Shown in pieces: positions 1 through 64,000 of a stretch of 64,000 nt of DNA; the stretch's first letter is position 1; each line of letters starts with the position of its first letter. A model generated the notes under the pieces. The model was not told the origin of the DNA. It saw only the letters and a program-made list of their open reading frames with translations, and made no database searches. This DNA is from Methanosarcina sp. (GTDB lineage: Archaea; Halobacteriota; Methanosarcinia; Methanosarcinales; Methanosarcinaceae), in assembly GCA_049706495.1 (NCBI GenBank), contig JBNAKO010000030.1, forward strand, positions 40 through 64,039. Direction: 5' to 3'. A program made the translations under genes and the position numbers.

Positions 1-146
1 TCGACCGTATAATGTGTTCTGAGATTTGCTAATGACATAAATTCACCTTAATTGGGGGATAAATTAAATGAAATAGATAAATTAAATGAAATGTAAGAAT
101 GAAGCTAAAACGTAGGTGAATAGACCTAACTCATTATTAATGTATT

Positions 147-365
147 GCCCGAGTCCCGTCTCGGGAGGGCGGGGTCCTTTTCGCTTCGCTCAAGAGGACT
201 CACTGTTTTCCTCAAACAGGCTGGCATTTTTAAATTTATGGCTCTTTGCGTCGCTTCGCTCTCTTAAGAGAACTGATAAGTTTGGTCGCTTGGTTTGCTC
301 AAGGAGACTACAGGCTTATTTAAAATTTATAATTCTTCTTGCTTTGCTCAAGGTAACTGATAATT
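147..365. repeat. GC-rich palindromic, degenerate repeated element (MITE/REP-like remnant)
   Basis: Hairpins CCCGAG(148-153)/CTCGGG(160-165) and GTCCT(174-178)/AGGAC(195-199). The CGCTTCGCTC/GCTCAAG core recurs at ~182, ~252, ~295 and ~345. Segments 217-280 and 311-363 are degenerate copies of each other. Confidence 0.45.
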
Positions 366-694
366 TTTCTGATTCTTTTGTTAAAGGAGACTTTATGCAA
401 GTTATTACTTAAGTGAAATTTTAATCATTTGCTCATCTGGAAGTTAATTTCTTAGAAAAAAAGGCCAAAAATAGGAGTCCTAAAATAAGTAGTTTTTGTT
501 AATACTATCATGGATAAATATTAACTAAGTATTTCTGTATGATACACTAATTAAGAAATTAGTCTTTGTATTTTAATGAATGATAATTAGATATTTAAAA
601 ATATATCATTTTAAGAGATAACTATATATAAATTGAGTAATTCTAGTTTCCTGAAGTCAAATAAGAAAAGATTTAGAAAAATGAGGGAATAAAA

Positions 695-1435
695 ATTATA
701 CGAATTGTACATCTTTCGGATATCCATTATTCAGATGCTTATTTTGTTGAGGAAATTGCAGATTCTATGCTTGAGAGTATTAATCTGGCCAGGCCGGATC
801 TCGTTGTTATTACTGGGGATTTAACGGAAAATGGGTTTTCTGTTGAGTATGATGGGGTAAAGCAGTTTATTGATAGAATTGAATGTGAAAATAAGGTGCT
901 TGTGCCTGGGAATCATGATTCGAAAAATGCGGGGTATTTGCATTTTGAGGATCTTTTCGAGAGCAGATTTTCTTCACAAAGTTTTGGGAAGGTTATGATT
1001 GTAGGAGCAGATTCTTCCCAGCCTGACCTTAATGAAGGACATATAGGCAGGGAAAACTATGGATGGATAAAAGAAGCTTTTTCAGGTGAAGAGTTCAAGA
1101 TTTTTGCCCTGCATCATCATCTTGTGCCTATTCCGCTGGCTGGAAGAGATAATACCGTACTTGTGGATGCAGGAGATATTCTTGAACTTCTGAACAGGTG
1201 CAAGGTAAACCTTGTGCTGTGCGGACACTGTCATATACCCTGGGTCTGGAATCTGAATAACATGCTTGTAGTAAATGCAGGGACAGTTTGCTCTTCAAAG
1301 ACAAGAGGAAAAACAACTCAATGCTATAACCTGATCCAGGTGGATGATGAGAACTCGGAAGGCAACTGGAAAGTTCAAATATCCAGGGTTTCTTCAGCAG
1401 GAGATGTAGAATTGGTTACTGAAACGGCAATGTAA
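695..1435 (+). CDS. Calcineurin-like metallophosphoesterase (Icc/CpdA-like)
   Basis: Motifs HLSDIH (upstream of the track ATG at 767, same frame), TGDLT, PGNHD, LHHH and GHCH. The frame is open from 677. The start is probably non-AUG near 695-698, so the start coordinate is uncertain. Confidence 0.85.
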   Translation: MIRIVHLSDIHYSDAYFVEEIADSMLESINLARPDLVVITGDLTENGFSVEYDGVKQFIDRIECENKVLVPGNHDSKNAGYLHFEDLFESRFSSQSFGKVMIVGADSSQPDLNEGHIGRENYGWIKEAFSGEEFKIFALHHHLVPIPLAGRDNTVLVDAGDILELLNRCKVNLVLCGHCHIPWVWNLNNMLVVNAGTVCSSKTRGKTTQCYNLIQVDDENSEGNWKVQISRVSSAGDVELVTETAM

Positions 1436-1470
1436 CCGGGTTTTGATATATGGGCTGCAGTAAATTAATG

Positions 1471-1530
1471 TATTTTAATCTACTGCATTTTAATTTACTG
1501 TATTTAAATCTACTATATTTTAATCTACGA
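1471..1530. repeat. 15-bp tandem repeat x4 between convergent genes
   Basis: tattttaatctactg / cattttaatttactg / tatttaaatctacta / tattttaatctacga. Confidence 0.85.
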
Positions 1531-1546
1531 GTTTAATTTATTCGCT

Positions 1547-2260
1547 TTACTTTTTTAGAGTTCTCCATTGAGGGATATTTCCCTTAAAGTATTCCAGTTC
1601 TCCCCTTTCGGTAAGGTCTTTAAGGATCTCAAGAATTTCCGGGCTTTTGGGCTCAAGCTTATATCGTTTCTTAAATTCAGTTATAATTTGAGAGAGATTG
1701 AGAGGGTTGTCCAGGAGAATTTTTTCTGTAAATCCGGCAAGATCTTCGTATCTGGCCCAGGGATAAATAATCCAGCGCCATTTGGTGATTTTTTGGGAAT
1801 AAAAATCAGGCACGAAACTGGAACAGGGTTTATGCTGGAGCACTGCGGTCTTAACGCTTAAGGGGTTCAGGGTCCAGATATAGTCTATTGCAAGTTTTAA
1901 GGTATCTCCCGTATCGGTTATATCATCCACAACCAGCACTTTTTTTCCGGAAATATCCGTGGAAATAGGAAATCGAATCCTAGTTTCTGGCTGCAGACAC
2001 GCAGCTCTTGTGTAGTGCTCAATCTTCATTGAAGTCAGGTCATTGAAAAGCAAAAAATCCGAAATAAGCCTTGCAGGCACATAACCTCCTCTTCCGATTG
2101 CAATAATTATGTCAGGGTTATAGCCTGAAGCTCGGATTTTCAGAGCGAGGATTTTAGAGAGCTTGAGGACTCTTCCAAAAGTTATAAATTCACATTTAAA
2201 AGCCTTATTTTCGATGGGAGGTCGAAAAAGTTGACTGCATTGTTTGTTCTTATTTTGCAC
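1547..2260 (-). CDS. Type I phosphoribosyltransferase (purine PRT-like)
   Basis: PRPP-binding motif VLVVDDITDTGDTL and IGRGG loop. C-terminal WIIYPW. Confidence 0.9.
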   Translation of the reverse strand: MQNKNKQCSQLFRPPIENKAFKCEFITFGRVLKLSKILALKIRASGYNPDIIIAIGRGGYVPARLISDFLLFNDLTSMKIEHYTRAACLQPETRIRFPISTDISGKKVLVVDDITDTGDTLKLAIDYIWTLNPLSVKTAVLQHKPCSSFVPDFYSQKITKWRWIIYPWARYEDLAGFTEKILLDNPLNLSQIITEFKKRYKLEPKSPEILEILKDLTERGELEYFKGNIPQWRTLKK

Positions 2261-2649
2261 TGTAAACGCCTTCTAGATACATGGATATTATTTACCAAAA
2301 AAGCAAAAAAAACAAAAAATCTGAAACAAATAATATAAAATAAATAATTTAAAAATCTAAATCAATAGATATATATTAATATATTATCCAGAAATAAATA
2401 AGGTTTTTCTTAGAAATTTATCAAAGAATTGATTTTTTTAATGGTTTATCAATTAACCGGGTTCATTTTATCTGAAAAATTTGAAATAAAGGCTAATACA
2501 GGCTATATAGATTGCAAGCCTGATTTGAAAAAACCATGAATAAATCAAGTAAAGAAAATTAAGAAAACAAATTTAAAAGCATGACAGATACATATTATTA
2601 CATAATTAATGAAATAAGCCTGGGAATGGAATAATATGGGGAAGAATTA

Positions 2650-3555
2650 ATGGCATACACATTTTCAAAACAAGAAGATAAAATCTTAAGCTTAGGGCTG
2701 GCCGCAATTAATGAAAAATTTGATGAGGGAGTAAATCAAGCCCTTGATTCTCTAACAGAGATCGGCACAGGTTACCTTGATGAGAAAAATGAGCTCGAAG
2801 CTGAAAAAATGATAACCTCAATAAAAGAGATAGGCAAAGCTGCCGCCCTTCAGGGAATGGAGAATGCAGCAGTTAATGCGATCAGATCTCTTGAGAAGAT
2901 GCTAAACAGATCTATTGAACAAAATATAGAAGCAACCACTGTCAGGGTCTTACTTTCATTTGGTACGATAGGGAAAACCGCTGCTGAGCAGCAGATGGAA
3001 ATGGTAGCCAAGCTTGCAGCTTCTATACTTGGAAAGATTGGAAACACCGCAGCTCACCTTGGAAAAGAAAGAGAGACTATTGCAGTTGTAATCGGGCTTG
3101 GAGAAATTGGAAAAGCCGTTGCTAGGGTTAAAGCGATTGATGTTTCGGAAAATACTGCAATATGCATATCCTGTCTTGGTGATATGGGAAAGTTTACAGC
3201 ACAGAAAACTCTTGAAGAAGCTGCTGTAGGCGTAGAGCTTATGCTTGAAGAAATGGCTTTAGTAGCCATGCAGGAGAACCTTCAAAACTCAGTAAGAAGT
3301 ATTGCAAGCTCCATTGAAGAAATTAGGAAAAACGCTAAGGAAGAGGATATGGAAAATGCAGTTTTTCAGGCTTCATCTGCACTCCAGACTATCATGAGCA
3401 ATTCAGGAAACAAATATTTAAATGATGCTTCAATTGCAACTAAGGTCGCGCTTGAATCCTTTAATGAGCTTGATATAATAAATGACGAAGCAAACATTAA
3501 GAAAATAGAAGCAATCAGGGAATTGATGAGAGCGCTCTGGATTGACTCAAAATAA
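2650..3555 (+). CDS. Hypothetical alpha-helical repeat protein (~23-aa repeats)
   Basis: 301-aa ORF with upstream GGGGAAG. IG-x-x-AA-x4-E units recur every 23 residues. Confidence 0.8.
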   Translation: MAYTFSKQEDKILSLGLAAINEKFDEGVNQALDSLTEIGTGYLDEKNELEAEKMITSIKEIGKAAALQGMENAAVNAIRSLEKMLNRSIEQNIEATTVRVLLSFGTIGKTAAEQQMEMVAKLAASILGKIGNTAAHLGKERETIAVVIGLGEIGKAVARVKAIDVSENTAICISCLGDMGKFTAQKTLEEAAVGVELMLEEMALVAMQENLQNSVRSIASSIEEIRKNAKEEDMENAVFQASSALQTIMSNSGNKYLNDASIATKVALESFNELDIINDEANIKKIEAIRELMRALWIDSK

Positions 3556-3691
3556 AGATCTGCATGTTAAATCGAAGATTTCCGCAACCAGTTACTTATT
3601 TCATAATTACTCGGCGTATATAATTCAGTTACAGTCTATACAATCTATTGAAACAGCGTTTTACTTTATTCTACCTATATTTTTATTTTTT

Positions 3692-3719
3692 ATTCATTCA
3701 TTCATTCATTCATTCATTC
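3692..3719. repeat. (ATTC)7 microsatellite
   Basis: Seven perfect ATTC units between convergent genes. Confidence 0.9.
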
Positions 3720-3818
3720 TGTTTCATTTAGGCTGTAATAAAATAAAACATGATTTTTAAGAATTTGGAATTCCACAAAAAAATAGAAATTAGATATGGA
3801 TTTAATCCATACAGATAT

Positions 3819-5204
3819 TTAATTTGTCAGAGACTGAATAGGTGCTGGAATTCTTCCTCCTCGTTTTATGAAAACTTCCGAGCTAAAATTGTTTATAGGC
3901 ATAATAGGAGCACTTCCAAGCAGGCCTCCGAATTCTACTGAATCTCCTACTCCTTTTCCAGGAGCAGGAATTATTCTTACTGCGGTGGTCTTTCTATTTA
4001 TTACCCCGATCGCCATTTCGTCAGCTATTATTGCAGAAAGGGTAGAAGCAGGTGTGTCTCCAGGGACAGCTATCATATCAAGCCCTACAGAACAGATACT
4101 TGTCATTGCTTCAAGCTTTTCAAGGGAAAGCGCCCCCACCCGGACTGCTTCTATCATGCCTGCATCTTCACTGACAGGAATAAAAGCTCCACTAAGCCCG
4201 CCTACAGAGGAAGAAGCCATAGCCCCTCCTTTTTTTACTGCATCGTTCAAAAGGGCAAGAGCTGCAGTTGTTCCATGGGTTCCGCAACGTTCCAAACCCA
4301 TTGCTTCAAGAATAGCAGCAACACTATCTCCAATTTCCGGAGTAGGAGCTAAAGAAAGGTCAAGGATCCCGAATTCCACTCCAAGCCTTTTTGAAACCTC
4401 TCTTCCTACCATTTCTCCCATACGAGTAATTTTGAAGGCTGTCTTTTTGATTGTTTCGGAAATCTCAGTAAGATTTGCATTTTCAAGTTCACGAACAGCC
4501 GCATTCACGACTCCAGGGCCGCTTACCCCTACATTAATCACACATTCAGGCTCTCCTATGCCGTGAAAAGCCCCTGCCATGAAAGGGTTGTCCTCAGGAG
4601 CATTGGCAAAAATAACAAGCTTGGCACAGCCAATGCCGTCTCTATCTGCAGTCAGTTTTGCAGTTTTCTTAATAATATTGCCCATGAGGCCAACGGCGTC
4701 AATATTGATTCCGGTTTTAGTGGTGGCGACATTAACTGAAGAGCACACTTTGTCGGTACTTGCAAGGGCTTCAGGGATAGAGTTTAAAAGTTTTAAATCA
4801 CCTGCTGTTGTTCCTTTATGAACAAGAGCGCTGAAACCCCCTATAAAGTCAACACCTGCTTCTTTTGCAGCTTCATCCATTGTTTTCGCAACAGAAACAA
4901 AATCAGAAGCTTTGCAGCTTTCGGCAGCTATTGCTATCGGGGTTACTGAAATTCTTTTATTGATAATAGGGATTCCATAAAGGTCCTGGATCTCATTTGT
5001 TGTGCTGACAAGATCCTTTGCACGGGTAGTTATTTTCTCATAGATGTTTTCATTAAAGACTTCAATTTCAGGATGACAGCAGTCTCTGAGACTGATCCCC
5101 ATGGTAACGGTCCGGATATCCAGATGCTCCATCCTGACCATCCGGATTGTTTCCATTATTTCATTACTGGAAGGCGAATAAAACCCACTGTGTTTAAATG
5201 CCAT
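3819..5204 (-). CDS. PFL-like family protein (DUF711/UPF0210)
   Basis: Characteristic [35 protein letters not shown] and GGRIPAP segments. AGGAG SD precedes the ATG at 5204. Confidence 0.9.
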
Positions 5205-6064
5205 TAACTTATCTCCTAGGTATACAAAATATAGAACATTCAACTAAATATTTAAGGAAATGTGAAGCTGAAGGGCTCTGCTCAAAATCGATTTTTTAAT
5301 AAGCGGGAAACAAGTATTTTATATTTCCAGGTGGAAGATTTAGTTATTGATTGCTTTTTTACCTCTGGCTCTTAAATATTGCAGATTTAAGCCGTAAGGA
5401 TCCCTTCTGTTTTAATATTGAACCAGTATCCAGTCATTATGGTCTATAAAATTTTTTCTTAAGCATGTTTATTTCTGCTTTAAACTTCTAAAAATCACAA
5501 TATAATTTATTCTGGATTATCATCCAACACATTATCAATTCAATCTTTCTCAATATAATTTAACGAAATATCAGATAGCTGATATTTTTTCTTCGGGAAA
5601 TAAATTTGGGTTAACTGACAGCTTTTTAGTTACTTATAGTTACTTAATAACCGATAGTTATTTAATCACCAATGGTTATAGTAGAGGATAGAGTGATATA
5701 TCTTTGTTGAGGCTGCCTCCAGGCAGAATTTTGGAGATTATAACTTCATATAAGAGAGACAAGTCACATGAATAAAACTCCAATAAAAAGTGATAATCCC
5801 GTAAAAACAAGTAGTAATATAAAATATCCAGGCAGCAGGCAAAGTCTCATTAGGCTCTATATGCGAATAAATGGAACTACAGTGAACGGACCTGTAATGC
5901 ACAACATACATAAGGTAAAGGCTTGCTAAAAGTTTGCATAAAGGATCTCGTAATTAAAATACTGAGCCAGTAACTTATTGGGTGGGAATTCAAATGCATG
6001 TGAGAGCAAAATCGAATGAAAGGCATTGTTTGTAAGTTTCATGTAAATTAATGGGGTAAATAAA

Positions 6065-6865
6065 ATGAAAATAGAATCTGTGAAATTAGTTTATTTTACA
6101 CCTACCGGAACAACAAAAGCGGTTGTTAAGGGCATTGCAAAGGGTATTAATCCGGATAACATGGAATTAATTGATATTACCAGACCAGATGCAAGAAGAC
6201 AACCGTTAATGACCTCGGAAAATGAATTGCTTATAGTTGGGGTTCCCGTCTATATGGGAAGAGTGCCAGCATTATTAATTGAATGGCTGAATTCGATTCA
6301 GGCCCATAATACACCTACTGTCTGTGTTGTTATCTATGGTAATCGTGTTTATGACGATGCACTGCTGGAACTAAAAAATACTGTAATGAAATGTGGGGGT
6401 ATTCCCATTGCCTGCGCAGCATATATCGGAGAACACTCATTCTCGAATTCTGAGACCCCAACAGCACAGGGACGTCCCGATAACCATGATCTGCACCATG
6501 CTGAAGTTTTTGGACAGAAAATATGTGAAAAACTGAAATCTATTTCATTAATTTCTCAAATTTCTGATGTATACGTGCCTGGCATTTATCCCTATAGGGG
6601 AGATTCGAAGTTATGGAATGTTGATTTTATCGCAGTAAGTAATGAGTGTTTACAGTGTGGAATCTGTGCAGAGAATTGTCCTGTTGGTGCTATTGATGCA
6701 GAAAACTCCCATTTGATTGATATTGAAAAATGCATTACCTGCTGTGCGTGTATTAAAAATTGCCCGCAAAATGCCAGATCAATGAAACCCGGGTTGGTAA
6801 AAGACGCATCGGTGCGACTCCATACGCTCTATAGCCAGCGGAAGGAGCCTGAATATTTCATCTGA
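6065..6865 (+). CDS. Flavodoxin-domain plus 2x[4Fe-4S] ferredoxin protein (EFR1-like)
   Basis: YFTPTGTT flavodoxin loop, VYMGR and YGNRVYDDAL. Two CxxCxxCxxxCP motifs. Confidence 0.9.
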   Translation: MKIESVKLVYFTPTGTTKAVVKGIAKGINPDNMELIDITRPDARRQPLMTSENELLIVGVPVYMGRVPALLIEWLNSIQAHNTPTVCVVIYGNRVYDDALLELKNTVMKCGGIPIACAAYIGEHSFSNSETPTAQGRPDNHDLHHAEVFGQKICEKLKSISLISQISDVYVPGIYPYRGDSKLWNVDFIAVSNECLQCGICAENCPVGAIDAENSHLIDIEKCITCCACIKNCPQNARSMKPGLVKDASVRLHTLYSQRKEPEYFI

Positions 6866-6968
6866 ACGAATATATTCCAGTTAAAGAAAGCGGGAAATTA
6901 GAAACGTTCATTTTTAAATCATATAACTAATAGTCATAATATGAATACAGGTTACGTGAAGTGGAACT

Positions 6969-7682
6969 ATGGGAATTGCTGAGAGAAGAGAACGAGAAAA
7001 GGAACAGCGAAAGACCGAGATTATAGATGCGGCCGAACGTCTCTTTTTTTCTCGAAATTATGAAGATGTTTCCATGGATGAGATTGCCCATGAGGTAGAA
7101 CTGAATAAGGCTACCATTTATTTGTATTTTAAAAATAAGGAGACACTTTTCGCAACCATTGTACTCCGTGGTATCCAGATCCTTAAAGAAAAATACACGG
7201 AATACATGGAAAAACAGGTGCCTGGTATTGTCAAGGTAGCCCTTATGGGCCAGGCCTATTATCAATATTCACAGGAATACCCCGATTATCTTCGAATGAT
7301 ACATTTTTACGGTTCTGAGCGTTTTTCTAAAGAAAACCCGTGTACCGCAGAGATTGGAAAGGGATATGGCACCTGCCGTATGATGCTGCGAGATGCGATC
7401 CAGGAGGGTATTGATGACGGTACAATCCGGGCCGATCTCGATCCGTTTCTGACCTCTATGTACCTTATGATCTCCTTTATGGGTATTTTGTCTATGGAAA
7501 ATAAATGGAAACTGGTGATCGAGGCAGAAGGGTTCAGCTACGAGCAGTTTGCCTGTGAATTTTTCCGGTTCATTATTCCTGCCATCTCTTCCAGCGAAAC
7601 ATCTCACAAAATGGATGTTAAAGGTTTCGCATCATTTGGGTTCTCTTTAACCGCGCCTGTGACACCTGAGAAGAAAAAATGA
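6969..7682 (+). CDS. TetR/AcrR family transcriptional regulator
   Basis: N-terminal HTH IIDAAERLF...SMDEIAHEVELNKATIYLYFKNKETL. Confidence 0.92.
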   Translation: MGIAERREREKEQRKTEIIDAAERLFFSRNYEDVSMDEIAHEVELNKATIYLYFKNKETLFATIVLRGIQILKEKYTEYMEKQVPGIVKVALMGQAYYQYSQEYPDYLRMIHFYGSERFSKENPCTAEIGKGYGTCRMMLRDAIQEGIDDGTIRADLDPFLTSMYLMISFMGILSMENKWKLVIEAEGFSYEQFACEFFRFIIPAISSSETSHKMDVKGFASFGFSLTAPVTPEKKK

Positions 7683-8099
7683 AAAAATATTAAATTTTTT
7701 AGAATTTTAAAGTTAAATTTTTTTCTCGTCTGCTGCATTTATATTCTTGATTTTCGCATCTCCAATAAGTAGGCGAGTTTAGCCCGAGATTATAAAATCA
7801 CTGGTTTTGTTCTACAAGAATCAAACTCATTTGGAGCGATCTGTTGAGTGTTCGAAGTATTAATAATACTAATCGAAATCTATATGACTTAACATTTCAC
7901 CCCAAAAACCGCTCCCTTGATCTCCTTTCATCTCCTTCCCATCCAATACTCACTTCACCCTTCTAACCTGGAAAGTCAAGAAGAGTTATTTATCATTCCT
8001 AGAGATGTATAGTTCTCAATAATTTTTTCGTTATCATTTACTTTGCAACAATTAACCTGTCAGTAATGAATTTTGCGAGAGTTTTAAATAAACATTTTT

Positions 8100-8410
8100 A
8101 AAAGAATACTTTCACCTTATTCCTAACCTCTGTTCCATAAAAGATAGTGCAGTTATCAAAGAATAGAGAGGCATGACAGACGTAAATTAAGAGAATTTCT
8201 TTGGAATTTACCGTAATAATATTGAAACAGTCAACCGTCTCATAAACCATTTTGAAAAAAGCCAACACGTGGAAGAATGTCTCAATATATCCCAAAATTA
8301 TGATGCACAGTGGGATTTTCAACCCACGAAATCCTTCGACCAGATCTTAAGTCTGGCGCCTTTAAACTGGCTTGGCAACTCTCGCATATTAAGGGCAGAT
8401 TTATAGACAT
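8100..8410 (+). pseudogene. Possible decayed coding remnant of unknown family
   Basis: A protein-like + strand frame (KEYFHLIPN...ENFFGIYRNNIETVNRL...LRADL) broken by stops. No family recognised. Confidence 0.25.
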
Positions 8411-8585
8411 CCGAGGGGTCAACTTATAAACAAAAGCAAGCTTTAATGAAAGCCCGCAATTTAATTTTTCAGATGACTCACAATTCTATAACCAGGGCAG
8501 CCGCAAAGAGAGTTGGAAGGGCTGAGAATAAAATCCTTTCCTATGATTAACCCTTGAAAGCTGAGAAAGCCTGCAGAATTCTGGC

Positions 8586-8864
8586 TCAGATCCTGTGCAT
8601 GAAGCGAAAAGCATCTTCATGCTGTACCTTAACCTCAACTCCAAGACTTTTTCCCTCAGCATTCATAGCCTCCTGAAAAGCCGTAAGGTTAAAGTTTTCT
8701 TCCGGGGCTTCGGCAAGCATGATCATAGTGAAAATGCCCTGCATAATAGTCTGACTTATATCAACAATGTTCACATTGAAACTTGCCATCACCGAAGTAA
8801 TTCTGGCAACTATACCTACACGGTCGCTGCCTATAACTGTAATAATGAAACGACTGGATGTCAC
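8586..8864 (-). CDS. ACT domain protein (UPF0237)
   Basis: IITVIGSDRVGIVA...NIVDISQTIMQGIFTMIM...QHEDAFRFMHRI. GGTGGAG SD before the GTG at 8864. Confidence 0.92.
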   Translation of the reverse strand: MTSSRFIITVIGSDRVGIVARITSVMASFNVNIVDISQTIMQGIFTMIMLAEAPEENFNLTAFQEAMNAEGKSLGVEVKVQHEDAFRFMHRI

Positions 8865-9126
8865 TGATATCTCCACCAGGCCTGTTTTTCAGGTCTTTTA
8901 AAGAACTAAGAATTATATAAGTTTTATATTTTAACAACAGTATCTCTAAATTTGCTCAAATGAGGGCTTGATAGCTAATAAAGTAAACTGTTGAGAATTA
9001 TATTATCCCAAGTAACCATTCAGAACCAAAAGAATCAAAAATAGTGTTATTGACTGCTACCAGATATTAAAACAAAGTTCTAAAAACTTTGTTCCAAGTA
9101 GATTCAATCAAAAAACTCAACATATC

Positions 9127-9624
9127 TCAAGAACATAGCACAGCTATTTTTTCAACAACATGCTGAATATCTTCTTTACCTTTGATTTTTATTGAAAAAT
9201 CAGCATACTGTTGATAAAGAATTACTCTTTCTTCAAAAAGTTCTTTAAGACTTTTATCTTTCAGTCCAATTATTCCCCTTTTTCTTGCATTTGGAATTCT
9301 TTTAACAATACTTCGAAAAGGGGTATCCAGAAAGACGATTTTTGAAATATTTTGTAAATGAAGCATGGCTTTTTGAGAATAAATAATGCTTCCGCCAGGA
9401 GAAATAATACAATTATCTATTTTTTCAAGGTTTAAAATAACTTTTTCTTCAAGTTTGAGCAGGGCAAGGTCGCCCTCTTTGTCGATAAGCTCTTGCAGAG
9501 GGACTCCGGTTTTTTCCATAACAAGGCGATCGATATCAATAAAAGTATAACCAAGGCTCTTTGCAAGCGCCTTTCCAATAGTGCTTTTTCCCGCTCCTGC
9601 CATGCCGATTAGTGTTATGTTCAT
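9127..9624 (-). CDS. aroK: Shikimate kinase, bacterial AroK/gluconate-kinase P-loop type
   Basis: NITLIGMAGAGKST Walker A, DID, E-x-x-V and SPGGS motifs, ER-x-x-LY near the C terminus. Confidence 0.8.
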   Translation of the reverse strand: MNITLIGMAGAGKSTIGKALAKSLGYTFIDIDRLVMEKTGVPLQELIDKEGDLALLKLEEKVILNLEKIDNCIISPGGSIIYSQKAMLHLQNISKIVFLDTPFRSIVKRIPNARKRGIIGLKDKSLKELFEERVILYQQYADFSIKIKGKEDIQHVVEKIAVLCS

Positions 9625-10160
9625 AAAAATATGCCCCAAAACCTCTAAGGATAGGGACGCTTCAAATCTAAATGAAACTCCGCCTAGAAATTATCATTAA
9701 ATATATAAATTATTGCTCTATACAAAAACTTTTTATAATCAGCTTAAAATTCATTCAAATTAATTATTTCCAGTATTTTCATAATTACCAGTGCTTCGAT
9801 TCCAAAGTCGATTTCTCATATTCTTTTAATTTTGGAAATATTCTTTGAGTCTTTTTTACCATCTGCCTGATCCTTACATTCAAGCATGTAACAAAATTAT
9901 ATAATTAAATAATTTTATCCCAAGTATATATTTCTTTGAATTATCAGGAATGTTTATAGTAATAATTAGTAGTACTGTATTTATTGAGACAAAGTACATA
10001 TAAATTGATATTGAATATATATTTTGGTCAAACAAATATAGTTATGCTAAAAAATTTATACAGTTGTAAAAAAGGAGTAAAATTTTGAAAAAAATGAGCT
10101 TTTTTTAGCTTTTCTTCAAAATAAAAATATTATTGTAAAAATTATCTGGAGTTACCGTTT

Positions 10161-11195
10161 ATGAAAAAGAGTTTTTTAAACAAAAAATGGATTAGCGGGT
10201 TATTATTTGTTTTTATACTAATTAGTGCTTCTTTTTCAGGTTGTGTTGATTCTGACCAGGAGCAAGAAACAGCGGCAGAAGCAGCAAAAACTACACAAAC
10301 CGAAGAAATTCCCAAGCCTCAAGCAAATATAAAAACCGAAACTGCTGTACAAACCGTTACAGAAGGAAAAAACACTTCAAAAGAGGAACTTAAAACCCTG
10401 AAAATAGGACTTATCCCTGCCGAAGATTCGGCTGAAATGATTGAAAAGTTCGAACCTGTACGGCTTTACCTTGAAAAAGAACTTGGAATGGAAGTCCAGA
10501 CTTTCACAGCCACGGATTATACATCTGTAGTTGAAGCAATGCGTTCGGACAAAGTAGATGTAGGCTTTTTCGGGCCACTTTCCTATGTACTGGCTGCTGA
10601 ACAGGCAGGAGCCGAAGCAATTATTGCAGGCGGAGAAAACGGAACTCTTGGTTCATACACAAGTTGCATTATTACATACAAAGGTTCCGAAATTAACAAC
10701 ATGGACGATCTTTTCAAGAATTCGAAAGATCTTACCTTCTCTTTTGTCGACCCCGCCTCAACTTCAGGAAACTTAATTCCCAGAGGATATCTCCTTTCCC
10801 AGGGCCTTAATCCTGACACTGATTTTAAAGAGTGCGTTTTTTCAGGCGGACATGACGCTTCAGGCCTTGCAGTAAAGTCAAAAAAAGTTGATGCAGGTGC
10901 CATATACAACATCGGGTACAACAGGATGGTCGAAGAAGGTATTCTGGATAAAGAAGAGGTTTTCATAATCTGGGAGTCCGACCCGATTCCAAGTTCTCCG
11001 ATTGCAGTCAGAGGAAGCCTGGACCCAGAGCTTAAAGAAAAAATCCAGAAGGCCTTTTTGGACTTGCAGGTAAAGGATCCTGAAGCAATGGAGATTTTTG
11101 AAAGCCAGTGGGAAGAAAATAAAGAATATGTACCAGTCAATGACAGTACATACGATTACATCCGTACCATTGCCAGGGGCCTTGATTATATTTGA
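10161..11195 (+). CDS. phnD: Phosphonate/phosphite ABC transporter substrate-binding lipoprotein
   Basis: Lipobox FSGC. GLIPAED, DYTSVVEAM, FGPLSYV, DPASTSGNLIP and GGHDAS motifs. First gene of the phn cluster. Confidence 0.92.
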   Translation: MKKSFLNKKWISGLLFVFILISASFSGCVDSDQEQETAAEAAKTTQTEEIPKPQANIKTETAVQTVTEGKNTSKEELKTLKIGLIPAEDSAEMIEKFEPVRLYLEKELGMEVQTFTATDYTSVVEAMRSDKVDVGFFGPLSYVLAAEQAGAEAIIAGGENGTLGSYTSCIITYKGSEINNMDDLFKNSKDLTFSFVDPASTSGNLIPRGYLLSQGLNPDTDFKECVFSGGHDASGLAVKSKKVDAGAIYNIGYNRMVEEGILDKEEVFIIWESDPIPSSPIAVRGSLDPELKEKIQKAFLDLQVKDPEAMEIFESQWEENKEYVPVNDSTYDYIRTIARGLDYI

Positions 11196-11207
11196 AGGTG
11201 GCCTGAG

Positions 11208-11951
11208 ATGCTAACTGTGAATAACCTTGCAAAAAAACTTCCGGACGGCAGATATCTGCTAAAGGATATAAATTTCAGTGTCAGAAAGAGTGAATTTGTT
11301 GCAATACTGGGGCTTAGCGGCACCGGGAAAACAATCCTGCTCAGGTGCCTGAATGGCCTTACAATGCCTGATGCAGGCAGGGTTTTGCATACCCATAACG
11401 AGGAGACGCTGGACATTGTGTACAGCAATCCTAAAACAATCCGGGAAATCCGAAAAAGGACAGGCATGATTTTTCAGAACTTCAACCTGGTAAAGAGAAA
11501 ATCCGTAATCGAAAATGTGCTTATGGGGAAGCTGGGAAATATGCAGACCCTTGGCAGTATTCTTGGAAAATTCACGGATGAAGACCTGGAAATGGCTTCA
11601 AGAGCTCTTTACAGGGTAGGAGTCCTGAACCTTGCTCATCGGAGGGCAGGTACCTTAAGCGGGGGAGAGCAGCAAAGAGTTGCAATATCCAGGGCAATTA
11701 TGCAGGAACCGCATCTTTTACTTGCAGATGAACCTGTAGCAAACCTTGATCCTACAACTGCAGATTCCGTGATGAGATATCTTAGATCGATTTCAGTAGA
11801 AGACGGAGTCAGCACACTTGCAGTACTTCACCAGCCTGAACTTGCCCGGAAGTATGCTACAAGAATTATTGGAGTAAGGGGCGGGGTCGTTGTTTATGAT
11901 GGAGACCCGAAAATTCCGGAAAGCTCCTTAAAAGAGATCTATGGAATGTGA
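11208..11951 (+). CDS. phnC: Phosphonate ABC transporter ATPase
   Basis: GLSGTGKT, MIFQNFNLV, LSGGEQQRVAI, LADEPVANLDP and VLHQ motifs. Confidence 0.93.
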   Translation: MLTVNNLAKKLPDGRYLLKDINFSVRKSEFVAILGLSGTGKTILLRCLNGLTMPDAGRVLHTHNEETLDIVYSNPKTIREIRKRTGMIFQNFNLVKRKSVIENVLMGKLGNMQTLGSILGKFTDEDLEMASRALYRVGVLNLAHRRAGTLSGGEQQRVAISRAIMQEPHLLLADEPVANLDPTTADSVMRYLRSISVEDGVSTLAVLHQPELARKYATRIIGVRGGVVVYDGDPKIPESSLKEIYGM

Positions 11952-12833
11952 GTGATTATGATAATTCAAGAAGGGTTTTTAAGCGGGAATCTTGAAAAAA
12001 AGTCAACTAAACCGCAGTATAATCTTGATGAAGGTTATAAACGGGTAGATAAAATCCGGAAGTCGAGGCTCTATCATTATATTCTGCCTGGACTGATATT
12101 TATTTTCTTAATCTGGAGTATTATCAGTACGGATTTTAGTCTAACTGCCCTTGTTGAAGGTTATCCGTATATTATAGACTTCCTGGCCGCAATGTTTCCG
12201 CCAGCCTGGGATAAGTTCATACCTATGATCGAGCCTGCTGTCGAAACAATACAAATGGCATTCCTTGGTACTTTTTTCTCGGTCTTGCTTTCAATTCCGA
12301 TTGCAATTTTTGGGGCAAATAATTTAACTTCCTCAAAACTGTTGAGAGGAATTTCAAGGAGCTTGATCGCTTTCACAAGGACTGTGCCTGACCTTGTATT
12401 CGCATTAATTTTCGTTTCTGCAGTTGGGCTTGGGCCTGTTCCCGGAATTCTTGCGCTCTCTATCCATTCTATAGGGATGCTTGGAAAACTGTATGCAGAA
12501 GCAATAGAAGAAATAGACATGGGGCCTGTAGAAGCAATGGAAGCCCTTGGAGCAAGTAAGCTTCAGTCAATTTTTTATGCCATAATTCCGCAGGTAACTC
12601 CTTCTTTTGTGGCTGCAACCCTTTACAGGCTTGATATCAATGTCAGATCTTCTATAGTGCTTGGGTTAGTAGGAGCAGGTGGAATAGGATTTGAACTTAT
12701 GATGGCGATGAGGTTATTCAGATACGAAGAACTCCTTTCTATCCTGATTATCATCTTTGCAATTGTATTGTCTGCAGAAGCAATCTCAAATTCTATCAGG
12801 AAAAACATCATTGGGGAGGAAACCTTGAAATGA
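11952..12833 (+). CDS. phnE: Phosphonate ABC transporter permease
   Basis: ETIQMAFLGT, RTVPDLVFAL, GMLGKLYAEAIE and DINVRSSIVLGLVGAGGIG motifs. Confidence 0.93.
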   Translation: MIMIIQEGFLSGNLEKKSTKPQYNLDEGYKRVDKIRKSRLYHYILPGLIFIFLIWSIISTDFSLTALVEGYPYIIDFLAAMFPPAWDKFIPMIEPAVETIQMAFLGTFFSVLLSIPIAIFGANNLTSSKLLRGISRSLIAFTRTVPDLVFALIFVSAVGLGPVPGILALSIHSIGMLGKLYAEAIEEIDMGPVEAMEALGASKLQSIFYAIIPQVTPSFVAATLYRLDINVRSSIVLGLVGAGGIGFELMMAMRLFRYEELLSILIIIFAIVLSAEAISNSIRKNIIGEETLK

Positions 12834-13249
12834 ACAGGGATCGCAGGTTTGAGTTGCTTGCACGGGCAGGCAAAGAAGAATTATGCAAGCTTGCAGAAAA
12901 GGTGCTCGAAGATGTGGATATAAAGGTTGTAAAAAAACCGACACCAGGTATGATTATGATGCGCTGCAGGGATAATGCCCATTCCTGTGTATTTAATTTC
13001 GGAGAAGTCCTTGTAACAGACGCTGAGGTAAGTATAGAGAATTCGACAGGATACGCAATGGTAATGGGTATGGAACCTGAGAGAGCGCTTGCGGGTGCTA
13101 TTCTGGATTGTGCAGTAGAAGCAGGGCATGCCCTTACATCAGAGATTCTTTTTATGCTGCAAGCAGAAGAGCAAAGGCTGCAGGAAGAAAAAGTCAGGAC
13201 CTGGAAAGAAATCGAAACTACAAAGGTAGATTTTGAGGTGATGCTGTGA
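12830..13249 (+). CDS. phnG: C-P lyase complex subunit PhnG
   Basis: PTPGMIMMR...FNFGEVLVTDAEV...G.AMVMG...ALAGAILD. ATGA overlap with phnE. Confidence 0.92.
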   Translation: MNRDRRFELLARAGKEELCKLAEKVLEDVDIKVVKKPTPGMIMMRCRDNAHSCVFNFGEVLVTDAEVSIENSTGYAMVMGMEPERALAGAILDCAVEAGHALTSEILFMLQAEEQRLQEEKVRTWKEIETTKVDFEVML

Positions 13250-13905
13250 TAGGGGCCAAAGACTCCGATTTTGACCATGTATTTGATTCCCAGCATATCT
13301 TCAGGGTACTTCTTAATACTATGGCCAAGCCCGGAAAGATCGGTATACTCCCAAGTCTGGCTATTAATCCTCCTGAAGAAAACCCGTATCCTTTCCTTGT
13401 ACTACTTGCTTTGCTGGATAGAGAAGTAAGTTTCAGTGTTCAAGGAAATGTAAAAGATCCCGAGAAAGTTATGAAATACCTTGAACTGAATACAGGAAGT
13501 AAACCCGGAGACTTGGGAACCTCTGATTTTATATTCGTGTATGGAGGTAGCTCGAAAGGGCAGGTTTGCAGGGCAAAAACAGGCAGTTTCAGATATCCTG
13601 ATAAAAGTGCAACAATTGTGTATGCTATAGATTCTATTTCTGACCCTACTTCTAACTTTACTTCTGATTTTATTTCTAACTCTGTTTCCGATAGAAGGGC
13701 TTCGGAAAAAGAAAAGGTTTTACTCGAACTCTCAGGTCCCGGAATAAAGGAAAAATGTATGTTAGCGTTTTCCGGAATCGAAAAAAAAGAGATACAGGAC
13801 CTTATTTCAGTCAGGGAATTCCCGCTTGGAATTGATGCTATGTTTTGTGATAAAAAAGGCAGGATAGTAGGTATCCCAAGGTCTTCCAGCGTAAAGATAT
13901 CCTGA
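13246..13905 (+). CDS. phnH: C-P lyase complex subunit PhnH
   Basis: SQHIFRVLLNTMAKPG, ALLDREV, GSFRYPDKSAT, LSGPGI and FPLGIDAMF...GIPRS motifs. Confidence 0.92.
   Translation: MIGAKDSDFDHVFDSQHIFRVLLNTMAKPGKIGILPSLAINPPEENPYPFLVLLALLDREVSFSVQGNVKDPEKVMKYLELNTGSKPGDLGTSDFIFVYGGSSKGQVCRAKTGSFRYPDKSATIVYAIDSISDPTSNFTSDFISNSVSDRRASEKEKVLLELSGPGIKEKCMLAFSGIEKKEIQDLISVREFPLGIDAMFCDKKGRIVGIPRSSSVKIS
13633..13692 (+). repeat. In-frame 12-bp tandem repeat x5 inside phnH
   Basis: tctatttctgac cctacttctaac tttacttctgat tttatttctaac tctgtttccgat. Confidence 0.8.
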
Positions 13906-13914
13906 GGGACAAAG

Positions 13915-15198
13915 ATGGGTTATGTACTTGTAAAAGGGGGAAGTGAAGCCATAAAAAATGCAAAGAGGCTGGTTGAGCTAATTCGTACCCAGGCTTCTGA
14001 ACCTCTGGAAATTTCGCAGTTGAAAGGCAGGCTAAAGCTGGCTGTTGACCAGGCAATGGGAGAAGGCGGGCTTTATGCACCTGAAACAGCAGCCCTTGCG
14101 CTTGAGCAGTCAGAAGGCGATATCATAGAAGCCTCCTTTAAGATAAGGGCATATCGAACTACCCTTCCCAGAATATGTTATTCCGAAACTCAAGATACAG
14201 AAGATATGTTTGTCCTTCGCAGGATTTCCTCGGCTTTCAAGGATATCCCTGGAGGACAAATTCTTGGCCCAACGATTGATTACACTCAGCGGTTCATCGA
14301 TTTTGGTCAGGAGGAAAACAAAAAAGAAGCCAAAATCAAAAGCCAGAACCGGATCAAAAATGAAAAAGGCAAAATCCCCGAGAATGAGGATAAATCAGGA
14401 ACTTCTGAGCTGACAAACTCTAAATTAGAAAATTCTAAGCTTGTAAATTCTAAGTTAATAAATTCCAGATTATCAGATTTCAAGTTATCAGATTTCAAGT
14501 TACCAGATTCTAAACTGACAGTTTCTGAAAAACAGGAAGAAAACTATGAATTCCCAGCTTTTAAGAAAATTGTTGATCTTCTAAAAGAGGAAGGAGTCAT
14601 TGAAGTCCCTGCTGGATCTTCGCTAGATGAAGAAGAGCCTTATGATGTAACAAAAGATCCGCTTGTTATTCCGGCTTCAAGGTCAGCTCGTTTGCAGACC
14701 CTGGCAAAAGGAGAGACAGGAGCAATGCTGATGTTTGCCTACAGTATCCTGCGAGGGTTTGGAGCAACCCATCCAACACTTGCAGAATTAAGGGTCGGAT
14801 ATATTCCTCTTCGAATAAAACACCCTTATACCGGAAATATAGTAAGTGTAGGGGAGATTCTGGTAACGGAGTGCGAATGTATAAATTCAGGAATGGGGTC
14901 TGGCACTTCCAAAAATATAACTGAAAATAAGAAATTTGCTATGGGATACGGGCTTGTAATGGGGAAAAACGAGAGAAAGGCTATTTCCATGAGCATGCTT
15001 GATGCAGCAATGAATACTTCTGAACCCAAGGCCCCTGCCGAGGATGAAGAATTTGTTCTTTATCATATAGATGGAGTGGATGGGATGGGATTTGTAGAAC
15101 ACCTGAAACTGCCTCATTACGTATCTTTCCAGTCAACTCTTGATAGGTTAAGGGCAGTACAGAAAAAAACAGAACCGGAGAGCTCGGCAAATGAGTAA
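13915..15198 (+). CDS. phnI: C-P lyase subunit PhnI (ATP/phosphonate nucleosidase)
   Basis: YVLVKGG, MGEGGLYAP, RAYRTTLPR, RRISSAFKDIPGGQILGPT, HPTLAELRVG, GKNERKAISM and YHIDGVDGMGFVEHLKLPHYV motifs. Confidence 0.95.
   Translation: MGYVLVKGGSEAIKNAKRLVELIRTQASEPLEISQLKGRLKLAVDQAMGEGGLYAPETAALALEQSEGDIIEASFKIRAYRTTLPRICYSETQDTEDMFVLRRISSAFKDIPGGQILGPTIDYTQRFIDFGQEENKKEAKIKSQNRIKNEKGKIPENEDKSGTSELTNSKLENSKLVNSKLINSRLSDFKLSDFKLPDSKLTVSEKQEENYEFPAFKKIVDLLKEEGVIEVPAGSSLDEEEPYDVTKDPLVIPASRSARLQTLAKGETGAMLMFAYSILRGFGATHPTLAELRVGYIPLRIKHPYTGNIVSVGEILVTECECINSGMGSGTSKNITENKKFAMGYGLVMGKNERKAISMSMLDAAMNTSEPKAPAEDEEFVLYHIDGVDGMGFVEHLKLPHYVSFQSTLDRLRAVQKKTEPESSANE
14416..14520 (+). repeat. In-frame 15-bp tandem repeat x7 inside phnI
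   Basis: Units such as aattctaagcttgta, aattctaagttaata and gatttcaagttatca encode NSKLE-NSKLV-NSKLI-NSRLS-DFKLS-DFKLP-DSKLT. Confidence 0.85.
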
Positions 15199-16069
15199 GC
15201 TTGAAAGTTTATTAAAAAATGAGAATATTATTGAGAAAGGGTATAATTTTGCGTTTCTTGATGAATTTACGAAGCGAGAAGTCAGAAGAAATATTCTTAA
15301 AGCCATAGCGATTCCGGGTTATCAGGTGCCTTTCGGGTCAAGAGATATGCCGCTTGCACGAGGTTGGGGGACAGGCGGAATTCAAATAACTCTTTCCATT
15401 ATTGGAAAATCCGATGTCCTTAAGGTTATTGATCAGGGATGCGATGACAGTATTAATGCCCTGAATATTAAAAACCTGATCAGCAGGATGACCGGAATTA
15501 AGACAACCGAGGATACAAAAGAGGCAAATATTATTCAGACCCGGCACAGGATCCCGGAAGAGAAGATGACAGAAGAGCAGATCCTTGTTTTTCAGGTGCC
15601 CGAACCTGAGCCGCTGAGAAAAATAGAGCCTAGTGAAGTTGAAACCAGAAGAATGCATGCCCAGAAAGATTACAGTGCCATGTGGCTCCACCTTTACGAG
15701 GATATTGTCAGGCATGCTCAGATCACGGTCAGTTCCTGTTATCCTGTAATGGTTAACAGCAGATACATTATGGATACAACTCCAGTTCCCAGATGGGATG
15801 TGCCCAAACTGCATAAATCCGGAGCCATAAACATTTTTTGTGCTGGCAGGGAGAAACGAATCTACGCAATTCCCCCGTTCACAGAAGTTGAGCCTCTTGA
15901 ATTCGAGGATTATAATTTTTCAGTAGAGGATTTTGCAGGAAAGGCCTGTGAGAAATGCAGGAGCACGGAGACTTATCTTGATGAAATTCTTGATGAAAGT
16001 ACAGGTATCAGGCGGTATTTCTGTTCGGATACAAGCTATTGTGAAAAGGTCAGGCAGGGAAAAGCATGA
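15191..16069 (+). CDS. phnJ: Radical-SAM alpha-D-ribose 1-methylphosphonate 5-phosphate C-P lyase
   Basis: GYNFAFLDE, AIAIPGYQVPFGSR, RGWGTGGIQ (glycyl-radical Gly region) and IQTRHRIPE motifs. Intact CX2CX21CX5C. Confidence 0.97.
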   Translation: MSKLESLLKNENIIEKGYNFAFLDEFTKREVRRNILKAIAIPGYQVPFGSRDMPLARGWGTGGIQITLSIIGKSDVLKVIDQGCDDSINALNIKNLISRMTGIKTTEDTKEANIIQTRHRIPEEKMTEEQILVFQVPEPEPLRKIEPSEVETRRMHAQKDYSAMWLHLYEDIVRHAQITVSSCYPVMVNSRYIMDTTPVPRWDVPKLHKSGAINIFCAGREKRIYAIPPFTEVEPLEFEDYNFSVEDFAGKACEKCRSTETYLDEILDESTGIRRYFCSDTSYCEKVRQGKA

Positions 16070-16950
16070 GTTCAACCTTGAATAAGTCCGATTTTATTAG
16101 CCCGATTAACAAGCCCAGAATTAATAATCCGATTCTCAGAGTCCAAAATCTTACAAAAATTTATGGAGAGGGCTGTCCGGACTGCATTGAACTAACAGGC
16201 CCGGCTTATGGAAGTAATATCTGTCCAGTTTGTAACTCGATTGTAGCCTGTGCACAGATTTCTTTTGAGGTAATGGGTGGAGAAATCCTTGGGATTGTCG
16301 GGGAAAGCGGTTCAGGGAAAAGCACTACTGTCCGTTGTCTTTACTATGATGAGGAACCCACAGCAGGAGAGGCCTATTTAAGCTGTTGTGGGGAACAAAA
16401 TATTTTCAGGTTGAGTGCTCAGAAAAAACGAGAAATTCGGAATTTTTATACTGGTATGGTTTACCAGAATCCTCAGCTTGGGCTCAAGCTAGATATCTCG
16501 GCTGGAGGAAACATTGCCGAAAAATTGCTGGCTGCAAACTGGAGGCATATGGGAAAAATGAGGGAGAGAGCCCGAGAACTCCTTGAACAAACTGAAATCC
16601 CTATAGAACGGATGGACGAAATTCCCCGCAATTTCAGCGGAGGAATGCAACAGCGAATCCAGATTGCAAAAGCCCTGGCAAATAATCCTGAAATTCTTCT
16701 TTTTGATGAACTGACAACCGGCCTTGATGTATCTGTGCAGGCAAGAATTCTGGACCTTATAAAGCAGATCAGAAGAATTACGGATGCAGGGATGGTCCTG
16801 ATTACACACGACCTGGGGGTAGTAAGGCTGCTTGCAGATAGGACCCTTGTAATGAAAAATGGGCGGATTGTTGAATCCGGACTTACGGACCAGATTCTCG
16901 AGGATCCCCAGCACGAATATACCCAGCTCCTTGTAAATTCGGTTTTGTGA
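16066..16950 (+). CDS. phnK: C-P lyase ABC-type ATPase PhnK
   Basis: GIVGESGSGKS, GMVYQNP, SAGGNIAE and FSGGMQQRIQIAKAL motifs. C-terminal DQILEDPQHEYTQLLVNSVL. Confidence 0.94.
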   Translation: MSSTLNKSDFISPINKPRINNPILRVQNLTKIYGEGCPDCIELTGPAYGSNICPVCNSIVACAQISFEVMGGEILGIVGESGSGKSTTVRCLYYDEEPTAGEAYLSCCGEQNIFRLSAQKKREIRNFYTGMVYQNPQLGLKLDISAGGNIAEKLLAANWRHMGKMRERARELLEQTEIPIERMDEIPRNFSGGMQQRIQIAKALANNPEILLFDELTTGLDVSVQARILDLIKQIRRITDAGMVLITHDLGVVRLLADRTLVMKNGRIVESGLTDQILEDPQHEYTQLLVNSVL

Positions 16951-16951
16951 G

Positions 16952-17704
16952 GTGAACTGTTTGGAAAACTGGCATTTAGAAATCCAGAATCTAACGAAAA
17001 CATTCAAGATGAGCGTACTTGGAGGCAAACAAATACACGGTTTTCATAATATAAGTTTCAGGGTTCAAAGAGGGGACTTTATGGGAGTTATCGGAAAAAG
17101 CGGTTCAGGAAAGTCCTCCCTTCTCAAATGCATTTATCGAACCTATATCCCGGACAAAGGATATGTTCTTTATAAAAACGAGGATGGAGAGATAACAAAT
17201 CTAACTTTTGCAGATGACCATACTCTTCTGGACTTTAGAAAGCAGGAGATAGGGTACGTGGCACAGCTTTTAAGAGCAGTACCCAGAGTTACGGCTCTTG
17301 AAATCATTGCAGAGCCTCTTCTTCTGAAGGGGGTTGATCCGGGTATTGCAAAAGAAAAAGCAGCCCGGTATCTCGAACGCCTGCTTATTCCGGAAGAACT
17401 CTGGGAAGCTTATCCTTCGACTTTCAGTGGGGGAGAAAGACAAAGAGTAAACATTGCAAGGGCCCTGATTTCAGCGCCCAAGCTCCTGCTTCTGGATGAG
17501 CCTACATCTGCTCTTGACCCTGTCTCTACACAAATAGTAGTCGAAATGCTTGAGGAAATAAAGCACAAAACAACCATGATAGGGATTTTTCATGACATGG
17601 CAGTTGTAGAAAAACTTGCAGATCACCTGCTCGTAATGAAGGACAACAAAATGAGAATGTTTGGAAAAACAGAGGAAGTCCTGGCTACAGAGGGCTTAGC
17701 ATGA
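16952..17704 (+). CDS. phnL: C-P lyase ABC-type ATPase PhnL
   Basis: GKSGSGKSSLLKCIYRTY, EIGYVAQLLRAVPR, YPSTFSGGERQRVNIAR, LLDEPT and GIFHD motifs. The start may be the TTG at 16961. Confidence 0.94.
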   Translation: MNCLENWHLEIQNLTKTFKMSVLGGKQIHGFHNISFRVQRGDFMGVIGKSGSGKSSLLKCIYRTYIPDKGYVLYKNEDGEITNLTFADDHTLLDFRKQEIGYVAQLLRAVPRVTALEIIAEPLLLKGVDPGIAKEKAARYLERLLIPEELWEAYPSTFSGGERQRVNIARALISAPKLLLLDEPTSALDPVSTQIVVEMLEEIKHKTTMIGIFHDMAVVEKLADHLLVMKDNKMRMFGKTEEVLATEGLA

Positions 17705-18876
17705 GATTCAACATCATTAATGCAAAAATTGTAACGCTGGATTCAGTTATTGAAAATGGCACGCTTGAGATAGAAGATAAAAATATTATAGGCATCAGGG
17801 AAAAAGAAGAAATTGAATCAGGAAAAGAAATCGAGACTGCCAAATCTGACGGAGTGCTTGATGCAGCAGGCAAATATGTTTTGCCCGGAATAATCGATAT
17901 TCATGGAGATGACCTTGAAGGAGTTATTTCTCCAAGGCCTTCGACAAGGTTTCCTATAGAACTTGCTCTTTTGCAGGCTGACAGAAAATATGTAGCCTGG
18001 GGAATTACAACAAAACTGCATGCCCTTTCATATTATGACGACGAGCTTAAAGACAGACATGCTGGAGCCTCTATTGAAATTATGGAAGCTCTGGAATGTA
18101 TTGAAGATAAACTCCTGACTGAGCATTTCATTCATGTGAGGTGTGAAATCGGGCATGAAATGAAAGATGCTTTCGAAGCCATTGAGAACCGTTTTGTTAA
18201 ACTGGTTTCGGTAATGGACCATGCTCCAGGCCAGGGGCAGTTTAATGATCCTGCAAAATACATCGAATTCCACAAGGGAGCATATAACTTGAGTGATGAA
18301 TTCCTGGAAAAGCTCATGAAAAAGAAAATGGATCTCAGTTTCAGTGATTTGAAGTTAGAGAAGATAAGGGAAGTTGCCAGAAGAGCAAGGGACAGGAACT
18401 TGCTTTTGGCCTCCCATGATGATGACAGTCCTGAACATGTGGAATTCTTACACAGTCTTGGAGCCTGTCTTTCAGAGTTTCCTATAAATTTGGAAGCTGC
18501 AAAAAGAGCAAAGGAGTTGGGAATGATCATTTCAATGGGAGCCCCGAACCTCATCCTTGGAAGATCGACTGCAAATAACCTCAGTTGTCGGGAGGCCATA
18601 AAGGCAGGGGCTGTAGATGTACTTTGCTCGGACTATTACCCAACTTCGCTTCTTTATTCCGCGTTTCTGCTGCAAAAACTCGAGCTTTTGCCCTTCCCTG
18701 AAGCTGTTAAAATGATAACTTTAAACGCTGCAAAAGTTATGAGCATGGAGGAAAGCATTGGTTCGATTGAAGTGGGAAAACGAGCTAATCTTATTATTGT
18801 TTCTGAAAAGGACGGAATGCCTGTAGTTAGTAATACTATTGTTAATGGGAGACTTGTATACTCGGCGGGAGGATAA
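17701..18876 (+). CDS. phnM: Ribose 1-methylphosphonate 5-triphosphate diphosphatase (amidohydrolase)
   Basis: LPGIIDIHGDDLE, MDHAPGQGQF, ASHDD, SEFP, MGAPNLILGRS and CSDYYP motifs. Confidence 0.95.
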   Translation: MRFNIINAKIVTLDSVIENGTLEIEDKNIIGIREKEEIESGKEIETAKSDGVLDAAGKYVLPGIIDIHGDDLEGVISPRPSTRFPIELALLQADRKYVAWGITTKLHALSYYDDELKDRHAGASIEIMEALECIEDKLLTEHFIHVRCEIGHEMKDAFEAIENRFVKLVSVMDHAPGQGQFNDPAKYIEFHKGAYNLSDEFLEKLMKKKMDLSFSDLKLEKIREVARRARDRNLLLASHDDDSPEHVEFLHSLGACLSEFPINLEAAKRAKELGMIISMGAPNLILGRSTANNLSCREAIKAGAVDVLCSDYYPTSLLYSAFLLQKLELLPFPEAVKMITLNAAKVMSMEESIGSIEVGKRANLIIVSEKDGMPVVSNTIVNGRLVYSAGG

Positions 18877-18878
18877 GA

Positions 18879-19691
18879 ATGAGATTTGGAGCATCTACCG
18901 ACCTTCGGTTCGGGCAGAATAATATAGAATTCCTGGAAATTCTATATTTCAACGGATTCAGCCATATCGAAATCAGAAAAGATAGCGATCATGTATACGG
19001 ACAGGTAAATCCAAGTACATTGCGAAGAAGCTTATCAAAATACGGGTTCACGGTCTCGTATCATGTTCCCCACAGGGAGTTTAATCTCGCAAGCGTTAAT
19101 GAGGATATAAGGAAATGTTGCGTATCCCAGGTAATAGCTATAGGAGAGTATTTGCATGAAATAGGCCAGGGATGGGTGAATATTCATGCCGGACATGTCC
19201 CGAACAGTTATCATAAAAACGCTATTATTAAGGCTAAATCGAATTGTATGAAGTCCCTTGATGAAATTGCAGAGGCCTTTAAAGCCCTGAATACCGAAAT
19301 CTTTTTAGAAAACGACAGTAAGGAAAACGGATTAATCAAATTTGGGCTTACTCCGGTGCAAATGAAAGGACTTTTGGAAGATTACCCTGAATTTTATATG
19401 ACTTTTGATCTGGGACATTGCCATAATTCAGGATTTCAGCCTTTAAATTTTATTGAGCCTCTAAGGGATAAAATCCGGGCTGCACATTTACATGATAATC
19501 ACGGCATTAAAGATGAACATCTGGCCCTTGGGGAAGGAAATGTTGATTTTGCATCTGCTATAAAGCTCCTTGAAGACTGCTGCGAATATTATATTTTCGA
19601 AATGAGATCGCTTTCAGATATAATAAAAAGCAGAGAATATTTGGAATTAATAAAAAATAAAGAGCATATTGAATCCCTGAAGGTTAAATAA
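18879..19691 (+). CDS. Xylose-isomerase/AP-endonuclease-2-like TIM-barrel metalloenzyme
   Basis: NIHAG, LEND, TFDLGH, AAHLHDN...DEHLALGEG and FEMR metal-ligand pattern. Starts 2 nt after the phnM stop. Confidence 0.88.
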   Translation: MRFGASTDLRFGQNNIEFLEILYFNGFSHIEIRKDSDHVYGQVNPSTLRRSLSKYGFTVSYHVPHREFNLASVNEDIRKCCVSQVIAIGEYLHEIGQGWVNIHAGHVPNSYHKNAIIKAKSNCMKSLDEIAEAFKALNTEIFLENDSKENGLIKFGLTPVQMKGLLEDYPEFYMTFDLGHCHNSGFQPLNFIEPLRDKIRAAHLHDNHGIKDEHLALGEGNVDFASAIKLLEDCCEYYIFEMRSLSDIIKSREYLELIKNKEHIESLKVK

Positions 19692-19948
19692 CTACGATTA
19701 AGGTAAATTAAGTACAATTAAAGGTTAAAAAACCACAATCAATGAGTTTTAACTGGCGCTTTACAAATAAAATATTTTCATGTACATAATAAAGAAATTA
19801 CATTTAAAGAAATTAAAGTATTTTAAAAAATTAGAGTATTTTTCCAGGCTATTTTTTTGGCTAAAATTAGTGAAGGAAATTGAGACCGAAGCAGGTTTTC
19901 AGGTTTTCAATTATTCAACAAAAAAAGGAAAAACAAAGGGGGAAAAGT

Positions 19949-20599
19949 ATGCCAGAAGAAATTAATTTCTTCCCTCAGGCTTTGCAAAAAGAAAATAAGA
20001 AGCTTAACGAAAAACCCACTCTACATCCTTCTTCTCAAATAATTAACTGCAAAATCGGGGCCTGGACAGAAATCGGACCTAATTCGCTTCTTATAGAAAC
20101 TGTATTTGAAGATTACAGTTATGCAGATGGAGATGTCTCAATAATATATTCCGAAATCGGAAAATTCTGTTCAATTGCCTCTCATGTAAGAATAAATCCC
20201 GGAAACCATCCAATGGAACGAGTAACCCAGCATCATTGCACTTATCGCCGCATACAATATGGTTTTGATGAAGTTGACGATGAGAACTTTTTTCAATGGA
20301 GGCGAGAGCATAAATGCATAATCGGGAATGATGTCTGGCTTGGGCATGGGGCTGTTATAATGCCTGGAGTAAAGATCGGGACCGGAGCTGTAGTAGGAAC
20401 AGGTGCAGTTGTCACAAAAGATGTGGCTCCTTATGAAATAGTTGCCGGCGTTCCTGCAAGTCCTATTAGAAAGAGATTTTCCGAGGATATAATTGAAAAA
20501 CTCCTGGAAATAAAATGGTGGGACTGGGATAGAAGAACTCTCAAAACAAGGTTTTTTGATCTGATGGATGTTAATAGTTTTGTCAGGAAATACTACTGA
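19949..20599 (+). CDS. Hexapeptide-repeat (LbH, Xat/CatB-like) acetyltransferase of the type found in phn clusters
   Basis: IGKFCSIASHVRINPGNHPMER, IGNDVWLGHGAVIMPGVKIGTGAVVG and VAGVPASPIRKRF motifs. GGGGG SD before the ATG at 19949. Confidence 0.9.
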   Translation: MPEEINFFPQALQKENKKLNEKPTLHPSSQIINCKIGAWTEIGPNSLLIETVFEDYSYADGDVSIIYSEIGKFCSIASHVRINPGNHPMERVTQHHCTYRRIQYGFDEVDDENFFQWRREHKCIIGNDVWLGHGAVIMPGVKIGTGAVVGTGAVVTKDVAPYEIVAGVPASPIRKRFSEDIIEKLLEIKWWDWDRRTLKTRFFDLMDVNSFVRKYY

Positions 20600-20664
20600 T
20601 ATTTTAGATCTATTAGTAATAATATTTTAGATCTGTTACTACCAATATTTTAGCCCGTTTTTAT

Positions 20665-21075
20665 TCACTTCCCTCTTTGCCCACCCTGTTTTATCTGGGA
20701 TTTTGCATTATTAAGTTTGTAAATGCCTTTCTCCAGCTTTTCGGAAGAATTCAAAAAAACTTCCATGTATTCTGAAAGCACAAGTTTAGATCCTGAGATA
20801 TAATATTTAAGTAAGCTTCTGGTTGTCAATTTATCCATATGTTCGAGGGAAATAATAGCGAGATACATAAGCAAGCGTAATAAAAATACCAAATTAAGAG
20901 CCAGAATTTTAACCCAGGGACTATCTGAGCTAATCGCCATTCCACAAATCCAGTTACAAAATTTAATGGATTGTGCAAGGAGCCTTATTTTGTAAAAATG
21001 CAAGAACAAAGCCAGGACTAAAAGGAAAGTTATGCATTTTACTATAGAAAAAAAATCATACGTTATTAAGTTCAT
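20665..21075 (-). CDS. Hypothetical protein (doubtful; only the C-terminal part may be real)
   Basis: 136-aa ORF with no recognisable motif. Confidence 0.3.
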   Translation of the reverse strand: MNLITYDFFSIVKCITFLLVLALFLHFYKIRLLAQSIKFCNWICGMAISSDSPWVKILALNLVFLLRLLMYLAIISLEHMDKLTTRSLLKYYISGSKLVLSEYMEVFLNSSEKLEKGIYKLNNAKSQIKQGGQRGK

Positions 21076-21564
21076 AAAGGCAATGAACTCTTACTAATTC
21101 TTGATATTTAATTCCTTCTCTTTTAACCTTTTTTTATGGGTTTTTTATGAGTTTGGAATACATTGACAGATGGAAAAGAAAAGCTTATTGAAAGAATTTG
21201 AAAGAATCTAAAAAAATCTAAAAGAATTCGAAAAATCTGAAAGAATAATAAGAATGATGATAGAAGAATTATAAATTAGAAAAGATATAATCAGAGAAGA
21301 TACAAAAGGCCGGAAGGGGTGCATGAGAAATGAGCATTTAAACAGGAAAACTTTCTGCCCCGCACCCCTGGCTGATCTTTGCTTATTTTCCGGAAACCGT
21401 TATCACATTCATACCATCTATCTCTTTGGGAAACAATTAACGGAAAAGTCCGGATCTTGCTTGACATGAGGAAATGGTCTGTCTGTAGACAGTTTACTCT
21501 AGGTAAAACTTCTATTTAATACTTTTCTAAAAAATCGTAATAATATAAATAAGACTTTACCGGG

Positions 21565-22098
21565 TTATTCCTTTAAATTTTCAAGAACCTGCTTTCCCCT
21601 TTCAGTCGGTATAATTGTCAATTCAGCATCTGGAAATTTTCTTTCCAGAGGTTCTGACTCAGCAATCCTGTCCATGGTAATTGCAACGGCTGCAACTTCA
21701 GAATGAGGCTGGCTGCCTACTGCAACATTCCAATCTGCAAGCTGGTAAATTTCAGGGGGAACCTTTTCCGCTCCTACAACTATCATGAGCTTTTCACAGG
21801 TTTTAAGCTCGGAAGTAACTTCAGGTAAATTAACCCCATACATTGATAGATGGCAAACTTTTCCGCCGGCAGCTTTCCATTCTTTAATTTCCTGCTTGAG
21901 ATTGATATTGTTTTTAATATAAAAATCTCCACCCCAGCGGCGCACGACGTCCTCAAGAGTCTGGACTATTCCCGGATCATCAGAAGCAAGGAGCATTCCT
22001 TCGGCACCCAGAAGCCGGGCTGTTAATCCAACATGAGTCGTGATCCTTTTATCTCTTTCAGGACGGTGGCCAAGGCGTAATAAGACAATTTGTTTCAT
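21565..22098 (-). CDS. trm56: tRNA (cytidine56-2'-O)-methyltransferase aTrm56
   Basis: LRLGHRPERDKRITTHVGLTAR, HLSMYG, VVGAEKVP and NVAVGSQPHSEVAA motifs. Confidence 0.96.
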   Translation of the reverse strand: MKQIVLLRLGHRPERDKRITTHVGLTARLLGAEGMLLASDDPGIVQTLEDVVRRWGGDFYIKNNINLKQEIKEWKAAGGKVCHLSMYGVNLPEVTSELKTCEKLMIVVGAEKVPPEIYQLADWNVAVGSQPHSEVAAVAITMDRIAESEPLERKFPDAELTIIPTERGKQVLENLKE

Positions 22099-22355
22099 GT
22101 TTTTGCTAAAAGCCCGGACAAGGTATTAAAGCATTTCATATAATCCCGGCAATCTCTATAAATTAATATAAAAAGAAGAAAATACATAAAAAGAAAAAGA
22201 GTATAAAAAGAGTATAAAAAACGAAAATAGAAAAGAGAGGATAAAATAAGTGAAAAATAGATAAAAAGATAAAAATGAATAAGGGTAAAATGAATAAGGG
22301 TAAAAAGAAAAAGGAAAGAAAAAAATAGAATGAAAAAACAAAATAAAGGAATAAA

Positions 22356-23876
22356 TTACTGGAGCCCGTAAATTCCAGGAATTCTCTTTAAAAGCATGCC
22401 TTCAACTACTATAGGGTTTGTCCTCTGAGCAGTAACTAATGCGGTTTCCAGCTTAAACTCCTTTTCAGCATAGATTGTAAGAATCGAATCGCCTTTCTTA
22501 ACGCCTTCTCCCATTTTCTTGTGGATGGCTACCCCTGCTCCTTTGTCATTAGGAGCTCCCGCAAGTCTGGCAATCTCTATTATCCATTTGTTGTCAAATT
22601 CGATAACATACCCATCCGCCGAGGCAAAAATATCTGCAGTATACTGTCCTGCCTGGATATCATTTGAGGTAATTGTCGCGTCTCCGCCCTGTGCTTCTAT
22701 AATTTGTTTCATTTTTTCCAGGGCTTTGCCGCTTCTGAGGGTTTCCAGGGCAAGTTTCTTTCCCTGATCTCTTGCAGCAGCTCCTCCCATTTCGAGCAGG
22801 ATTCCTGCAAGGGCAGCACTCTTTTCGATAAGGCTATTTGGGCCTTCCATGGTTTCCAGGACCTTCAAAGCTTCCCTAACTTCAAGACAGGGGCCCACTT
22901 TTCTCCCTATAGGGGAAGATCCGTAAGTGATTGCACATTCGACATTCATTCCAAGCCTGTGTCCGAGGTTAATCAGGTCTCTTGAGAGTTTTTGCCCATC
23001 CTGGACAGTAGGGACTTTGGTGCTCGGGCCTACAGGAATGTCTATTACTACATTGTCTGCCCCTATTGCTCCTTTTTTTGCCATAATCGAGGCCAGCATC
23101 TGGTAATAAGGGTCAATCGAGAGAGGATATTCGACCCTGATCAATTTATCATCTGCAGGCGCGATATTTGTGGCCCCACCCCAGACAAGGGCTCCTCCTA
23201 CTTTTTCGGTAATTTCCTTTACTTCTTCGGAGCTGAATTCCACGGGACTGAGAACTTCCATGAGATCTGCAGTTCCACCTGCGCCTGTAATTGCTCTTGA
23301 ACTGGTTTTCGGGATTAAAAGCCCGTTTGCTGCTATAATAGGGACAACCAGAAGAGAAATTTTATTTCCGGGCACTCCACCTATTGAATGTTTGTCCATT
23401 ATTGGATGAGTGTCAAACTCAATTTTGTCACCGCTGTCAATCATAGCTCTAGTGAGCCATTCAACTTCGTCATCAGTCATTCCATGGATGTAAGAGGCAG
23501 TTATAAACGCTGAGAGTTCGATATCGCTGAGGTTCTCCTCTACAATATCATTAACAAGCATTTTAATTTCGTCCTGTACAACAGGTTTCTTGTCCATCAT
23601 TTTCTTGATTACACCTGCAGATTTGGAACGAAATGCAGGGACAACTTCAACTGGCTTATCCCATTCTTTAAAATGCTCAAAAACTTCAACAAAAACGCCC
23701 AGAGTTCCCGGAGGAACCATGTCTTCTGTTGTGTCTACAATCGCAGACAAACTTTCCCTCCCGCGAATTCTTACCCTATCCCCAGGATAAACTCCAAGCT
23801 CTTTTGCATCGGCTATGTTGAACAAGACTTTGTGCTGTCCTATTTTTATATTAAAATGTTGTAGCTTTAACTGCAA
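22356..23876 (-). CDS. deoA: AMP (NMP) phosphorylase, archaeal thymidine-phosphorylase family
   Basis: N-terminal extra domain. DKHSIGGVPGNK, PKTSSRAITGAGGTAD, GGATNIAPADD and ARLAGAPNDKGAG motifs. GGAGG SD before the TTG start. Confidence 0.95.
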   Translation of the reverse strand: MQLKLQHFNIKIGQHKVLFNIADAKELGVYPGDRVRIRGRESLSAIVDTTEDMVPPGTLGVFVEVFEHFKEWDKPVEVVPAFRSKSAGVIKKMMDKKPVVQDEIKMLVNDIVEENLSDIELSAFITASYIHGMTDDEVEWLTRAMIDSGDKIEFDTHPIMDKHSIGGVPGNKISLLVVPIIAANGLLIPKTSSRAITGAGGTADLMEVLSPVEFSSEEVKEITEKVGGALVWGGATNIAPADDKLIRVEYPLSIDPYYQMLASIMAKKGAIGADNVVIDIPVGPSTKVPTVQDGQKLSRDLINLGHRLGMNVECAITYGSSPIGRKVGPCLEVREALKVLETMEGPNSLIEKSAALAGILLEMGGAAARDQGKKLALETLRSGKALEKMKQIIEAQGGDATITSNDIQAGQYTADIFASADGYVIEFDNKWIIEIARLAGAPNDKGAGVAIHKKMGEGVKKGDSILTIYAEKEFKLETALVTAQRTNPIVVEGMLLKRIPGIYGLQ

Positions 23877-24261
23877 AAATAAACGCCTCCAATGAACTAA
23901 ATCGTGAGTATAGATTCTTTCTTCCAGGCCTTTTTTCCGGATTTTGCCTGAATTTAGTTACCTGTTAGTACCTGTTCCCCAAACCTGATGACTATTAAAA
24001 AAGCCAGTATGAATATAGCTTGGAAAACTATATGCGAGTGTTAATTAGAGGTAGAATAATAAGTTTCATTTATCTTAAGTAGTTTTGCAAAAAGAAAGTA
24101 AGAAAGAGATGGTAAAATGTAATAAATCTTTAATAAAGAGATATTATAAAGTACCAATATAAAGATAAAAATAAAAGATAAAATACTAACTTTTATAAAA
24201 AACTTTTTTATAAAGAGAATTAATTTCAGTATTTTAAATTATACCTGAATTATACCTGATT

Positions 24262-24489
24262 TTATTTGTAATATTTTTTTGTCATATTGCGCCTTGAAAT
24301 AGAGACAAGTCCTTTGGCGACCCCTATTGAGACAACTGCAATCAATAGTGTTGTTACAATAACCATTGTCAGATTTTCCTGATCAGCAAATCTGAACATA
24401 AGAAAAAACAAAATTGCGTTTATAACTGCTCCAACGGCTACAAGAGCTATTCCAGGGCCTTTCAAAACATCTTGGGTATTCTTATTCAT
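24262..24489 (-). CDS. Small membrane protein with two TM helices
   Basis: Two hydrophobic segments and a basic C terminus. Confidence 0.65.
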   Translation of the reverse strand: MNKNTQDVLKGPGIALVAVGAVINAILFFLMFRFADQENLTMVIVTTLLIAVVSIGVAKGLVSISRRNMTKKYYK

Positions 24490-24892
24490 CTTCCACAACC
24501 TTCAGAGATTATTTTTCAGAGACTTATGATTATTTATTAAAACGTATGGGTAATTTACCAGTTCAATATGCTGGATTCTAAAAGAAAATGCCTGCTTATA
24601 TTTTTAGGAACAGGTAAAGTTTGCAAGTAGGAAAAATCTACATGAAGCTAAATATTATAAATATTTCTCCAAACAATTGAGATAATTGCATATAAACCTT
24701 AGGTAATTTTGTTCTTAAATACTCAAACAAAATTATATTTCTTTCTATTATAATGGTTGCTGAAGCAAAAAAAGGATGCGATAAAAACTCGAGAAAGGAT
24801 ATTCTGGCGCTCAAATTTTCAGCAAAGCTATGCCTTTTAATAACGTTTTTTAAAATATTGCTCAAGAAAATTTACGCTCAGGAAAATTCATT

Positions 24893-25114
24893 TTAAAGGA
24901 ATTCCAGACAGAGGTCCACATAGTATTCTTTTGCAATAGTTTTAAGCCAGTCAGGAACCAGACCATATCTGTCAATTATAAGTTCATTCAGGTAATAAAG
25001 AGACTCTTCGGTTCTACATTCACAGAGTCTTCGTACAGCAGTTCTCCTGCCCCAGGCAGACCTTTCCTCATCGAGCGCCTCAAGGTAAAGTTCGTATTCT
25101 CTGCTATTCTCCAT
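24893..25114 (-). CDS. Small hypothetical protein (single HEAT-like hairpin)
   Basis: LEALDEERSAWGRRTAVRRLCE...SLYYLNEL pattern with protein-like composition. Confidence 0.6.
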   Translation of the reverse strand: MENSREYELYLEALDEERSAWGRRTAVRRLCECRTEESLYYLNELIIDRYGLVPDWLKTIAKEYYVDLCLEFL

Positions 25115-26221
25115 TATATCAAAATGTGTGACAATCAATATAATTATTTGGATCGAATATAAAAATTAGAACAGATAGCACATAACAGATAGTACATAAT
25201 TCTATATGGGTTTACTTATACTTTCACTCTCCTCTTCATTATTTCTTCATTTTATTATTTTATTGTATCATGTTTTATTATTTCATTTTTCGATTCTTTT
25301 TTGGAAGACTCCGAGCGCAAGGAAATTTAGTCAATTCAACTGAAAGCATCTAAATGAGATTGATAGAACCTAAAAAGGGACAGCCAGAAATGATAGAATG
25401 TTAAAGACATAAAGAAGTAAAAAGAAAAGTGAAAGATGAATCATTTACCAATAAAATAAAACTGGACTAATATATGAACACAGAAGTCTATGGATATAAG
25501 CATATGATTGAGAAATATATGAATAAAAACGCAGAAGCATAAATACTGCAAAGAATAATTTCAACCTATAGAAAATCGAGCAAAGCTAGGTAAAGCCAGG
25601 AAAAACCAGGTAAAAACATGGTAAATAACTTTATTTAAAAATAAGAAGAAAAAAATGCTGAATATAATGAAAGTAATAAGAATTAGATTGGAATTCTCAC
25701 ACAATGATCAGTTGCTGAGAATTCCTGCACAAGTTTTGTTGGTCTTTGTTCGCTATGCTTATTATCTTTAAATCAGCAAAAAAAGATATATAATTACCGG
25801 GATTGAATTTTTAACACTGGAGAGATATTAAACGTTATTGAAACGTTTAATGTAATTAATTATTTTAATCGCGTTGATAATTTTTTTGTCATAATAAATT
25901 ATTTAGAGTGAAATTGCAAAAAATAAAGAAAAAAGAGTTTTACATTTTTTTATTATATTTTACGAGATATTATAATTGTTTTCTACTTCTAAAAAAGTGT
26001 TATATTTTATAGTATGTAAAAAAGAAATTTCTTTTTTGTAAAAGATTAAAAAAGACTAATACGTTGAGTAAATAATAATATGTTGAATATATAGAAAAAA
26101 ATTATTATTAATTAATGCGAACTTATAAAACAAAAATATTAATAAAATATGTAAAAGCGAGAAGGTTACAAGTATGTAACATATAAGTTACATATAAAAT
26201 AACCATGAAGTCACCTAAAGC

Positions 26222-27400
26222 TTATCTTGTACTAATAGCTTTTACAGCATCTAATTTTGCAGCCTGCTGTGCAGGATAAATTCCAGCAATTAAATTGAGC
26301 AAGAATACTGCAAAAATTATTAAAAAAATGTCTGTGCTTCGGATAATAATAGGAATAGTCGTAATTCCACCATAAAGTTCAGAAGAGGCACTAGGTATTT
26401 CATACTGGCCTATTGCAAGAGCTATTATAATTCCAGTCAGGGTTCCTGCAAGAGCTCCAAGCAGGCCAAGAATTCCACTCTGAAGAAGAAAAATGCTCCG
26501 AATACTTGAAATAGTAGCTCCCATTGCCCGAAGCATTCCTATCTGACTTGTGGCGCCAATAACTGATAAATTGAGAGTACTTACTACCCCAAAAGAAGCA
26601 ATGACAACAATAAGGCCAAGTATAACATTGTTGGACGTACTCTCGACTGCAATTGTTCTCAGAATTGCGGGATTGGTTTCTGTCCAGCCCCTGGCTGTAT
26701 AACCTGTTTTTTCAATCTGTGCAGCAATTTCTCGATCCCTGTTAAAATCTGCAAGCCGTACTGAAATTCCATTAACCAGATCAGGGACATCATAGAATTC
26801 CTGAGCTGTAGCCAGCGAGGTGTAAGCAAGTGTTTCATCCAGAGGTGAACCAGTATGAAAAATTCCAATCACCCTGAGCGATAAGGGATTAGCATTGGGA
26901 AAAGATGCTTCAATAGAATCCCCGGGATTAACTTCAAGCTTATCTGCCAGCTTTGAGCCAATTACCACAGTATTTCTGGAAAATTCAAGCTCCCTGAAGT
27001 CCCCTTCTACCATATCGGCTTCAATAGAACTGATATTATTTTCCTGTTCAGGAATTATCCCTCTCAGTTCGACATTTCTCGAGTTGGTTTTAAACTTAAA
27101 TGAGGCTTTTCCTGTAAGAAAAGGAGATGCAGAAGTTACGCCTTCAATATTTAGAATTTCCCCAATCACGGTTCTGTACAGATGAATATAATCTTCTCCT
27201 TCCTGCGGAGTTACGGAAACATGAGGAAGTTTATTTACTGTGGTATTATAAAGCTCGCCGGTAAAACCGACCATCAGGGCCTGCGACACCGTAAGTATCA
27301 TTACTGCGAGAGCTATAGCTCCCACAGACAGAAAAGTCTGAAATTTTCTTGCTTTAATTTGCCTGAGTGCAATAAAAAACTCATAACGCATTAAATTCAC
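26222..27400 (-). CDS. ABC transporter permease, LolC/E-FtsX/MacB family
   Basis: N-terminal TM, large extracytoplasmic domain, and C-terminal IGMLRAMGAT and AGIYPAQQAAKLD motifs. Confidence 0.9.
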   Translation of the reverse strand: MNLMRYEFFIALRQIKARKFQTFLSVGAIALAVMILTVSQALMVGFTGELYNTTVNKLPHVSVTPQEGEDYIHLYRTVIGEILNIEGVTSASPFLTGKASFKFKTNSRNVELRGIIPEQENNISSIEADMVEGDFRELEFSRNTVVIGSKLADKLEVNPGDSIEASFPNANPLSLRVIGIFHTGSPLDETLAYTSLATAQEFYDVPDLVNGISVRLADFNRDREIAAQIEKTGYTARGWTETNPAILRTIAVESTSNNVILGLIVVIASFGVVSTLNLSVIGATSQIGMLRAMGATISSIRSIFLLQSGILGLLGALAGTLTGIIIALAIGQYEIPSASSELYGGITTIPIIIRSTDIFLIIFAVFLLNLIAGIYPAQQAAKLDAVKAISTR

Positions 27401-27564
27401 AGCTTTGATTCTAAAATTAAATTTTAGTTTTAGTTTTAACTTTAATCTTAATTTTAACTTTAACTTAGTTTTTATTCTATTTGATTTTTTTAATTTGATT
27501 AGATTTAATCATATTAAATTAGATGAAATTAAGTTTAATTTAATTTGATCTGATTTGATAAAAT

Positions 27565-28734
27565 TTAATTTTGTTTATCTTTTCTTTTCCGCAGAAAAAC
27601 TGCGATAAAGGCGATGCCTGCGATGCCTGCGATTCCTGCAATTAATGAAAAACCAGGGATACCATTATCCTCCTCTTCAGAGGTTGTATCATTTCTGGAA
27701 TTGTTTATGGCACTTGTATTGGAACCTGGAGAAAGGTCAGACTCAATTATTGTTTCTCTACGCTCAATGATGTCCCCATTGTTTCCCAGCAATTCGATTT
27801 CGAGCTTATAGATACCTTTTGTGAGTCTCTGGCTCCAGGCTACTTCAACGGTTTCATCATCGTCATTTAACAAAACAGGCACCTTTACCTGAGAAGATTC
27901 GATTAAAGAAGGCTTTTCTTGAGAAGAATTTCCTAGTTCGTATACTGAAAACCTTAGAGTTCCTTCAAAAGGAACCTGCGACCGTCCAAAAACAGTTGCG
28001 CTTGCTCCTGTTTCGTCTTCATAAATGTCAGTAATTTCTGCATCTTCAGCAGCAGTAAAATTTTCTGCTGAAGCTATGAATTCTTTTTCAGGAGAGTAAA
28101 CCTGAATCTTTACCCTGCCTGCATATTCCTTATTGTTTTCAAGAAGAGTTCCCCAGTTCGCGGAAAAAACCTCAGGAACGCTTGTAAGGGATTGTTTTTT
28201 AACTTCTTTTAAATATACAACAGTTGAGTTATCTATGAGCATATACTGAATATCAAAAAGAGAAGCTCCCCCTCTGGGAGAGAGTACAATACTGATTTCC
28301 TGAGAATTCGGGACAAGATCATTGACCTGAATCCTCGAAGTAGAGTTACTGCCGTAAACAAAATCATATTCCGCTTCAGAAAGTAATTTTTCCTTTTCAA
28401 GCAACCTTGCTCTGAACGTATAAGCTCCACGTTCAGGGTTTTTGAAGTCCCAGAACCCGACCTTCATCAGACTGGGATTTTCAGAAAAATTTACTGGAAA
28501 AACCTGGCTGGCAAGCAACTTTTCATTTGTTCCTGAGGGTTTGATCAGGAACGCTTCAAGTGTCAGGTCTTCTTCAGGCTGACTGGAATATAAAGTTACA
28601 TCGAAAGATTCGGAATCACTATATAATTCAGTTATCTGAGGTGTACCAGCTTCTTCTGAAGGTGAATTCTCCAGGGCGGAAACCTGAATCATAGATGCAA
28701 AAAGAAAAATAAATAAAAAAAGGGCGGCTTTCAT
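27565..28734 (-). CDS. Secreted surface protein with PGF-CTERM archaeosortase signal
   Basis: N-terminal signal peptide. C-terminal S/T/N-rich linker followed by IPGF, a TM helix and RKRK. Confidence 0.85.
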   Translation of the reverse strand: MKAALFLFIFLFASMIQVSALENSPSEEAGTPQITELYSDSESFDVTLYSSQPEEDLTLEAFLIKPSGTNEKLLASQVFPVNFSENPSLMKVGFWDFKNPERGAYTFRARLLEKEKLLSEAEYDFVYGSNSTSRIQVNDLVPNSQEISIVLSPRGGASLFDIQYMLIDNSTVVYLKEVKKQSLTSVPEVFSANWGTLLENNKEYAGRVKIQVYSPEKEFIASAENFTAAEDAEITDIYEDETGASATVFGRSQVPFEGTLRFSVYELGNSSQEKPSLIESSQVKVPVLLNDDDETVEVAWSQRLTKGIYKLEIELLGNNGDIIERRETIIESDLSPGSNTSAINNSRNDTTSEEEDNGIPGFSLIAGIAGIAGIAFIAVFLRKRKDKQN

Positions 28735-28914
28735 TGTCTTTTTTCCTGAATTTGATACAAAAAGGATTGCTTTGATATTATTTAAAGAAATGTTAAGTAT
28801 TTTATGTATTAGTTCATTAAACTATCTTTAAATTTTAGTAAAAATGTAGAAGTTGATAAAAAACTACCTAAAACAAAAATAGTTGATAAAGTTATCGATC
28901 AGCTTTAAAAGTAA

Positions 28915-29585
28915 GTTTTTAATGTGGGTGAAGGAGCTGGTGCGAGGCTGACGCTTTTGAGTTGTCTGCAAAGCCTGCATGATTTTTAGAAGGTTAACTA
29001 TAAGGAAGCTGTTTTTAATTGAATGTAGAGGCTCTATGTGAGCTGGGAGAAGCAAAGCAACTTGTCATGTGTAGCTATTTTGAATAATCTCAATTTAAAT
29101 TATGGTTATTTGTGTTTGTAAATTGTAGAGAAAATGGTTTTCGAGGTAGCAAAAAAGATGCGGAATATAAGCAGATTAAGAATTTTTAATATTATATTTG
29201 TATTTTTCTTTGGTTGTAGCGGAATGCACCAGTGCAATTTGATTATCTTTTACGAAATAAATTTTATAAGAGCTTAGAATATTATCTGTAATAACCTTGT
29301 ATGCTTCAAAGGTTATGTTAAAGATCCGGTTCTTATGCACTAACTTGATTCGATTATTTGATTGAAAAAAGTTGCCTTGAAAGAGGGTACTATTTTTAAT
29401 AGTTGATATAGTTATAGATTGGCTTTTTAGGGATTTTTGGTGTGGGTGGTTGGTGTAAAGAGGTTGGCGCAGTCGAGCATTGGGACCTGCCCGATCTTCG
29501 GGATACAAAGAAGGTAAGTGGCTATTTTTAATTGAGTGTAAAGGCTCTGTGTGAGTTGAAATAAGCCAGAAGACTTTGCCTGTCG
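28915..29585. repeat. Degenerate direct repeat pair about 515 bp apart
   Basis: tttttaattgaatgtagaggctctatgtgagctg (~29012) versus tttttaattgagtgtaaaggctctgtgtgagttg (~29525). Shared upstream tgtgggtg and agaaggt anchors. Confidence 0.55.
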
Positions 29586-29826
29586 AAGGACCAAGTGCAC
29601 ATTAAGAATATGAGATAGAAAAACTAATGAAGGTACTCAAAAGCAAGCTGTTCATATTAAATGTTTGATCCAGGAGAATAGCAGGTTTACATTAAGCTCC
29701 TGCCATAAATCAGGCGTGTCCTTGAGTTAAGATCTATTTTAAAAAAGTAAATATATCCCCGTTATTTGAGAAAAACGTAGGGAAATCCTCATGCTTACGT
29801 TTTTCAGTAACCTATTCACATTACCC

Positions 29827-30099
29827 TTATTTGTTTAAAACCTTAACGTAATTTTCTATGTATACATCTTTAGGTACCGATCTCATTGCAATATACAAAA
29901 GAATAGGAAGGATTACAATATCATCTAGATATCCAATTACAGGTATAAAATCAGGTATTAAATCGATTGGTGATAATGCATAGCCTATTGCAATCCATAA
30001 TAATATTTTTGAAATCTTAGGGGTTCGAGAGTCTGAGTATAGAAGTTTGCATAACTGAATATATTTTTTTGCATTATCCTTTATATCTTTTAGTTTCAT
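29827..30099 (-). CDS. YkvA/DUF1232 family membrane protein
   Basis: DSRTP...YALSPIDLIPDFIPVIGYLDD motif. Confidence 0.92.
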   Translation of the reverse strand: MKLKDIKDNAKKYIQLCKLLYSDSRTPKISKILLWIAIGYALSPIDLIPDFIPVIGYLDDIVILPILLYIAMRSVPKDVYIENYVKVLNK

Positions 30100-30229
30100 A
30101 GCGCCTACAAAGATAAGAACTAATTATCTATAAATAATTATTTTAAAATAATGCTTTTTTCATAAAAGTTAAACACTCCATGTATAAATCACATGTATAT
30201 CAAGGTTAAATTAGATTTAATCATTTGGC

Positions 30230-31055
30230 TATTTAATGCTGCTGTTTTTTCGCCTCAACTGTATATATGCTAAACCTATTATTTTTCCTGCTAAAGGTCT
30301 GAAATACGAAACTCCTATTCAAAACATGAAGGCAAGTCTATTGACACCAATTAACGGCTCCAAAAATTATAAATCTATACGCAGATTTTAGGTTTATAGT
30401 TGTCTAGTGCTTTTCAGGATAAATCCATCTCCAAAATAATATACCATGTGTAATCTTTGTTTTCTCAACCAGACAATCAATTAAAATACTTGTATTCTTT
30501 TATTCAAAAACAATCCCGGGAACCGCTCTGGTTAACCTCTAAGCCAAATATTATTCTGATTCTGGATTAATATTATTACCTTCAAATAAGTTTGCTATTC
30601 TAATCGTTGTTGGATATTCATGTCTAATTATTGGTTTGTCAAAAGTTATAGTAGAGTAGCATATTGGTAATTGCAGGCCAAAATACTCGTACAAAGCTTA
30701 ATTAAAAAAGATGTTACAATTTGTGTCCAATCTGCCTGAGTATCTAATAGTATTACGATAAAACATATCCTGTACTCGTTATCTACTCTAACCGCAATAT
30801 AGCGATATCCTGATTCCTTTTCTTCCTTCCTCTCTTCGATGTAGTCTTTTTTATTCTGGTCCTGTGACCTTACATTTGGCTTATAGTCAATTTTGCATAT
30901 AAAATATCCCTGATTATATCGGATCTGTTTCTTTCCTGTTCTGTTGCTGGTGCTTCAACCCTAGGCAATATATCCTTATTGAAGTATTTAGAACGCTTAA
31001 TTCTTAAAAAAGGAGTCAGGTAATTATAATCTAACTGAACCAATATATTTTTCAT
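30230..31055 (-). pseudogene. Heavily degraded coding remnant, family unknown
   Basis: 61-aa ORF 30870-31055 followed by protein-like stretches in shifting frames with many stops. Confidence 0.3.
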
Positions 31056-31358
31056 GTCGGTATAAAGATTAGCTAATTTACAGTCTATGTAACTTTACTT
31101 AAGGTTTCGGGATGTTGAAAGCATTATATAGCGCAGGATAATGGTTAGTGATCAAGATATTGTATAATAATTTCATGTCAAAATCAGCAAAATAAAATAA
31201 ATTTAAGTCGCTGGGAAGAGTCACGGTGACATTAATTATATTAATCGTCATATCTAAAATTCAAGTAGCATTATTCTACAAAATGCTTGACAAATATACC
31301 ATGCAGGTTGGAAAACATAACTATATTCGGACATCAGCTACGAAGGGAGAAAAAGAAT

Positions 31359-31955
31359 ATGAGAAAAATCATTGTCCTATCTTTCATAACACTCGATGGT
31401 ATTATGCAGGCTCCCGGCGGGCCCGAGGAAGATACCTCGGGAGGTTTTAAATATGGGGGCTGGACCGTTCCTTATTTTGATGAGTTTTCAGGTAAGGTTA
31501 TGGCAGAGCAGATGAGTAAGCCGTTTGATTTACTACTTGGCAGAAAAACATATGAGATATTCGCTTCCTATTGGCCATATCATAAAGACGAGGATCTTGG
31601 GATTAACCAAGCAACAAAATACGTAGTCTCACATGGGTCTATGCAATTTACATGGGAAAAATCGGTTTTGCTGCAAGGTGATATAGTTGAAGCAATAAAA
31701 AAACTTAAGGCACAGGATGGGCCTGAATTACAGGTCCACGGCAGCGGCAATCTCATCCAGACGCTTTTGAAACACGATCTAGTTGATGAATTATGGCTTA
31801 AAATATTTCCATTGACACTTGGTTCGGGAAAACGCTTATTTGCCGAAGGAACGATCCCGGCGGCTTTCAAATTAACCGATGGTAAGGTGTTGCCAAACGG
31901 AGTTATTATTGCCAATTATGAGCGTGCAGGCGAGGTTAAGACAGGATCATTTTGA
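31359..31955 (+). CDS. Dihydrofolate reductase-like (RibD C-terminal domain) protein
   Basis: MRKIIVLSFITLDG, LLGRKTYE, VHGSGNL and LVDELWLKIFPLTLGSGKRLF motifs. GGGAG SD. Confidence 0.92.
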   Translation: MRKIIVLSFITLDGIMQAPGGPEEDTSGGFKYGGWTVPYFDEFSGKVMAEQMSKPFDLLLGRKTYEIFASYWPYHKDEDLGINQATKYVVSHGSMQFTWEKSVLLQGDIVEAIKKLKAQDGPELQVHGSGNLIQTLLKHDLVDELWLKIFPLTLGSGKRLFAEGTIPAAFKLTDGKVLPNGVIIANYERAGEVKTGSF

Positions 31956-32111
31956 GGAATGCATCTTAAGGAAAAAGCAGAAATACATAAAATATCAGTA
32001 GAATGTCGGTTGGAAGATAGTATGGGGAAAACCAATTGCCCAATCGTAGAATAGATTTGAATTTGAAGGTACGTCTTAGAAAATAAGAATGATTCTACGT
32101 TATTATTACTA

Positions 32112-32753
32112 TTATACATCGAATATCTTTCTGCCGATACGGATGATACTTGCACCTTCTTCTATTGCTATCTGATAATCGTTTGTCATTCCCATTGAGA
32201 GATGTTGAAGATGTTTTTTCAAATGCTCCTCTGCTTTGTCTTTTAAGTCTTTCATTTCTTTGAAATATTTTCTTGAATCTTCGGGGTCTTTGTTTTTTGG
32301 CGGGATTGTCATCAGGCCTTCAAGACTTAAGTATTTGAGGGTTGATATTTGATCTAGAAACTTCAAAAGGTCATCAGGCTCCAATCCTGTGGCTTTTTTT
32401 TCATCTATCTTCACTTGTATGAGAATTTTCTGAATTGTTTTCTTTTCTTTTGCTGCATTGTTTATCTTTTCTGCAAGTTCGTATGAATCAACACTTTCTA
32501 TCAAGTAAGGATTTAGGTTTACGACCTTTTTTACCTTGTTCAACTGAAGTGTGCCGATAAAGTGGGTTTTTATCTCCATTGGGAGATATGGAGCCAGATC
32601 TTTCATCTGCTGGTAATGGTTGAAACCGATGTCTGTAACACCTGCTTTTATGGCTTCGTCTATTTGTTTTTTTGATGCGTATTTTACTGCGGCAACAAGT
32701 GTTACCTCATATTGCATCTTTTCTAGAAGTCCTTTTACATTATCTTCGATCAT
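32112..32753 (-). CDS. yggS: YggS/PROSC family PLP homeostasis protein
   Basis: LVAAVKY (PLP Lys), HFIGTLQLNKVK, GLMTIPP, LSMGMTNDY and IRIGRKIF motifs. Confidence 0.92.
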   Translation of the reverse strand: MIEDNVKGLLEKMQYEVTLVAAVKYASKKQIDEAIKAGVTDIGFNHYQQMKDLAPYLPMEIKTHFIGTLQLNKVKKVVNLNPYLIESVDSYELAEKINNAAKEKKTIQKILIQVKIDEKKATGLEPDDLLKFLDQISTLKYLSLEGLMTIPPKNKDPEDSRKYFKEMKDLKDKAEEHLKKHLQHLSMGMTNDYQIAIEEGASIIRIGRKIFDV

Positions 32754-34052
32754 ATGTTATGTAACAGAGATTTTTAGTATTTGTCTCTTTTATTTTTAAT
32801 ATCCTATATCATTATCCTATATCATTATAGTTAGCATTTCAGCCTCACAACTACTAATATCTCATAAAAGTTTTTTTTAAAAAAAGCTTTTTTCTTTCCT
32901 GAACCCACTAACCTTAGAAGTTTACCCTTAAGCCTTGATCTGATTCTCAGAAATCAAGTTTCTCAGGCCTTAACCTTTTCCAAAACATGATTGTTAAGGG
33001 TAAAAGGTTTGTAGCTTCTAGCGTTTTGCTTCATATAATGCAAAGTAACTTAAAAAACCCTAACTTTTCCAATCAGAATAAGAAATATTGAATATTTTCT
33101 GCATAATTTCTTGAGAATCAACCATATTAACCCCAAATTCAGGTCTAACAAAATCTAATTCCTTGGATTTTCCTGTAAGATTATGGGCTAACTCTTATTT
33201 AGTACTTATACAGATTCCCAGATTGCCTGCTTATCCCCACAACTTAGGGTTTGTTTAGCAGGTTTGAGAACTCATTAGCTACCTTCTTACCCTCAAGAAT
33301 CCTTAATCATGAGGTTCCCTGAGCGCGTGCATTCTTATTCTGGCAATTACAAAACAAAGAAGGTATGACAACTTTCTCATATATACAAGCTTAAAAACTA
33401 TTCCTGTCTGGACTTTAGATCTTTATGTAATTAAAAGAATAGCCATGCAGCTTCTTGTTGATTTATTGGAAAGCAAAAACTTAGGCTCGCAGGTATGGGG
33501 TTTCCAGACTGAGAGAAAGGGAGAAGGATAGCCTTTAATTAGGGCTTTTCCATAATAGTTCAAGTTTTCATATTATAGCATTATTAAGTCTCATGCTTGA
33601 TTGGCTATTCTGGGCATCCTTGAAACATAAATATTAATAGACGAAACGGACATAAAAAATTATTAACGCTTCTTTTATTTGTTTAAACAGAAAATAAAAT
33701 TAGTATCTTTTCCTATTTAATATCTTTTTCTATTTTTCAAAATTGCGTGAAAATATTCATAAATTAGATTTTAAGTTTTTTCCATAATTAATATTCGTCA
33801 GAATTTAACTTGTTTAATTAATTATATATCAGTGACATTCAATATTAATAGCCTAATAAGAACATATTAATTGACATCAGAATATATTAATTATTAATGG
33901 ATTAAAATAAATCTGACATGTTAATCCTGAATATAAATATGAATTTTTCCGTATATTAAAAGTACAATGATAAGGGTTTTTTTTCAAAATAAGAAGAGGA
34001 TACTGATATTTTATGTATATTTGAAAAAAAAGTCCGTGCGGGGGAGATAAAA

Positions 34053-36383
34053 GTGAAGAATAAAACTCTATTTATTGTTTTTACTTTGATATTTTTGCTG
34101 GGAGTACTGCCTACAGTATCGGCAAGAGATATTATAGTGGGCAACGGAAGTGGATCAAGTTCTACAATACAGGAAGCTGTAGGTGGTGCAGAAGCTGGAG
34201 ATGTAATTATAATAAAACCTGGAACTTACATTGAAAACATAAATGTTTCAAAAGCAAGGCTAACAATTAAACCAGAAACAAATAACGTGTTTATTGAACC
34301 AGCAGATAGTAGTAAACCAACCATTGAATTAAGTGATTTTGGTACAAAATTATCTGGACTAAATATAGCTGGTAGTATTCAAGTTAATAATGTGTTTTAT
34401 GATGGTAGTAAAATATTTAATGAAGACAGCGACATGAGTCAGATAACAAACAATGTTATTGGCGGTATCGATGTTGGTTCTGAGAGTTCTGGTATTATCA
34501 TATCTGGAAACAGAATTTCAGGTGGCGGTATATATGTTGCTTGTTGTGGTGACTTCAATGAAATAAAAAATAATGTTATTTCAAATTGCCCAACAGGCAT
34601 ATACGTCTATGATGAAAGAAATGTACCGCCAATTCGTGATAACAAAATAAGTAATTGCGAGGTAGGAATACATGTTTCGGGGTTATCTTATGATGTCATA
34701 AACAATGAGATAACAAATTGTGGAATAGGAATTCAGGTATATGAGACTGGTGGTGCAACTTTAGTTGGAAATAAAATAACATACTGTACTGACTGCGGAG
34801 TTGAAGCAGGCGGATACTTAGGTACCAGTTATAACAATTACTTTAACAATATGGTGAATGTGAGATTTGGGGAATATACTGATACTGATGCAGTCGCTTG
34901 GAACACTGAACTTACCAGTGGTACAAACATAATTGGTGGATCTCATATCGGAGGTAACTATTGGGCAAAGCCGGATGGAACTGGTTTTTCTCAAACCGCT
35001 GTTGATTTAAATGGAGACGGAATTGCTGATTCAGCTTATGTTATTGCCGAAAATAATATTGACTATCTACCACTGATAGGTAAGTATAACTCAGTACTAC
35101 CTACTTCTGACTTCACAGCCAATGTAACTTCTGGTACTGCACCGCTTAAAGTGCAATTTACGAGCATTACAACTGGCAATCCAACCGACTACTACTGGGT
35201 ATTTGAACCATCTAATACTGGTGATTGGAACTCACACCATGCAGTTACTGCAGTGCATACATTTAAAAATCCGGGAACTTACACAATCACTCTGACCGTT
35301 GGAAATGCTGCAGGCAATAATACAATAGTAAAGCCAAATTACATAACCGTTACAGATCCAGTCATTACAGATCCAAATCTTCCAATTGCAAATTTTAGTA
35401 CTAATGTCACAGAAGGATATTCTCCTCTCTCAGTCCAGTTTAGTGATTTTTCGGAGAATACAACCTGGAGGACCTGGTACTTTGGAGATGGGGCTAGCTC
35501 AAACGAACGAAATCCAGTCCATGTTTACACTACAGAAGGAAGCTACAATGTTTATTACTCAGTAAGCAATGAAAACGGAACTGCCTCAAAAAATGCTAGA
35601 ATAACAGTCCAAAAAACAGGCAGTTCAGGTGGAAACAGTGGAGGAAGTTCTGGAGGAAGCAGTCATAAGAGCGGCGGGGGAAAGAGTGGAGGAACCGGAG
35701 GTTCTCCTGAGCCTCAAAAGAACGTTGAAATAAAAGAACTTTCTCAGGCTTATGTTTCAAGTTCAGGAACTACAAACTTTAATTTCCCAAAGAATGCTAC
35801 TCCAGTTGTATACATAAGCTTTGATTCAAGGAAAACTTTTGGAAAAACAACAACTATTGCAGAAATGCTTAAAGGAAAATCAAACCTCGTTTCCCAACTG
35901 CCTGAAAGTGAAGTATACAAGTCATTGAATATATGGGTTGGAAACGGAGGAGTTGCAAATGCAAACAATATTGAGAATGGTGTTGTATGTTTCAGGGTTG
36001 GTAAAGCCTGGATAAGAGACAAAAAAATGGATAAGGATTCGATTACTCTTAACAGATATGCAGACAAAAAGTGGGGACAGCTTTCAACAACTCTGCTAAG
36101 AGAAGATAAGGACTATATATATTTCACAGCACAAACTCCGGAATACGGGTCCTTTGCAATTACAGGAAAAAAGATCTCAAATCAAGTTGAAAATGTGCCA
36201 GAATCAAATGAAGAAACTACAAAAAAAGTACAATCTGAATTAGAGACTGAAATAATCAATCAAAACAATACTGGTAATAAAGAACTGCAAACTGAACAGA
36301 AAGAAAAGTTAGATCTGCCAGGCCTTGAAATTAGTTATGGAATAGCAGGCTTGCTCTTAGTTTTTTTATTTAGAAGAAAATAA
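34053..36383 (+). CDS. Cell-surface protein: signal peptide, NosD-like beta-helix, 2 PKD domains, G/S linker, PGF-pre-PGF domain, PGF-CTERM-like tail
   Basis: GGNYWAKPDGTGFS and DLNGDGIAD motifs. Two PxAxF...APLxVQF PKD repeats. SGGSSGG linker. LNIWVGNGG...FTAQTPEYGSFAITG. Ends LPGL-TM-RRK. Confidence 0.92.
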   Translation: MKNKTLFIVFTLIFLLGVLPTVSARDIIVGNGSGSSSTIQEAVGGAEAGDVIIIKPGTYIENINVSKARLTIKPETNNVFIEPADSSKPTIELSDFGTKLSGLNIAGSIQVNNVFYDGSKIFNEDSDMSQITNNVIGGIDVGSESSGIIISGNRISGGGIYVACCGDFNEIKNNVISNCPTGIYVYDERNVPPIRDNKISNCEVGIHVSGLSYDVINNEITNCGIGIQVYETGGATLVGNKITYCTDCGVEAGGYLGTSYNNYFNNMVNVRFGEYTDTDAVAWNTELTSGTNIIGGSHIGGNYWAKPDGTGFSQTAVDLNGDGIADSAYVIAENNIDYLPLIGKYNSVLPTSDFTANVTSGTAPLKVQFTSITTGNPTDYYWVFEPSNTGDWNSHHAVTAVHTFKNPGTYTITLTVGNAAGNNTIVKPNYITVTDPVITDPNLPIANFSTNVTEGYSPLSVQFSDFSENTTWRTWYFGDGASSNERNPVHVYTTEGSYNVYYSVSNENGTASKNARITVQKTGSSGGNSGGSSGGSSHKSGGGKSGGTGGSPEPQKNVEIKELSQAYVSSSGTTNFNFPKNATPVVYISFDSRKTFGKTTTIAEMLKGKSNLVSQLPESEVYKSLNIWVGNGGVANANNIENGVVCFRVGKAWIRDKKMDKDSITLNRYADKKWGQLSTTLLREDKDYIYFTAQTPEYGSFAITGKKISNQVENVPESNEETTKKVQSELETEIINQNNTGNKELQTEQKEKLDLPGLEISYGIAGLLLVFLFRRK

Positions 36384-37969
36384 ATGAGACACAATACTGA
36401 AGTTTCATATGAAAAAATTCTGAAAAAAATTAAAACAACTGAGAAATATTCTCAGCTATTTTTCTATTTTTTTATCTGCTTTTTGAGAATTTATAATTGA
36501 ATAAAAACAGTCATTTCATAGCAAATATTAATCCTATATCCCATTGGATGTTTTGATCCAACTATTCATACTAATTAAAAGGCAGCATTATGAATATGTT
36601 TTCTTTAACCGAGATTCCCAATAAAAAATTAGTTTATTAAAAATGAATGTTCTTTCATCCAGTCAACCATTTGTTCTTAAGTTATATTACAAAAGAAAAA
36701 ATTGGGAATACCCTCTCTAGTTGGGAAATAGAGCCCACAGGCAGATCTCAAATTTAGAACAAGATAAACATATTTATTGCGTAAATATCTATGCAAAATA
36801 TGGAAAACCTTTTCTATTACCAGAAATTGCATATTTCAATGCTGCAATCATATTTTTGGTTACATTATTGATAGTAAAAAGTATTAATATTGATAGTAAA
36901 GAGTATTAATAAAGATTAATTCATATCGAATATGAATTTTTTAACTATTTTTTAACTATTACTAAAATTTTTGTCCTCATCACTTAGTAATAATATTTTA
37001 TACACTTTCATATTGCTGATTATGAACTGATACGAAGGATATAATAGAACCTTTCAATAGGCATAAAATAATGCATGGACAGTTTTTAGAATAAGTGAAT
37101 ATAGAGAATACAATAAGATTCTTTTTACAATTCGATTTTTTAGCTGTATTAATTAAAGAGGATTTACAGAATAATCCATAATAGAGTTAAAAAGAAGTTA
37201 CAACAATATGCTCTCCATCAGGCGTAGCCAAATAGAAAAGCAATATCAAGAAAAAATCCCGAAACCTTAAATCTTCTGGTACAATCCAGGGCTTAAAGCA
37301 GTATTTGCATCCTCTACTGGCAGTGGCCTTTTGTCATTTGGCAAGTCAGACATTATCAGATACTGCCTGCAGGACCCACTACAACTGTAGAATAGCTTTT
37401 GCATTGCACCTCAGAACAGTATCATACACTAGCTTTGCAAGGCTCGTAAAAACTCGATAAGTCATATTCGACGTTTCAAGCCTTGTTATTCTTTCCTGGA
37501 ATTTATTTTCTCCTTCACTTTTTGCTACCTGCTTTCCCATGTATTCCATTACTTTCTTGCAATACTGTCCAGGCATGAAAAAAGCTGCCAATTAAAAAAG
37601 AAAAAAGTAAAGATAAAAAATGTGAGTAAAAAGATATGAATAAAAGGAAAAAAAATAAAATAAAATAAAAGAAAATAACATCAAAAAATAAATATTAAAA
37701 AATAAATATTAAAAAAATGAAAATTGAAAAAAATGAAAATTTTAAAAAGATTATTTTTGGAAGCAAATAAACAAAACCTGCTTATAATCCGAAACTATTT
37801 ATTCTTTGATTGAAGTATAAAGAGAATAAAAACTGAGAAAAAACAAGTTTACTTGATTTACGCTTGCTAGAAAAATTTCATGTTATTTATATTTAGTCCC
37901 CCCTCTTTCAAATTATAAAAAATAGACATAAAATAAAAAAATAATTTCCGAGCAGAAGGTTTGGTAAAA

Positions 37970-39427
37970 ATGGAAAAGAAAAGTGTCTTAATCCTTGGAA
38001 CTGCCTCCCATGTTGGAAAAAGTTCAGTTGTAACTGCAATATGCAGGATCCTGTCAAGGAAATACAAAGTTGCCCCTTTCAAAGCTCAGAATATGAGCCT
38101 GAATTCCTGGATTACAAAAGACGGAAAAGAGATAGGAATTGCTCAGGCAATCCAGGCAAAGGCTGCAGGCACCGAACCGACTGCTGATATGAATCCTGTT
38201 CTCCTGAAACCCAAAGGAGACTGCGTCTCTCAGGTCATTCTCCTGGGAGAACCTTACGCGGATAAAAGCGCAGGCCAGTACTACGATTCAATAGAAGAAA
38301 TGAATGCTGTGCTTGCAGGTGCACTTGAAAGACTCTGTGCAGCTCATGATATTATTGTAATGGAAGGGGCTGGGGGGGCTGCAGAGATCAACCTTTATGA
38401 AAGGGATATTGTAAATGTGGGCACTGCAAGGCTTACACAGGCTCCTATAATTCTTGTTGGGGATATTGAAAGAGGAGGAGTTTTTGCAAGCCTGTATGGT
38501 ACAGTCGAGCTTCTTCCAGAAGATGTCCGAAAGAATGTTAAAGGATTTATAATCAATAAATTCAGAGGCGACCTGGAAATCTTAAAGCCGGGCCTAAAAC
38601 AGCTTGAAGAAAAGACAGGCATTCCTGTGCTTGGAGTCCTCCCGTATTTCAAGCTCCGAATCCCCTCAGAAGATTCCGTGTCTCTTGGGGACAAAGAAGA
38701 AGCCAAAAAAGAAAAAGATGTAGAAATTGCTGTTATCCGCCTGCCCAGAATCTCTAATTTTACAGACTTTGAGCCGCTTGAAGGGCTTGCTCGGATCAGG
38801 TATGTGGACCTTGATGAAGAGCTTGGAAATCCGGACGCAATAATGATCCCGGGAACAAAGAATACAGTAAACGATTTGCTTGACCTTAAAACAAGTGGAA
38901 TGGCAGAGAAAATTCAGGCTTTTAAAGGAAAAATCCCTATCTTCGGGATCTGCGGAGGCTACCAGATGCTCGGCAAAACAATTTTTGATTCCGGAGTCGA
39001 GAATGGGGTTGAAGCAGAATTTGAGGGCCTGGGACTCCTTAATATAGGGACAAAATTCGGGGCATATAAAAAGAAAACCATTCAGGTAACAAAGAAGGTA
39101 AATGCTTACGGCCCGATTCTGGCTCCTATAGACGGGGAAGAGATAAAAGGATATGAAATCCACATGGGAATCACTGATTCTAACCGAAATATCTTCGGAG
39201 ACGACGGAGCAATTGACGAAGAAGGGCTTGTGATTGGTACATATCTGCATGGGCTTTTTGATAATAAAAATGTCAGAGATGCTCTTCTTAATTATTTGTA
39301 TAAGAAAAAAGGGCTTGAGTATGAGCCTGAAGATCTTGTAGCCGAAACCGACGCTTACGAAGAACTTGCAAATGTGGTTGAAAAAAATCTCGATATGAAA
39401 AAACTCTATGAAATAATAGGAGTCTGA
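37970..39427 (+). CDS. cobQ: Cobyric acid synthase
   Basis: GTASHVGKS, FKAQNMSLNS, MNPVLLKP, EGAGGAAEINL, SNFTDF, GICGGYQMLG and GTYLHGLF motifs. Confidence 0.97.
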   Translation: MEKKSVLILGTASHVGKSSVVTAICRILSRKYKVAPFKAQNMSLNSWITKDGKEIGIAQAIQAKAAGTEPTADMNPVLLKPKGDCVSQVILLGEPYADKSAGQYYDSIEEMNAVLAGALERLCAAHDIIVMEGAGGAAEINLYERDIVNVGTARLTQAPIILVGDIERGGVFASLYGTVELLPEDVRKNVKGFIINKFRGDLEILKPGLKQLEEKTGIPVLGVLPYFKLRIPSEDSVSLGDKEEAKKEKDVEIAVIRLPRISNFTDFEPLEGLARIRYVDLDEELGNPDAIMIPGTKNTVNDLLDLKTSGMAEKIQAFKGKIPIFGICGGYQMLGKTIFDSGVENGVEAEFEGLGLLNIGTKFGAYKKKTIQVTKKVNAYGPILAPIDGEEIKGYEIHMGITDSNRNIFGDDGAIDEEGLVIGTYLHGLFDNKNVRDALLNYLYKKKGLEYEPEDLVAETDAYEELANVVEKNLDMKKLYEIIGV

Positions 39428-40263
39428 AGGGCAAATTCGAAAGATAATATTTAAACTGGGAGTCTAAAGTATAACCCTCAGTGTAAACCCTTATTACTTA
39501 ATTAAATTTTTATTAAATTATTAGATATCAGGATTCTTATTTAAGAATTAATAAAAAGGCCATCCTAAAACTCAATTTTATCTGATTAATTCTGAAATCT
39601 GAAAAAAATAATTCCGCAACAAGAGGCCCGATTGATATTTGGAACACAGAATTTACAGGGCAGTTTTGAGATCAGCTCAAGTAAAAAACTTAAAAGACGT
39701 GAATAAAAACAATAAAAATAGAAGAGAAAAAAGGGAGAAAGACGAGAAAAGAACAAAAATTCAAAAATAAGAATAATAATGATAATAATAAAATAAACAA
39801 ATAGAAAAAATAAAAAATATAAAAAATAAAAAGAGAGGAAAAAAGAAGTGTCTGAATCTCTTTTAAAAAAAGAGGGGTTGAGCGGCTGAGGGGGAGAATA
39901 TGGGGAGTGTTTATGGGAGTATTTGGGGAATATTTTGGAATGAAAATTCATACCATGGGGGAGGGTATGTTTGTTCTGGGAGGGTGGATAAGTCTCCAAA
40001 AAGTTAACCGCTCAACATTAACTAGTTTTTCAACCAAGTATTTATTTCTTATGAAATTATCCTACTTATCTCAGGTATTAAAACTACGGACATGTAATTA
40101 AATAGAAATTATTTCATCTATTTGGCAGGTAAACTTATTGTTAAACTAATATAGGGATTAAAATTCTTTATTTATCCAAATAAGATCGGGTTTTATTTTG
40201 AGAATTTAGGAATCTGAATAAAAAATTAAAAATTCTAATTTATATTAGTTGTTTAATGCGCTT

Positions 40264-41244
40264 TCAGAACATTCGGACCTGCTTGCCAAGCCCCTTACTT
40301 ACTGCCCTTTCATAGACCAGATGAGCGGTCGCAACATCCTGAATGGCAAGGCCTGTTGAGTCAAATATTGTGATCTCCTCTTCACTTGTCCTGCCTGGCT
40401 TCTGTCCGGTAATTACCTCTCCTAGCTGGGCGTGAATATCATTTTCCGAAATATAATGTTTGGAAAGGGGAACATTCACTTCTCCTGAGTGAAGAGCCTG
40501 CACCATATCATCAACGATTATCTTAGAACGGATTAACAGCTCAGGCTCAAGTTCTTCTTTTCCTACGGCATCTGCCCCAATCGCGTTTATATGCGTGCCT
40601 TCCTTAATCCACTGGGCTTTTACAATGGGTTTCCGTGTAGGAGTGGTTGTAACCAGAATATCGCAGTCACATACGGTTTCAATCTTTTCTTCGTAACGGA
40701 TTTCACAGGGTACAAGATCCTGCATAGTCCGGATGAATTCCTCACAACTTTCTTTTGTTCTGGACGTGATTTTCACAAGTTCAGGTTTAAAAACCTGGCA
40801 GAGGGCTTCAAGCTGGGTTCTCGCCTGGTTTCCCGCTCCAATTAACCCGAAGACCTTGGAATCTTTTCTTGCAAGATATTTTGCAGCAATTCCGCCTGAA
40901 GCTCCGGTTCTTATATCAGTAAGAAGGGTCCCGTCCATGATCGCTACAGGAGCCCCTGTTTCCGGAGAGATCAGTACTATCAGAGCCATTACGGTTGGAA
41001 GCCCTCGCGCTGGATTTCCAGGATGCACATTTACGATTTTCACACCTGTAATGTCTTCCTCTTCAAGATACGAGGGCATTGTCCTCAGATCTCCATTATA
41101 TGCAGTATAGTAAAGATAGGATTTTGGAGGCATCTGCACTTTTCCAAGCCCGTGCTGCCTGAAAGCTCTCTCCACTACCTGCATATCGGAACGCATATCA
41201 ATAACACTTTTTACTTCCTCTTGAGCCAGCCACAATACTTCCAT
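40264..41244 (-). CDS. ala: Alanine dehydrogenase (ornithine cyclodeaminase/mu-crystallin family)
   Basis: GDLRTMP, GVKIVNVHPGNP, TDIRTGA, IGAGNQA, HINAIGAD and FDSTGLAIQD motifs. Confidence 0.88.
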   Translation of the reverse strand: MEVLWLAQEEVKSVIDMRSDMQVVERAFRQHGLGKVQMPPKSYLYYTAYNGDLRTMPSYLEEEDITGVKIVNVHPGNPARGLPTVMALIVLISPETGAPVAIMDGTLLTDIRTGASGGIAAKYLARKDSKVFGLIGAGNQARTQLEALCQVFKPELVKITSRTKESCEEFIRTMQDLVPCEIRYEEKIETVCDCDILVTTTPTRKPIVKAQWIKEGTHINAIGADAVGKEELEPELLIRSKIIVDDMVQALHSGEVNVPLSKHYISENDIHAQLGEVITGQKPGRTSEEEITIFDSTGLAIQDVATAHLVYERAVSKGLGKQVRMF

Positions 41245-41475
41245 ATATAACCCTCCAGCCGGAGCGCAAATATTCCATTCCCACAGCTGAAAACCATAAA
41301 TCAATAAAACCAAAATAAAGATTACCTAGGCAAAAAAGGCTGCCTGAGCTTACAGATTATTATTTTTATTTGCGCAAATATGTATATATAACATGTATCT
41401 TCACTAATTTAAAGAACTCCCTTCCTAAAAGAAGACAGAATAGCAAGGAGATATACCGGGAGATATGTTGAAAAT

Positions 41476-42177
41476 ATGCCTGAAAACTCTTCTGATTTTC
41501 CTGAAGTTTCCCTGAAAGAAAAATTGCTCAGGCCTGCCAGAGACATTCGAAGTCTTCTGCGCTGGGGTTATCCAAAATTTGCAACTATCTGTTTTGTAGC
41601 CGATCATTTTCAACTCAGTTTAGAAGAGCGGCATATTCTTACAAGAATAATTATGGCTCCGGATAAAATAGTCTCAAGAATCAATAAAAAAGTGAACTGT
41701 AAAGATATAAAGGGTAGAGATTTGATTCTTGATGGATATAATGTTCTTCTGACTGTAGACAGCTTTTTAAAAAAAGAGCCCATGTGGTTCTGTGATGATA
41801 GCTATATAAGAGATACCCGATACTATTTCAGTAAAACAAAGCAGGCCGAAGACATCGAAGAGGCTATGGAAGAAGTCCTCACCTTTCTTTCTGAAAATCC
41901 TCCAAAATCAGTTATTTTCCTTTTTGATGCCCAGATCAGTAAAAGCGGAGAGCTTGCAGGGCTCTTAAGGCACGAATTAAAAAAATACAAGCTTTCAGGA
42001 GAAGCAAGAACCTCAAAAACTGCAGATTTCGAATTAAAAACCGAGGGAGGAAATAATGAAAAAAACCTGATTGTTGCAACTTCCGACGGGATTATTATTG
42101 ATTCGGTGCTGCAGGTACTGGATATTCCTGCATGCCTTATGGAAAAAAGGAGGATTGAGCCTGTAAGGCTTTATTAA
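41476..42177 (+). CDS. DUF434 domain protein (PIN/NYN-like)
   Basis: DIRSLLRWGYPK...FVADHFQL, LDGYNVL, FLFDAQISKSGELA and IVATSDGIII motifs. Confidence 0.85.
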   Translation: MPENSSDFPEVSLKEKLLRPARDIRSLLRWGYPKFATICFVADHFQLSLEERHILTRIIMAPDKIVSRINKKVNCKDIKGRDLILDGYNVLLTVDSFLKKEPMWFCDDSYIRDTRYYFSKTKQAEDIEEAMEEVLTFLSENPPKSVIFLFDAQISKSGELAGLLRHELKKYKLSGEARTSKTADFELKTEGGNNEKNLIVATSDGIIIDSVLQVLDIPACLMEKRRIEPVRLY

Positions 42178-42184
42178 GCTTGTA

Positions 42185-43234
42185 TCAGGCACTTCGTTTA
42201 AAGAATTCAGCCTGCCTGTATATTTCTTCAGCTTCCGTATCCAGCCCTTTTTCTTTTAACAGATCTCCATATCCGCAAAGGGTTCCAAAATGCTCCGGAT
42301 CAAGCTCAAGGGCTTTTTTATACTGCACTTCAGCCTCGTGCCTGTGCCCGAACCTGGCAAGCAGCTTTGCATACTCGCAGTGAGCTTCAACGTTTCCAGG
42401 TTTTAATTTCAGAGCATACCTGTAATGGAACCTTGCCCCATGCACAAATCCATGCTCTGCAAGCAAACGGGCGTAATATAAGTGAGGTTTCGGATTCTCA
42501 GGGTTTGCCTTCAGGGCAACAATATAATATTTTTCAGCTTCTAGAGGCTCCCCTTTTTCCTCAAGCAAACGGGCATAACGGAAATTTGATTCTATATGTT
42601 CGGGGTCGATTTCAAGGGCCCGCAAATAATGAAAGGTTGCTTCCGTTTTTTGCTCATTGTTAGAAAGTAAAAGGGCATACCTGCAATGTGTGTCTGTATT
42701 CCTTGGGTCCAGAATCAAAGCTTTTTTATACGCAGCTTCAGCTTCATCTATCCTGCTGAGCCTGTAAAGCAGACAGCCGTAATTACAGAGTGTATTAACA
42801 TGATAGGGATTTAATTCCAGAGTTTTTTCAAACTGCATCCTTGCAGCTTGAAGTTTTCCCAGTTTAGCCAGAGTAATTCCATATTCCGAAAGGGCTTCGA
42901 TATTTTCCGGATTTTCTTCCAGAATTTCTTCGAACTCCTGTATGGCACGCTCCTTATATTTTAGAAACAGGGCTGTTTTTCCAGCCTCCATTAAAGCTTT
43001 TTCCCGAACCTTTCCTGAAAACAGGGATGCACAGGCTCTGGAAATTACATATTTTTCTCTGTACATCTTATCTTTGCCAAAAATTGCAGCCAGATCCAGC
43101 AAGATGTCCTGAGAAAGTGAATGCTCATTTGAGAAGGAAATGACAAATTCAATGACCTGATTAAGATCACAATTATCTGCTGCAATCTGTTCTATTACGC
43201 GAAAAACCAGCTTATCTACAGCATCAATCTCCAT
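42185..43234 (-). CDS. Tetratricopeptide repeat protein
   Basis: About seven 34-aa repeats of the form Y(A/G)xLL...EAxxxYxKALxLxP. Confidence 0.92.
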   Translation of the reverse strand: MEIDAVDKLVFRVIEQIAADNCDLNQVIEFVISFSNEHSLSQDILLDLAAIFGKDKMYREKYVISRACASLFSGKVREKALMEAGKTALFLKYKERAIQEFEEILEENPENIEALSEYGITLAKLGKLQAARMQFEKTLELNPYHVNTLCNYGCLLYRLSRIDEAEAAYKKALILDPRNTDTHCRYALLLSNNEQKTEATFHYLRALEIDPEHIESNFRYARLLEEKGEPLEAEKYYIVALKANPENPKPHLYYARLLAEHGFVHGARFHYRYALKLKPGNVEAHCEYAKLLARFGHRHEAEVQYKKALELDPEHFGTLCGYGDLLKEKGLDTEAEEIYRQAEFFKRSA

Positions 43235-43824
43235 GTCTAATAACCTCCTAAAATTTGCCTGTAAAGTAGATCTATATTACTGTATATAAATAACTAGCTG
43301 TATTAGATTAAGAAACAAAATATAAAAAAGCCTGAAATAAATTAAAACCATATATAAATCATGAATAAAGGGATAAGAAATTTAAGGGATTTAAAAAATT
43401 TAAGAAGTCCAGAAAATCAAAGAAAAATTAAAAATTAAAATAATTGAGCTGTGGTATGTTAATTGAGATTAAAACTCAGGGCTATTAGAATGAAAATAAA
43501 TACATTGGAAAGGAAATAAATATATAGGAATAAAAATAGAAAAAGAAAAAAGGTCAAAAAATAATAAGTTAGATTTTATAAAAGAATTTGAAAAAATTGG
43601 TCGTGCATCATTAATTGGTTGATATTTCATCTTTGAATATACATAATTCACCTCTTCCTGCTTTCTAAGCTTATCTGCATGAAGGAAATTTAGTATGCAT
43701 AAAGCAAAGAGTGAAAGTAGAATGCGAATATGTCATACACCAGAAAATATCAACTGACTATTAGTGGACTACCAAAAAGTTAGAAAGAATTAAAATCCTA
43801 TAAATCAAACTTAATTTTTTTTTA

Positions 43825-44214
43825 TTAAGCCCTACCAACATGCAGGCTATATCTGGTTTCTACATCATACATACCTTGAAGGTCCTCTTCATTCAGAAAG
43901 CCCTTTTCAATCAATTTACTCATAGTTCTCCGGTCAACAGATTCAACAATGTCCCAGAGCTCTCTTTCCATAAGATAGGGTTTTAGCTTACTGATGCGCC
44001 AGAGTTTCCATTCCGCTTTTTGTCTTTTAAGTTCGACATTTCCTACTCTGAGCACATCAATGTCTTTCTCCTTAAACGTACTGAGAATACGCTCTCTTAA
44101 TTCTTCTCTTCTTTTTTCCAGAGCATATATTGCAGAAGCAATGTCCTCATATTCAAGCACAACATCAGTCAAATCCATATCTTCAGGATCTTGCTCACTA
44201 ATATCAAGTTCCAA
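43825..44214 (-). CDS. Hypothetical protein (acidic N terminus, coiled coil, mixed alpha/beta C terminus)
   Basis: 129-aa ORF with AAGG SD and protein-like composition. Confidence 0.75.
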   Translation of the reverse strand: MELDISEQDPEDMDLTDVVLEYEDIASAIYALEKRREELRERILSTFKEKDIDVLRVGNVELKRQKAEWKLWRISKLKPYLMERELWDIVESVDRRTMSKLIEKGFLNEEDLQGMYDVETRYSLHVGRA

Positions 44215-44410
44215 ACCTTACACCCCAACTATGCCTGATTTTATGTCTAACCTCATATCTAACCTAAATAACCCTATTTCAAAATATATTTTTTCGCTTT
44301 TAAAAGACTATGTATTGAATAATGTAAAATAGCGTATAATCTTAAATGGATTCGAAACATTATTCATAAAAATGGATTAAGCATAAGTAAAAAGGGGCAG
44401 GGGCCTTTAT

Positions 44411-45244
44411 ATGGTTTCAGATATTTCTGATAAAGACTCAGCAAAAAAAGAACTATATGTTCTTCTTCCCGATATTGATGATATTTTTGATGCAGAACCT
44501 GCAGTGCTTGAAATAAATACAGAGCCCACAATGCTGGTAGGCGATATTCATGGAGATCTTGAAGCCCTTGAATACATACTGAGAATGAAGCAGAAAATAG
44601 AATGCAAAAATATACTTTTTCTTGGAGATTATGTTGATAGAGGGCCGGATAGCACAGAGGTTCTTATAGAGCTTTTTAAATTAAAACTTCAAGATCCTGA
44701 GCATGTTTTTTTGCTCAGAGGAAACCATGAAACCGTGGATATGAATTTTTATTATGGTTTTTTCGAAGAAATCGGTTATGATCAGAATTTTCTCTCAAGA
44801 ATTAGCCGTACCTATGAAAAAATGCCAGTAGCTGCTGTCCTTTCAGGGCATACTTTTTGTGTACATGGAGGAATTAACGGGATAGAAAGTATAAAAGCCA
44901 TTGAAAAAGAGACAGCTTTTTCTTATTTATGGAATGATCCTTCGCAAAAACCGGGGCTTAGTGCCTCAAGAAGGGGTTCTACAGTAAAAGAATTCGGGCC
45001 TGATATTGTAGAGGGATTTTTAAGAATAAATAATCTGAAGAGAATTGTAAGAGGGCACAGGGCCCTTGAGACCGGATATAAATGGTGGTTTGACGAAAAA
45101 TTGCTTTCCCTTTTCTCCTGCCCCGATTATGTTGGGTTCGGAAATGCTGCTGCTTTTGCAGTTTTTGAAAAAGAAGATTTGAAAATCTTTGTTTTTGGGG
45201 ATAAAGAAGTTAACGGAAATCAGGCACTCAGATATGAACAGTAA
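44411..45244 (+). CDS. PPP-family Ser/Thr protein phosphatase (archaeal PP1-like)
   Basis: GDIHG, GDYVDRG, LRGNHE, CVHGG, LWNDP, RGH and SLFSCPDY (SAPNY equivalent) motifs. Confidence 0.93.
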   Translation: MVSDISDKDSAKKELYVLLPDIDDIFDAEPAVLEINTEPTMLVGDIHGDLEALEYILRMKQKIECKNILFLGDYVDRGPDSTEVLIELFKLKLQDPEHVFLLRGNHETVDMNFYYGFFEEIGYDQNFLSRISRTYEKMPVAAVLSGHTFCVHGGINGIESIKAIEKETAFSYLWNDPSQKPGLSASRRGSTVKEFGPDIVEGFLRINNLKRIVRGHRALETGYKWWFDEKLLSLFSCPDYVGFGNAAAFAVFEKEDLKIFVFGDKEVNGNQALRYEQ

Positions 45245-45620
45245 CTGAATTAAATAATATAATTTAACAAAGAATTTGACTTCCTTAATAAGATATAAAA
45301 AACGAAATTTCCTAATTGCCCCCACCATTGAGCTGTATCAAAATAGTTTCTTAATTAAGTCAAAATAGATATTTTTTAGTGAGCAATTAAACACTTAATT
45401 TAAAATACTTAATTTAAAATGTCTGATTTAAAATATCTAATTGAGATATCTAATTTAAAATATTTAGCTTAAGGAATTTTAAATTAAAGCGCTGAATTTA
45501 AAATTCATGACATGAAATAAGATAAAAAAGGAAATTGCCGGATATAGATGCCATAATTAAGGGAAATGAATTAAAAGCAAATTAAATATTAAACCCGGAA
45601 TGGATTTAATTCTCATAGAA

Positions 45621-46808
45621 TTAATCCATAATAATCCAGGTCTCGGTCATTTTACTTCCTATTTCCGGGTCAAGCTGCATGGCTTTCATGTATTCGATTT
45701 TAGCTTCATCAAAACGTCTCATTTTTCTCATGAGTAGGCCGTAATTGTAGTGCAGAGGAGGATAGTAAGGGTTTAAAGAAAGCGCTTTTTTATATTCAGT
45801 CTCGGCTTCAGAGAGACGGCCTATTTCAGAGAGGAGATTTCCATAGCTATAACGTGCTTCTGCACTTTCTGGGTCGAGATTTAAGGCTTTTTTGTATTCC
45901 ATTTCAGCTTCGTACCTTCTTCCGAAACGAGCAAGCAGGTTTGCATAATTGGAATGAACCTTTGCGTCATTAGGGTCAAGAGCAAGAGCTTCCATATATC
46001 TTGCTTCTGCTTCCGAAACCCTGCCTTCGCGGGCAAGAAGGTTTCCATAGTTAAAAAGGGTGCGCCTATGCCTGGGGTTAAGAGAGAGGGCTTTTCTGTA
46101 CTCAACTTCAGCTTCTGAAGAACGTCCAAGGAAAGATAGGAGAACTCCGCAATTATGGTGAAGGCTTGGGTCTTCCGGATCCAGTTCTATTGCAAGTTTG
46201 TATTGTTTCTCAGCATCCCTGAGCCTTCCAAGTTCAAAGAGCAGATTTGCATATCCTCCCCTGGCAGGAACATAGTCAGGATCAACAGCAAGAGCTTTTG
46301 AATAACAGGCTTCGGCATCCCTTATGTGTCCGTATTCTGCCAGGATATATGCGTAACCTGCATTTCCTTTTACATGCATTGGGGAGGTTTCAAGGACTCT
46401 TTTATATTCGGCCTCAGCTTCCTGAGTCTTTCCAAGTTCCAAAAGAAGTTCAGCATATGCGCATCTGCAATCTCCATTTTCCGGGTTTTGTTTCAGAACT
46501 TCAAGATAACTTGATTCTGCTTCTAAAGAGAAGCCCAGAACATGTGCTGCCGTGCCCAGGGCAAAACAGGCATCCTCGTGAAGTTTCCCGGAAGCCAATA
46601 TGTAGCAGGCTTTTGCAAAAACATATTCTTCCATATGCATTTTTTGGTGTTTGCATGCATTGCAAAGTTCAAGTAAGAACTTGGGGGAAAGTGAGTTCTT
46701 TCTTGTATATTCAAGGGCAAAATCAAGTGCAGAACATAGGTTTTTATGATCTGAACCTGTAACGCCAATAATCTTATAGATAAAATCATCAACTATATCG
46801 AATTCCAT
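45621..46808 (-). CDS. Tetratricopeptide repeat protein, paralog of 42185-43234
   Basis: About nine TPR units of the form NYGNLL...EAE.EYKKAL.L.P. Confidence 0.93.
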   Translation of the reverse strand: MEFDIVDDFIYKIIGVTGSDHKNLCSALDFALEYTRKNSLSPKFLLELCNACKHQKMHMEEYVFAKACYILASGKLHEDACFALGTAAHVLGFSLEAESSYLEVLKQNPENGDCRCAYAELLLELGKTQEAEAEYKRVLETSPMHVKGNAGYAYILAEYGHIRDAEACYSKALAVDPDYVPARGGYANLLFELGRLRDAEKQYKLAIELDPEDPSLHHNCGVLLSFLGRSSEAEVEYRKALSLNPRHRRTLFNYGNLLAREGRVSEAEARYMEALALDPNDAKVHSNYANLLARFGRRYEAEMEYKKALNLDPESAEARYSYGNLLSEIGRLSEAETEYKKALSLNPYYPPLHYNYGLLMRKMRRFDEAKIEYMKAMQLDPEIGSKMTETWIIMD

Positions 46809-47659
46809 ATATCCGGCACCTCAGCAAAATAACTTTTTCTTCTTGGGGGATAGGTGAAGCTCTCAGCAACATCCGGACTATATTTTTGCATTTTATAGAA
46901 TATATTAGTGTGTTAGTATTTCGTAAAGTGTAAACTATAAAGTTAAATTTTCAATAGTGCGTTAGATGTCGAATGTAATATTATAATCATCATATAACAG
47001 ACTATCCCTTTATATCATTAAATTAAAAAGATATGTCCATTCAAAGACAAAACTCCCCTATAAAAATATAGATTTAAACCTGATGAAATAGAAAAGCTAA
47101 ACTAAATGAAGGTATAAAGAATAAAGAAATATTTATAAAAAATAAGGGAAACAGCAATTTAATTTCAAAAAAAAACCATTAAATATCTTGAAATGAGCCC
47201 AATAAAACTCTTTCTGGAAATATAAGTAAATTAGTAGATTATAATTACCTATTCTTGACGGAAAAGAATCCTAAACATCTTAAATTAAAATTAAAACGTT
47301 AATAAGTGATTATAGATTAAACAAAACAATCTTAATTTCATTAAAGAAGATTAATCCGATTTTAAGTAGTTTTTAATAAAAATAAACAAGTAATATATTT
47401 ATTTTTGTTTTTAATACATTACATGGAAATTAATGACATTCAAATGTTTCAGTAATTCCTTAAATATAAAATAAATTTAAAAATCATTTTTTCTTTTTTC
47501 CGTTGAATTTTTGGACCTTGTGCTTATTTAATGCTGATTTTCGAGGTCTGGATCTATTTCTTCATTAACATTTATAAAGTTTTTATGTTTTCAGAAAATA
47601 TTGTATTTATAGATGTAAGTACCGGCCTATTGAACCCAAATAATCAAAATATTAAAAAT

Positions 47660-47830
47660 CTTAAAAATAATAGTAATAATGGTGATAAAAATAAAAGTAA
47701 AAATAAATATAATAATAAAATGATAAAAAAATATGAGAAGATGATAAAATGATAAGATGATAAAAATAAATATAATAATAATGATGAAAATAATAAAAAT
47801 GACAATAGCAATGATATAAGATTTAAAACA
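47660..47830. repeat. A-rich low-complexity tract of degenerate (A/G)ATAA(A/T) units
   Basis: gataaaaataaa / gataaaatgataagatgataaaaataaa runs. Confidence 0.6.
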
Positions 47831-48097
47831 GTATTTATATCAGAAAAATAAAATGATGAAAAGAGGAAAGAATAATAGATATAATTTGAAAATAAAGTAG
47901 CTTTCTCAGTAATTTTTGCTATATTTTCTGGAATCTCAAGCTGAAAGATTTCTCTAATTTTCTTTTGATCAAACGTGTTTTCTTACAACTGAAAAAGCTA
48001 AATTAATCAAAAAGTTCTTTTTTGCTCTTCTAAACCAGACTTCAATTCTAAAAAGAGATAACTTTTTTCAGATATCATTTATAACTTTTCTCAGATA

Positions 48098-48319
48098 TTA
48101 CTTATTTACAGATAATCCTAATACAAGTCCAATTGCTGCCCCCATTGACATGCCAAGCATAAAACCAGTAGTATACGAACCTATTAAAGGGCTAAGAACA
48201 AAATTTCCAAACAAGATACCCAGGGTTGCCCCGATCCCAATTCCAGGAGCCATCCATCTACCCTGAACATGTTTTCTTCTAACACTATTTATATTTTCCT
48301 TAGCTTTTTCCCCTGACAT
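48098..48319 (-). CDS. Small glycine-zipper membrane protein
   Basis: GIGIGATLGILFG and GMSMGAAIGLVLG GxxxG repeats. Confidence 0.75.
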   Translation of the reverse strand: MSGEKAKENINSVRRKHVQGRWMAPGIGIGATLGILFGNFVLSPLIGSYTTGFMLGMSMGAAIGLVLGLSVNK

Positions 48320-48797
48320 ATTTTATATTTCCTATTTTTTTCCATGTATTTGATTCGTTTTTATCTAATTTCAGGCCCTATTAGGCCCTATATTACTATT
48401 CTCTTTGTAGATAAATTAAATGTTTTGAAAGTAAATGCAAAAATAATATATTAGACGCTAGGATAGTTTTGAAATATTAAAAATTATTATTTGCAGTTAC
48501 TTTTATTGGAAACTTAGCTTTAATTAAGAATCATTTGTTTTTACAGGTTTATGAATTTTAACAGAGGTCTTATCTGAAAAACGAAGCATCAATATTAGCA
48601 ATACAAATAATCAAATAGATGAAGAAGCAGATATACAATATAAATATAGAATATGAGTTAAACCGGAATTCAATCAAAATTCAATCAAAATTCAATCAGA
48701 ATTAGAATTTGACCGGCTATTAGTTTAATTTGGATTTAAAAAGAAATTATGCAAGATTTAAGATATAAAAAGCAAAAGGGAACCTGAAGTTTTAAAA

Positions 48798-49211
48798 ATG
48801 ACCAGCACTTTTCTCAAACTCTTTTCTGTTTTCTTAATTGTTCCTATTATTGAGCTGTATCTACTTATTAAGCTAGGGGGAATAATTGGGGCCTTTAATA
48901 CTGTACTTATTATTTTGATAACTGCAAGTCTGGGAGCTTACCTGGCTAAAACTCAGGGTTTGCAGGTATTTCGTCAGATTCAGGAAACTATGAATCAGGG
49001 ACGTATTCCGGGAAATGAACTTTTGAGCGGGCTTTTTGTACTAATCGGGAGTTTTGCTCTTTTGACTCCTGGTTTTTTGAGTGATGCAATCGGAATATCC
49101 ATGTTAATTCCACAAACCCGGAAAATCTATGTAAGGCTAACAAAAGAAATTCTCAGAAAAAAAATAGAAAAAGGTCAGTTTCAAATGAGAATGTATACGA
49201 ATCTTAGATGA
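48798..49211 (+). CDS. fxsA: FxsA family membrane protein
   Basis: VPIIELYLLI...LGAYLAKTQG...LLTPGFLSDAIG motif. Confidence 0.92.
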   Translation: MTSTFLKLFSVFLIVPIIELYLLIKLGGIIGAFNTVLIILITASLGAYLAKTQGLQVFRQIQETMNQGRIPGNELLSGLFVLIGSFALLTPGFLSDAIGISMLIPQTRKIYVRLTKEILRKKIEKGQFQMRMYTNLR

Positions 49212-49344
49212 CCAAAAAGACAGCAACTATCGAGGATATAGTAATATTTGCCTGTAAATTTTAGAATTATAAAGCCTTATAACTCATAGCTTTACAATTT
49301 ATAGCTTTAAATTTACAACTTTACAACTTATAGCCCTATGAGTT

Positions 49345-50064
49345 TCAAAGATCGAATAGAAACTTAAAAAAATAAAGCAATAAGGGGACAAGAAAAACGG
49401 TAACGAGGCCAGCAATTCCTATGGCAAGCCCGCTCATTGCGCCTTCTGTTTCTCCAAGTTCTATTGCTCGTGTTGTTCCAAGCGCATGAGAGGCCGTACC
49501 AATTGCGACTCCAACCGCAACCTTATCTTTTATACCCAAAGAACGACAGATAAATGGGCCCAAAACTGCCCCTGTAATTCCAGTTATTACTATTGCAGCG
49601 ATCGTAATTGACGGAAGCCCTCCTATCTGCCTTGAGATTTCAATTCCTATCGGGGTAGTTACTGATTTAGGGACCAGGGACTTACTAATAATATTATCAA
49701 GCCCTAAAAAACTGGAGAGAATCAAAATACTTGAAATCCCTGCTATACAACCTGAAATTATACCTGCAAGAATTGAAAAGGCATTTTCCTTTAAAAGCCT
49801 CACTTTTTTATAAAGAGGAACTGCAAGTACGACTGTGGCAGGTCCGAGAAAAAAGGAAATATAATCTCCTCCAAGGTTATAAGTTTCAAAATTTATCCTG
49901 AAATAAAGAAGAAAACCCATTACGAGTATAATACCTACAAGGAGAGGATTAAAAACTGAAAACTGGAATCTTCTATAGATTAATACACCTATTTGGAATG
50001 CCAGTAAAGAAAGTAAAATCCCAAAAACGGGCGTGTTGAGCAATAATTCAAGTTTAAAAACCAT
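49345..50064 (-). CDS. lrgB: LrgB/CidB family membrane protein
   Basis: FLGPATVVLAVPLYK, PKSVTTPIG, GVAIGTASHALGT and EGAMSGLAI motifs. Confidence 0.94.
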   Translation of the reverse strand: MVFKLELLLNTPVFGILLSLLAFQIGVLIYRRFQFSVFNPLLVGIILVMGFLLYFRINFETYNLGGDYISFFLGPATVVLAVPLYKKVRLLKENAFSILAGIISGCIAGISSILILSSFLGLDNIISKSLVPKSVTTPIGIEISRQIGGLPSITIAAIVITGITGAVLGPFICRSLGIKDKVAVGVAIGTASHALGTTRAIELGETEGAMSGLAIGIAGLVTVFLVPLLLYFFKFLFDL

Positions 50065-50732
50065 AATAGATCCGTACTAATGATTAAATTGAATTTACGT
50101 TATTGAAATTCACATTATTGAGAAGCAACTGCCACTATTATGCAGCTAAATAATATAAATTCTTCTGAATAATGAAATCTTTCTTACAGGCAATTAAATT
50201 TTTCATGCAATGTCAAAAAATAAGGAAAATTGCCAGAATAAACTAAAAAGCTAAAAAGTCCAAATAAAATCTGGAGAAAAAGGCCGCTGATCAGCAAAAG
50301 CTTGAATTAACGTATCCGACATACTTAAAGCCACATCTGACCGGATATAAATCACATGCAATATTATGTTGCGCAGTTGTTAAAGTAAAGTTCTTAAAGT
50401 AATCAGCATCTGATTAGTACCTTATTATGAGATTAACCTGGAGAGCAACTGAACTAGATTATTTACCTTTTCAGGTAGCCAGTTTCTTCGCAAATAAAAA
50501 TTTGCCGGTTTATCATTTAACTTTCCTGCCAAATACCTAAAAATTAGCCTGAAATTAAGATTTTGTCCTGTATACAGCGTTTTTACCGGGAGCTGTGAGA
50601 AAGTTTTTTCTCTTTTCGAGATTTTACGTTTTGTAGTCGTAGACGTCATTCATTTGTGTATAGCGACGGTTTTCTGGCTGTTTGCTTATCTTAATAAACG
50701 ATAAGGTACTATAATAGATTGGAGTGATTCAT

Positions 50733-50942
50733 ATGCATAAATTTATGGAAATAGTGGGTTACATCTTAGCGATGATAGGATTTGCTTGCGTAGTAAGACA
50801 TCTTGCACACCAGGAAGAAGGCTGCGTAATGTGTAGTTTGACTGAAAAAATAAAAAGCGAAAAGGAAAAAATGCGTAAACCGCAAGGACAGGAACAAAGA
50901 GCAACTGGTTCAAGGTACGGTTCTAACCCGATCCAATATTAA
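50733..50942 (+). CDS. Small single-TM protein with CxxC
   Basis: GGAG SD, one TM helix, then HQEEGCVMC and a charged tail. Confidence 0.65.
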   Translation: MHKFMEIVGYILAMIGFACVVRHLAHQEEGCVMCSLTEKIKSEKEKMRKPQGQEQRATGSRYGSNPIQY

Positions 50943-50985
50943 TTATATATATTAAATTTATCTTTCTTTTTTTCTTTTTTATAAA

Positions 50986-51011
50986 ATTTTATTAAAAATT
51001 TTTAATAAAAT
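50986..51011. terminator. 26-bp perfect AT palindrome between convergent genes; possible bidirectional terminator
   Basis: attttattaaaaa/tttttaataaaat, next to a T-rich run at 50961-50980. Confidence 0.4.
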
Positions 51012-51109
51012 GATTTTCTAAATAAACTATTTTTGAGATTAATTCTTCAATAAAAAACAATTTCGTTATAAATGCCCAGAATTTCTTCTAGAACTTTTTT
51101 ACTAAGAGA

Positions 51110-51472
51110 TTATTGTATCTGCTGCTTTTTATCCATTAGTTTTTTAACAATCTGGACCGTGAGTCCGGTTACTCCCAGAGTTATTATTGTTGAAAGAAGT
51201 GAAACTCCAAGGATAGCAGGCCATTTGCCTTCCAGTAAAGCAAAAGAAGTGATAAGACTAACTCCTGCAGGAAGAAAGAAAAATGCTAAATTTTCAAGTA
51301 AGAAATCACTTATTTTGTCTATGGTTTTTAATTTAATTATTCCAGCATACAATCCCAAAAAAAGGATTATCATCCCAAGTACGTTACCTGGAATAGGTAT
51401 TCCTGAAATTTTTTGAATTATTTCTCCAAGAAAATATATGCTTAAAATAATTGAAAACTGCCTTAAAAGAAT
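51110..51472 (-). CDS. lrgA: CidA/LrgA holin-like protein
   Basis: LRQFSIIL...GE...PIPGNVLGM...LAFFFLPAGV motif. The start is uncertain: ATT at 51472 behind GGAGG, or TTG at 51535. Confidence 0.9.
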   Translation of the reverse strand: MLLRQFSIILSIYFLGEIIQKISGIPIPGNVLGMIILFLGLYAGIIKLKTIDKISDFLLENLAFFFLPAGVSLITSFALLEGKWPAILGVSLLSTIITLGVTGLTVQIVKKLMDKKQQIQ

Positions 51473-51674
51473 AAATTTTTCCTCCGCATAATAAAGGAAA
51501 AATAAATATTTCCTTATATATTTTTCTTGTAACAAATTTATTTATAAGGGGATTTCAAGGTATCTAATTTAATGGAAGTAATTTTCCAGCAGGATTTTTT
51601 AAAACTGAATAAAGCTTGAATGAAACATGCAATAAATTCATATTGCGCAAACCCCTATTTTAGAAGGGGTTCTG

Positions 51675-52862
51675 ATGGAAGAAACGCACTTTGTTTATAT
51701 GGATCATGCAGCCACCACATTTACAAAACCTGAAGTGGCTGAAGCTATGTTGCCTTTTTTAAAGGAACATTTTGGAAATCCTTCTTCATTATATTCGATA
51801 GGTAGAGAAGGAAAAGAAGCAATTGAAGTTTCTCGGGAAAAGGTCGCAAAAGCCCTCGGAGCCAAAGCTGAGGAAATATATTTCACTTCAGGAGGAACTG
51901 AATCCGATAATTGGGCTGTCAAAGGAACTGCTTTTGCAAAGAAAAAGCAAGGAAAGCATATTATCACTACACCAATTGAACATCATGCAGTGCTATATCC
52001 CTGTGAATACCTTGAAACCCAGGAGTTTGAGGTAACATATTTGCCTGTAGATGAGTATGGACTTGTAGACCCTTCGGATGTGGAAGCTGCAATAAGGCAG
52101 GATACAATTCTGGTTTCGGTTATGTATGCAAATAATGAAATCGGAACTATAGAGCCAATCCAGGAAATAGGAAAAGTTGCAAAGGAGCACAATATCTCTT
52201 TTCATACTGATGCCGTACAGGTTATAGGCACAGTCCCCCTTGACATGAAAAACACCCATAAAAATGTGGATATGCTCTCCCTTTCTTCGCATAAATTCTA
52301 CGGGCCAAAAGGAACCGGAGTTCTTTATTTAAGAGAAGGGACCGAAATTGATAATTTTATGCATGGAGGAGCTCAGGAAAGGGGAAAAAGGGCAGGAACT
52401 GAAAACGTAGCAGGCATTGTAGGAATGGGAAGAGCAATAGAACTTGCAACTTCAAATATTGAAGCCCATTCTCAGAAAATAAAGAAAATGCGAGACCGTC
52501 TGTTCTCTGGAATTATGGAAATTCCTAATATCAGGTTTAACGGGCATCCGGAAAAGCGCCTCCCGGGCAACATCAATGTTAGTTTTGAATATATAGAAGC
52601 AGACTCTTTGCTGCTTATGCTGGACCAGATGGGAGTCTGCTGCTCTACAGGTAGTGCCTGCTCTTCCGGTTCTCTTGACCCTTCGCATGTACTTAGGGCA
52701 ATAGGGGTACCTCCGGAGATAGCCCAGGGCTCACTACGCTTAACTCTGGGGGATGCAAACTCCGAAGAGGATATAGACTATGTCCTTAAAGTCCTGCCTG
52801 AAACTGTAGAAAGATTAAGATCCATGTCTCCATTCTATAAGCCCGGGTCTGTTTGTAAATAA
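51675..52862 (+). CDS. iscS: Cysteine desulfurase IscS/NifS
   Basis: YMDHAATT, FTSGGTESDN, NNEIGT, HTDAVQ, SSHKFYGPKG (PLP Lys) and STGSAC (catalytic Cys) motifs. Confidence 0.96.
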   Translation: MEETHFVYMDHAATTFTKPEVAEAMLPFLKEHFGNPSSLYSIGREGKEAIEVSREKVAKALGAKAEEIYFTSGGTESDNWAVKGTAFAKKKQGKHIITTPIEHHAVLYPCEYLETQEFEVTYLPVDEYGLVDPSDVEAAIRQDTILVSVMYANNEIGTIEPIQEIGKVAKEHNISFHTDAVQVIGTVPLDMKNTHKNVDMLSLSSHKFYGPKGTGVLYLREGTEIDNFMHGGAQERGKRAGTENVAGIVGMGRAIELATSNIEAHSQKIKKMRDRLFSGIMEIPNIRFNGHPEKRLPGNINVSFEYIEADSLLLMLDQMGVCCSTGSACSSGSLDPSHVLRAIGVPPEIAQGSLRLTLGDANSEEDIDYVLKVLPETVERLRSMSPFYKPGSVCK

Positions 52863-53093
52863 TTAAAAAACAAGCAAAGTTAAAAGAAATAACCATCTTA
52901 AAAAGATAAAACCGAGAATAATGAATAAACTGGCACAAAGCCAGAAGAAGATAAAAAAGAGAAGATAAAAAGAAGATAAAAAAGAGAAAGTAAAAAATAA
53001 AAATATAGAAAAATATCAATAAAAAAGTATAAAGGTTGCAGCTTATTAATGCGATATAATTTGAAATCAGATAATATCTAAAGGGGGATATTT

Positions 53094-53477
53094 GTGTATA
53101 ATAAAAAAGTAATGGATCATTTTATGAACCCAAGAAATGTGGGAGAGATTGAAAATGCTGACGGTATTGGAGAAGCTGGAAATCCTCATGGGGATCAAAT
53201 GAAAATTTTCCTGAAGATTCAGGATGACCGCATTGCAGATGTAAAATTTAAAACCTTTGGGTGCGCAGCTGCAATAGCATCAAGCAGCATGGCCACTGAA
53301 ATGATAAAAGGTAAAACCCTTAAAGAAGCCTGGGAGCTTACGAATGAAGCTGTGGCTGAAGCTCTGGAAGGCCTTCCCCCTGGAAAATTAGAGTGTTCGG
53401 TTGTATCAAGAGAAGCTATCCATATGGCAATAAATGAATATCGCAAAAAACAGGGCCTTGAACCTTTTGAAGAGTAA
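53094..53477 (+). CDS. iscU: Fe-S scaffold IscU/NifU-N, variant with His in place of the first Cys
   Basis: YNKKVMDHFMNPRNVG, GNPHGD, FKTFGCAAAIASSS and LPPGKLECS motifs. Confidence 0.93.
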   Translation: MYNKKVMDHFMNPRNVGEIENADGIGEAGNPHGDQMKIFLKIQDDRIADVKFKTFGCAAAIASSSMATEMIKGKTLKEAWELTNEAVAEALEGLPPGKLECSVVSREAIHMAINEYRKKQGLEPFEE

Positions 53478-53654
53478 ATTAGAAAAGTAAAAATTAAAGT
53501 AAAATAAATAAAGATAAAATCTCACGAGAAATTATCAAATCCTGTACACAGACTATTTATAAAATCCATATCAAAGAACTTCTTTCAGTCTGCAGAAGAG
53601 GCTCAGAAAAATCCATATCGTAAAGTTGATCTGAGCTTCTTCTGATGATACTGC

Positions 53655-54650
53655 ATGAAAAAAATAGGAATTGCAGTTACTGATCCCCTTGACTGGACAG
53701 CCCAGGCCCTTTTAAACGCAGCAAAAGAAAAAGGCTTTTTTCCTTATATTCTGGATCTCAGAAATGCAGTTGTCAATATAAACCCAGCTTCAGGACAAAA
53801 TATCAATTTTAGAGCAGATGAACTTTCTCTTCCGAGTCTTGACGCTATTATTGTAAGAGACGTCGGAGCAGGGGCATTTGAGGGTGTTTCTTTCAGATTT
53901 GATATTCTCAGAGAACTTGAAGCCGAGGGTGTTCCTATTATAAATTCTCCGCAGGCTATCCAGAATGCTGCGAATAAATATCATGCTTCCTATTTGCTGG
54001 CTAAAGCCGATCTACCTGTTCCTGAAACTATTGCTGTACAGGACCTTGAAACTACCCTGAAAGTAATTTCAAGGCTGAGAGACTGTGTTATAAAACCTGT
54101 TTTTGGATACAAAGGCAAAGACATTTTAAGAGTAAAAAATGGAAATGTGCAGTTTTCAGATAAAAAAACTGAAGCTGCTCTACCTTTTGAAGTAACTCTG
54201 GAAAAATTACTTGAAGAAAAAGGAATGCTTTACATTCAAGAGTTTATAGAAAATCCGGGAAGAGATATTAGAGTGTTTGTTGTAGGCGGGAACGCAATTG
54301 GGGCCATTTACCGAAAAGCAACAGCAGGATCCTGGGTAAATAACCTCAGTCAGGGAGGAACTGCAGACCGCTGTGTGCTTACAAAGGCTCAGAAAGAGCT
54401 TGCGGAAAAAGCTTCAAAGGCAATAGGTACAGTGTTTGCAGGTGTGGATATTATAGAACTGACTCTGGATACTTCCGAAAATTTAAATGAAGAAAACTTA
54501 AATGAAAAAGTCCCCGAATTTTCTGAAAAACAGGAAAAAGATTCAAAAATTCTTGAAGTTAATGGGACTCCCTCAGGAAAAGGAATCTTTGATTCCTGGG
54601 GAATAAACCCTGCAGAATATATCTTAGAACATTTACAAGACAGTTTATGA
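53655..54650 (+). CDS. mptN: Tetrahydromethanopterin:alpha-L-glutamate ligase (RimK-type ATP-grasp)
   Basis: [36 protein letters not shown]...[16 protein letters not shown] and LEVNGTP motifs. Confidence 0.82.
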
Positions 54651-54905
54651 AATAACTATAAGTTGGAGAAGAGAGTATAATTTATTTTATTAAGTTCGGG
54701 ATAAAGCTCTAATTAATAGAACTGAAGTGTTAAAAATTAAAATACCAAAAATATAAACCTAAAATATAATCCGGGATCTTTATAAAAATTAAAAATTCCT
54801 GAACAGACGCCCTGAGCATATCGATTGAAAAAAGTATTGGTTTAAGCTGATAGCACGGAAAAGCTTTAAGATATAGTTGAGGCTTGAATAAACTCGAGGC
54901 AAAGG

Positions 54906-55253
54906 ATGAGCGAATATAAACAATGTATAGTTACGCGCGATGACCTGAAACTTTCTAAAGGTAAATTTGCAGTCCAGGTCGCTCATGCGGCAATTTCCGC
55001 CGCAGAATGGGCAAGTAAGGGAGACCTTGAGAAATGGAAAGCAGGTGGGCAAAAGAAAATAGTACTCAGGGTCCCAACCCTTAAAGAGCTTTACGAACTT
55101 AAGGAAAAAGCAAGGCGAGAAGGTCTGCCTACAGCTCTAATACAGGATGCGGGCCTTACTGAGATCACGCCTGGAACGGTTACAGTTCTTGGGATTGGCC
55201 CTGCCAGAGAAGAACTTATAGACAGGATCACAAAAGATCTTAAACTTGTCTGA
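54906..55253 (+). CDS. pth2: Peptidyl-tRNA hydrolase 2
   Basis: [29 protein letters not shown] and IQDAGLTE...TVLGIGP motifs. Confidence 0.97.
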
Positions 55254-55448
55254 GTTCAAAAACTCCAAAAACTTTTTGCTAAACTTAATGTATCATAAAA
55301 ATTTGGAATTAGTAATTAGCTAAAACAGAATAAAAATACAATTTAAGTTTAGAATTAAAACGAAAGTAAGCAGAGAGAATCTGCTCTTTCATCAGTCAAA
55401 AACGAATAGACTGTTAAAGTTTTGCAGAATCTAACCAGGGGGGGACAG

Positions 55449-56681
55449 ATGAAAGAATCGAGGATTTCACAGAGAAAAACAATAACATTTGTCGTAATTT
55501 TAAGTATATGTTTTTTACTGGTTACAATGGGTGGATCTTTATCGGATTCATTTAAGGATTTTACAAAAGAAATGAAGGGATATTTTGGCTTTGGGCTCAA
55601 AGTCCAGGAAGGAGTTTATAAACCCGAGCCGGATTCACTCACTTTTCCTTCAATACCAGCTTATACCCCTAAGAAAAACGAACCTACCCCTGTATTAAGA
55701 ACCCCATTAGAACCCGGGTTTTCTCTAAGCAGCACCTATAAGGCCTCCCAGTTTTACCAGGGTGGATTAACTTACATCAAAATAAGTATTAAAAACGAAG
55801 GCAGAAACCCTATTTTTATTGATAGGTACGGAGTTTCGGTTAATGCTTCAAAAAATCATGTTTATTCTAAGGATTCCGGAGTCCTTATCCTTCCAGAAAA
55901 GGAAAAAAGCCTTGGCGTGATCTCAGTTCAAATTCCTGAAGAAAAAAGAGCCGATTTTAAAATCATCCTCTGGCTTCTTGCCTCAACCTCAGAAGGAAAA
56001 TGGCATGAATATAAGCCATATTTCCTGAATGGGTTTAGCGCTGATTTAAAGCCAATGCCCGAGCAAATTAGTCCGAAGTACAAATATAACCCATCTTACT
56101 ACTTTAAAACCGTAAATTCCCTTGTAAAGCCAGCCGAGCCTGAAGTCCGGCGCAGAGCTGCCGAGATAGCCCGCTCTTATCCCGGGGCCTATAATATTTA
56201 TCAGGTGTGCGAGATCTTTGAAACGGTTAAAGAAGACGTTGAATATGTCAGTGACCCGCGGGGAAATGATATGTGGGAGCCTCCAAACGTAACCCTGCAA
56301 ATAAAAGCAGGAGATTGTGAAGACCAGGCTATCCTCCTCTCCTCCATGATTGAAGCAATAGGAGGTACAACCCGGGTTTACCTGACAGACACTCATGCCT
56401 TTGCAGCAGTTTATATAGGAAATGAAACCAACGAGATAGAGGCCGCAATAAAAGGAGTTAGAGCGTATTACGGAAATGTCGATGTTAATTACCTGACAGA
56501 CGAGTATGGTTCCTGGCTTATGCTCGACCCGACTTCAAGCCTTTATGTAGGCGGGCTTCCTGGACAAACAGCTCAGGCAAAAATTCAAATGAACGAAGAA
56601 AATAAAACATACAGGAGCTGGACTTTCGCCAATACTAGTGAGGTAGATGTCATTGATATCAACCCAAAGAAAAAGTCTTAA
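55449..56681 (+). CDS. Membrane-anchored/secreted transglutaminase-like cysteine protease domain protein
   Basis: N-terminal TM. Cys-His-Asp triad in GDCEDQAILL, THAF and WLMLDPT. Confidence 0.88.
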   Translation: MKESRISQRKTITFVVILSICFLLVTMGGSLSDSFKDFTKEMKGYFGFGLKVQEGVYKPEPDSLTFPSIPAYTPKKNEPTPVLRTPLEPGFSLSSTYKASQFYQGGLTYIKISIKNEGRNPIFIDRYGVSVNASKNHVYSKDSGVLILPEKEKSLGVISVQIPEEKRADFKIILWLLASTSEGKWHEYKPYFLNGFSADLKPMPEQISPKYKYNPSYYFKTVNSLVKPAEPEVRRRAAEIARSYPGAYNIYQVCEIFETVKEDVEYVSDPRGNDMWEPPNVTLQIKAGDCEDQAILLSSMIEAIGGTTRVYLTDTHAFAAVYIGNETNEIEAAIKGVRAYYGNVDVNYLTDEYGSWLMLDPTSSLYVGGLPGQTAQAKIQMNEENKTYRSWTFANTSEVDVIDINPKKKS

Positions 56682-57011
56682 TTTTTTCAATTAAGGTTTA
56701 ATGGCGCTAGAATTTTATAAATACCTGAAATAAAGGGCTGAATTCTTACTTTAATAAAAAATAATTATTTTTAGGTTTTTTCCCGCTCCACAGGATAGAG
56801 CTGTAAAAATTGTAACCTGGAGAGATAATTAAAGCAAATACAGTGCAGGGATAAAAAGAAGTTATATTTACTGCCTGTATGATTTTAGCTTTTCACTATT
56901 TGATTTAAGATTTTTAACACCTGTTACGGATTTTTGATGTTCTATTATATTACAAGTTATATTGTAATATATGTTAAATTACAGTTAGATGCTAAATCAG
57001 ACTCAAAATTT

Positions 57012-57062
57012 AAATTGATTCATACTTCAAATTGATTCGTACTTCAAAATTAATTCATACTC
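57012..57062. repeat. 17-bp direct repeat x3 upstream of truD
   Basis: aaattgattcatacttc / aaattgattcgtacttc / aaaattaattcatactc. Confidence 0.8.
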
Positions 57063-57106
57063 AAAAAACCCATGTATTTACCTTTATTGAGGAGTGTTTA
57101 CAATTT

Positions 57107-58423
57107 ATGGAAGTTCCCGAAATTGAAAATATAATCGGAATTAAACTTTATTCTACCACAAGTAATGGGCTTGGAGGGCAACTCCGCCAGGAAATAGAAG
57201 ACTTTGTTGTTAAAGAGATCACAAACAGGGAAGAAGGACAGGAAGGGAAATATCTTATTTTGGAACTCACAAAAAGGGACTGGGATACTCATCATCTGAC
57301 CCGGAGCCTTGCAAAAATCCTGCAAATAAGCCAGAAGCGAATCAGTGTTGCAGGCACAAAGGACAAACGAGCCCTTACAACCCAGAAAATCAGTATTTTT
57401 GATGTTGACGCTTCTGAAATTGAGAAAATTCATCTAAAAGACATTGATTTAAAAGTCCTGGGCCGCTCCCGGAAATCTGTAGAACTCGGGGACCTCTGGG
57501 GAAATGACTTCATAATTACAATTAGAAATATTGCCAGCCTTCCTGAAGAAACGGAAAAAGAACTTGAAAAAACCACAAATCAAATCCTTGCCCAGGGGGG
57601 AGTCCCGAATTTTTTTGGAATTCAGCGTTTCGGCTCTATCCGTCCTGTCACTCATCTGGTTGGAAAAGCCCTTGTTGAAGGAGATTTTGAAAAAGCTGCC
57701 CTCCTTTATATTGCCGAACCCTTTCCGGATGAGCCTGAAGAAACAAAAAAAGCCCGCCAGTATGTAAAAGAGACCCGGGATTTTAAGGAAGGCCTAAAAC
57801 TTTACCCTTTGCGCCTTGGGCATGAAAGAGCCATGATGAACCACCTTATAGCAAACCCTGAGGATTTTGCAGGAGCTTTTTTAGTTTTGCCAAAGAACCT
57901 TTACAAAATGTTTGTGCACGGCTATCAATCTTATATCTACAATATAATTCTCTGCCGAAGGATTGAAAAAGGGCTTCCCTTAAATCAAGCTATAGAAGGA
58001 GATATTGTTTGCTTTAAGAATGAAGCAGGCCTGCCTGACTCTTCAAAAACAGAAATGGTTACAGCCGAAAAGGTAGCTGCTATGAACCGCCTGCTCAAAA
58101 GAAAGAGGGCATTTATAACCGCGCCTCTTCCAGGCTATATCACCGAATTTGCTGCAGGGTTTCCGGGAGAAATTGAAAAAGAAGTTCTGAAAGAACTCAA
58201 CGTTTCACTACAGGGGTTTAACATCGAAAAAATTCCTGAAATGAGTTCAAAGGGAACCCGAAGGGAAATTCTCCTGCAGGTCGAACCTGAATTTAAGGTT
58301 TCGGAAGATGAGTTAAATCCGGGCAAATCAAAGGCTATCCTTGAATTCATGCTCCCAAAAGGAAGCTACGCAACAACCATTCTCAGGGAATATATGAAAG
58401 TAGATCCTTTGCAAATGAACTGA
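57107..58423 (+). CDS. truD: tRNA pseudouridine(13) synthase
   Basis: EDFVVKE, AGTKDKRALT (catalytic Asp), PNFFGIQRFG and LPKGSYAT motifs. GAGGAG SD. Confidence 0.97.
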   Translation: MEVPEIENIIGIKLYSTTSNGLGGQLRQEIEDFVVKEITNREEGQEGKYLILELTKRDWDTHHLTRSLAKILQISQKRISVAGTKDKRALTTQKISIFDVDASEIEKIHLKDIDLKVLGRSRKSVELGDLWGNDFIITIRNIASLPEETEKELEKTTNQILAQGGVPNFFGIQRFGSIRPVTHLVGKALVEGDFEKAALLYIAEPFPDEPEETKKARQYVKETRDFKEGLKLYPLRLGHERAMMNHLIANPEDFAGAFLVLPKNLYKMFVHGYQSYIYNIILCRRIEKGLPLNQAIEGDIVCFKNEAGLPDSSKTEMVTAEKVAAMNRLLKRKRAFITAPLPGYITEFAAGFPGEIEKEVLKELNVSLQGFNIEKIPEMSSKGTRREILLQVEPEFKVSEDELNPGKSKAILEFMLPKGSYATTILREYMKVDPLQMN

Positions 58424-58927
58424 GGACTAAAAAACCAGGTTTAAAGAGGAAAAAGTTAAGCTTTTTCAATTAATCCTTAATATTAATAACTGTAAGTATA
58501 CATTTTATTAATTCTTCATATTTTTCCACTAAAAAATAATTTCCGGAAAAGAAAAAATAAGTCATCTGAGACACAAATCTAAATAACTTAGCTATCCATT
58601 GATAAATTAAAAATTAAGCAGTTAATAAGTTTGTTTCAAAATCAATTTTTACCCCAAATTTATTAGAGTTTCAGAATAACTTTCCGGATTATTTGCCCGG
58701 ATAATTATTTTAAATTAAAATATAAAGTGTTGATTTTGTGTTTAAAGCTTGTTTAATAAACGCGCTTTGTAGAAATTTTACTTAAATCTTGATTAAGAGA
58801 TCTTAGTGAATGAAATAAAGTGTATTAGATTACATAGTTGGATTAGTAAATTTGTTAGTTCAGGAGGATTTATATAAATTAATAAAGTAAAAATTTAGAT
58901 TTACAAAATATAATAAATAGAAAATTC

Positions 58928-60249
58928 TTAATCAGATTTTTTCGATTTATTAAGATAAATTGCTGCAGTCAATGTGATTAAGAATGTACAAAGAACCTCA
59001 AAACCTGAAAGAGTTCTGTATTTTGATAAATTATCAGTAGTCTTGTTGGTTTCATTTTGACTCTCCGTTTTTCCGATTGTTCCTAATTTTTCAGACCCTA
59101 CTTCAACATTTTCAGGTGTTTTTTCTTCGATTGCTATATCGTTCTGGAAAAATCCTGTATAGTGGAATCTAATCGGTACATCATTAATTCTAATTTCTTT
59201 TCCTGAATTATTAAAAACATTATAAATGCCATCAAGTGTTGAATTATTTATTTTGGAACTTTCAAGGATCCCTACTTCTATACAATTGCTAATTCCCCAT
59301 CCGTAGCTGATAACTGCTCCCTGAGGATACATGTAAGAGTCCATATAATCTCTTGACAGTGTACAAATTTTATCGAGTTGACGTACCATTCCCGCCTCTG
59401 ATCCTCGATATAAAATTCCCGTTCTTTTCCATAAATTCCTATTAAGGTGTTTTTTTGCTTATTTTCAATTGATTCAATACTCAACTTCGCAAATGTACGC
59501 ACGCCTTCATTTTCATCATTTAGAGCTTCTGAAAGAGGTTTGATTGCCCTTTTATCTCCAATTTTTCCAAGAGCTTCAGCAGCACGTATCCTGACTTCAG
59601 GATCTTCATCACACAACAGCTTAATTAAAGGCTCTACAGCAGGTTCACCCATCTGACCTAAAGAATAACCTAAATCCGCTTGAAGTTCCGGATTCCCATT
59701 TTTTAGAGCAATAATCATAGGTTGGATTGCGCTTTCATCTTTAATTCCAGCAAGAACAGAAATTACCCTGGTTTGTAAAAAAAAGTATTCGTTTTTATTT
59801 TATAAAATTTCAATAAGAGGCTTTACGGTGGGCTTTCCAATTTCGATAAGAGCATTAGTTGCAGCACTTTCAACTTCCCATACTTCGTCAGTGAGCAATT
59901 TAATCAATGGTTAGATAGCTCTTTCATCTTTAATTTTACCAAGATTAATAGCTGCATTCTCTCTAGTATCTGGATCCTTTGATTTAAGTGCCTGGATTAA
60001 AGGTTTAACTGCAGGGTCTCCAATTTCAACCAAACTTTTTACTGAATTTACCTTAATATCTATACTAGGAGAATTGAGATCCTCTATTAAAATTTCGATA
60101 TCTTGAGCGCTTGAAGCTGCTCCAGCAATATAATTTCCGGAAAATAAGATAATTTGGAAAATAAAAATAAGTTGAAGCACTGTTAATATAAAAGCTGTTA
60201 AAAAAATACCTAATTTACAGAATTTCATTCCTAAAGCCTCACTAATCAA
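58928..60249 (-). pseudogene. Secreted HEAT/PBS-lyase repeat surface protein with PGF-CTERM-like tail, inactivated
   Basis: The track ORFs 59911-60249 and 59278-59718 share one frame broken by TAA at 59911-59913 and ~59800. A frameshift near 59385 leads into 58928-59389, which ends LSGF-TM-KSKK. Confidence 0.85.
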
Positions 60250-60269
60250 ATTAAGATTTCCAGAACCTT

Positions 60270-60815
60270 TTATTCAGTTATTATTTCGGGGTTAAGGACT
60301 GCAAGTCTCCTTACTTCCTCTACAGGAAGAAAATAACCGTTAAAACTATCTAGTTTGGGGTTTTCTGGATCTACATTATATTTTTGAATATACTCCTGTC
60401 TTGCCTTTTCAGTAATATTTGCCATTTCTTGCTCGCTTATTGAAACATCATAGTCTCTTCCCTTCTTTAGATCCTCAGGAGGATTTCCTGTACCTGTGAC
60501 AGCTACTCTTTGTTTTCCATCTAATATAGTACCCTCGAGATAATTAGGAAGTTCCCCTTTTGCAAATTTGAGGTCGTTTTCGGTAATATTATATTTATTA
60601 TATAGTGCTTGGAGTTCTTCATCAGTATAATTTAAATCATCAATTGTATCATCGATTTCTGCCTCATTATTTTTAATATAAAACTCCCTTTCTGGGGAGG
60701 TATTGTCGGAAAAGGATTCATTTATAAGAGTAGAATTCGGGCTGTTCGGATAAAGAAAACCCAAGAAACCAATTGTAGAAACGAAGAATATTACTACAAT
60801 CCATATTTTATTCAT
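60270..60815 (-). CDS. Membrane-anchored/secreted hypothetical protein
   Basis: N-terminal TM. Acidic domain with PEREFYI, a motif also seen in the downstream pseudogene (KEREFYI). Confidence 0.8.
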   Translation of the reverse strand: MNKIWIVVIFFVSTIGFLGFLYPNSPNSTLINESFSDNTSPEREFYIKNNEAEIDDTIDDLNYTDEELQALYNKYNITENDLKFAKGELPNYLEGTILDGKQRVAVTGTGNPPEDLKKGRDYDVSISEQEMANITEKARQEYIQKYNVDPENPKLDSFNGYFLPVEEVRRLAVLNPEIITE

Positions 60816-61060
60816 CTTATGACCTGCAAATTTTGTAAAGTTATTAAAAAACTATAAGAAAATTTTCTTTTTTATATATACTCTTTTTTTACTTAGGGTA
60901 TGAAATTTAACTCTCAATTTGTAAGATTATAAATATGACCCTCTAACATTATAATTACAGAACGTCGAAAGTTAAGTAGAACTTATCACAAATTTTTTAG
61001 AAAAGATTCTAATTTAAAAAAAGTTTTAATTTAAAAATAAAAAAGCTTAAAATTTTTCTT

Positions 61061-61076
61061 GGCCGGAATTCCGGCC
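61061..61076. terminator. 16-bp perfect GC palindrome downstream of the DUF4013 gene
   Basis: GGCCGGAATTCCGGCC, 20 nt after the minus-strand stop and followed by T-rich sequence on that strand. Confidence 0.4.
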
Positions 61077-61095
61077 TTGAATTAAAGCATTCAGA

Positions 61096-61707
61096 TTAGA
61101 CCATTAAAGGGTCACTCGACTGAGTTTTAATTGCAACCGTATGTTTTTGTGCAATAAATTTGCCATAAAAGTTTGCTATAAAAATTGAGCTTGTAAAGTA
61201 AAAAGCTGGTATACCTATAATTAATAATGAGAGAATTGCAAAAATTATTGAGAGAACTATCTGTTTTATTACTGTTGTAATATATTCTCCTAGATTATCT
61301 CTGGCAACATTCAGGACATCAAACTCAAAGAAAGAGCTAATTGTCTGTTTTCTGAAAAAGTTGACTGCAAGGAGAGGCACTATAAACATTGCGAGCAACT
61401 GGATAAGAGATCCAAGAGTATCATTGAGATAAATTACAGCAGATAGTATGAGGAAATAAACTACATAAAATGGAAGAGCCTTAACAAACATTGCTATTCC
61501 CAGTTTCAGGTCTTCTATTATCTCAAGTTTTATAAGTCCATTATAATTGCCATCAATAAACTCATTAACCAGCCTTACAACATATCCAAAAAGGATCAGC
61601 CAGCCCAAAATAGGGATAAGCAACCACAATGCATACAAAAGTCTTAATGGTTCCTTAAAGGGAAATTTAAGTGCGTCTGAAAAACTTATAGTTTCTATAA
61701 AAATCAC
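61096..61707 (-). CDS. DUF4013 family membrane protein
   Basis: DALKFPF...LIPILGWLILFGYVVRL pattern with multiple TM helices. Confidence 0.85.
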   Translation of the reverse strand: MIFIETISFSDALKFPFKEPLRLLYALWLLIPILGWLILFGYVVRLVNEFIDGNYNGLIKLEIIEDLKLGIAMFVKALPFYVVYFLILSAVIYLNDTLGSLIQLLAMFIVPLLAVNFFRKQTISSFFEFDVLNVARDNLGEYITTVIKQIVLSIIFAILSLLIIGIPAFYFTSSIFIANFYGKFIAQKHTVAIKTQSSDPLMV

Positions 61708-62070
61708 CAGAGTTAAATCAGACTTTCAAATATATGAAACTTTGTAAAAATAAAACCAAAGAAATGCATAAAAAATTAAAGAATAAATTAAAAATAGAGA
61801 TTTTACTGAAAATAGAGAAAATATTCGAAAATTATCCCTGTCCTAAAATCATCTTCTACTTAAATAATAGAAAAGGAAGTTAAAATATCTATAATAAATA
61901 ATTAACAAATAATACGCAGAAAAGATACTAATTTTACATATATAAGGGTCCAGATTTCTCCAAAGAGTCTAAAACCTTTAGCCGATTTTAACTTTAAAAG
62001 AAATTTTTCGGGCCAGGTTTCTCTTTCCCGGGCCCTTCAAAGAACTTAAAGCAATTAAAATAAAAAAGGG

Positions 62071-62205
62071 TTATTTTTTCTTCTTTTCCTTTGCAAGCTT
62101 CTTTTTTGCATCCTTACTGCCTGCAGAAGCCATTTTTTCCAGTTCGTCCATTTTTTCTTTCTTAACGGCCTTTTTCTTATCCATATCTTTTTTAGACATT
62201 GCCAT
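62071..62205 (-). CDS. 44-aa lysine-rich small protein (not in ORF track)
   Basis: Hand translation gives MAMSKKDMDKKKAVKKEKMDELEKMASAGSKDAKKKLAKEKKKK*. GAAGGT SD upstream and a T-run after the stop. Confidence 0.7.
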   Translation of the reverse strand: MAMSKKDMDKKKAVKKEKMDELEKMASAGSKDAKKKLAKEKKKK

Positions 62206-62833
62206 AACGTGTACCTTCATAGAATTTGATAAATTTACGAAATCTAACAGGCATTCATACTATGAACTGCCTTAGCAGATCGCATAATCCATTATTTTCA
62301 GTTTTAAAAGTATTTATCAGTTTCCGGCGAACAAAAATTTTTTAATAGGACTTAGTAAGAGCTAAAAATTAATAGATAACTTTTATTCATTCCCTTTTTT
62401 TCATAAATTACATCTTTAATTATATATGATTTATTAAGATAAAAAAGAATTTCCAGAATTCTAATAAATTTTGAGGGGTTTGAAAAAAGCTCAAGTTTAA
62501 AAAAACTCATACAACTTCAGATATATAAAAAGAAATATAATAATTGATTAACGGTCAAAAATAGAGGATCCTAGGACAATGAAGTAAAAATTAAAGTCAA
62601 AATAATAAAGGGTTAAAAATTTTATGAAAAAACTTCCCAGGGAACCGATAAATACAAAATACCGATAATAAAAGAGGAAAATAATAGAGGCAAAAAAGAA
62701 CAAGGATAAAAAATAAAAATCAAAATAAAATAAAATCAAAATAAAATTAAAATTAAAATTAAAAAAGGTCAAAATAAAATAAATTAAATAAAAATTAAAT
62801 AAAAATAAAAGAATATTCTTAAAATAAGTAAAT

Positions 62834-64000
62834 TTACTGCTTTTCTATTTTATATTCGCACATAGCCTTTACAAGCCCATTGAAAGGTGGAGACGGCCTG
62901 CCAGGTCTGGATTTAAATTCAGGATGGAACTGGGAGGCAAAGAAAAAGCGTTTGCCAGGGATCTCGGCAATTTCCATTCTGTTTTTATTCTTTCCAGAAA
63001 AAACGATTCCAAAAGCTTCAAGCTTGTCTACAAACTCAGGATTTACTTCGTACCTGTGGCGGTGGCGTTCGACAATATAATTTGTTCCATAAAGCTTTGA
63101 TGCGATTGAACTTTCTTTTAAGATGGCTTCGTAATCTCCGAGGCGCATCGTGCCGCCCATATCTGCAACTCCTGTCTGCTCAGGCAGGATGTCTATTACC
63201 GGATAAGGAGTATCTTCATCAAACTCTGTACTGTTTGCCCTTTGCAGGGAAGCCACATTTCTTGCAAACTCGATAACCGCAAGCTGCATTCCCAGACAAA
63301 TTCCAAGGAAGGGGATATTGTTTTCTCTGGCAAATTTAATCGCCATCATCTTGCCTTCAGTCCCACGTCCTCCAAAGCCTCCAGGAATAAGGATCCCATC
63401 AACCTCCAGGAATTTCTGCACGGCTTCAGGGTCTTCTTCAAGGGTTTCGGCTTCAACCATATTAACCTCAACCCTGCATCCGTTTTCGATGCCTCCATGT
63501 TTAACTGCTTCAAGAATGCTAAGATAGGAATCTTCAAGATTGGTATATTTCCCAACGATTGCAAGCTTTACCTCATCTTTGGGGGATTTCATCCTTGCAA
63601 CCATATCTCTCCACCTGCCGTCTTCTACAGCAGATTCCAGTCGGAGGTGTTTCATAAGCTGGGTTGTCAAGCCCTGTTCTTCAATCTCAAGAGGCACTTC
63701 ATAAATATCATTAGCATCATGGGCACTGATAACTAATTCCTGAGGAACGTCGCAGAAGAGAGCAATTTTTTCTTTAGCGCTTTCCTGAAGGGGGGTCTTG
63801 GATCGGGTAACAATGACTTCAGGACTCAAACCAAGAGCCCGGAGTTCCTTTACCGAATGCTGGGAGGGTTTGGTTTTCTGTTCTCCCTGCAGGTCTTCCA
63901 TAACAAGGGTAACATGAATGAATACAATATTTTCAGAAGGCTCTTCTCGATGCATCTGACGCACAGCTTCAAGGAAGGGCATGCTTTCGATGTCTCCAAC
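62834..64000 (-). CDS. pyrG: CTP synthase (5' end lies beyond the window)
   Basis: [45 protein letters not shown] and QFHPEF motifs. The frame is open to the window edge. Confidence 0.97.

Follow-up and report, generated by a model that had tools for sequence, protein, structure and literature searches.

The window, a 64,000-nt stretch of a Methanosarcina contig, carries at about 9625–20660 what is, by its gene content, a phosphonate-utilisation island of about 10.8 kb and 12 genes, inserted in the genome of a Methanosarcina-type methanogen. Features of the island and its flanks (window positions) are as follows.

9127..9639, minus strand: shikimate kinase, native left flank (PF01202 match; 74–75% DNA identity, syntenic in four congeneric genomes)
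9625..10160, no strand: left junction and, ahead of phnD, an AT-rich stretch presumed to hold the promoter (homology to relatives ends at 9624)
10161..11195, plus strand: phnD, phosphonate-binding protein with signal peptide (TIGR03431, 271.7 bits; cut-off 261)
11208..11951, plus strand: phnC, ABC ATPase (TIGR02315, 281.6 bits; cut-off 266)
11952..12833, plus strand: phnE, single permease gene (TIGR01097, 304 bits; cut-off 217)
12830..13249, plus strand: phnG (TIGR03293, 114 bits; cut-off 89)
13246..13905, plus strand: phnH (TIGR03292, 128 bits; cut-off 91.5)
13915..15198, plus strand: phnI (PF05861, 437.9 bits)
15191..16069, plus strand: phnJ, radical-SAM C-P lyase (PF06007, 463.5 bits)
16066..16950, plus strand: phnK, ABC-type ATPase (best match TIGR02323, 239 bits; equivalog cut-off 302.85)
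16952..17704, plus strand: phnL, ABC-type ATPase (TIGR02324, 256.4 bits; cut-off 256.3)
17701..18876, plus strand: phnM, RPnTP diphosphatase, an amidohydrolase (NF011990, 408.6 bits; cut-off 233)
18879..19691, plus strand: MJ1311-like TIM-barrel gene of the xylose-isomerase/endonuclease-IV fold (PF01261, 84 bits)
19949..20599, plus strand: phn-associated hexapeptide-repeat acyltransferase (TIGR03308, 277.7 bits; cut-off 201.65)
20591..20659, no strand: three 23-nt tandem repeats, right island junction (repeat analysis)
20665..21075, minus strand: conserved 136-aa ORF, native right flank (homology to relatives resumes at 20771–20797)

Gene order and coding capacity

Genes phnD-C-E-G-H-I-J-K-L-M are full length, co-directional and contained within 10161–18876. 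Their products match their own family profiles nearly end to end, and all 12 ORFs of the island are intact. Gaps are of 12 nt (D/C), 0 nt (C/E), 9 nt (H/I) and 1 nt (K/L); overlaps are of 4 nt (E/G, G/H, J/K, L/M) and 8 nt (I/J); phnM is separated from the TIM-barrel gene by 2 nt. Tight coupling of phnD–M, no overlap or gap exceeding 12 nt, was described in an earlier note on this DNA and is confirmed by the ten ORFs. The range 10161–20599, treated there as one C-P lyase operon, does hold the ten phn genes but also contains the TIM-barrel gene and the hexapeptide transferase. The longest transferase ORF begins at TTG 19880, but translation more probably starts at ATG 19949, after a repeat-rich spacer of 257 nt, which leaves the transferase gene without tight coupling to the others. 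The 136-aa right-flank ORF had no family match in a profile search of Pfam and NCBIfam.

The phosphonate ABC transporter is complete, PhnC, PhnD and PhnE all being above their equivalog cut-offs. The N-terminus of PhnD consists of a hydrophobic stretch, a lipobox-like SFSGC (Cys28) and an acidic Thr/Glu-rich linker; the host PstS is built alike, with GIGC as its motif. The archaeal-style lipobox noted earlier for PhnD is thereby supported at motif level.

The core proteins PhnG, PhnH, PhnI and PhnJ are all present and full length, each match being above its cut-off and covering nearly the whole model. PhnJ aligns confidently with E. coli PhnJ (PDB 4xb6_D; E 2e-110, residues 16–290); an exact look-up of its sequence returned no identical record. 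Residues C253, C256, C278 and C284 lie opposite E. coli C241, C244, C266 and C272 (codons inside 15947–16042), in agreement with the CX2CX21CX5C spacing read before. The radical glycine G32 of E. coli lies opposite G43 (codon 15317–15319) in the motif AIPGYQVPF. The GWGTGG motif corresponds to E. coli residues 47–52; it is conserved, as is AIPGYQ, but the proposal that it forms the glycyl-radical region fails, the radical glycine being in AIPGYQ.

PhnM and PhnL are above their cut-offs. PhnK has the correct best match and position but is under its cut-off; it carries an N-terminal CX2C...CX2C insert (residues 37–56) whose four cysteines are invariant in four clade members, and the match of E. 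coli PhnK to it begins only at residue 63. An in-frame pentapeptide-repeat insert, specific to the window by alignment to relatives and tandem-repeat analysis, occupies 14430–14509 in a variable linker of phnI; PhnI matches PDB 7z15_C in two blocks. With dN/dS of 0.04–0.11 against the nearest relatives, the potentially methane-yielding part PhnGHIJKLM is, on sequence evidence, intact and under purifying selection.

The front end thus accords with the earlier description of an intact operon; the canonical back end does not. In the genome (91.8% complete), a profile search gave no match to PhnN, and no true PhnP was found, the top match to the PhnP model reaching 98.7 bits (cut-off 272). Neither phnF nor phnO occurs between 9625 and 20660, where the TIGR03308 transferase is present instead.

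The 400 nt upstream of phnD have 23% GC. A Pho-box-like motif common to the 400-nt upstream regions of phnD and pstS was rejected, the matches (12/14, 14/18 and 16/22) equalling those in shuffled and real AT-rich controls. With no regulator gene among the clustered genes and no motif in common with the pstS promoter, control by phosphate has no support. A sigma-70 promoter and terminator scan gave chance-level results, the model not being meaningful for an archaeon.

Host, insertion site and origin

The host genome is a draft of 296 contigs with an estimated contamination of 0.91%. It encodes McrA, three copies of MtaB and acetate kinase, as befits a methanogen of the Methanosarcina type; the earlier note, too, describes a methanogen. 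The contig carrying the island is native to this host: both flanks lie on it together with the island and are syntenic with four congeneric genomes at 71–85% DNA identity. In these four genomes the flanks are 331–387 bp apart, against 11.2 kb here, which marks an empty site in the relatives; the comparison covers species other than the nearest one, G177 (94% AMP phosphorylase identity), whose contig ends before the site. The 23-nt triple repeat of the right junction has no copies elsewhere in the genome and is not present in the empty sites. Flanking direct repeats beyond chance were not found apart from this local repeat, and the window contains no tRNA genes and no Rfam matches that could mark a mobile element.

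PhnJ was not found in any of 58 further congeneric species, and among the 15 genera of the family it occurred in a single one besides that of the host; within the genus, among the species searched, the cassette occurs only in this one. At least four further species-level genomes have both PhnJ and McrA. In the PhnJ tree, a phylogeny proposed in the earlier note, the window, two metagenome contigs and a Methanolobus metagenome-assembled genome (MAG) form one clade (support 100/99), sister to an ANME-like clade (100/96) within a clade of Methanosarcinia only (96/93). By inference, the genomes concerned are labelled ANME-2-like, ANME-3-like and Methanotrichaceae-like, and the ANME-like ones are equated with published ANME groups. 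The operon has a GC content of 41.1% (ORF mean 40.8%) and a codon usage inside random expectation; composition gave no signal of recent transfer, GC, GC3 and codon usage all being host-like. Host-like codon usage, dN/dS and the Methanosarcinia-only PhnJ clade indicate that the cassette was not recently acquired from bacteria. As judged from the sequences compared, it is a Methanosarcinia-specific lineage common to the Methanolobus MAG and ANME-2/ANME-3-like archaea.

Two other accounts of its presence were considered. That bacterial or ANME DNA was joined to a Methanosarcina contig by binning or assembly is extremely improbable: the genome is a many-contig, incomplete draft and the genes occur in no other species of the genus, but both flanks are syntenic on the same contig, composition and codon usage are host-typical, and estimated contamination is low. 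An ancestral presence in Methanosarcinaceae followed by many losses, instead of a gain by the present lineage, is unlikely. In its favour, divergence from the Methanolobus MAG is similar for the phn proteins (52–84% identity) and the native Pst proteins (70–75%), composition is fully host-like, and the PhnJ clade is confined to the class Methanosarcinia. Against this stand the near-absence of PhnJ from the genus and family, the clean empty site in relatives, and AMP phosphorylase identities of 86–94%, which suggest, for this one protein, that the host is nested within its genus and is not the first branch.

Comparison with known loci

Operons with a complete C-P lyase, and methane formation driven by methylphosphonate, were proposed in 2025 for ANME-2c and ANME-3 (PMC12106651, PMC12180501); related methanogen genomes in the set of the latter study were without a full locus (PMC12180501). 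The novelty of the locus is accordingly limited to true methanogens: a similar route had already been proposed for MCR-bearing ANME, but no C-P lyase report was found for Methanosarcina, Methanolobus, Methanocella, Methanothrix or Methanoliparum in literature of incomplete coverage.

The ANME-2c and ANME-3 (Ca. Methanovorans) hosts, like that of the window, bear MCR and belong to the same class; they are methanotrophs, whereas the present host is a Methanosarcina-type methanogen. The ANME-like loci share the collinear phnDCE-GHIJKLM order with a single phnE, a PhnJ in the same well-supported clade and, in four of the six examined, a TIM-barrel gene after phnM. Collinear phnD–M with the TIM-barrel gene was recorded at loci L112–L115 and L124–L126; the TIM-barrel gene was not seen at L116–L118. 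The proteins are only 44–78% identical to those of the window (range for the bacterial loci, six of which were sampled, 28–69%); the window groups with the Methanolobus MAG in a separate sister subclade, and the hexapeptide transferase present in the window was not seen on the ANME-like contigs. ANME operons adjoin pst phosphate-transport genes (PMC12106651), unlike the island, the sole pstSCAB-phoU of the host being located on another contig (C206).

The Methanolobus sp. MAG (GCA_030156065.1, contig JASGNE010000029.1) has an identical 12-gene order, phnDCEGHIJKLM followed by AP_endonuc_2 and hexapeptide transferase genes. Identity to the window is 80% for PhnJ, 84% for PhnK and 71% for the transferase (219 aa). 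Its PhnI is without the repeat insert, and its cluster continues into a PHP-family gene and pstSCAB-phoU, neither of which adjoins the island of the window.

All transport and core genes of E. coli phnCDEFGHIJKLMNOP (structures 4xb6, 7z15–7z19) are present in the window, and Gly32 and the four Cys of PhnJ are conserved. The window differs in the absence of phnF, phnN, phnO and phnP, the gene order D-C-E, the Cys4 insert of PhnK, and the additional TIM-barrel and hexapeptide transferase genes. Anaerobe-type cassettes (Thermodesulfobacteriota, Nitrospirota, Syntrophales) share the phnD-C-E...G-M order without phnF, phnN and phnP, and their PhnJ is 61–70% identical to that of the window; they mostly have two phnE genes as against one. 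A TIM-barrel homologue follows phnM in 2 of 80 such loci (distant, 24–25% identical), and a hexapeptide transferase is present in 6 of 80.

Proposed function and significance

The island probably serves to acquire phosphorus from phosphonates by means of a Methanosarcinia-specific cassette, the alkane being a stoichiometric by-product, if the mechanism follows E. coli biochemistry. Lipid-anchored PhnD and PhnCE would import phosphonates. PhnI, with PhnG, PhnH and PhnL, would join the phosphonate to the ribose C1 of ATP with displacement of adenine, and PhnM would remove pyrophosphate. Radical-SAM PhnJ (G43; cluster C253/C256/C278; C284) would then cut the C-P bond, the products being 5-phosphoribosyl-1,2-cyclic phosphate and an alkane, which would be methane if the substrate is methylphosphonate and ethane if it is ethylphosphonate.

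PhnN and PhnP being absent, the cyclic phosphate would be opened by the candidate TIM-barrel protein. This protein matches PDB 3wqo (MJ1311) with E 2.5e-26 and the CbiR phosphodiesterase model weakly (47.7 bits, under cut-off), and its gene stands downstream of phnM in the Methanolobus MAG as well as in the four ANME-like loci. It is the best candidate for replacing the missing back-end enzymes. Neither PhnN, a true PhnP nor a PHP homologue was found in the genome, so release of usable phosphorus rests on an uncharacterised enzyme. The product could go onward through two enzymes encoded in the host genome, RuBisCO and a ribose-1,5-bisphosphate isomerase that scores 495 bits, above its cut-off. 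Such an archaeal back end, leading from the TIM-barrel protein through ribose 1,5-bisphosphate, the isomerase and form III RuBisCO to 3-phosphoglycerate, with BES-insensitive alkane release under phosphate limitation, is put forward tentatively. If this is correct, phosphonate catabolism would be connected with the archaeal pentose-bisphosphate pathway, and true methanogens short of phosphate would give off a little methane or ethane that is insensitive to BES and carries an isotope signature unlike that of MCR.

For each phosphorus atom that is assimilated through C-P lyase, one alkane molecule is released, which is methane solely in the case of methylphosphonate. An estimate based on textbook values for growth yield and cellular phosphorus puts methane from this source at about 0.07–0.7% of MCR-derived methane, well under 1% of that of the cell. 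The earlier designation as a second route to methane is overstated with regard to flux and substrate, though the pathway part PhnGHIJKLM that would yield methane is intact.

Use of aminoalkyl or other natural phosphonates in place of methylphosphonate, with methane rare or nil, is improbable; it would make the route to methane largely nominal. The C-P lyase of E. coli is broad-spectrum, and the TIGR03308 acyltransferase would, by analogy with PhnO, act on aminoalkylphosphonates. Methylphosphonate gave no stimulation of methane in sediment tests (PMC12422968). No sequence feature excludes methylphosphonate, and PhnD specificity is not readable from sequence. To our knowledge, moreover, every characterised C-P lyase accepts it. 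A silent or dead-end relic of no benefit to the host, its cyclic phosphate unusable for want of PhnP and PhnN, is very unlikely. The lack of these enzymes and of the PHP gene that the Methanolobus MAG possesses, the repeat expansion in phnI and the repeat-rich spacer grown ahead of the last gene are compatible with decay; the intact state of 12 of 12 ORFs, the low dN/dS and the conservation of an architecture without phnN and phnP in the Methanolobus MAG and ANME-like genomes are not what a relic would present.

Methane production by aerobic bacteria is commonly traced by the gene phnJ, and sensitivity to BES is taken as a sign of archaeal methanogenesis. A C-P lyase in a methanogen blurs both assumptions even at small flux. 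Genetic tools exist for Methanosarcina, so the archaeal cassette, including the TIM-barrel back end and the Cys4 PhnK, is testable by transfer into a phn-free strain. The locus extends the 2025 ANME reports to bona fide methanogens and suggests that some methanogens use phosphonates to cope with phosphate scarcity.

Gene complement of the phn island

The genes of the cluster, in window coordinates, are as follows.

10161–18876, + strand: ten co-directional ORFs identified as phnD, C, E, G, H, I, J, K, L and M, with junctions from an 8-nt overlap to a 12-nt gap
18879–19691: TIM-barrel gene (AP_endonuc_2/xylose-isomerase fold), starting 2 nt past phnM
From ATG 19949 (probable start): hexapeptide transferase gene, last of the island (TIGR03308, 277.7 bits; cut-off 201.65)

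The tightly coupled phnD-to-phnM run claimed in the earlier note is borne out by these spacings and by NCBIfam and Pfam matches covering the models nearly whole. Curated cut-offs are exceeded by nine of the ten phn proteins; the exception, PhnK (239 bits against 302.85), has the best hit and the position expected for PhnK. Aligned with E. coli PhnJ (PDB 4xb6_D, E 2e-110), PhnJ has C253, C256, C278 and C284 opposite C241, C244, C266 and C272, as claimed for its cysteine motif, and G43 opposite G32. In the E. coli enzyme, as is established, the radical resides on Gly32 and the thiyl on Cys272. Naming GWGTGG as the glycyl-radical region was slightly off: in E. coli the glycine that bears the radical belongs to AIPGYQVPF and precedes GWGTGG by 14 residues. 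The window PhnJ keeps both motifs.

The N-terminus of PhnD consists of a hydrophobic part, SFSGC and an acidic Thr/Glu-rich linker; host PstS is arranged alike, with GIGC in place of SFSGC. PhnK contains an N-terminal CX2C-12-CX2C insert (residues 37–56, window 16174–16233), its four cysteines invariant in four aligned clade members, which may form a zinc ribbon or an additional metal site. E. coli PhnK lacks the insert, and its match to the window protein begins at residue 63. In phnI, tandem repeats of 15 nt have expanded in frame (window 14430–14509, residues about 160–205), encoding NSKL/DFKL-type pentapeptide repeats in the variable linker joining two conserved halves; the expansion is absent in the three closest relatives.

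The nearest solved structure to the TIM-barrel protein is uncharacterised M. jannaschii MJ1311 (3wqo, E 2.5e-26); the match to CbiR, a cobamide phosphodiesterase, is weak and below threshold. TIGR03308 is a hexapeptide transferase family tied to phn operons. The transferase start, probably ATG 19949 from comparison with the 219-aa Methanolobus orthologue, would leave a spacer of 257 nt with many tandem repeats. Units of 18–20 nt occur in tandem at window 19680–19842, and three 23-nt tandem repeats at the island's right edge (20591–20659); both arrays are local only. No regulator was found in the island, and the region upstream of phnD has no motif in common with the pstS promoter beyond chance.

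Host contig and insertion site

The assembly comprises 4.15 Mb in 296 contigs, is 91.8% complete and 0.9% contaminated, and has genes for McrA, MtaB (three copies) and acetate kinase. Among 14 named control genomes, McrA, MtaB and acetate kinase occur together in Methanosarcina acetivorans alone. The genus includes 58 other species (2.3–5.8 Mb). Synteny with genomes of the genus (71–85% DNA identity) holds on both sides of the cluster, and the distance from the shikimate kinase gene to the conserved 136-aa ORF is 331–387 bp in four relatives against 11.2 kb here. The 12 genes therefore form an island of ~10.8 kb within a native Methanosarcina-type contig. A chimeric assembly would require two false joins and is for that reason considered very improbable.

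The AMP phosphorylase gene (window 22356–23876) occupies the same position in island-free genomes of the genus, so that its nearness to the island is no evidence of linkage and stems from the insertion site, not from co-transfer. Relatives also differ at window 5166–8583, a single-copy segment of 3.4 kb with genes for a flavodoxin/2x[4Fe-4S] protein (6065–6865) and a TetR regulator (6969–7682); its counterpart, 82–89% identical, is located elsewhere on the chromosome in at least four other genomes. Window 23877–26221 (2.3 kb, 29% GC) is free of tRNA genes, Rfam matches and ORFs of at least 100 aa; a relative keeps parts of it at 76–77% DNA identity.

Distribution and origin of the cassette

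Over species-representative genomes, PhnJ is found in none of the 58 other species of the genus, in 3 of 10 species of another genus of the same family (g26, ANME-3-like by inference), in 8 of 27 of a sister family (f3, likewise ANME-2-like), in 2 of 105 of a family in another order (f8, likewise Methanotrichaceae-like) and, within the phylum, in a few further lineages. The sequences of two matches equal those of named records, one from Ca. Methanoliparum thermophilum and one from a Methanocella MAG. PhnJ and McrA occur together in at least four of the other PhnJ-bearing genomes. A large protein database contains closer PhnJ relatives, on a 2.7-kb JGI metagenome contig (90% identity), on a Logan contig (84%) and in an NCBI MAG of Methanolobus sp., GCA_030156065.1 (80%). 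This MAG has the same 12 genes in identical order, and behind them a PHP-family gene and pstSCAB-phoU (contig JASGNE010000029.1, 10015–14815); in Logan copies PPK2 precedes the cassette. Both phosphorus-stress contexts are missing in the window.

The PhnJ phylogeny proposed in the earlier note was run and places the window in a Methanosarcinia clade, but points to no recent bacterial donor. The window, two metagenome contigs and the Methanolobus MAG form one group (support 100/99), sister to the g26 and f3 clade (100/96); with two f8 sequences they constitute a clade of Methanosarcinia or metagenome sequences only (96/93). Whole-operon identities agree: the window phn proteins are 44–78% identical to those of f3 and g26 loci, and PhnM is 52–56% identical to f3/g26 proteins against 34–38% to bacterial, Methanocella and Methanoliparum proteins. 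The operon has 41.1% GC, with GC and codon usage typical of the host, and dN/dS against the nearest relatives is 0.04–0.11 (unsaturated dS only). By tree, identities, host-like composition and low dN/dS, the island is therefore no recent bacterial import but a cassette of long residence, kept by selection, from a lineage circulating within Methanosarcinia.

Old ancestry of the cassette with many later losses would fit the divergence of its phn proteins from those of the Methanolobus MAG, which resembles that of native Pst proteins. The empty sites, the absence of PhnJ from all 58 species and AMP phosphorylase identities of 86–94%, which suggest that the genome nests inside the genus, point instead to gain by this species, the favoured reading.

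Predicted pathway and methane yield

By analogy with E. coli biochemistry, the front end would proceed from uptake through PhnI-GHL and PhnM to PhnJ, with a predicted output of one alkane per cleaved C-P bond. The canonical back end is missing: in the 91.8% complete genome PhnN has no match, no PHP homologue is present, and the PhnP model gives sub-threshold metallo-beta-lactamase matches only. The obvious candidate to replace it is the TIM-barrel gene; it follows phnM also in the Methanolobus MAG and four ANME-like loci (51–60% identity) and is near-absent from the 80 nearest genome-collection loci, nearly all bacterial, of which only two have a distant homologue in this position. Since ribose-1,5-bisphosphate isomerase and RuBisCO are encoded, we infer that an archaeal onward route via these enzymes is conceivable.

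Assuming growth yields of 2–7 g cell dry mass per mol CH4, 1–3% of it phosphorus, phosphorus demand would be about 0.7–7 mmol per mol CH4; by this general estimate, methylphosphonate supplying all phosphorus would add <1% to cell methane. The second route to methane proposed earlier is real in principle and independent of MCR, and isotopes, or ethane, may make it traceable. It would be a minor source by this estimate, and it is not an energy metabolism. The earlier interpretation is partly supported overall, its gene observation being confirmed, with the back end missing and the methane share small.

In 2025, ANME-2c and ANME-3 archaea were proposed to bear entire C-P lyase operons and to form methane from methylphosphonate (PMC12106651, PMC12180501). 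The methanogen genomes compared in PMC12180501 are stated there to be without a full C-P lyase locus, and a salt-pond study placed the mcr and phn pathways in different organisms and noted phnJ in haloarchaea (PMC8692437). In the literature, incompletely covered, no C-P lyase report was found for Methanosarcina, Methanolobus, Methanocella, Methanothrix or Methanoliparum. The present genome is the first case we can document of a Methanosarcina-type methanogen with the cassette already described in ANME relatives.

Follow-up and report, generated by a model that had tools for sequence, protein, structure and literature searches.

In E. coli, the phosphoribosyl cyclic phosphodiesterase of the C-P lyase pathway is PhnP, whose accessory gene closes the phn cluster (PMC10574752). 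Many C-P lyase operons, among them those of anaerobes, cyanobacteria and archaea, are devoid of phnP and phnN, and how the phosphorus leaves the cyclic ribose phosphate in them is a recognised gap (PMC10574752). Archaeal and Trichodesmium clusters without phnNOP are described in a review of 2023, in which the 2H family ('rcsF') is the sole proposed PhnP substitute named (PMC10574752). Precedents for a non-orthologous replacement are this predicted 2H-phosphoesterase (DUF1045) and the PhnPP/cyclic phosphate dihydrolase of Eggerthella lenta, which belongs to the PHP family. It was only in 2025 that C-P lyase was reported from ANME and methanogen relatives, in two papers that are silent on phnP and on any replacement for it (PMC12180501, PMC12106651). 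Among TIM-barrel enzymes, CbiR of Akkermansia muciniphila is a proven metal-dependent, oxygen-sensitive phosphodiesterase that cleaves the ribosyl phosphodiester in cobamides (PMC7733943). A published description of an endonuclease-IV-like barrel coupled to phnM was not found in the literature.

The window, by which the whole analysed stretch of 64,000 nucleotides from Methanosarcina sp. is meant, contains an intact PF01261 TIM-barrel gene of 270 codons with an ATG start and a TAA stop. The ten ORFs on its 5' side were identified with Pfam and NCBIfam models as phnD, C, E, G, H, I, J, K, L and M (Table 1). The stop codon of phnM (TAA, 18874-18876) and the ATG at 18879 are separated by GA, so the distance of 2 nt given in the preliminary description was correct. 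With this gap and a GGAGG at 18868-18872 upstream of the ATG, the two genes are translationally coupled. The barrel gene is the last enzyme gene of the phosphonate operon and the best candidate for opening the cyclic ribose-phosphate product; such genes occur almost exclusively beside phnM or genes of phosphate uptake. A hexapeptide-repeat transferase closes the block. Its true start probably lies downstream of position 19880, since TIGR03308 aligns from residue 40 onwards; the enzyme may be an acetyltransferase of the PhnO type that acts on aminoalkylphosphonates, and no ortholog was found in the other archaeal phn clusters examined. PhnI (13915-15198), with 427 aa, is longer than in the other archaeal clusters (336-374 aa); the additional residues fall in a region for which Pfam also reports a PhnG-like match (residues 255-376). 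Genes for aTrm56 and AMP phosphorylase are located just beyond the phn block, which identifies the host as an archaeon.

Table 1. Features of the window with their positions, counted from its first nucleotide. Aligned residues of E. coli endonuclease IV (Nfo) are given in brackets, in the numbering of the Hosfield 1999 structure, to which PMC7733943 refers.
Feature	Position	Strand	Remarks
Calcineurin-like phosphoesterase	767..1435	+	59% identical to the Metallophos gene inside sister phn/pst clusters; unlinked, 9 kb upstream
Inserted phn island, approximate limits	9640..20665	.	Flanking genes adjoin in same-genus genomes
phnD, phnC, phnE (phosphonate ABC transporter)	10161..12833	+	
phnG, phnH, phnI, phnJ, phnK, phnL (C-P lyase core)	12830..17704	+	Pfam PhnG/H/I/J; TIGR02324 PhnL above cut-off; PhnK model is the best match for its ORF
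phnM (ribosyl-phosphonate triphosphate diphosphatase)	17701..18876	+	NF011990, 408 bits vs cut-off 233; Pfam amidohydrolase match
TIM-barrel metallohydrolase, endonuclease-IV-like, 270 aa	18879..19691	+	Predicted ligands H62 (H69), H103 (H109), E144 (E145), D177 (D179), H180 (H182), H203 (H216), D212 (D229), H214 (H231), E241 (E261)
Hexapeptide-repeat transferase, phn-associated family TIGR03308	19880..20599	+	277.7 bits vs cut-off 201.65; last gene of the inserted block
AMP phosphorylase	22356..23876	-	TIGR03327, 798 bits vs cut-off 535; archaeal ribose-1,5-bisphosphate pathway, context only

The protein is a member of Pfam family PF01261 (AP_endonuc_2), with 84.4 bits against a gathering cut-off of 31.1 (E=1.3e-23), and its closest solved relative by sequence is MJ1311 (PDB 3wqo, E=2.5e-26, full length). 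The AlphaFold model (pLDDT 91.7, pTM 0.90) has the alternating strand/helix pattern of a (beta/alpha)8 barrel. With Foldseek, 287 PDB matches were obtained at E<=0.001, and all top matches listed belong to the AP_endonuc_2/xylose-isomerase-like superfamily: 3wqo ranked first (TM 0.85), followed by ketose 3-epimerases and UlaE (TM 0.72-0.83) and by endonuclease IV (TM 0.80). Among the NCBIfam models the top match was CbiR (NF041277), which at 47.7 bits is below its cut-off of 105, and the neighbourhood of the gene, made up of phn genes, contains no cobamide genes. The endonuclease IV model NF002198 (18.2 bits vs 244) and the models for ketose and sugar-phosphate 3-epimerases (UlaE, DTE and others; about 20-22 bits vs 272-317) remained far under their cut-offs. 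The protein does not belong to the PhnP family (TIGR03307) either; as it is a TIM barrel, any correspondence to PhnP is one of functional analogy only. No signal peptide was found.

The metal ligands were assessed in an alignment of 260 sequences, made up of E. coli Nfo, 16 members of the clade and 243 relatives of the MJ1311 type. The nine ligands that form the trinuclear site of endonuclease IV are all in register, conserved in 16 out of 16 clade members and in 97-100% of the 243 relatives. Eight of the nine are also matched in a profile-based comparison to Nfo (probability 95%). The ligand set of the xylose-isomerase/endonuclease IV fold that had been recognised in the preliminary description is therefore real and larger than stated there. 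Ketose epimerases have four metal ligands (PMC7733943, Fig. 6 text), and a set of nine consequently favours phosphoester hydrolysis over isomerisation: by its sequence, the protein has the appearance of a phosphoesterase and not of a sugar isomerase. Conservation restricted to the phn-linked clade is seen at R2, R10 (within an insertion), Y111, K118 and D146, among others, and the clade also has specific insertions. The basic residues R2, R10 and K118 would, together with these insertions, suit an anionic bisphosphate substrate. The best explanation of the sequence features is a cytoplasmic (beta/alpha)8 hydrolase of the endonuclease IV/MJ1311 type, with three predicted metal ions.

The close family is tiny, with 22 clusters at 90% identity and, at E<=1e-30, four 50%-identity representatives among 1.84 billion. 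Among Methanosarcinales MAGs, including ANME-2 and ANME-3-like ones, the gene was found directly after phnM in complete phnDCE-GHIJKLM clusters (loci L008, L009, L012-14/L034, L015, L017, L023 and L025). A sister clade from metagenome contigs (P0023, P0172-P0174) takes the same position in three different full clusters (L102-L106), some of this type having no pst genes nearby. Across both clades, the gene usually overlaps phnM or lies a few nucleotides from it. The association with phn clusters is thus recurrent, holding between two clades with 34% identity. In the maximum-likelihood tree, the phn-linked genes form one clade of 27 rows in two branches (ultrafast bootstrap 98, SH-aLRT 81), nested in the large MJ1311-like family, in which the genes outside the clade are found beside unrelated ones. 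With the exception of one standalone copy, the members of the clade directly follow phnM or belong to clusters derived from that arrangement by deletion.

Co-occurrence was counted over 392 species genomes of the class, which are related to one another and in many cases incomplete, and the counts are a description and not a test. PhnJ is present in 14 genomes and the TIM-barrel gene in 23; both were found in 11 genomes, PhnJ without the gene in 3, the gene without PhnJ in 12, and neither in 366. The gene hence accompanies PhnJ in 11 of the 14 PhnJ-positive genomes. One homolog with 45% identity (L034/L012-L014) carries the label 'Patescibacteria group bacterium'. A neighbouring gene of 309 aa on that contig is 80-86% identical to proteins of Candidatus Methanoperedens, and the contig with its full phn-pst cluster is probably archaeal and mis-binned. 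This 309-aa protein is itself a second TIM barrel, which does not appear to represent a wider phn-linked family: its close relatives occur on many Methanoperedens contigs and two of them are annotated as 'endonuclease 4'.

The block in the window is bordered by a kinase gene on the reverse strand (9127-9639) and a gene for a 136-aa protein (20665-21075), which are about 0.3-0.4 kb apart in genomes of the same genus. Because these flanks are direct neighbours in the relatives, the phn genes, the TIM-barrel gene and the hexapeptide transferase gene came together in one insertion of approximately 11 kb that is unique within the genus. PhnJ was detected in 0 of 58 other species genomes of the genus (2.3-5.8 Mb each), and the phn block looks like a recent horizontal acquisition. 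The kinase gene lies outside the island and is conserved in the genus. It encodes a protein of the shikimate kinase fold; at 160.9 bits, under the cut-off of 197, the NCBIfam model that fits it best is the non-canonical 'homoserine kinase' of Desulfo-type organisms.

The phn cluster of the window was searched for other candidates for the PhnP step, and no metallo-beta-lactamase (MBL), PHP, 2H (DUF1045), PhnP or PhnN gene was found in it. On this point the preliminary description was confirmed for the cluster, with the addition that PHP-domain proteins are encoded elsewhere in the genome: PolX, a histidinol-phosphatase-like protein and three CehA/McbA-like proteins. A phnP ortholog at another location, which would have spoken against a replacement, was not detected in the 91.8% complete genome; the best match was a generic MBL protein with 98.7 bits against a cut-off of 272. 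PhnN was not found above its cut-off genome-wide either, and neither was DUF1045, the latter being a weak negative since the model matched in no control genome. Five other genomes with the same cluster type also lack a PhnP above the cut-off. The MBL protein of 256 aa was rejected as a PhnP ortholog, as other MBL models fit it better and similar matches occur in phn-less control genomes. The generic MBL and the three CehA/McbA-like PHP proteins may nevertheless be candidates for the step.

In many sister clusters there is also a gene for a calcineurin-like phosphoesterase (Metallophos), whose product could be the real cyclic phosphodiesterase. Two orthologs are present in the genome of the window (59% and 54% identity), both unlinked to the island; the gene is absent from the island itself and from clusters L103-L106. 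A phn cluster without TIM-barrel gene (L125, G301:C35) has a PHP-like gene 2 kb from phnM. This was not accepted as a case of mutual exclusivity, since unlinked paralogs with 50% identity exist in the genome of the window. In L125, the genes on one side encode the PHP-like protein, an APH-family kinase and a HAD hydrolase, and alkaline phosphatase is encoded on the other flank (3974-6915 and 15703-16938 cover the flanks). All four could be alternative downstream enzymes.

PhnJ is undetectable in 12 of the 23 carrier genomes of the class, two of which are 99% complete, and in these genomes the TIM-barrel gene is mostly located in pst/PhoU operons. Four reduced arrangements were found in ANME-2: PstS-Metallophos-PhnM-TIM-PstCAB; Metallophos, a 111-nt phnM remnant and then TIM; a PstS'::'PhnM fusion ORF (L027 8665-9993; PstS N-terminus and PhnM C-terminus) followed by TIM-PstB-PhoU; and PstS-Metallophos-TIM-PstB-PhoU. 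In five genomes with a reduced pst-embedded arrangement, PhnJ was found nowhere. In L016 and L019 the pair of PhnM and TIM-barrel gene is retained without PhnGHIJ. Judged by gene content, the pst-embedded forms appear to have arisen by deletion from a phn operon that lay inside a pst operon. Such decayed phn operons in pst/PhoU operons of ANME-2 and ANME-3 (L016, L021, L027, L028, L030, L031, L036 and L038) make up a stepwise deletion series, with a truncated TIM-barrel gene in L038.

In the PhnJ-less pst loci the ligands are intact, and dN/dS is 0.13-0.24 between loci that share a deletion. An intact gene under purifying selection without PhnJ must be useful without the lyase. The standalone copy, in a 99% complete PhnJ-less genome, has also kept all ligands. 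Conversely, in two PhnJ-positive genomes from another family of the class, one of them 97% complete, phnDCE-GHIJKLM ends at phnM and no TIM-barrel gene is present, so a C-P lyase pathway can exist without it. For the gene to survive in PhnJ-less pst operons, its product must accept a wider range of substrates or obtain the same substrate from a second source. PRPP decays spontaneously to this same cyclic ribose phosphate.

A position after phnM that is kept across deep divergence, the co-transfer with the operon, a metal site of the phosphodiesterase type and the lack of a known enzyme for the step together point to a small-molecule phosphoesterase tied to phnM. The simplest substrate for such an enzyme would be the product of PhnJ. 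At a probability of roughly one half, we consider the TIM-barrel protein to be an enzyme that processes the cyclic ribose phosphate of the C-P lyase pathway, as a Pho-linked cytoplasmic phosphodiesterase feeding a route through ribose 1,5-bisphosphate and RuBisCO. In the mechanism that we infer, a barrel of the endonuclease IV type would have been recruited into C-P lyase operons of the Methanosarcinia to handle the PhnJ product. In 5-phosphoribosyl 1,2-cyclic phosphate, the phosphorus would be attacked by a metal-bridged hydroxide and the leaving ribose oxygen would be stabilised by the third metal, with ribose 1,5-bisphosphate as the product of ring opening. As with PhnPP, the reaction may also proceed to ribose 5-phosphate and phosphate. 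Through ribose-1,5-bisphosphate isomerase and form III RuBisCO, phosphonate-derived phosphorus would then enter metabolism as 3-phosphoglycerate.

The downstream genes of this route are present in the genome. Ribose-1,5-bisphosphate isomerase was found elsewhere in the genome with 495 bits against a cut-off of 314, and the gene of form III RuBisCO is split over two contig ends (G000 C211:6001-6900 and C224:1-381; 412 and 155 bits), as far as can be seen by an assembly break and not as a pseudogene. Ribose 1,5-bisphosphate would thus find a ready sink, which would explain the absence of PhnN. The original proposal of a PRcP hydrolase replacing PhnP is upheld in part. It gains from the recurrent phn linkage, the absence of a PhnP above cut-off in six genomes with the cluster, the trinuclear ligands and the precedent of CbiR, and it loses from the 12 of 23 carriers without PhnJ, the two PhnJ-positive relatives without the gene and the rivalry of Metallophos. 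A wider version is advanced more tentatively. For the last step of the C-P lyase pathway, the barrel may be a fourth solution with a structure of its own, yielding ribose 1,5-bisphosphate for the isomerase and RuBisCO without PhnN, and may have in addition a lyase-independent job in phosphate-starved archaea, for example the salvage of cyclic phosphate from PRPP decay. Such a second job would explain why the gene survives in pst operons after the loss of the lyase genes.

Alternatively, the protein could be a general phosphodiesterase or phosphatase of phosphate starvation, acting on 2',3'-cyclic nucleotides, glycerophosphodiesters or PRPP-derived cyclic ribose phosphate, and a passenger of Pho islands without a specific role in the C-P lyase pathway. 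This is a possibility of clearly lower rank than a role on the PhnJ product, and a serious one: purifying selection in PhnJ-less genomes, in pst/PhoU operons beside Metallophos, the intact standalone copy and the existence of phn clusters without the gene are all in agreement with it. On the other hand, the position after phnM is maintained in both clades, including clusters without pst nearby, and the pst-embedded forms, with their phnM remnant and PstS'::'PhnM fusion, have the appearance of derivatives of phn operons. A protein without signal peptide, moreover, cannot directly scavenge external esters. The survival of the PhnM-TIM pair without PhnGHIJ would also fit an enzyme acting together with PhnM elsewhere in the phosphonate pathway, on phosphonate esters or another ribosyl-phosphonate intermediate, with the ring being opened by a Metallophos, MBL or PHP protein. 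The genome does encode two Metallophos paralogs as well as PHP and MBL candidates, and Metallophos is found in many clusters. In E. coli, however, the steps before PhnJ are fully covered by PhnI, G, H, L and M (PMC10574752), Metallophos is missing from the island and from L103-L106, and an MBL match of this kind is also found in phn-less control genomes, which makes this explanation improbable.

Slightly less probable again is a sugar-phosphate isomerase or epimerase acting on the downstream ribose bisphosphate, which had been offered in the preliminary description as the second option. The database name 'sugar phosphate isomerase/epimerase', the structural similarity to ketose 3-epimerases and UlaE and the weak NCBIfam epimerase matches are in its favour. 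These matches reach some 20 bits where about 300 are needed, the invariant nine-residue site exceeds that of the ketose epimerases, and a separate ribose-1,5-bisphosphate isomerase above its cut-off is already encoded in the genome, so the option is disfavoured. The presence of the endonuclease IV ligands, finally, could be taken for an AP endonuclease of DNA repair, or the gene for a functionless hitchhiker. Both are very improbable in view of the low score with the endonuclease IV model, the conserved operon position, the low dN/dS and the conserved clade-specific residues. The structure of MJ1311 reportedly has no DNA-binding groove.

If the protein acts on the PhnJ product, the archaeal C-P lyase pathway would be completed and one branch of the uncharacterised MJ1311 family would receive a function, with a correction of its database name. 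The gene would also be a better marker for phosphonate use and for methane derived from methylphosphonate in anoxic sediments.

Of the described proteins, MJ1311 of Methanocaldococcus jannaschii, deposited as 'D-tagatose 3-epimerase-like protein', is the best match in both sequence and structure, and the nine-ligand set is common to the two. The same set is said to be given for MJ1311 in its structure paper. Their identity is 28%, and the phn-linked clade differs by its own insertions and by R10, Y111, D146 and K118. The genomic setting differs as well: MJ1311-type genes of methanogens adjoin genes for a P-loop (AAA_17/18) kinase, an MBL hydrolase (Lactamase_B_2), a radical SAM protein and thiC, and not phn or pst genes (L039-L093; in L043, at 6417-11677, ThiC, radical SAM protein, kinase, TIM barrel and MBL are encoded). 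Endonuclease IV, a trinuclear-zinc DNA phosphodiesterase, has the same fold and its ligands are in register, so by analogy its three-metal chemistry of phosphodiester hydrolysis is likely shared. At about 17-19% identity, and with Nfo models far below cut-off, the relationship is distant, and the metabolic operon implies a small-molecule substrate, unlike that of Nfo. CbiR belongs to the same superfamily and its model is the top NCBIfam match for the protein and for three relatives, with scores of 37-63 bits against a cut-off of 105 and without cobamide genes nearby. PhnPP uses a multinuclear metal barrel. Its fold and that of DUF1045 differ from the TIM barrel, and neither is encoded in the island. 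With PhnP the protein would share its role in the pathway; PhnP itself has an MBL fold with a binuclear site and no sequence relation to the TIM-barrel gene.
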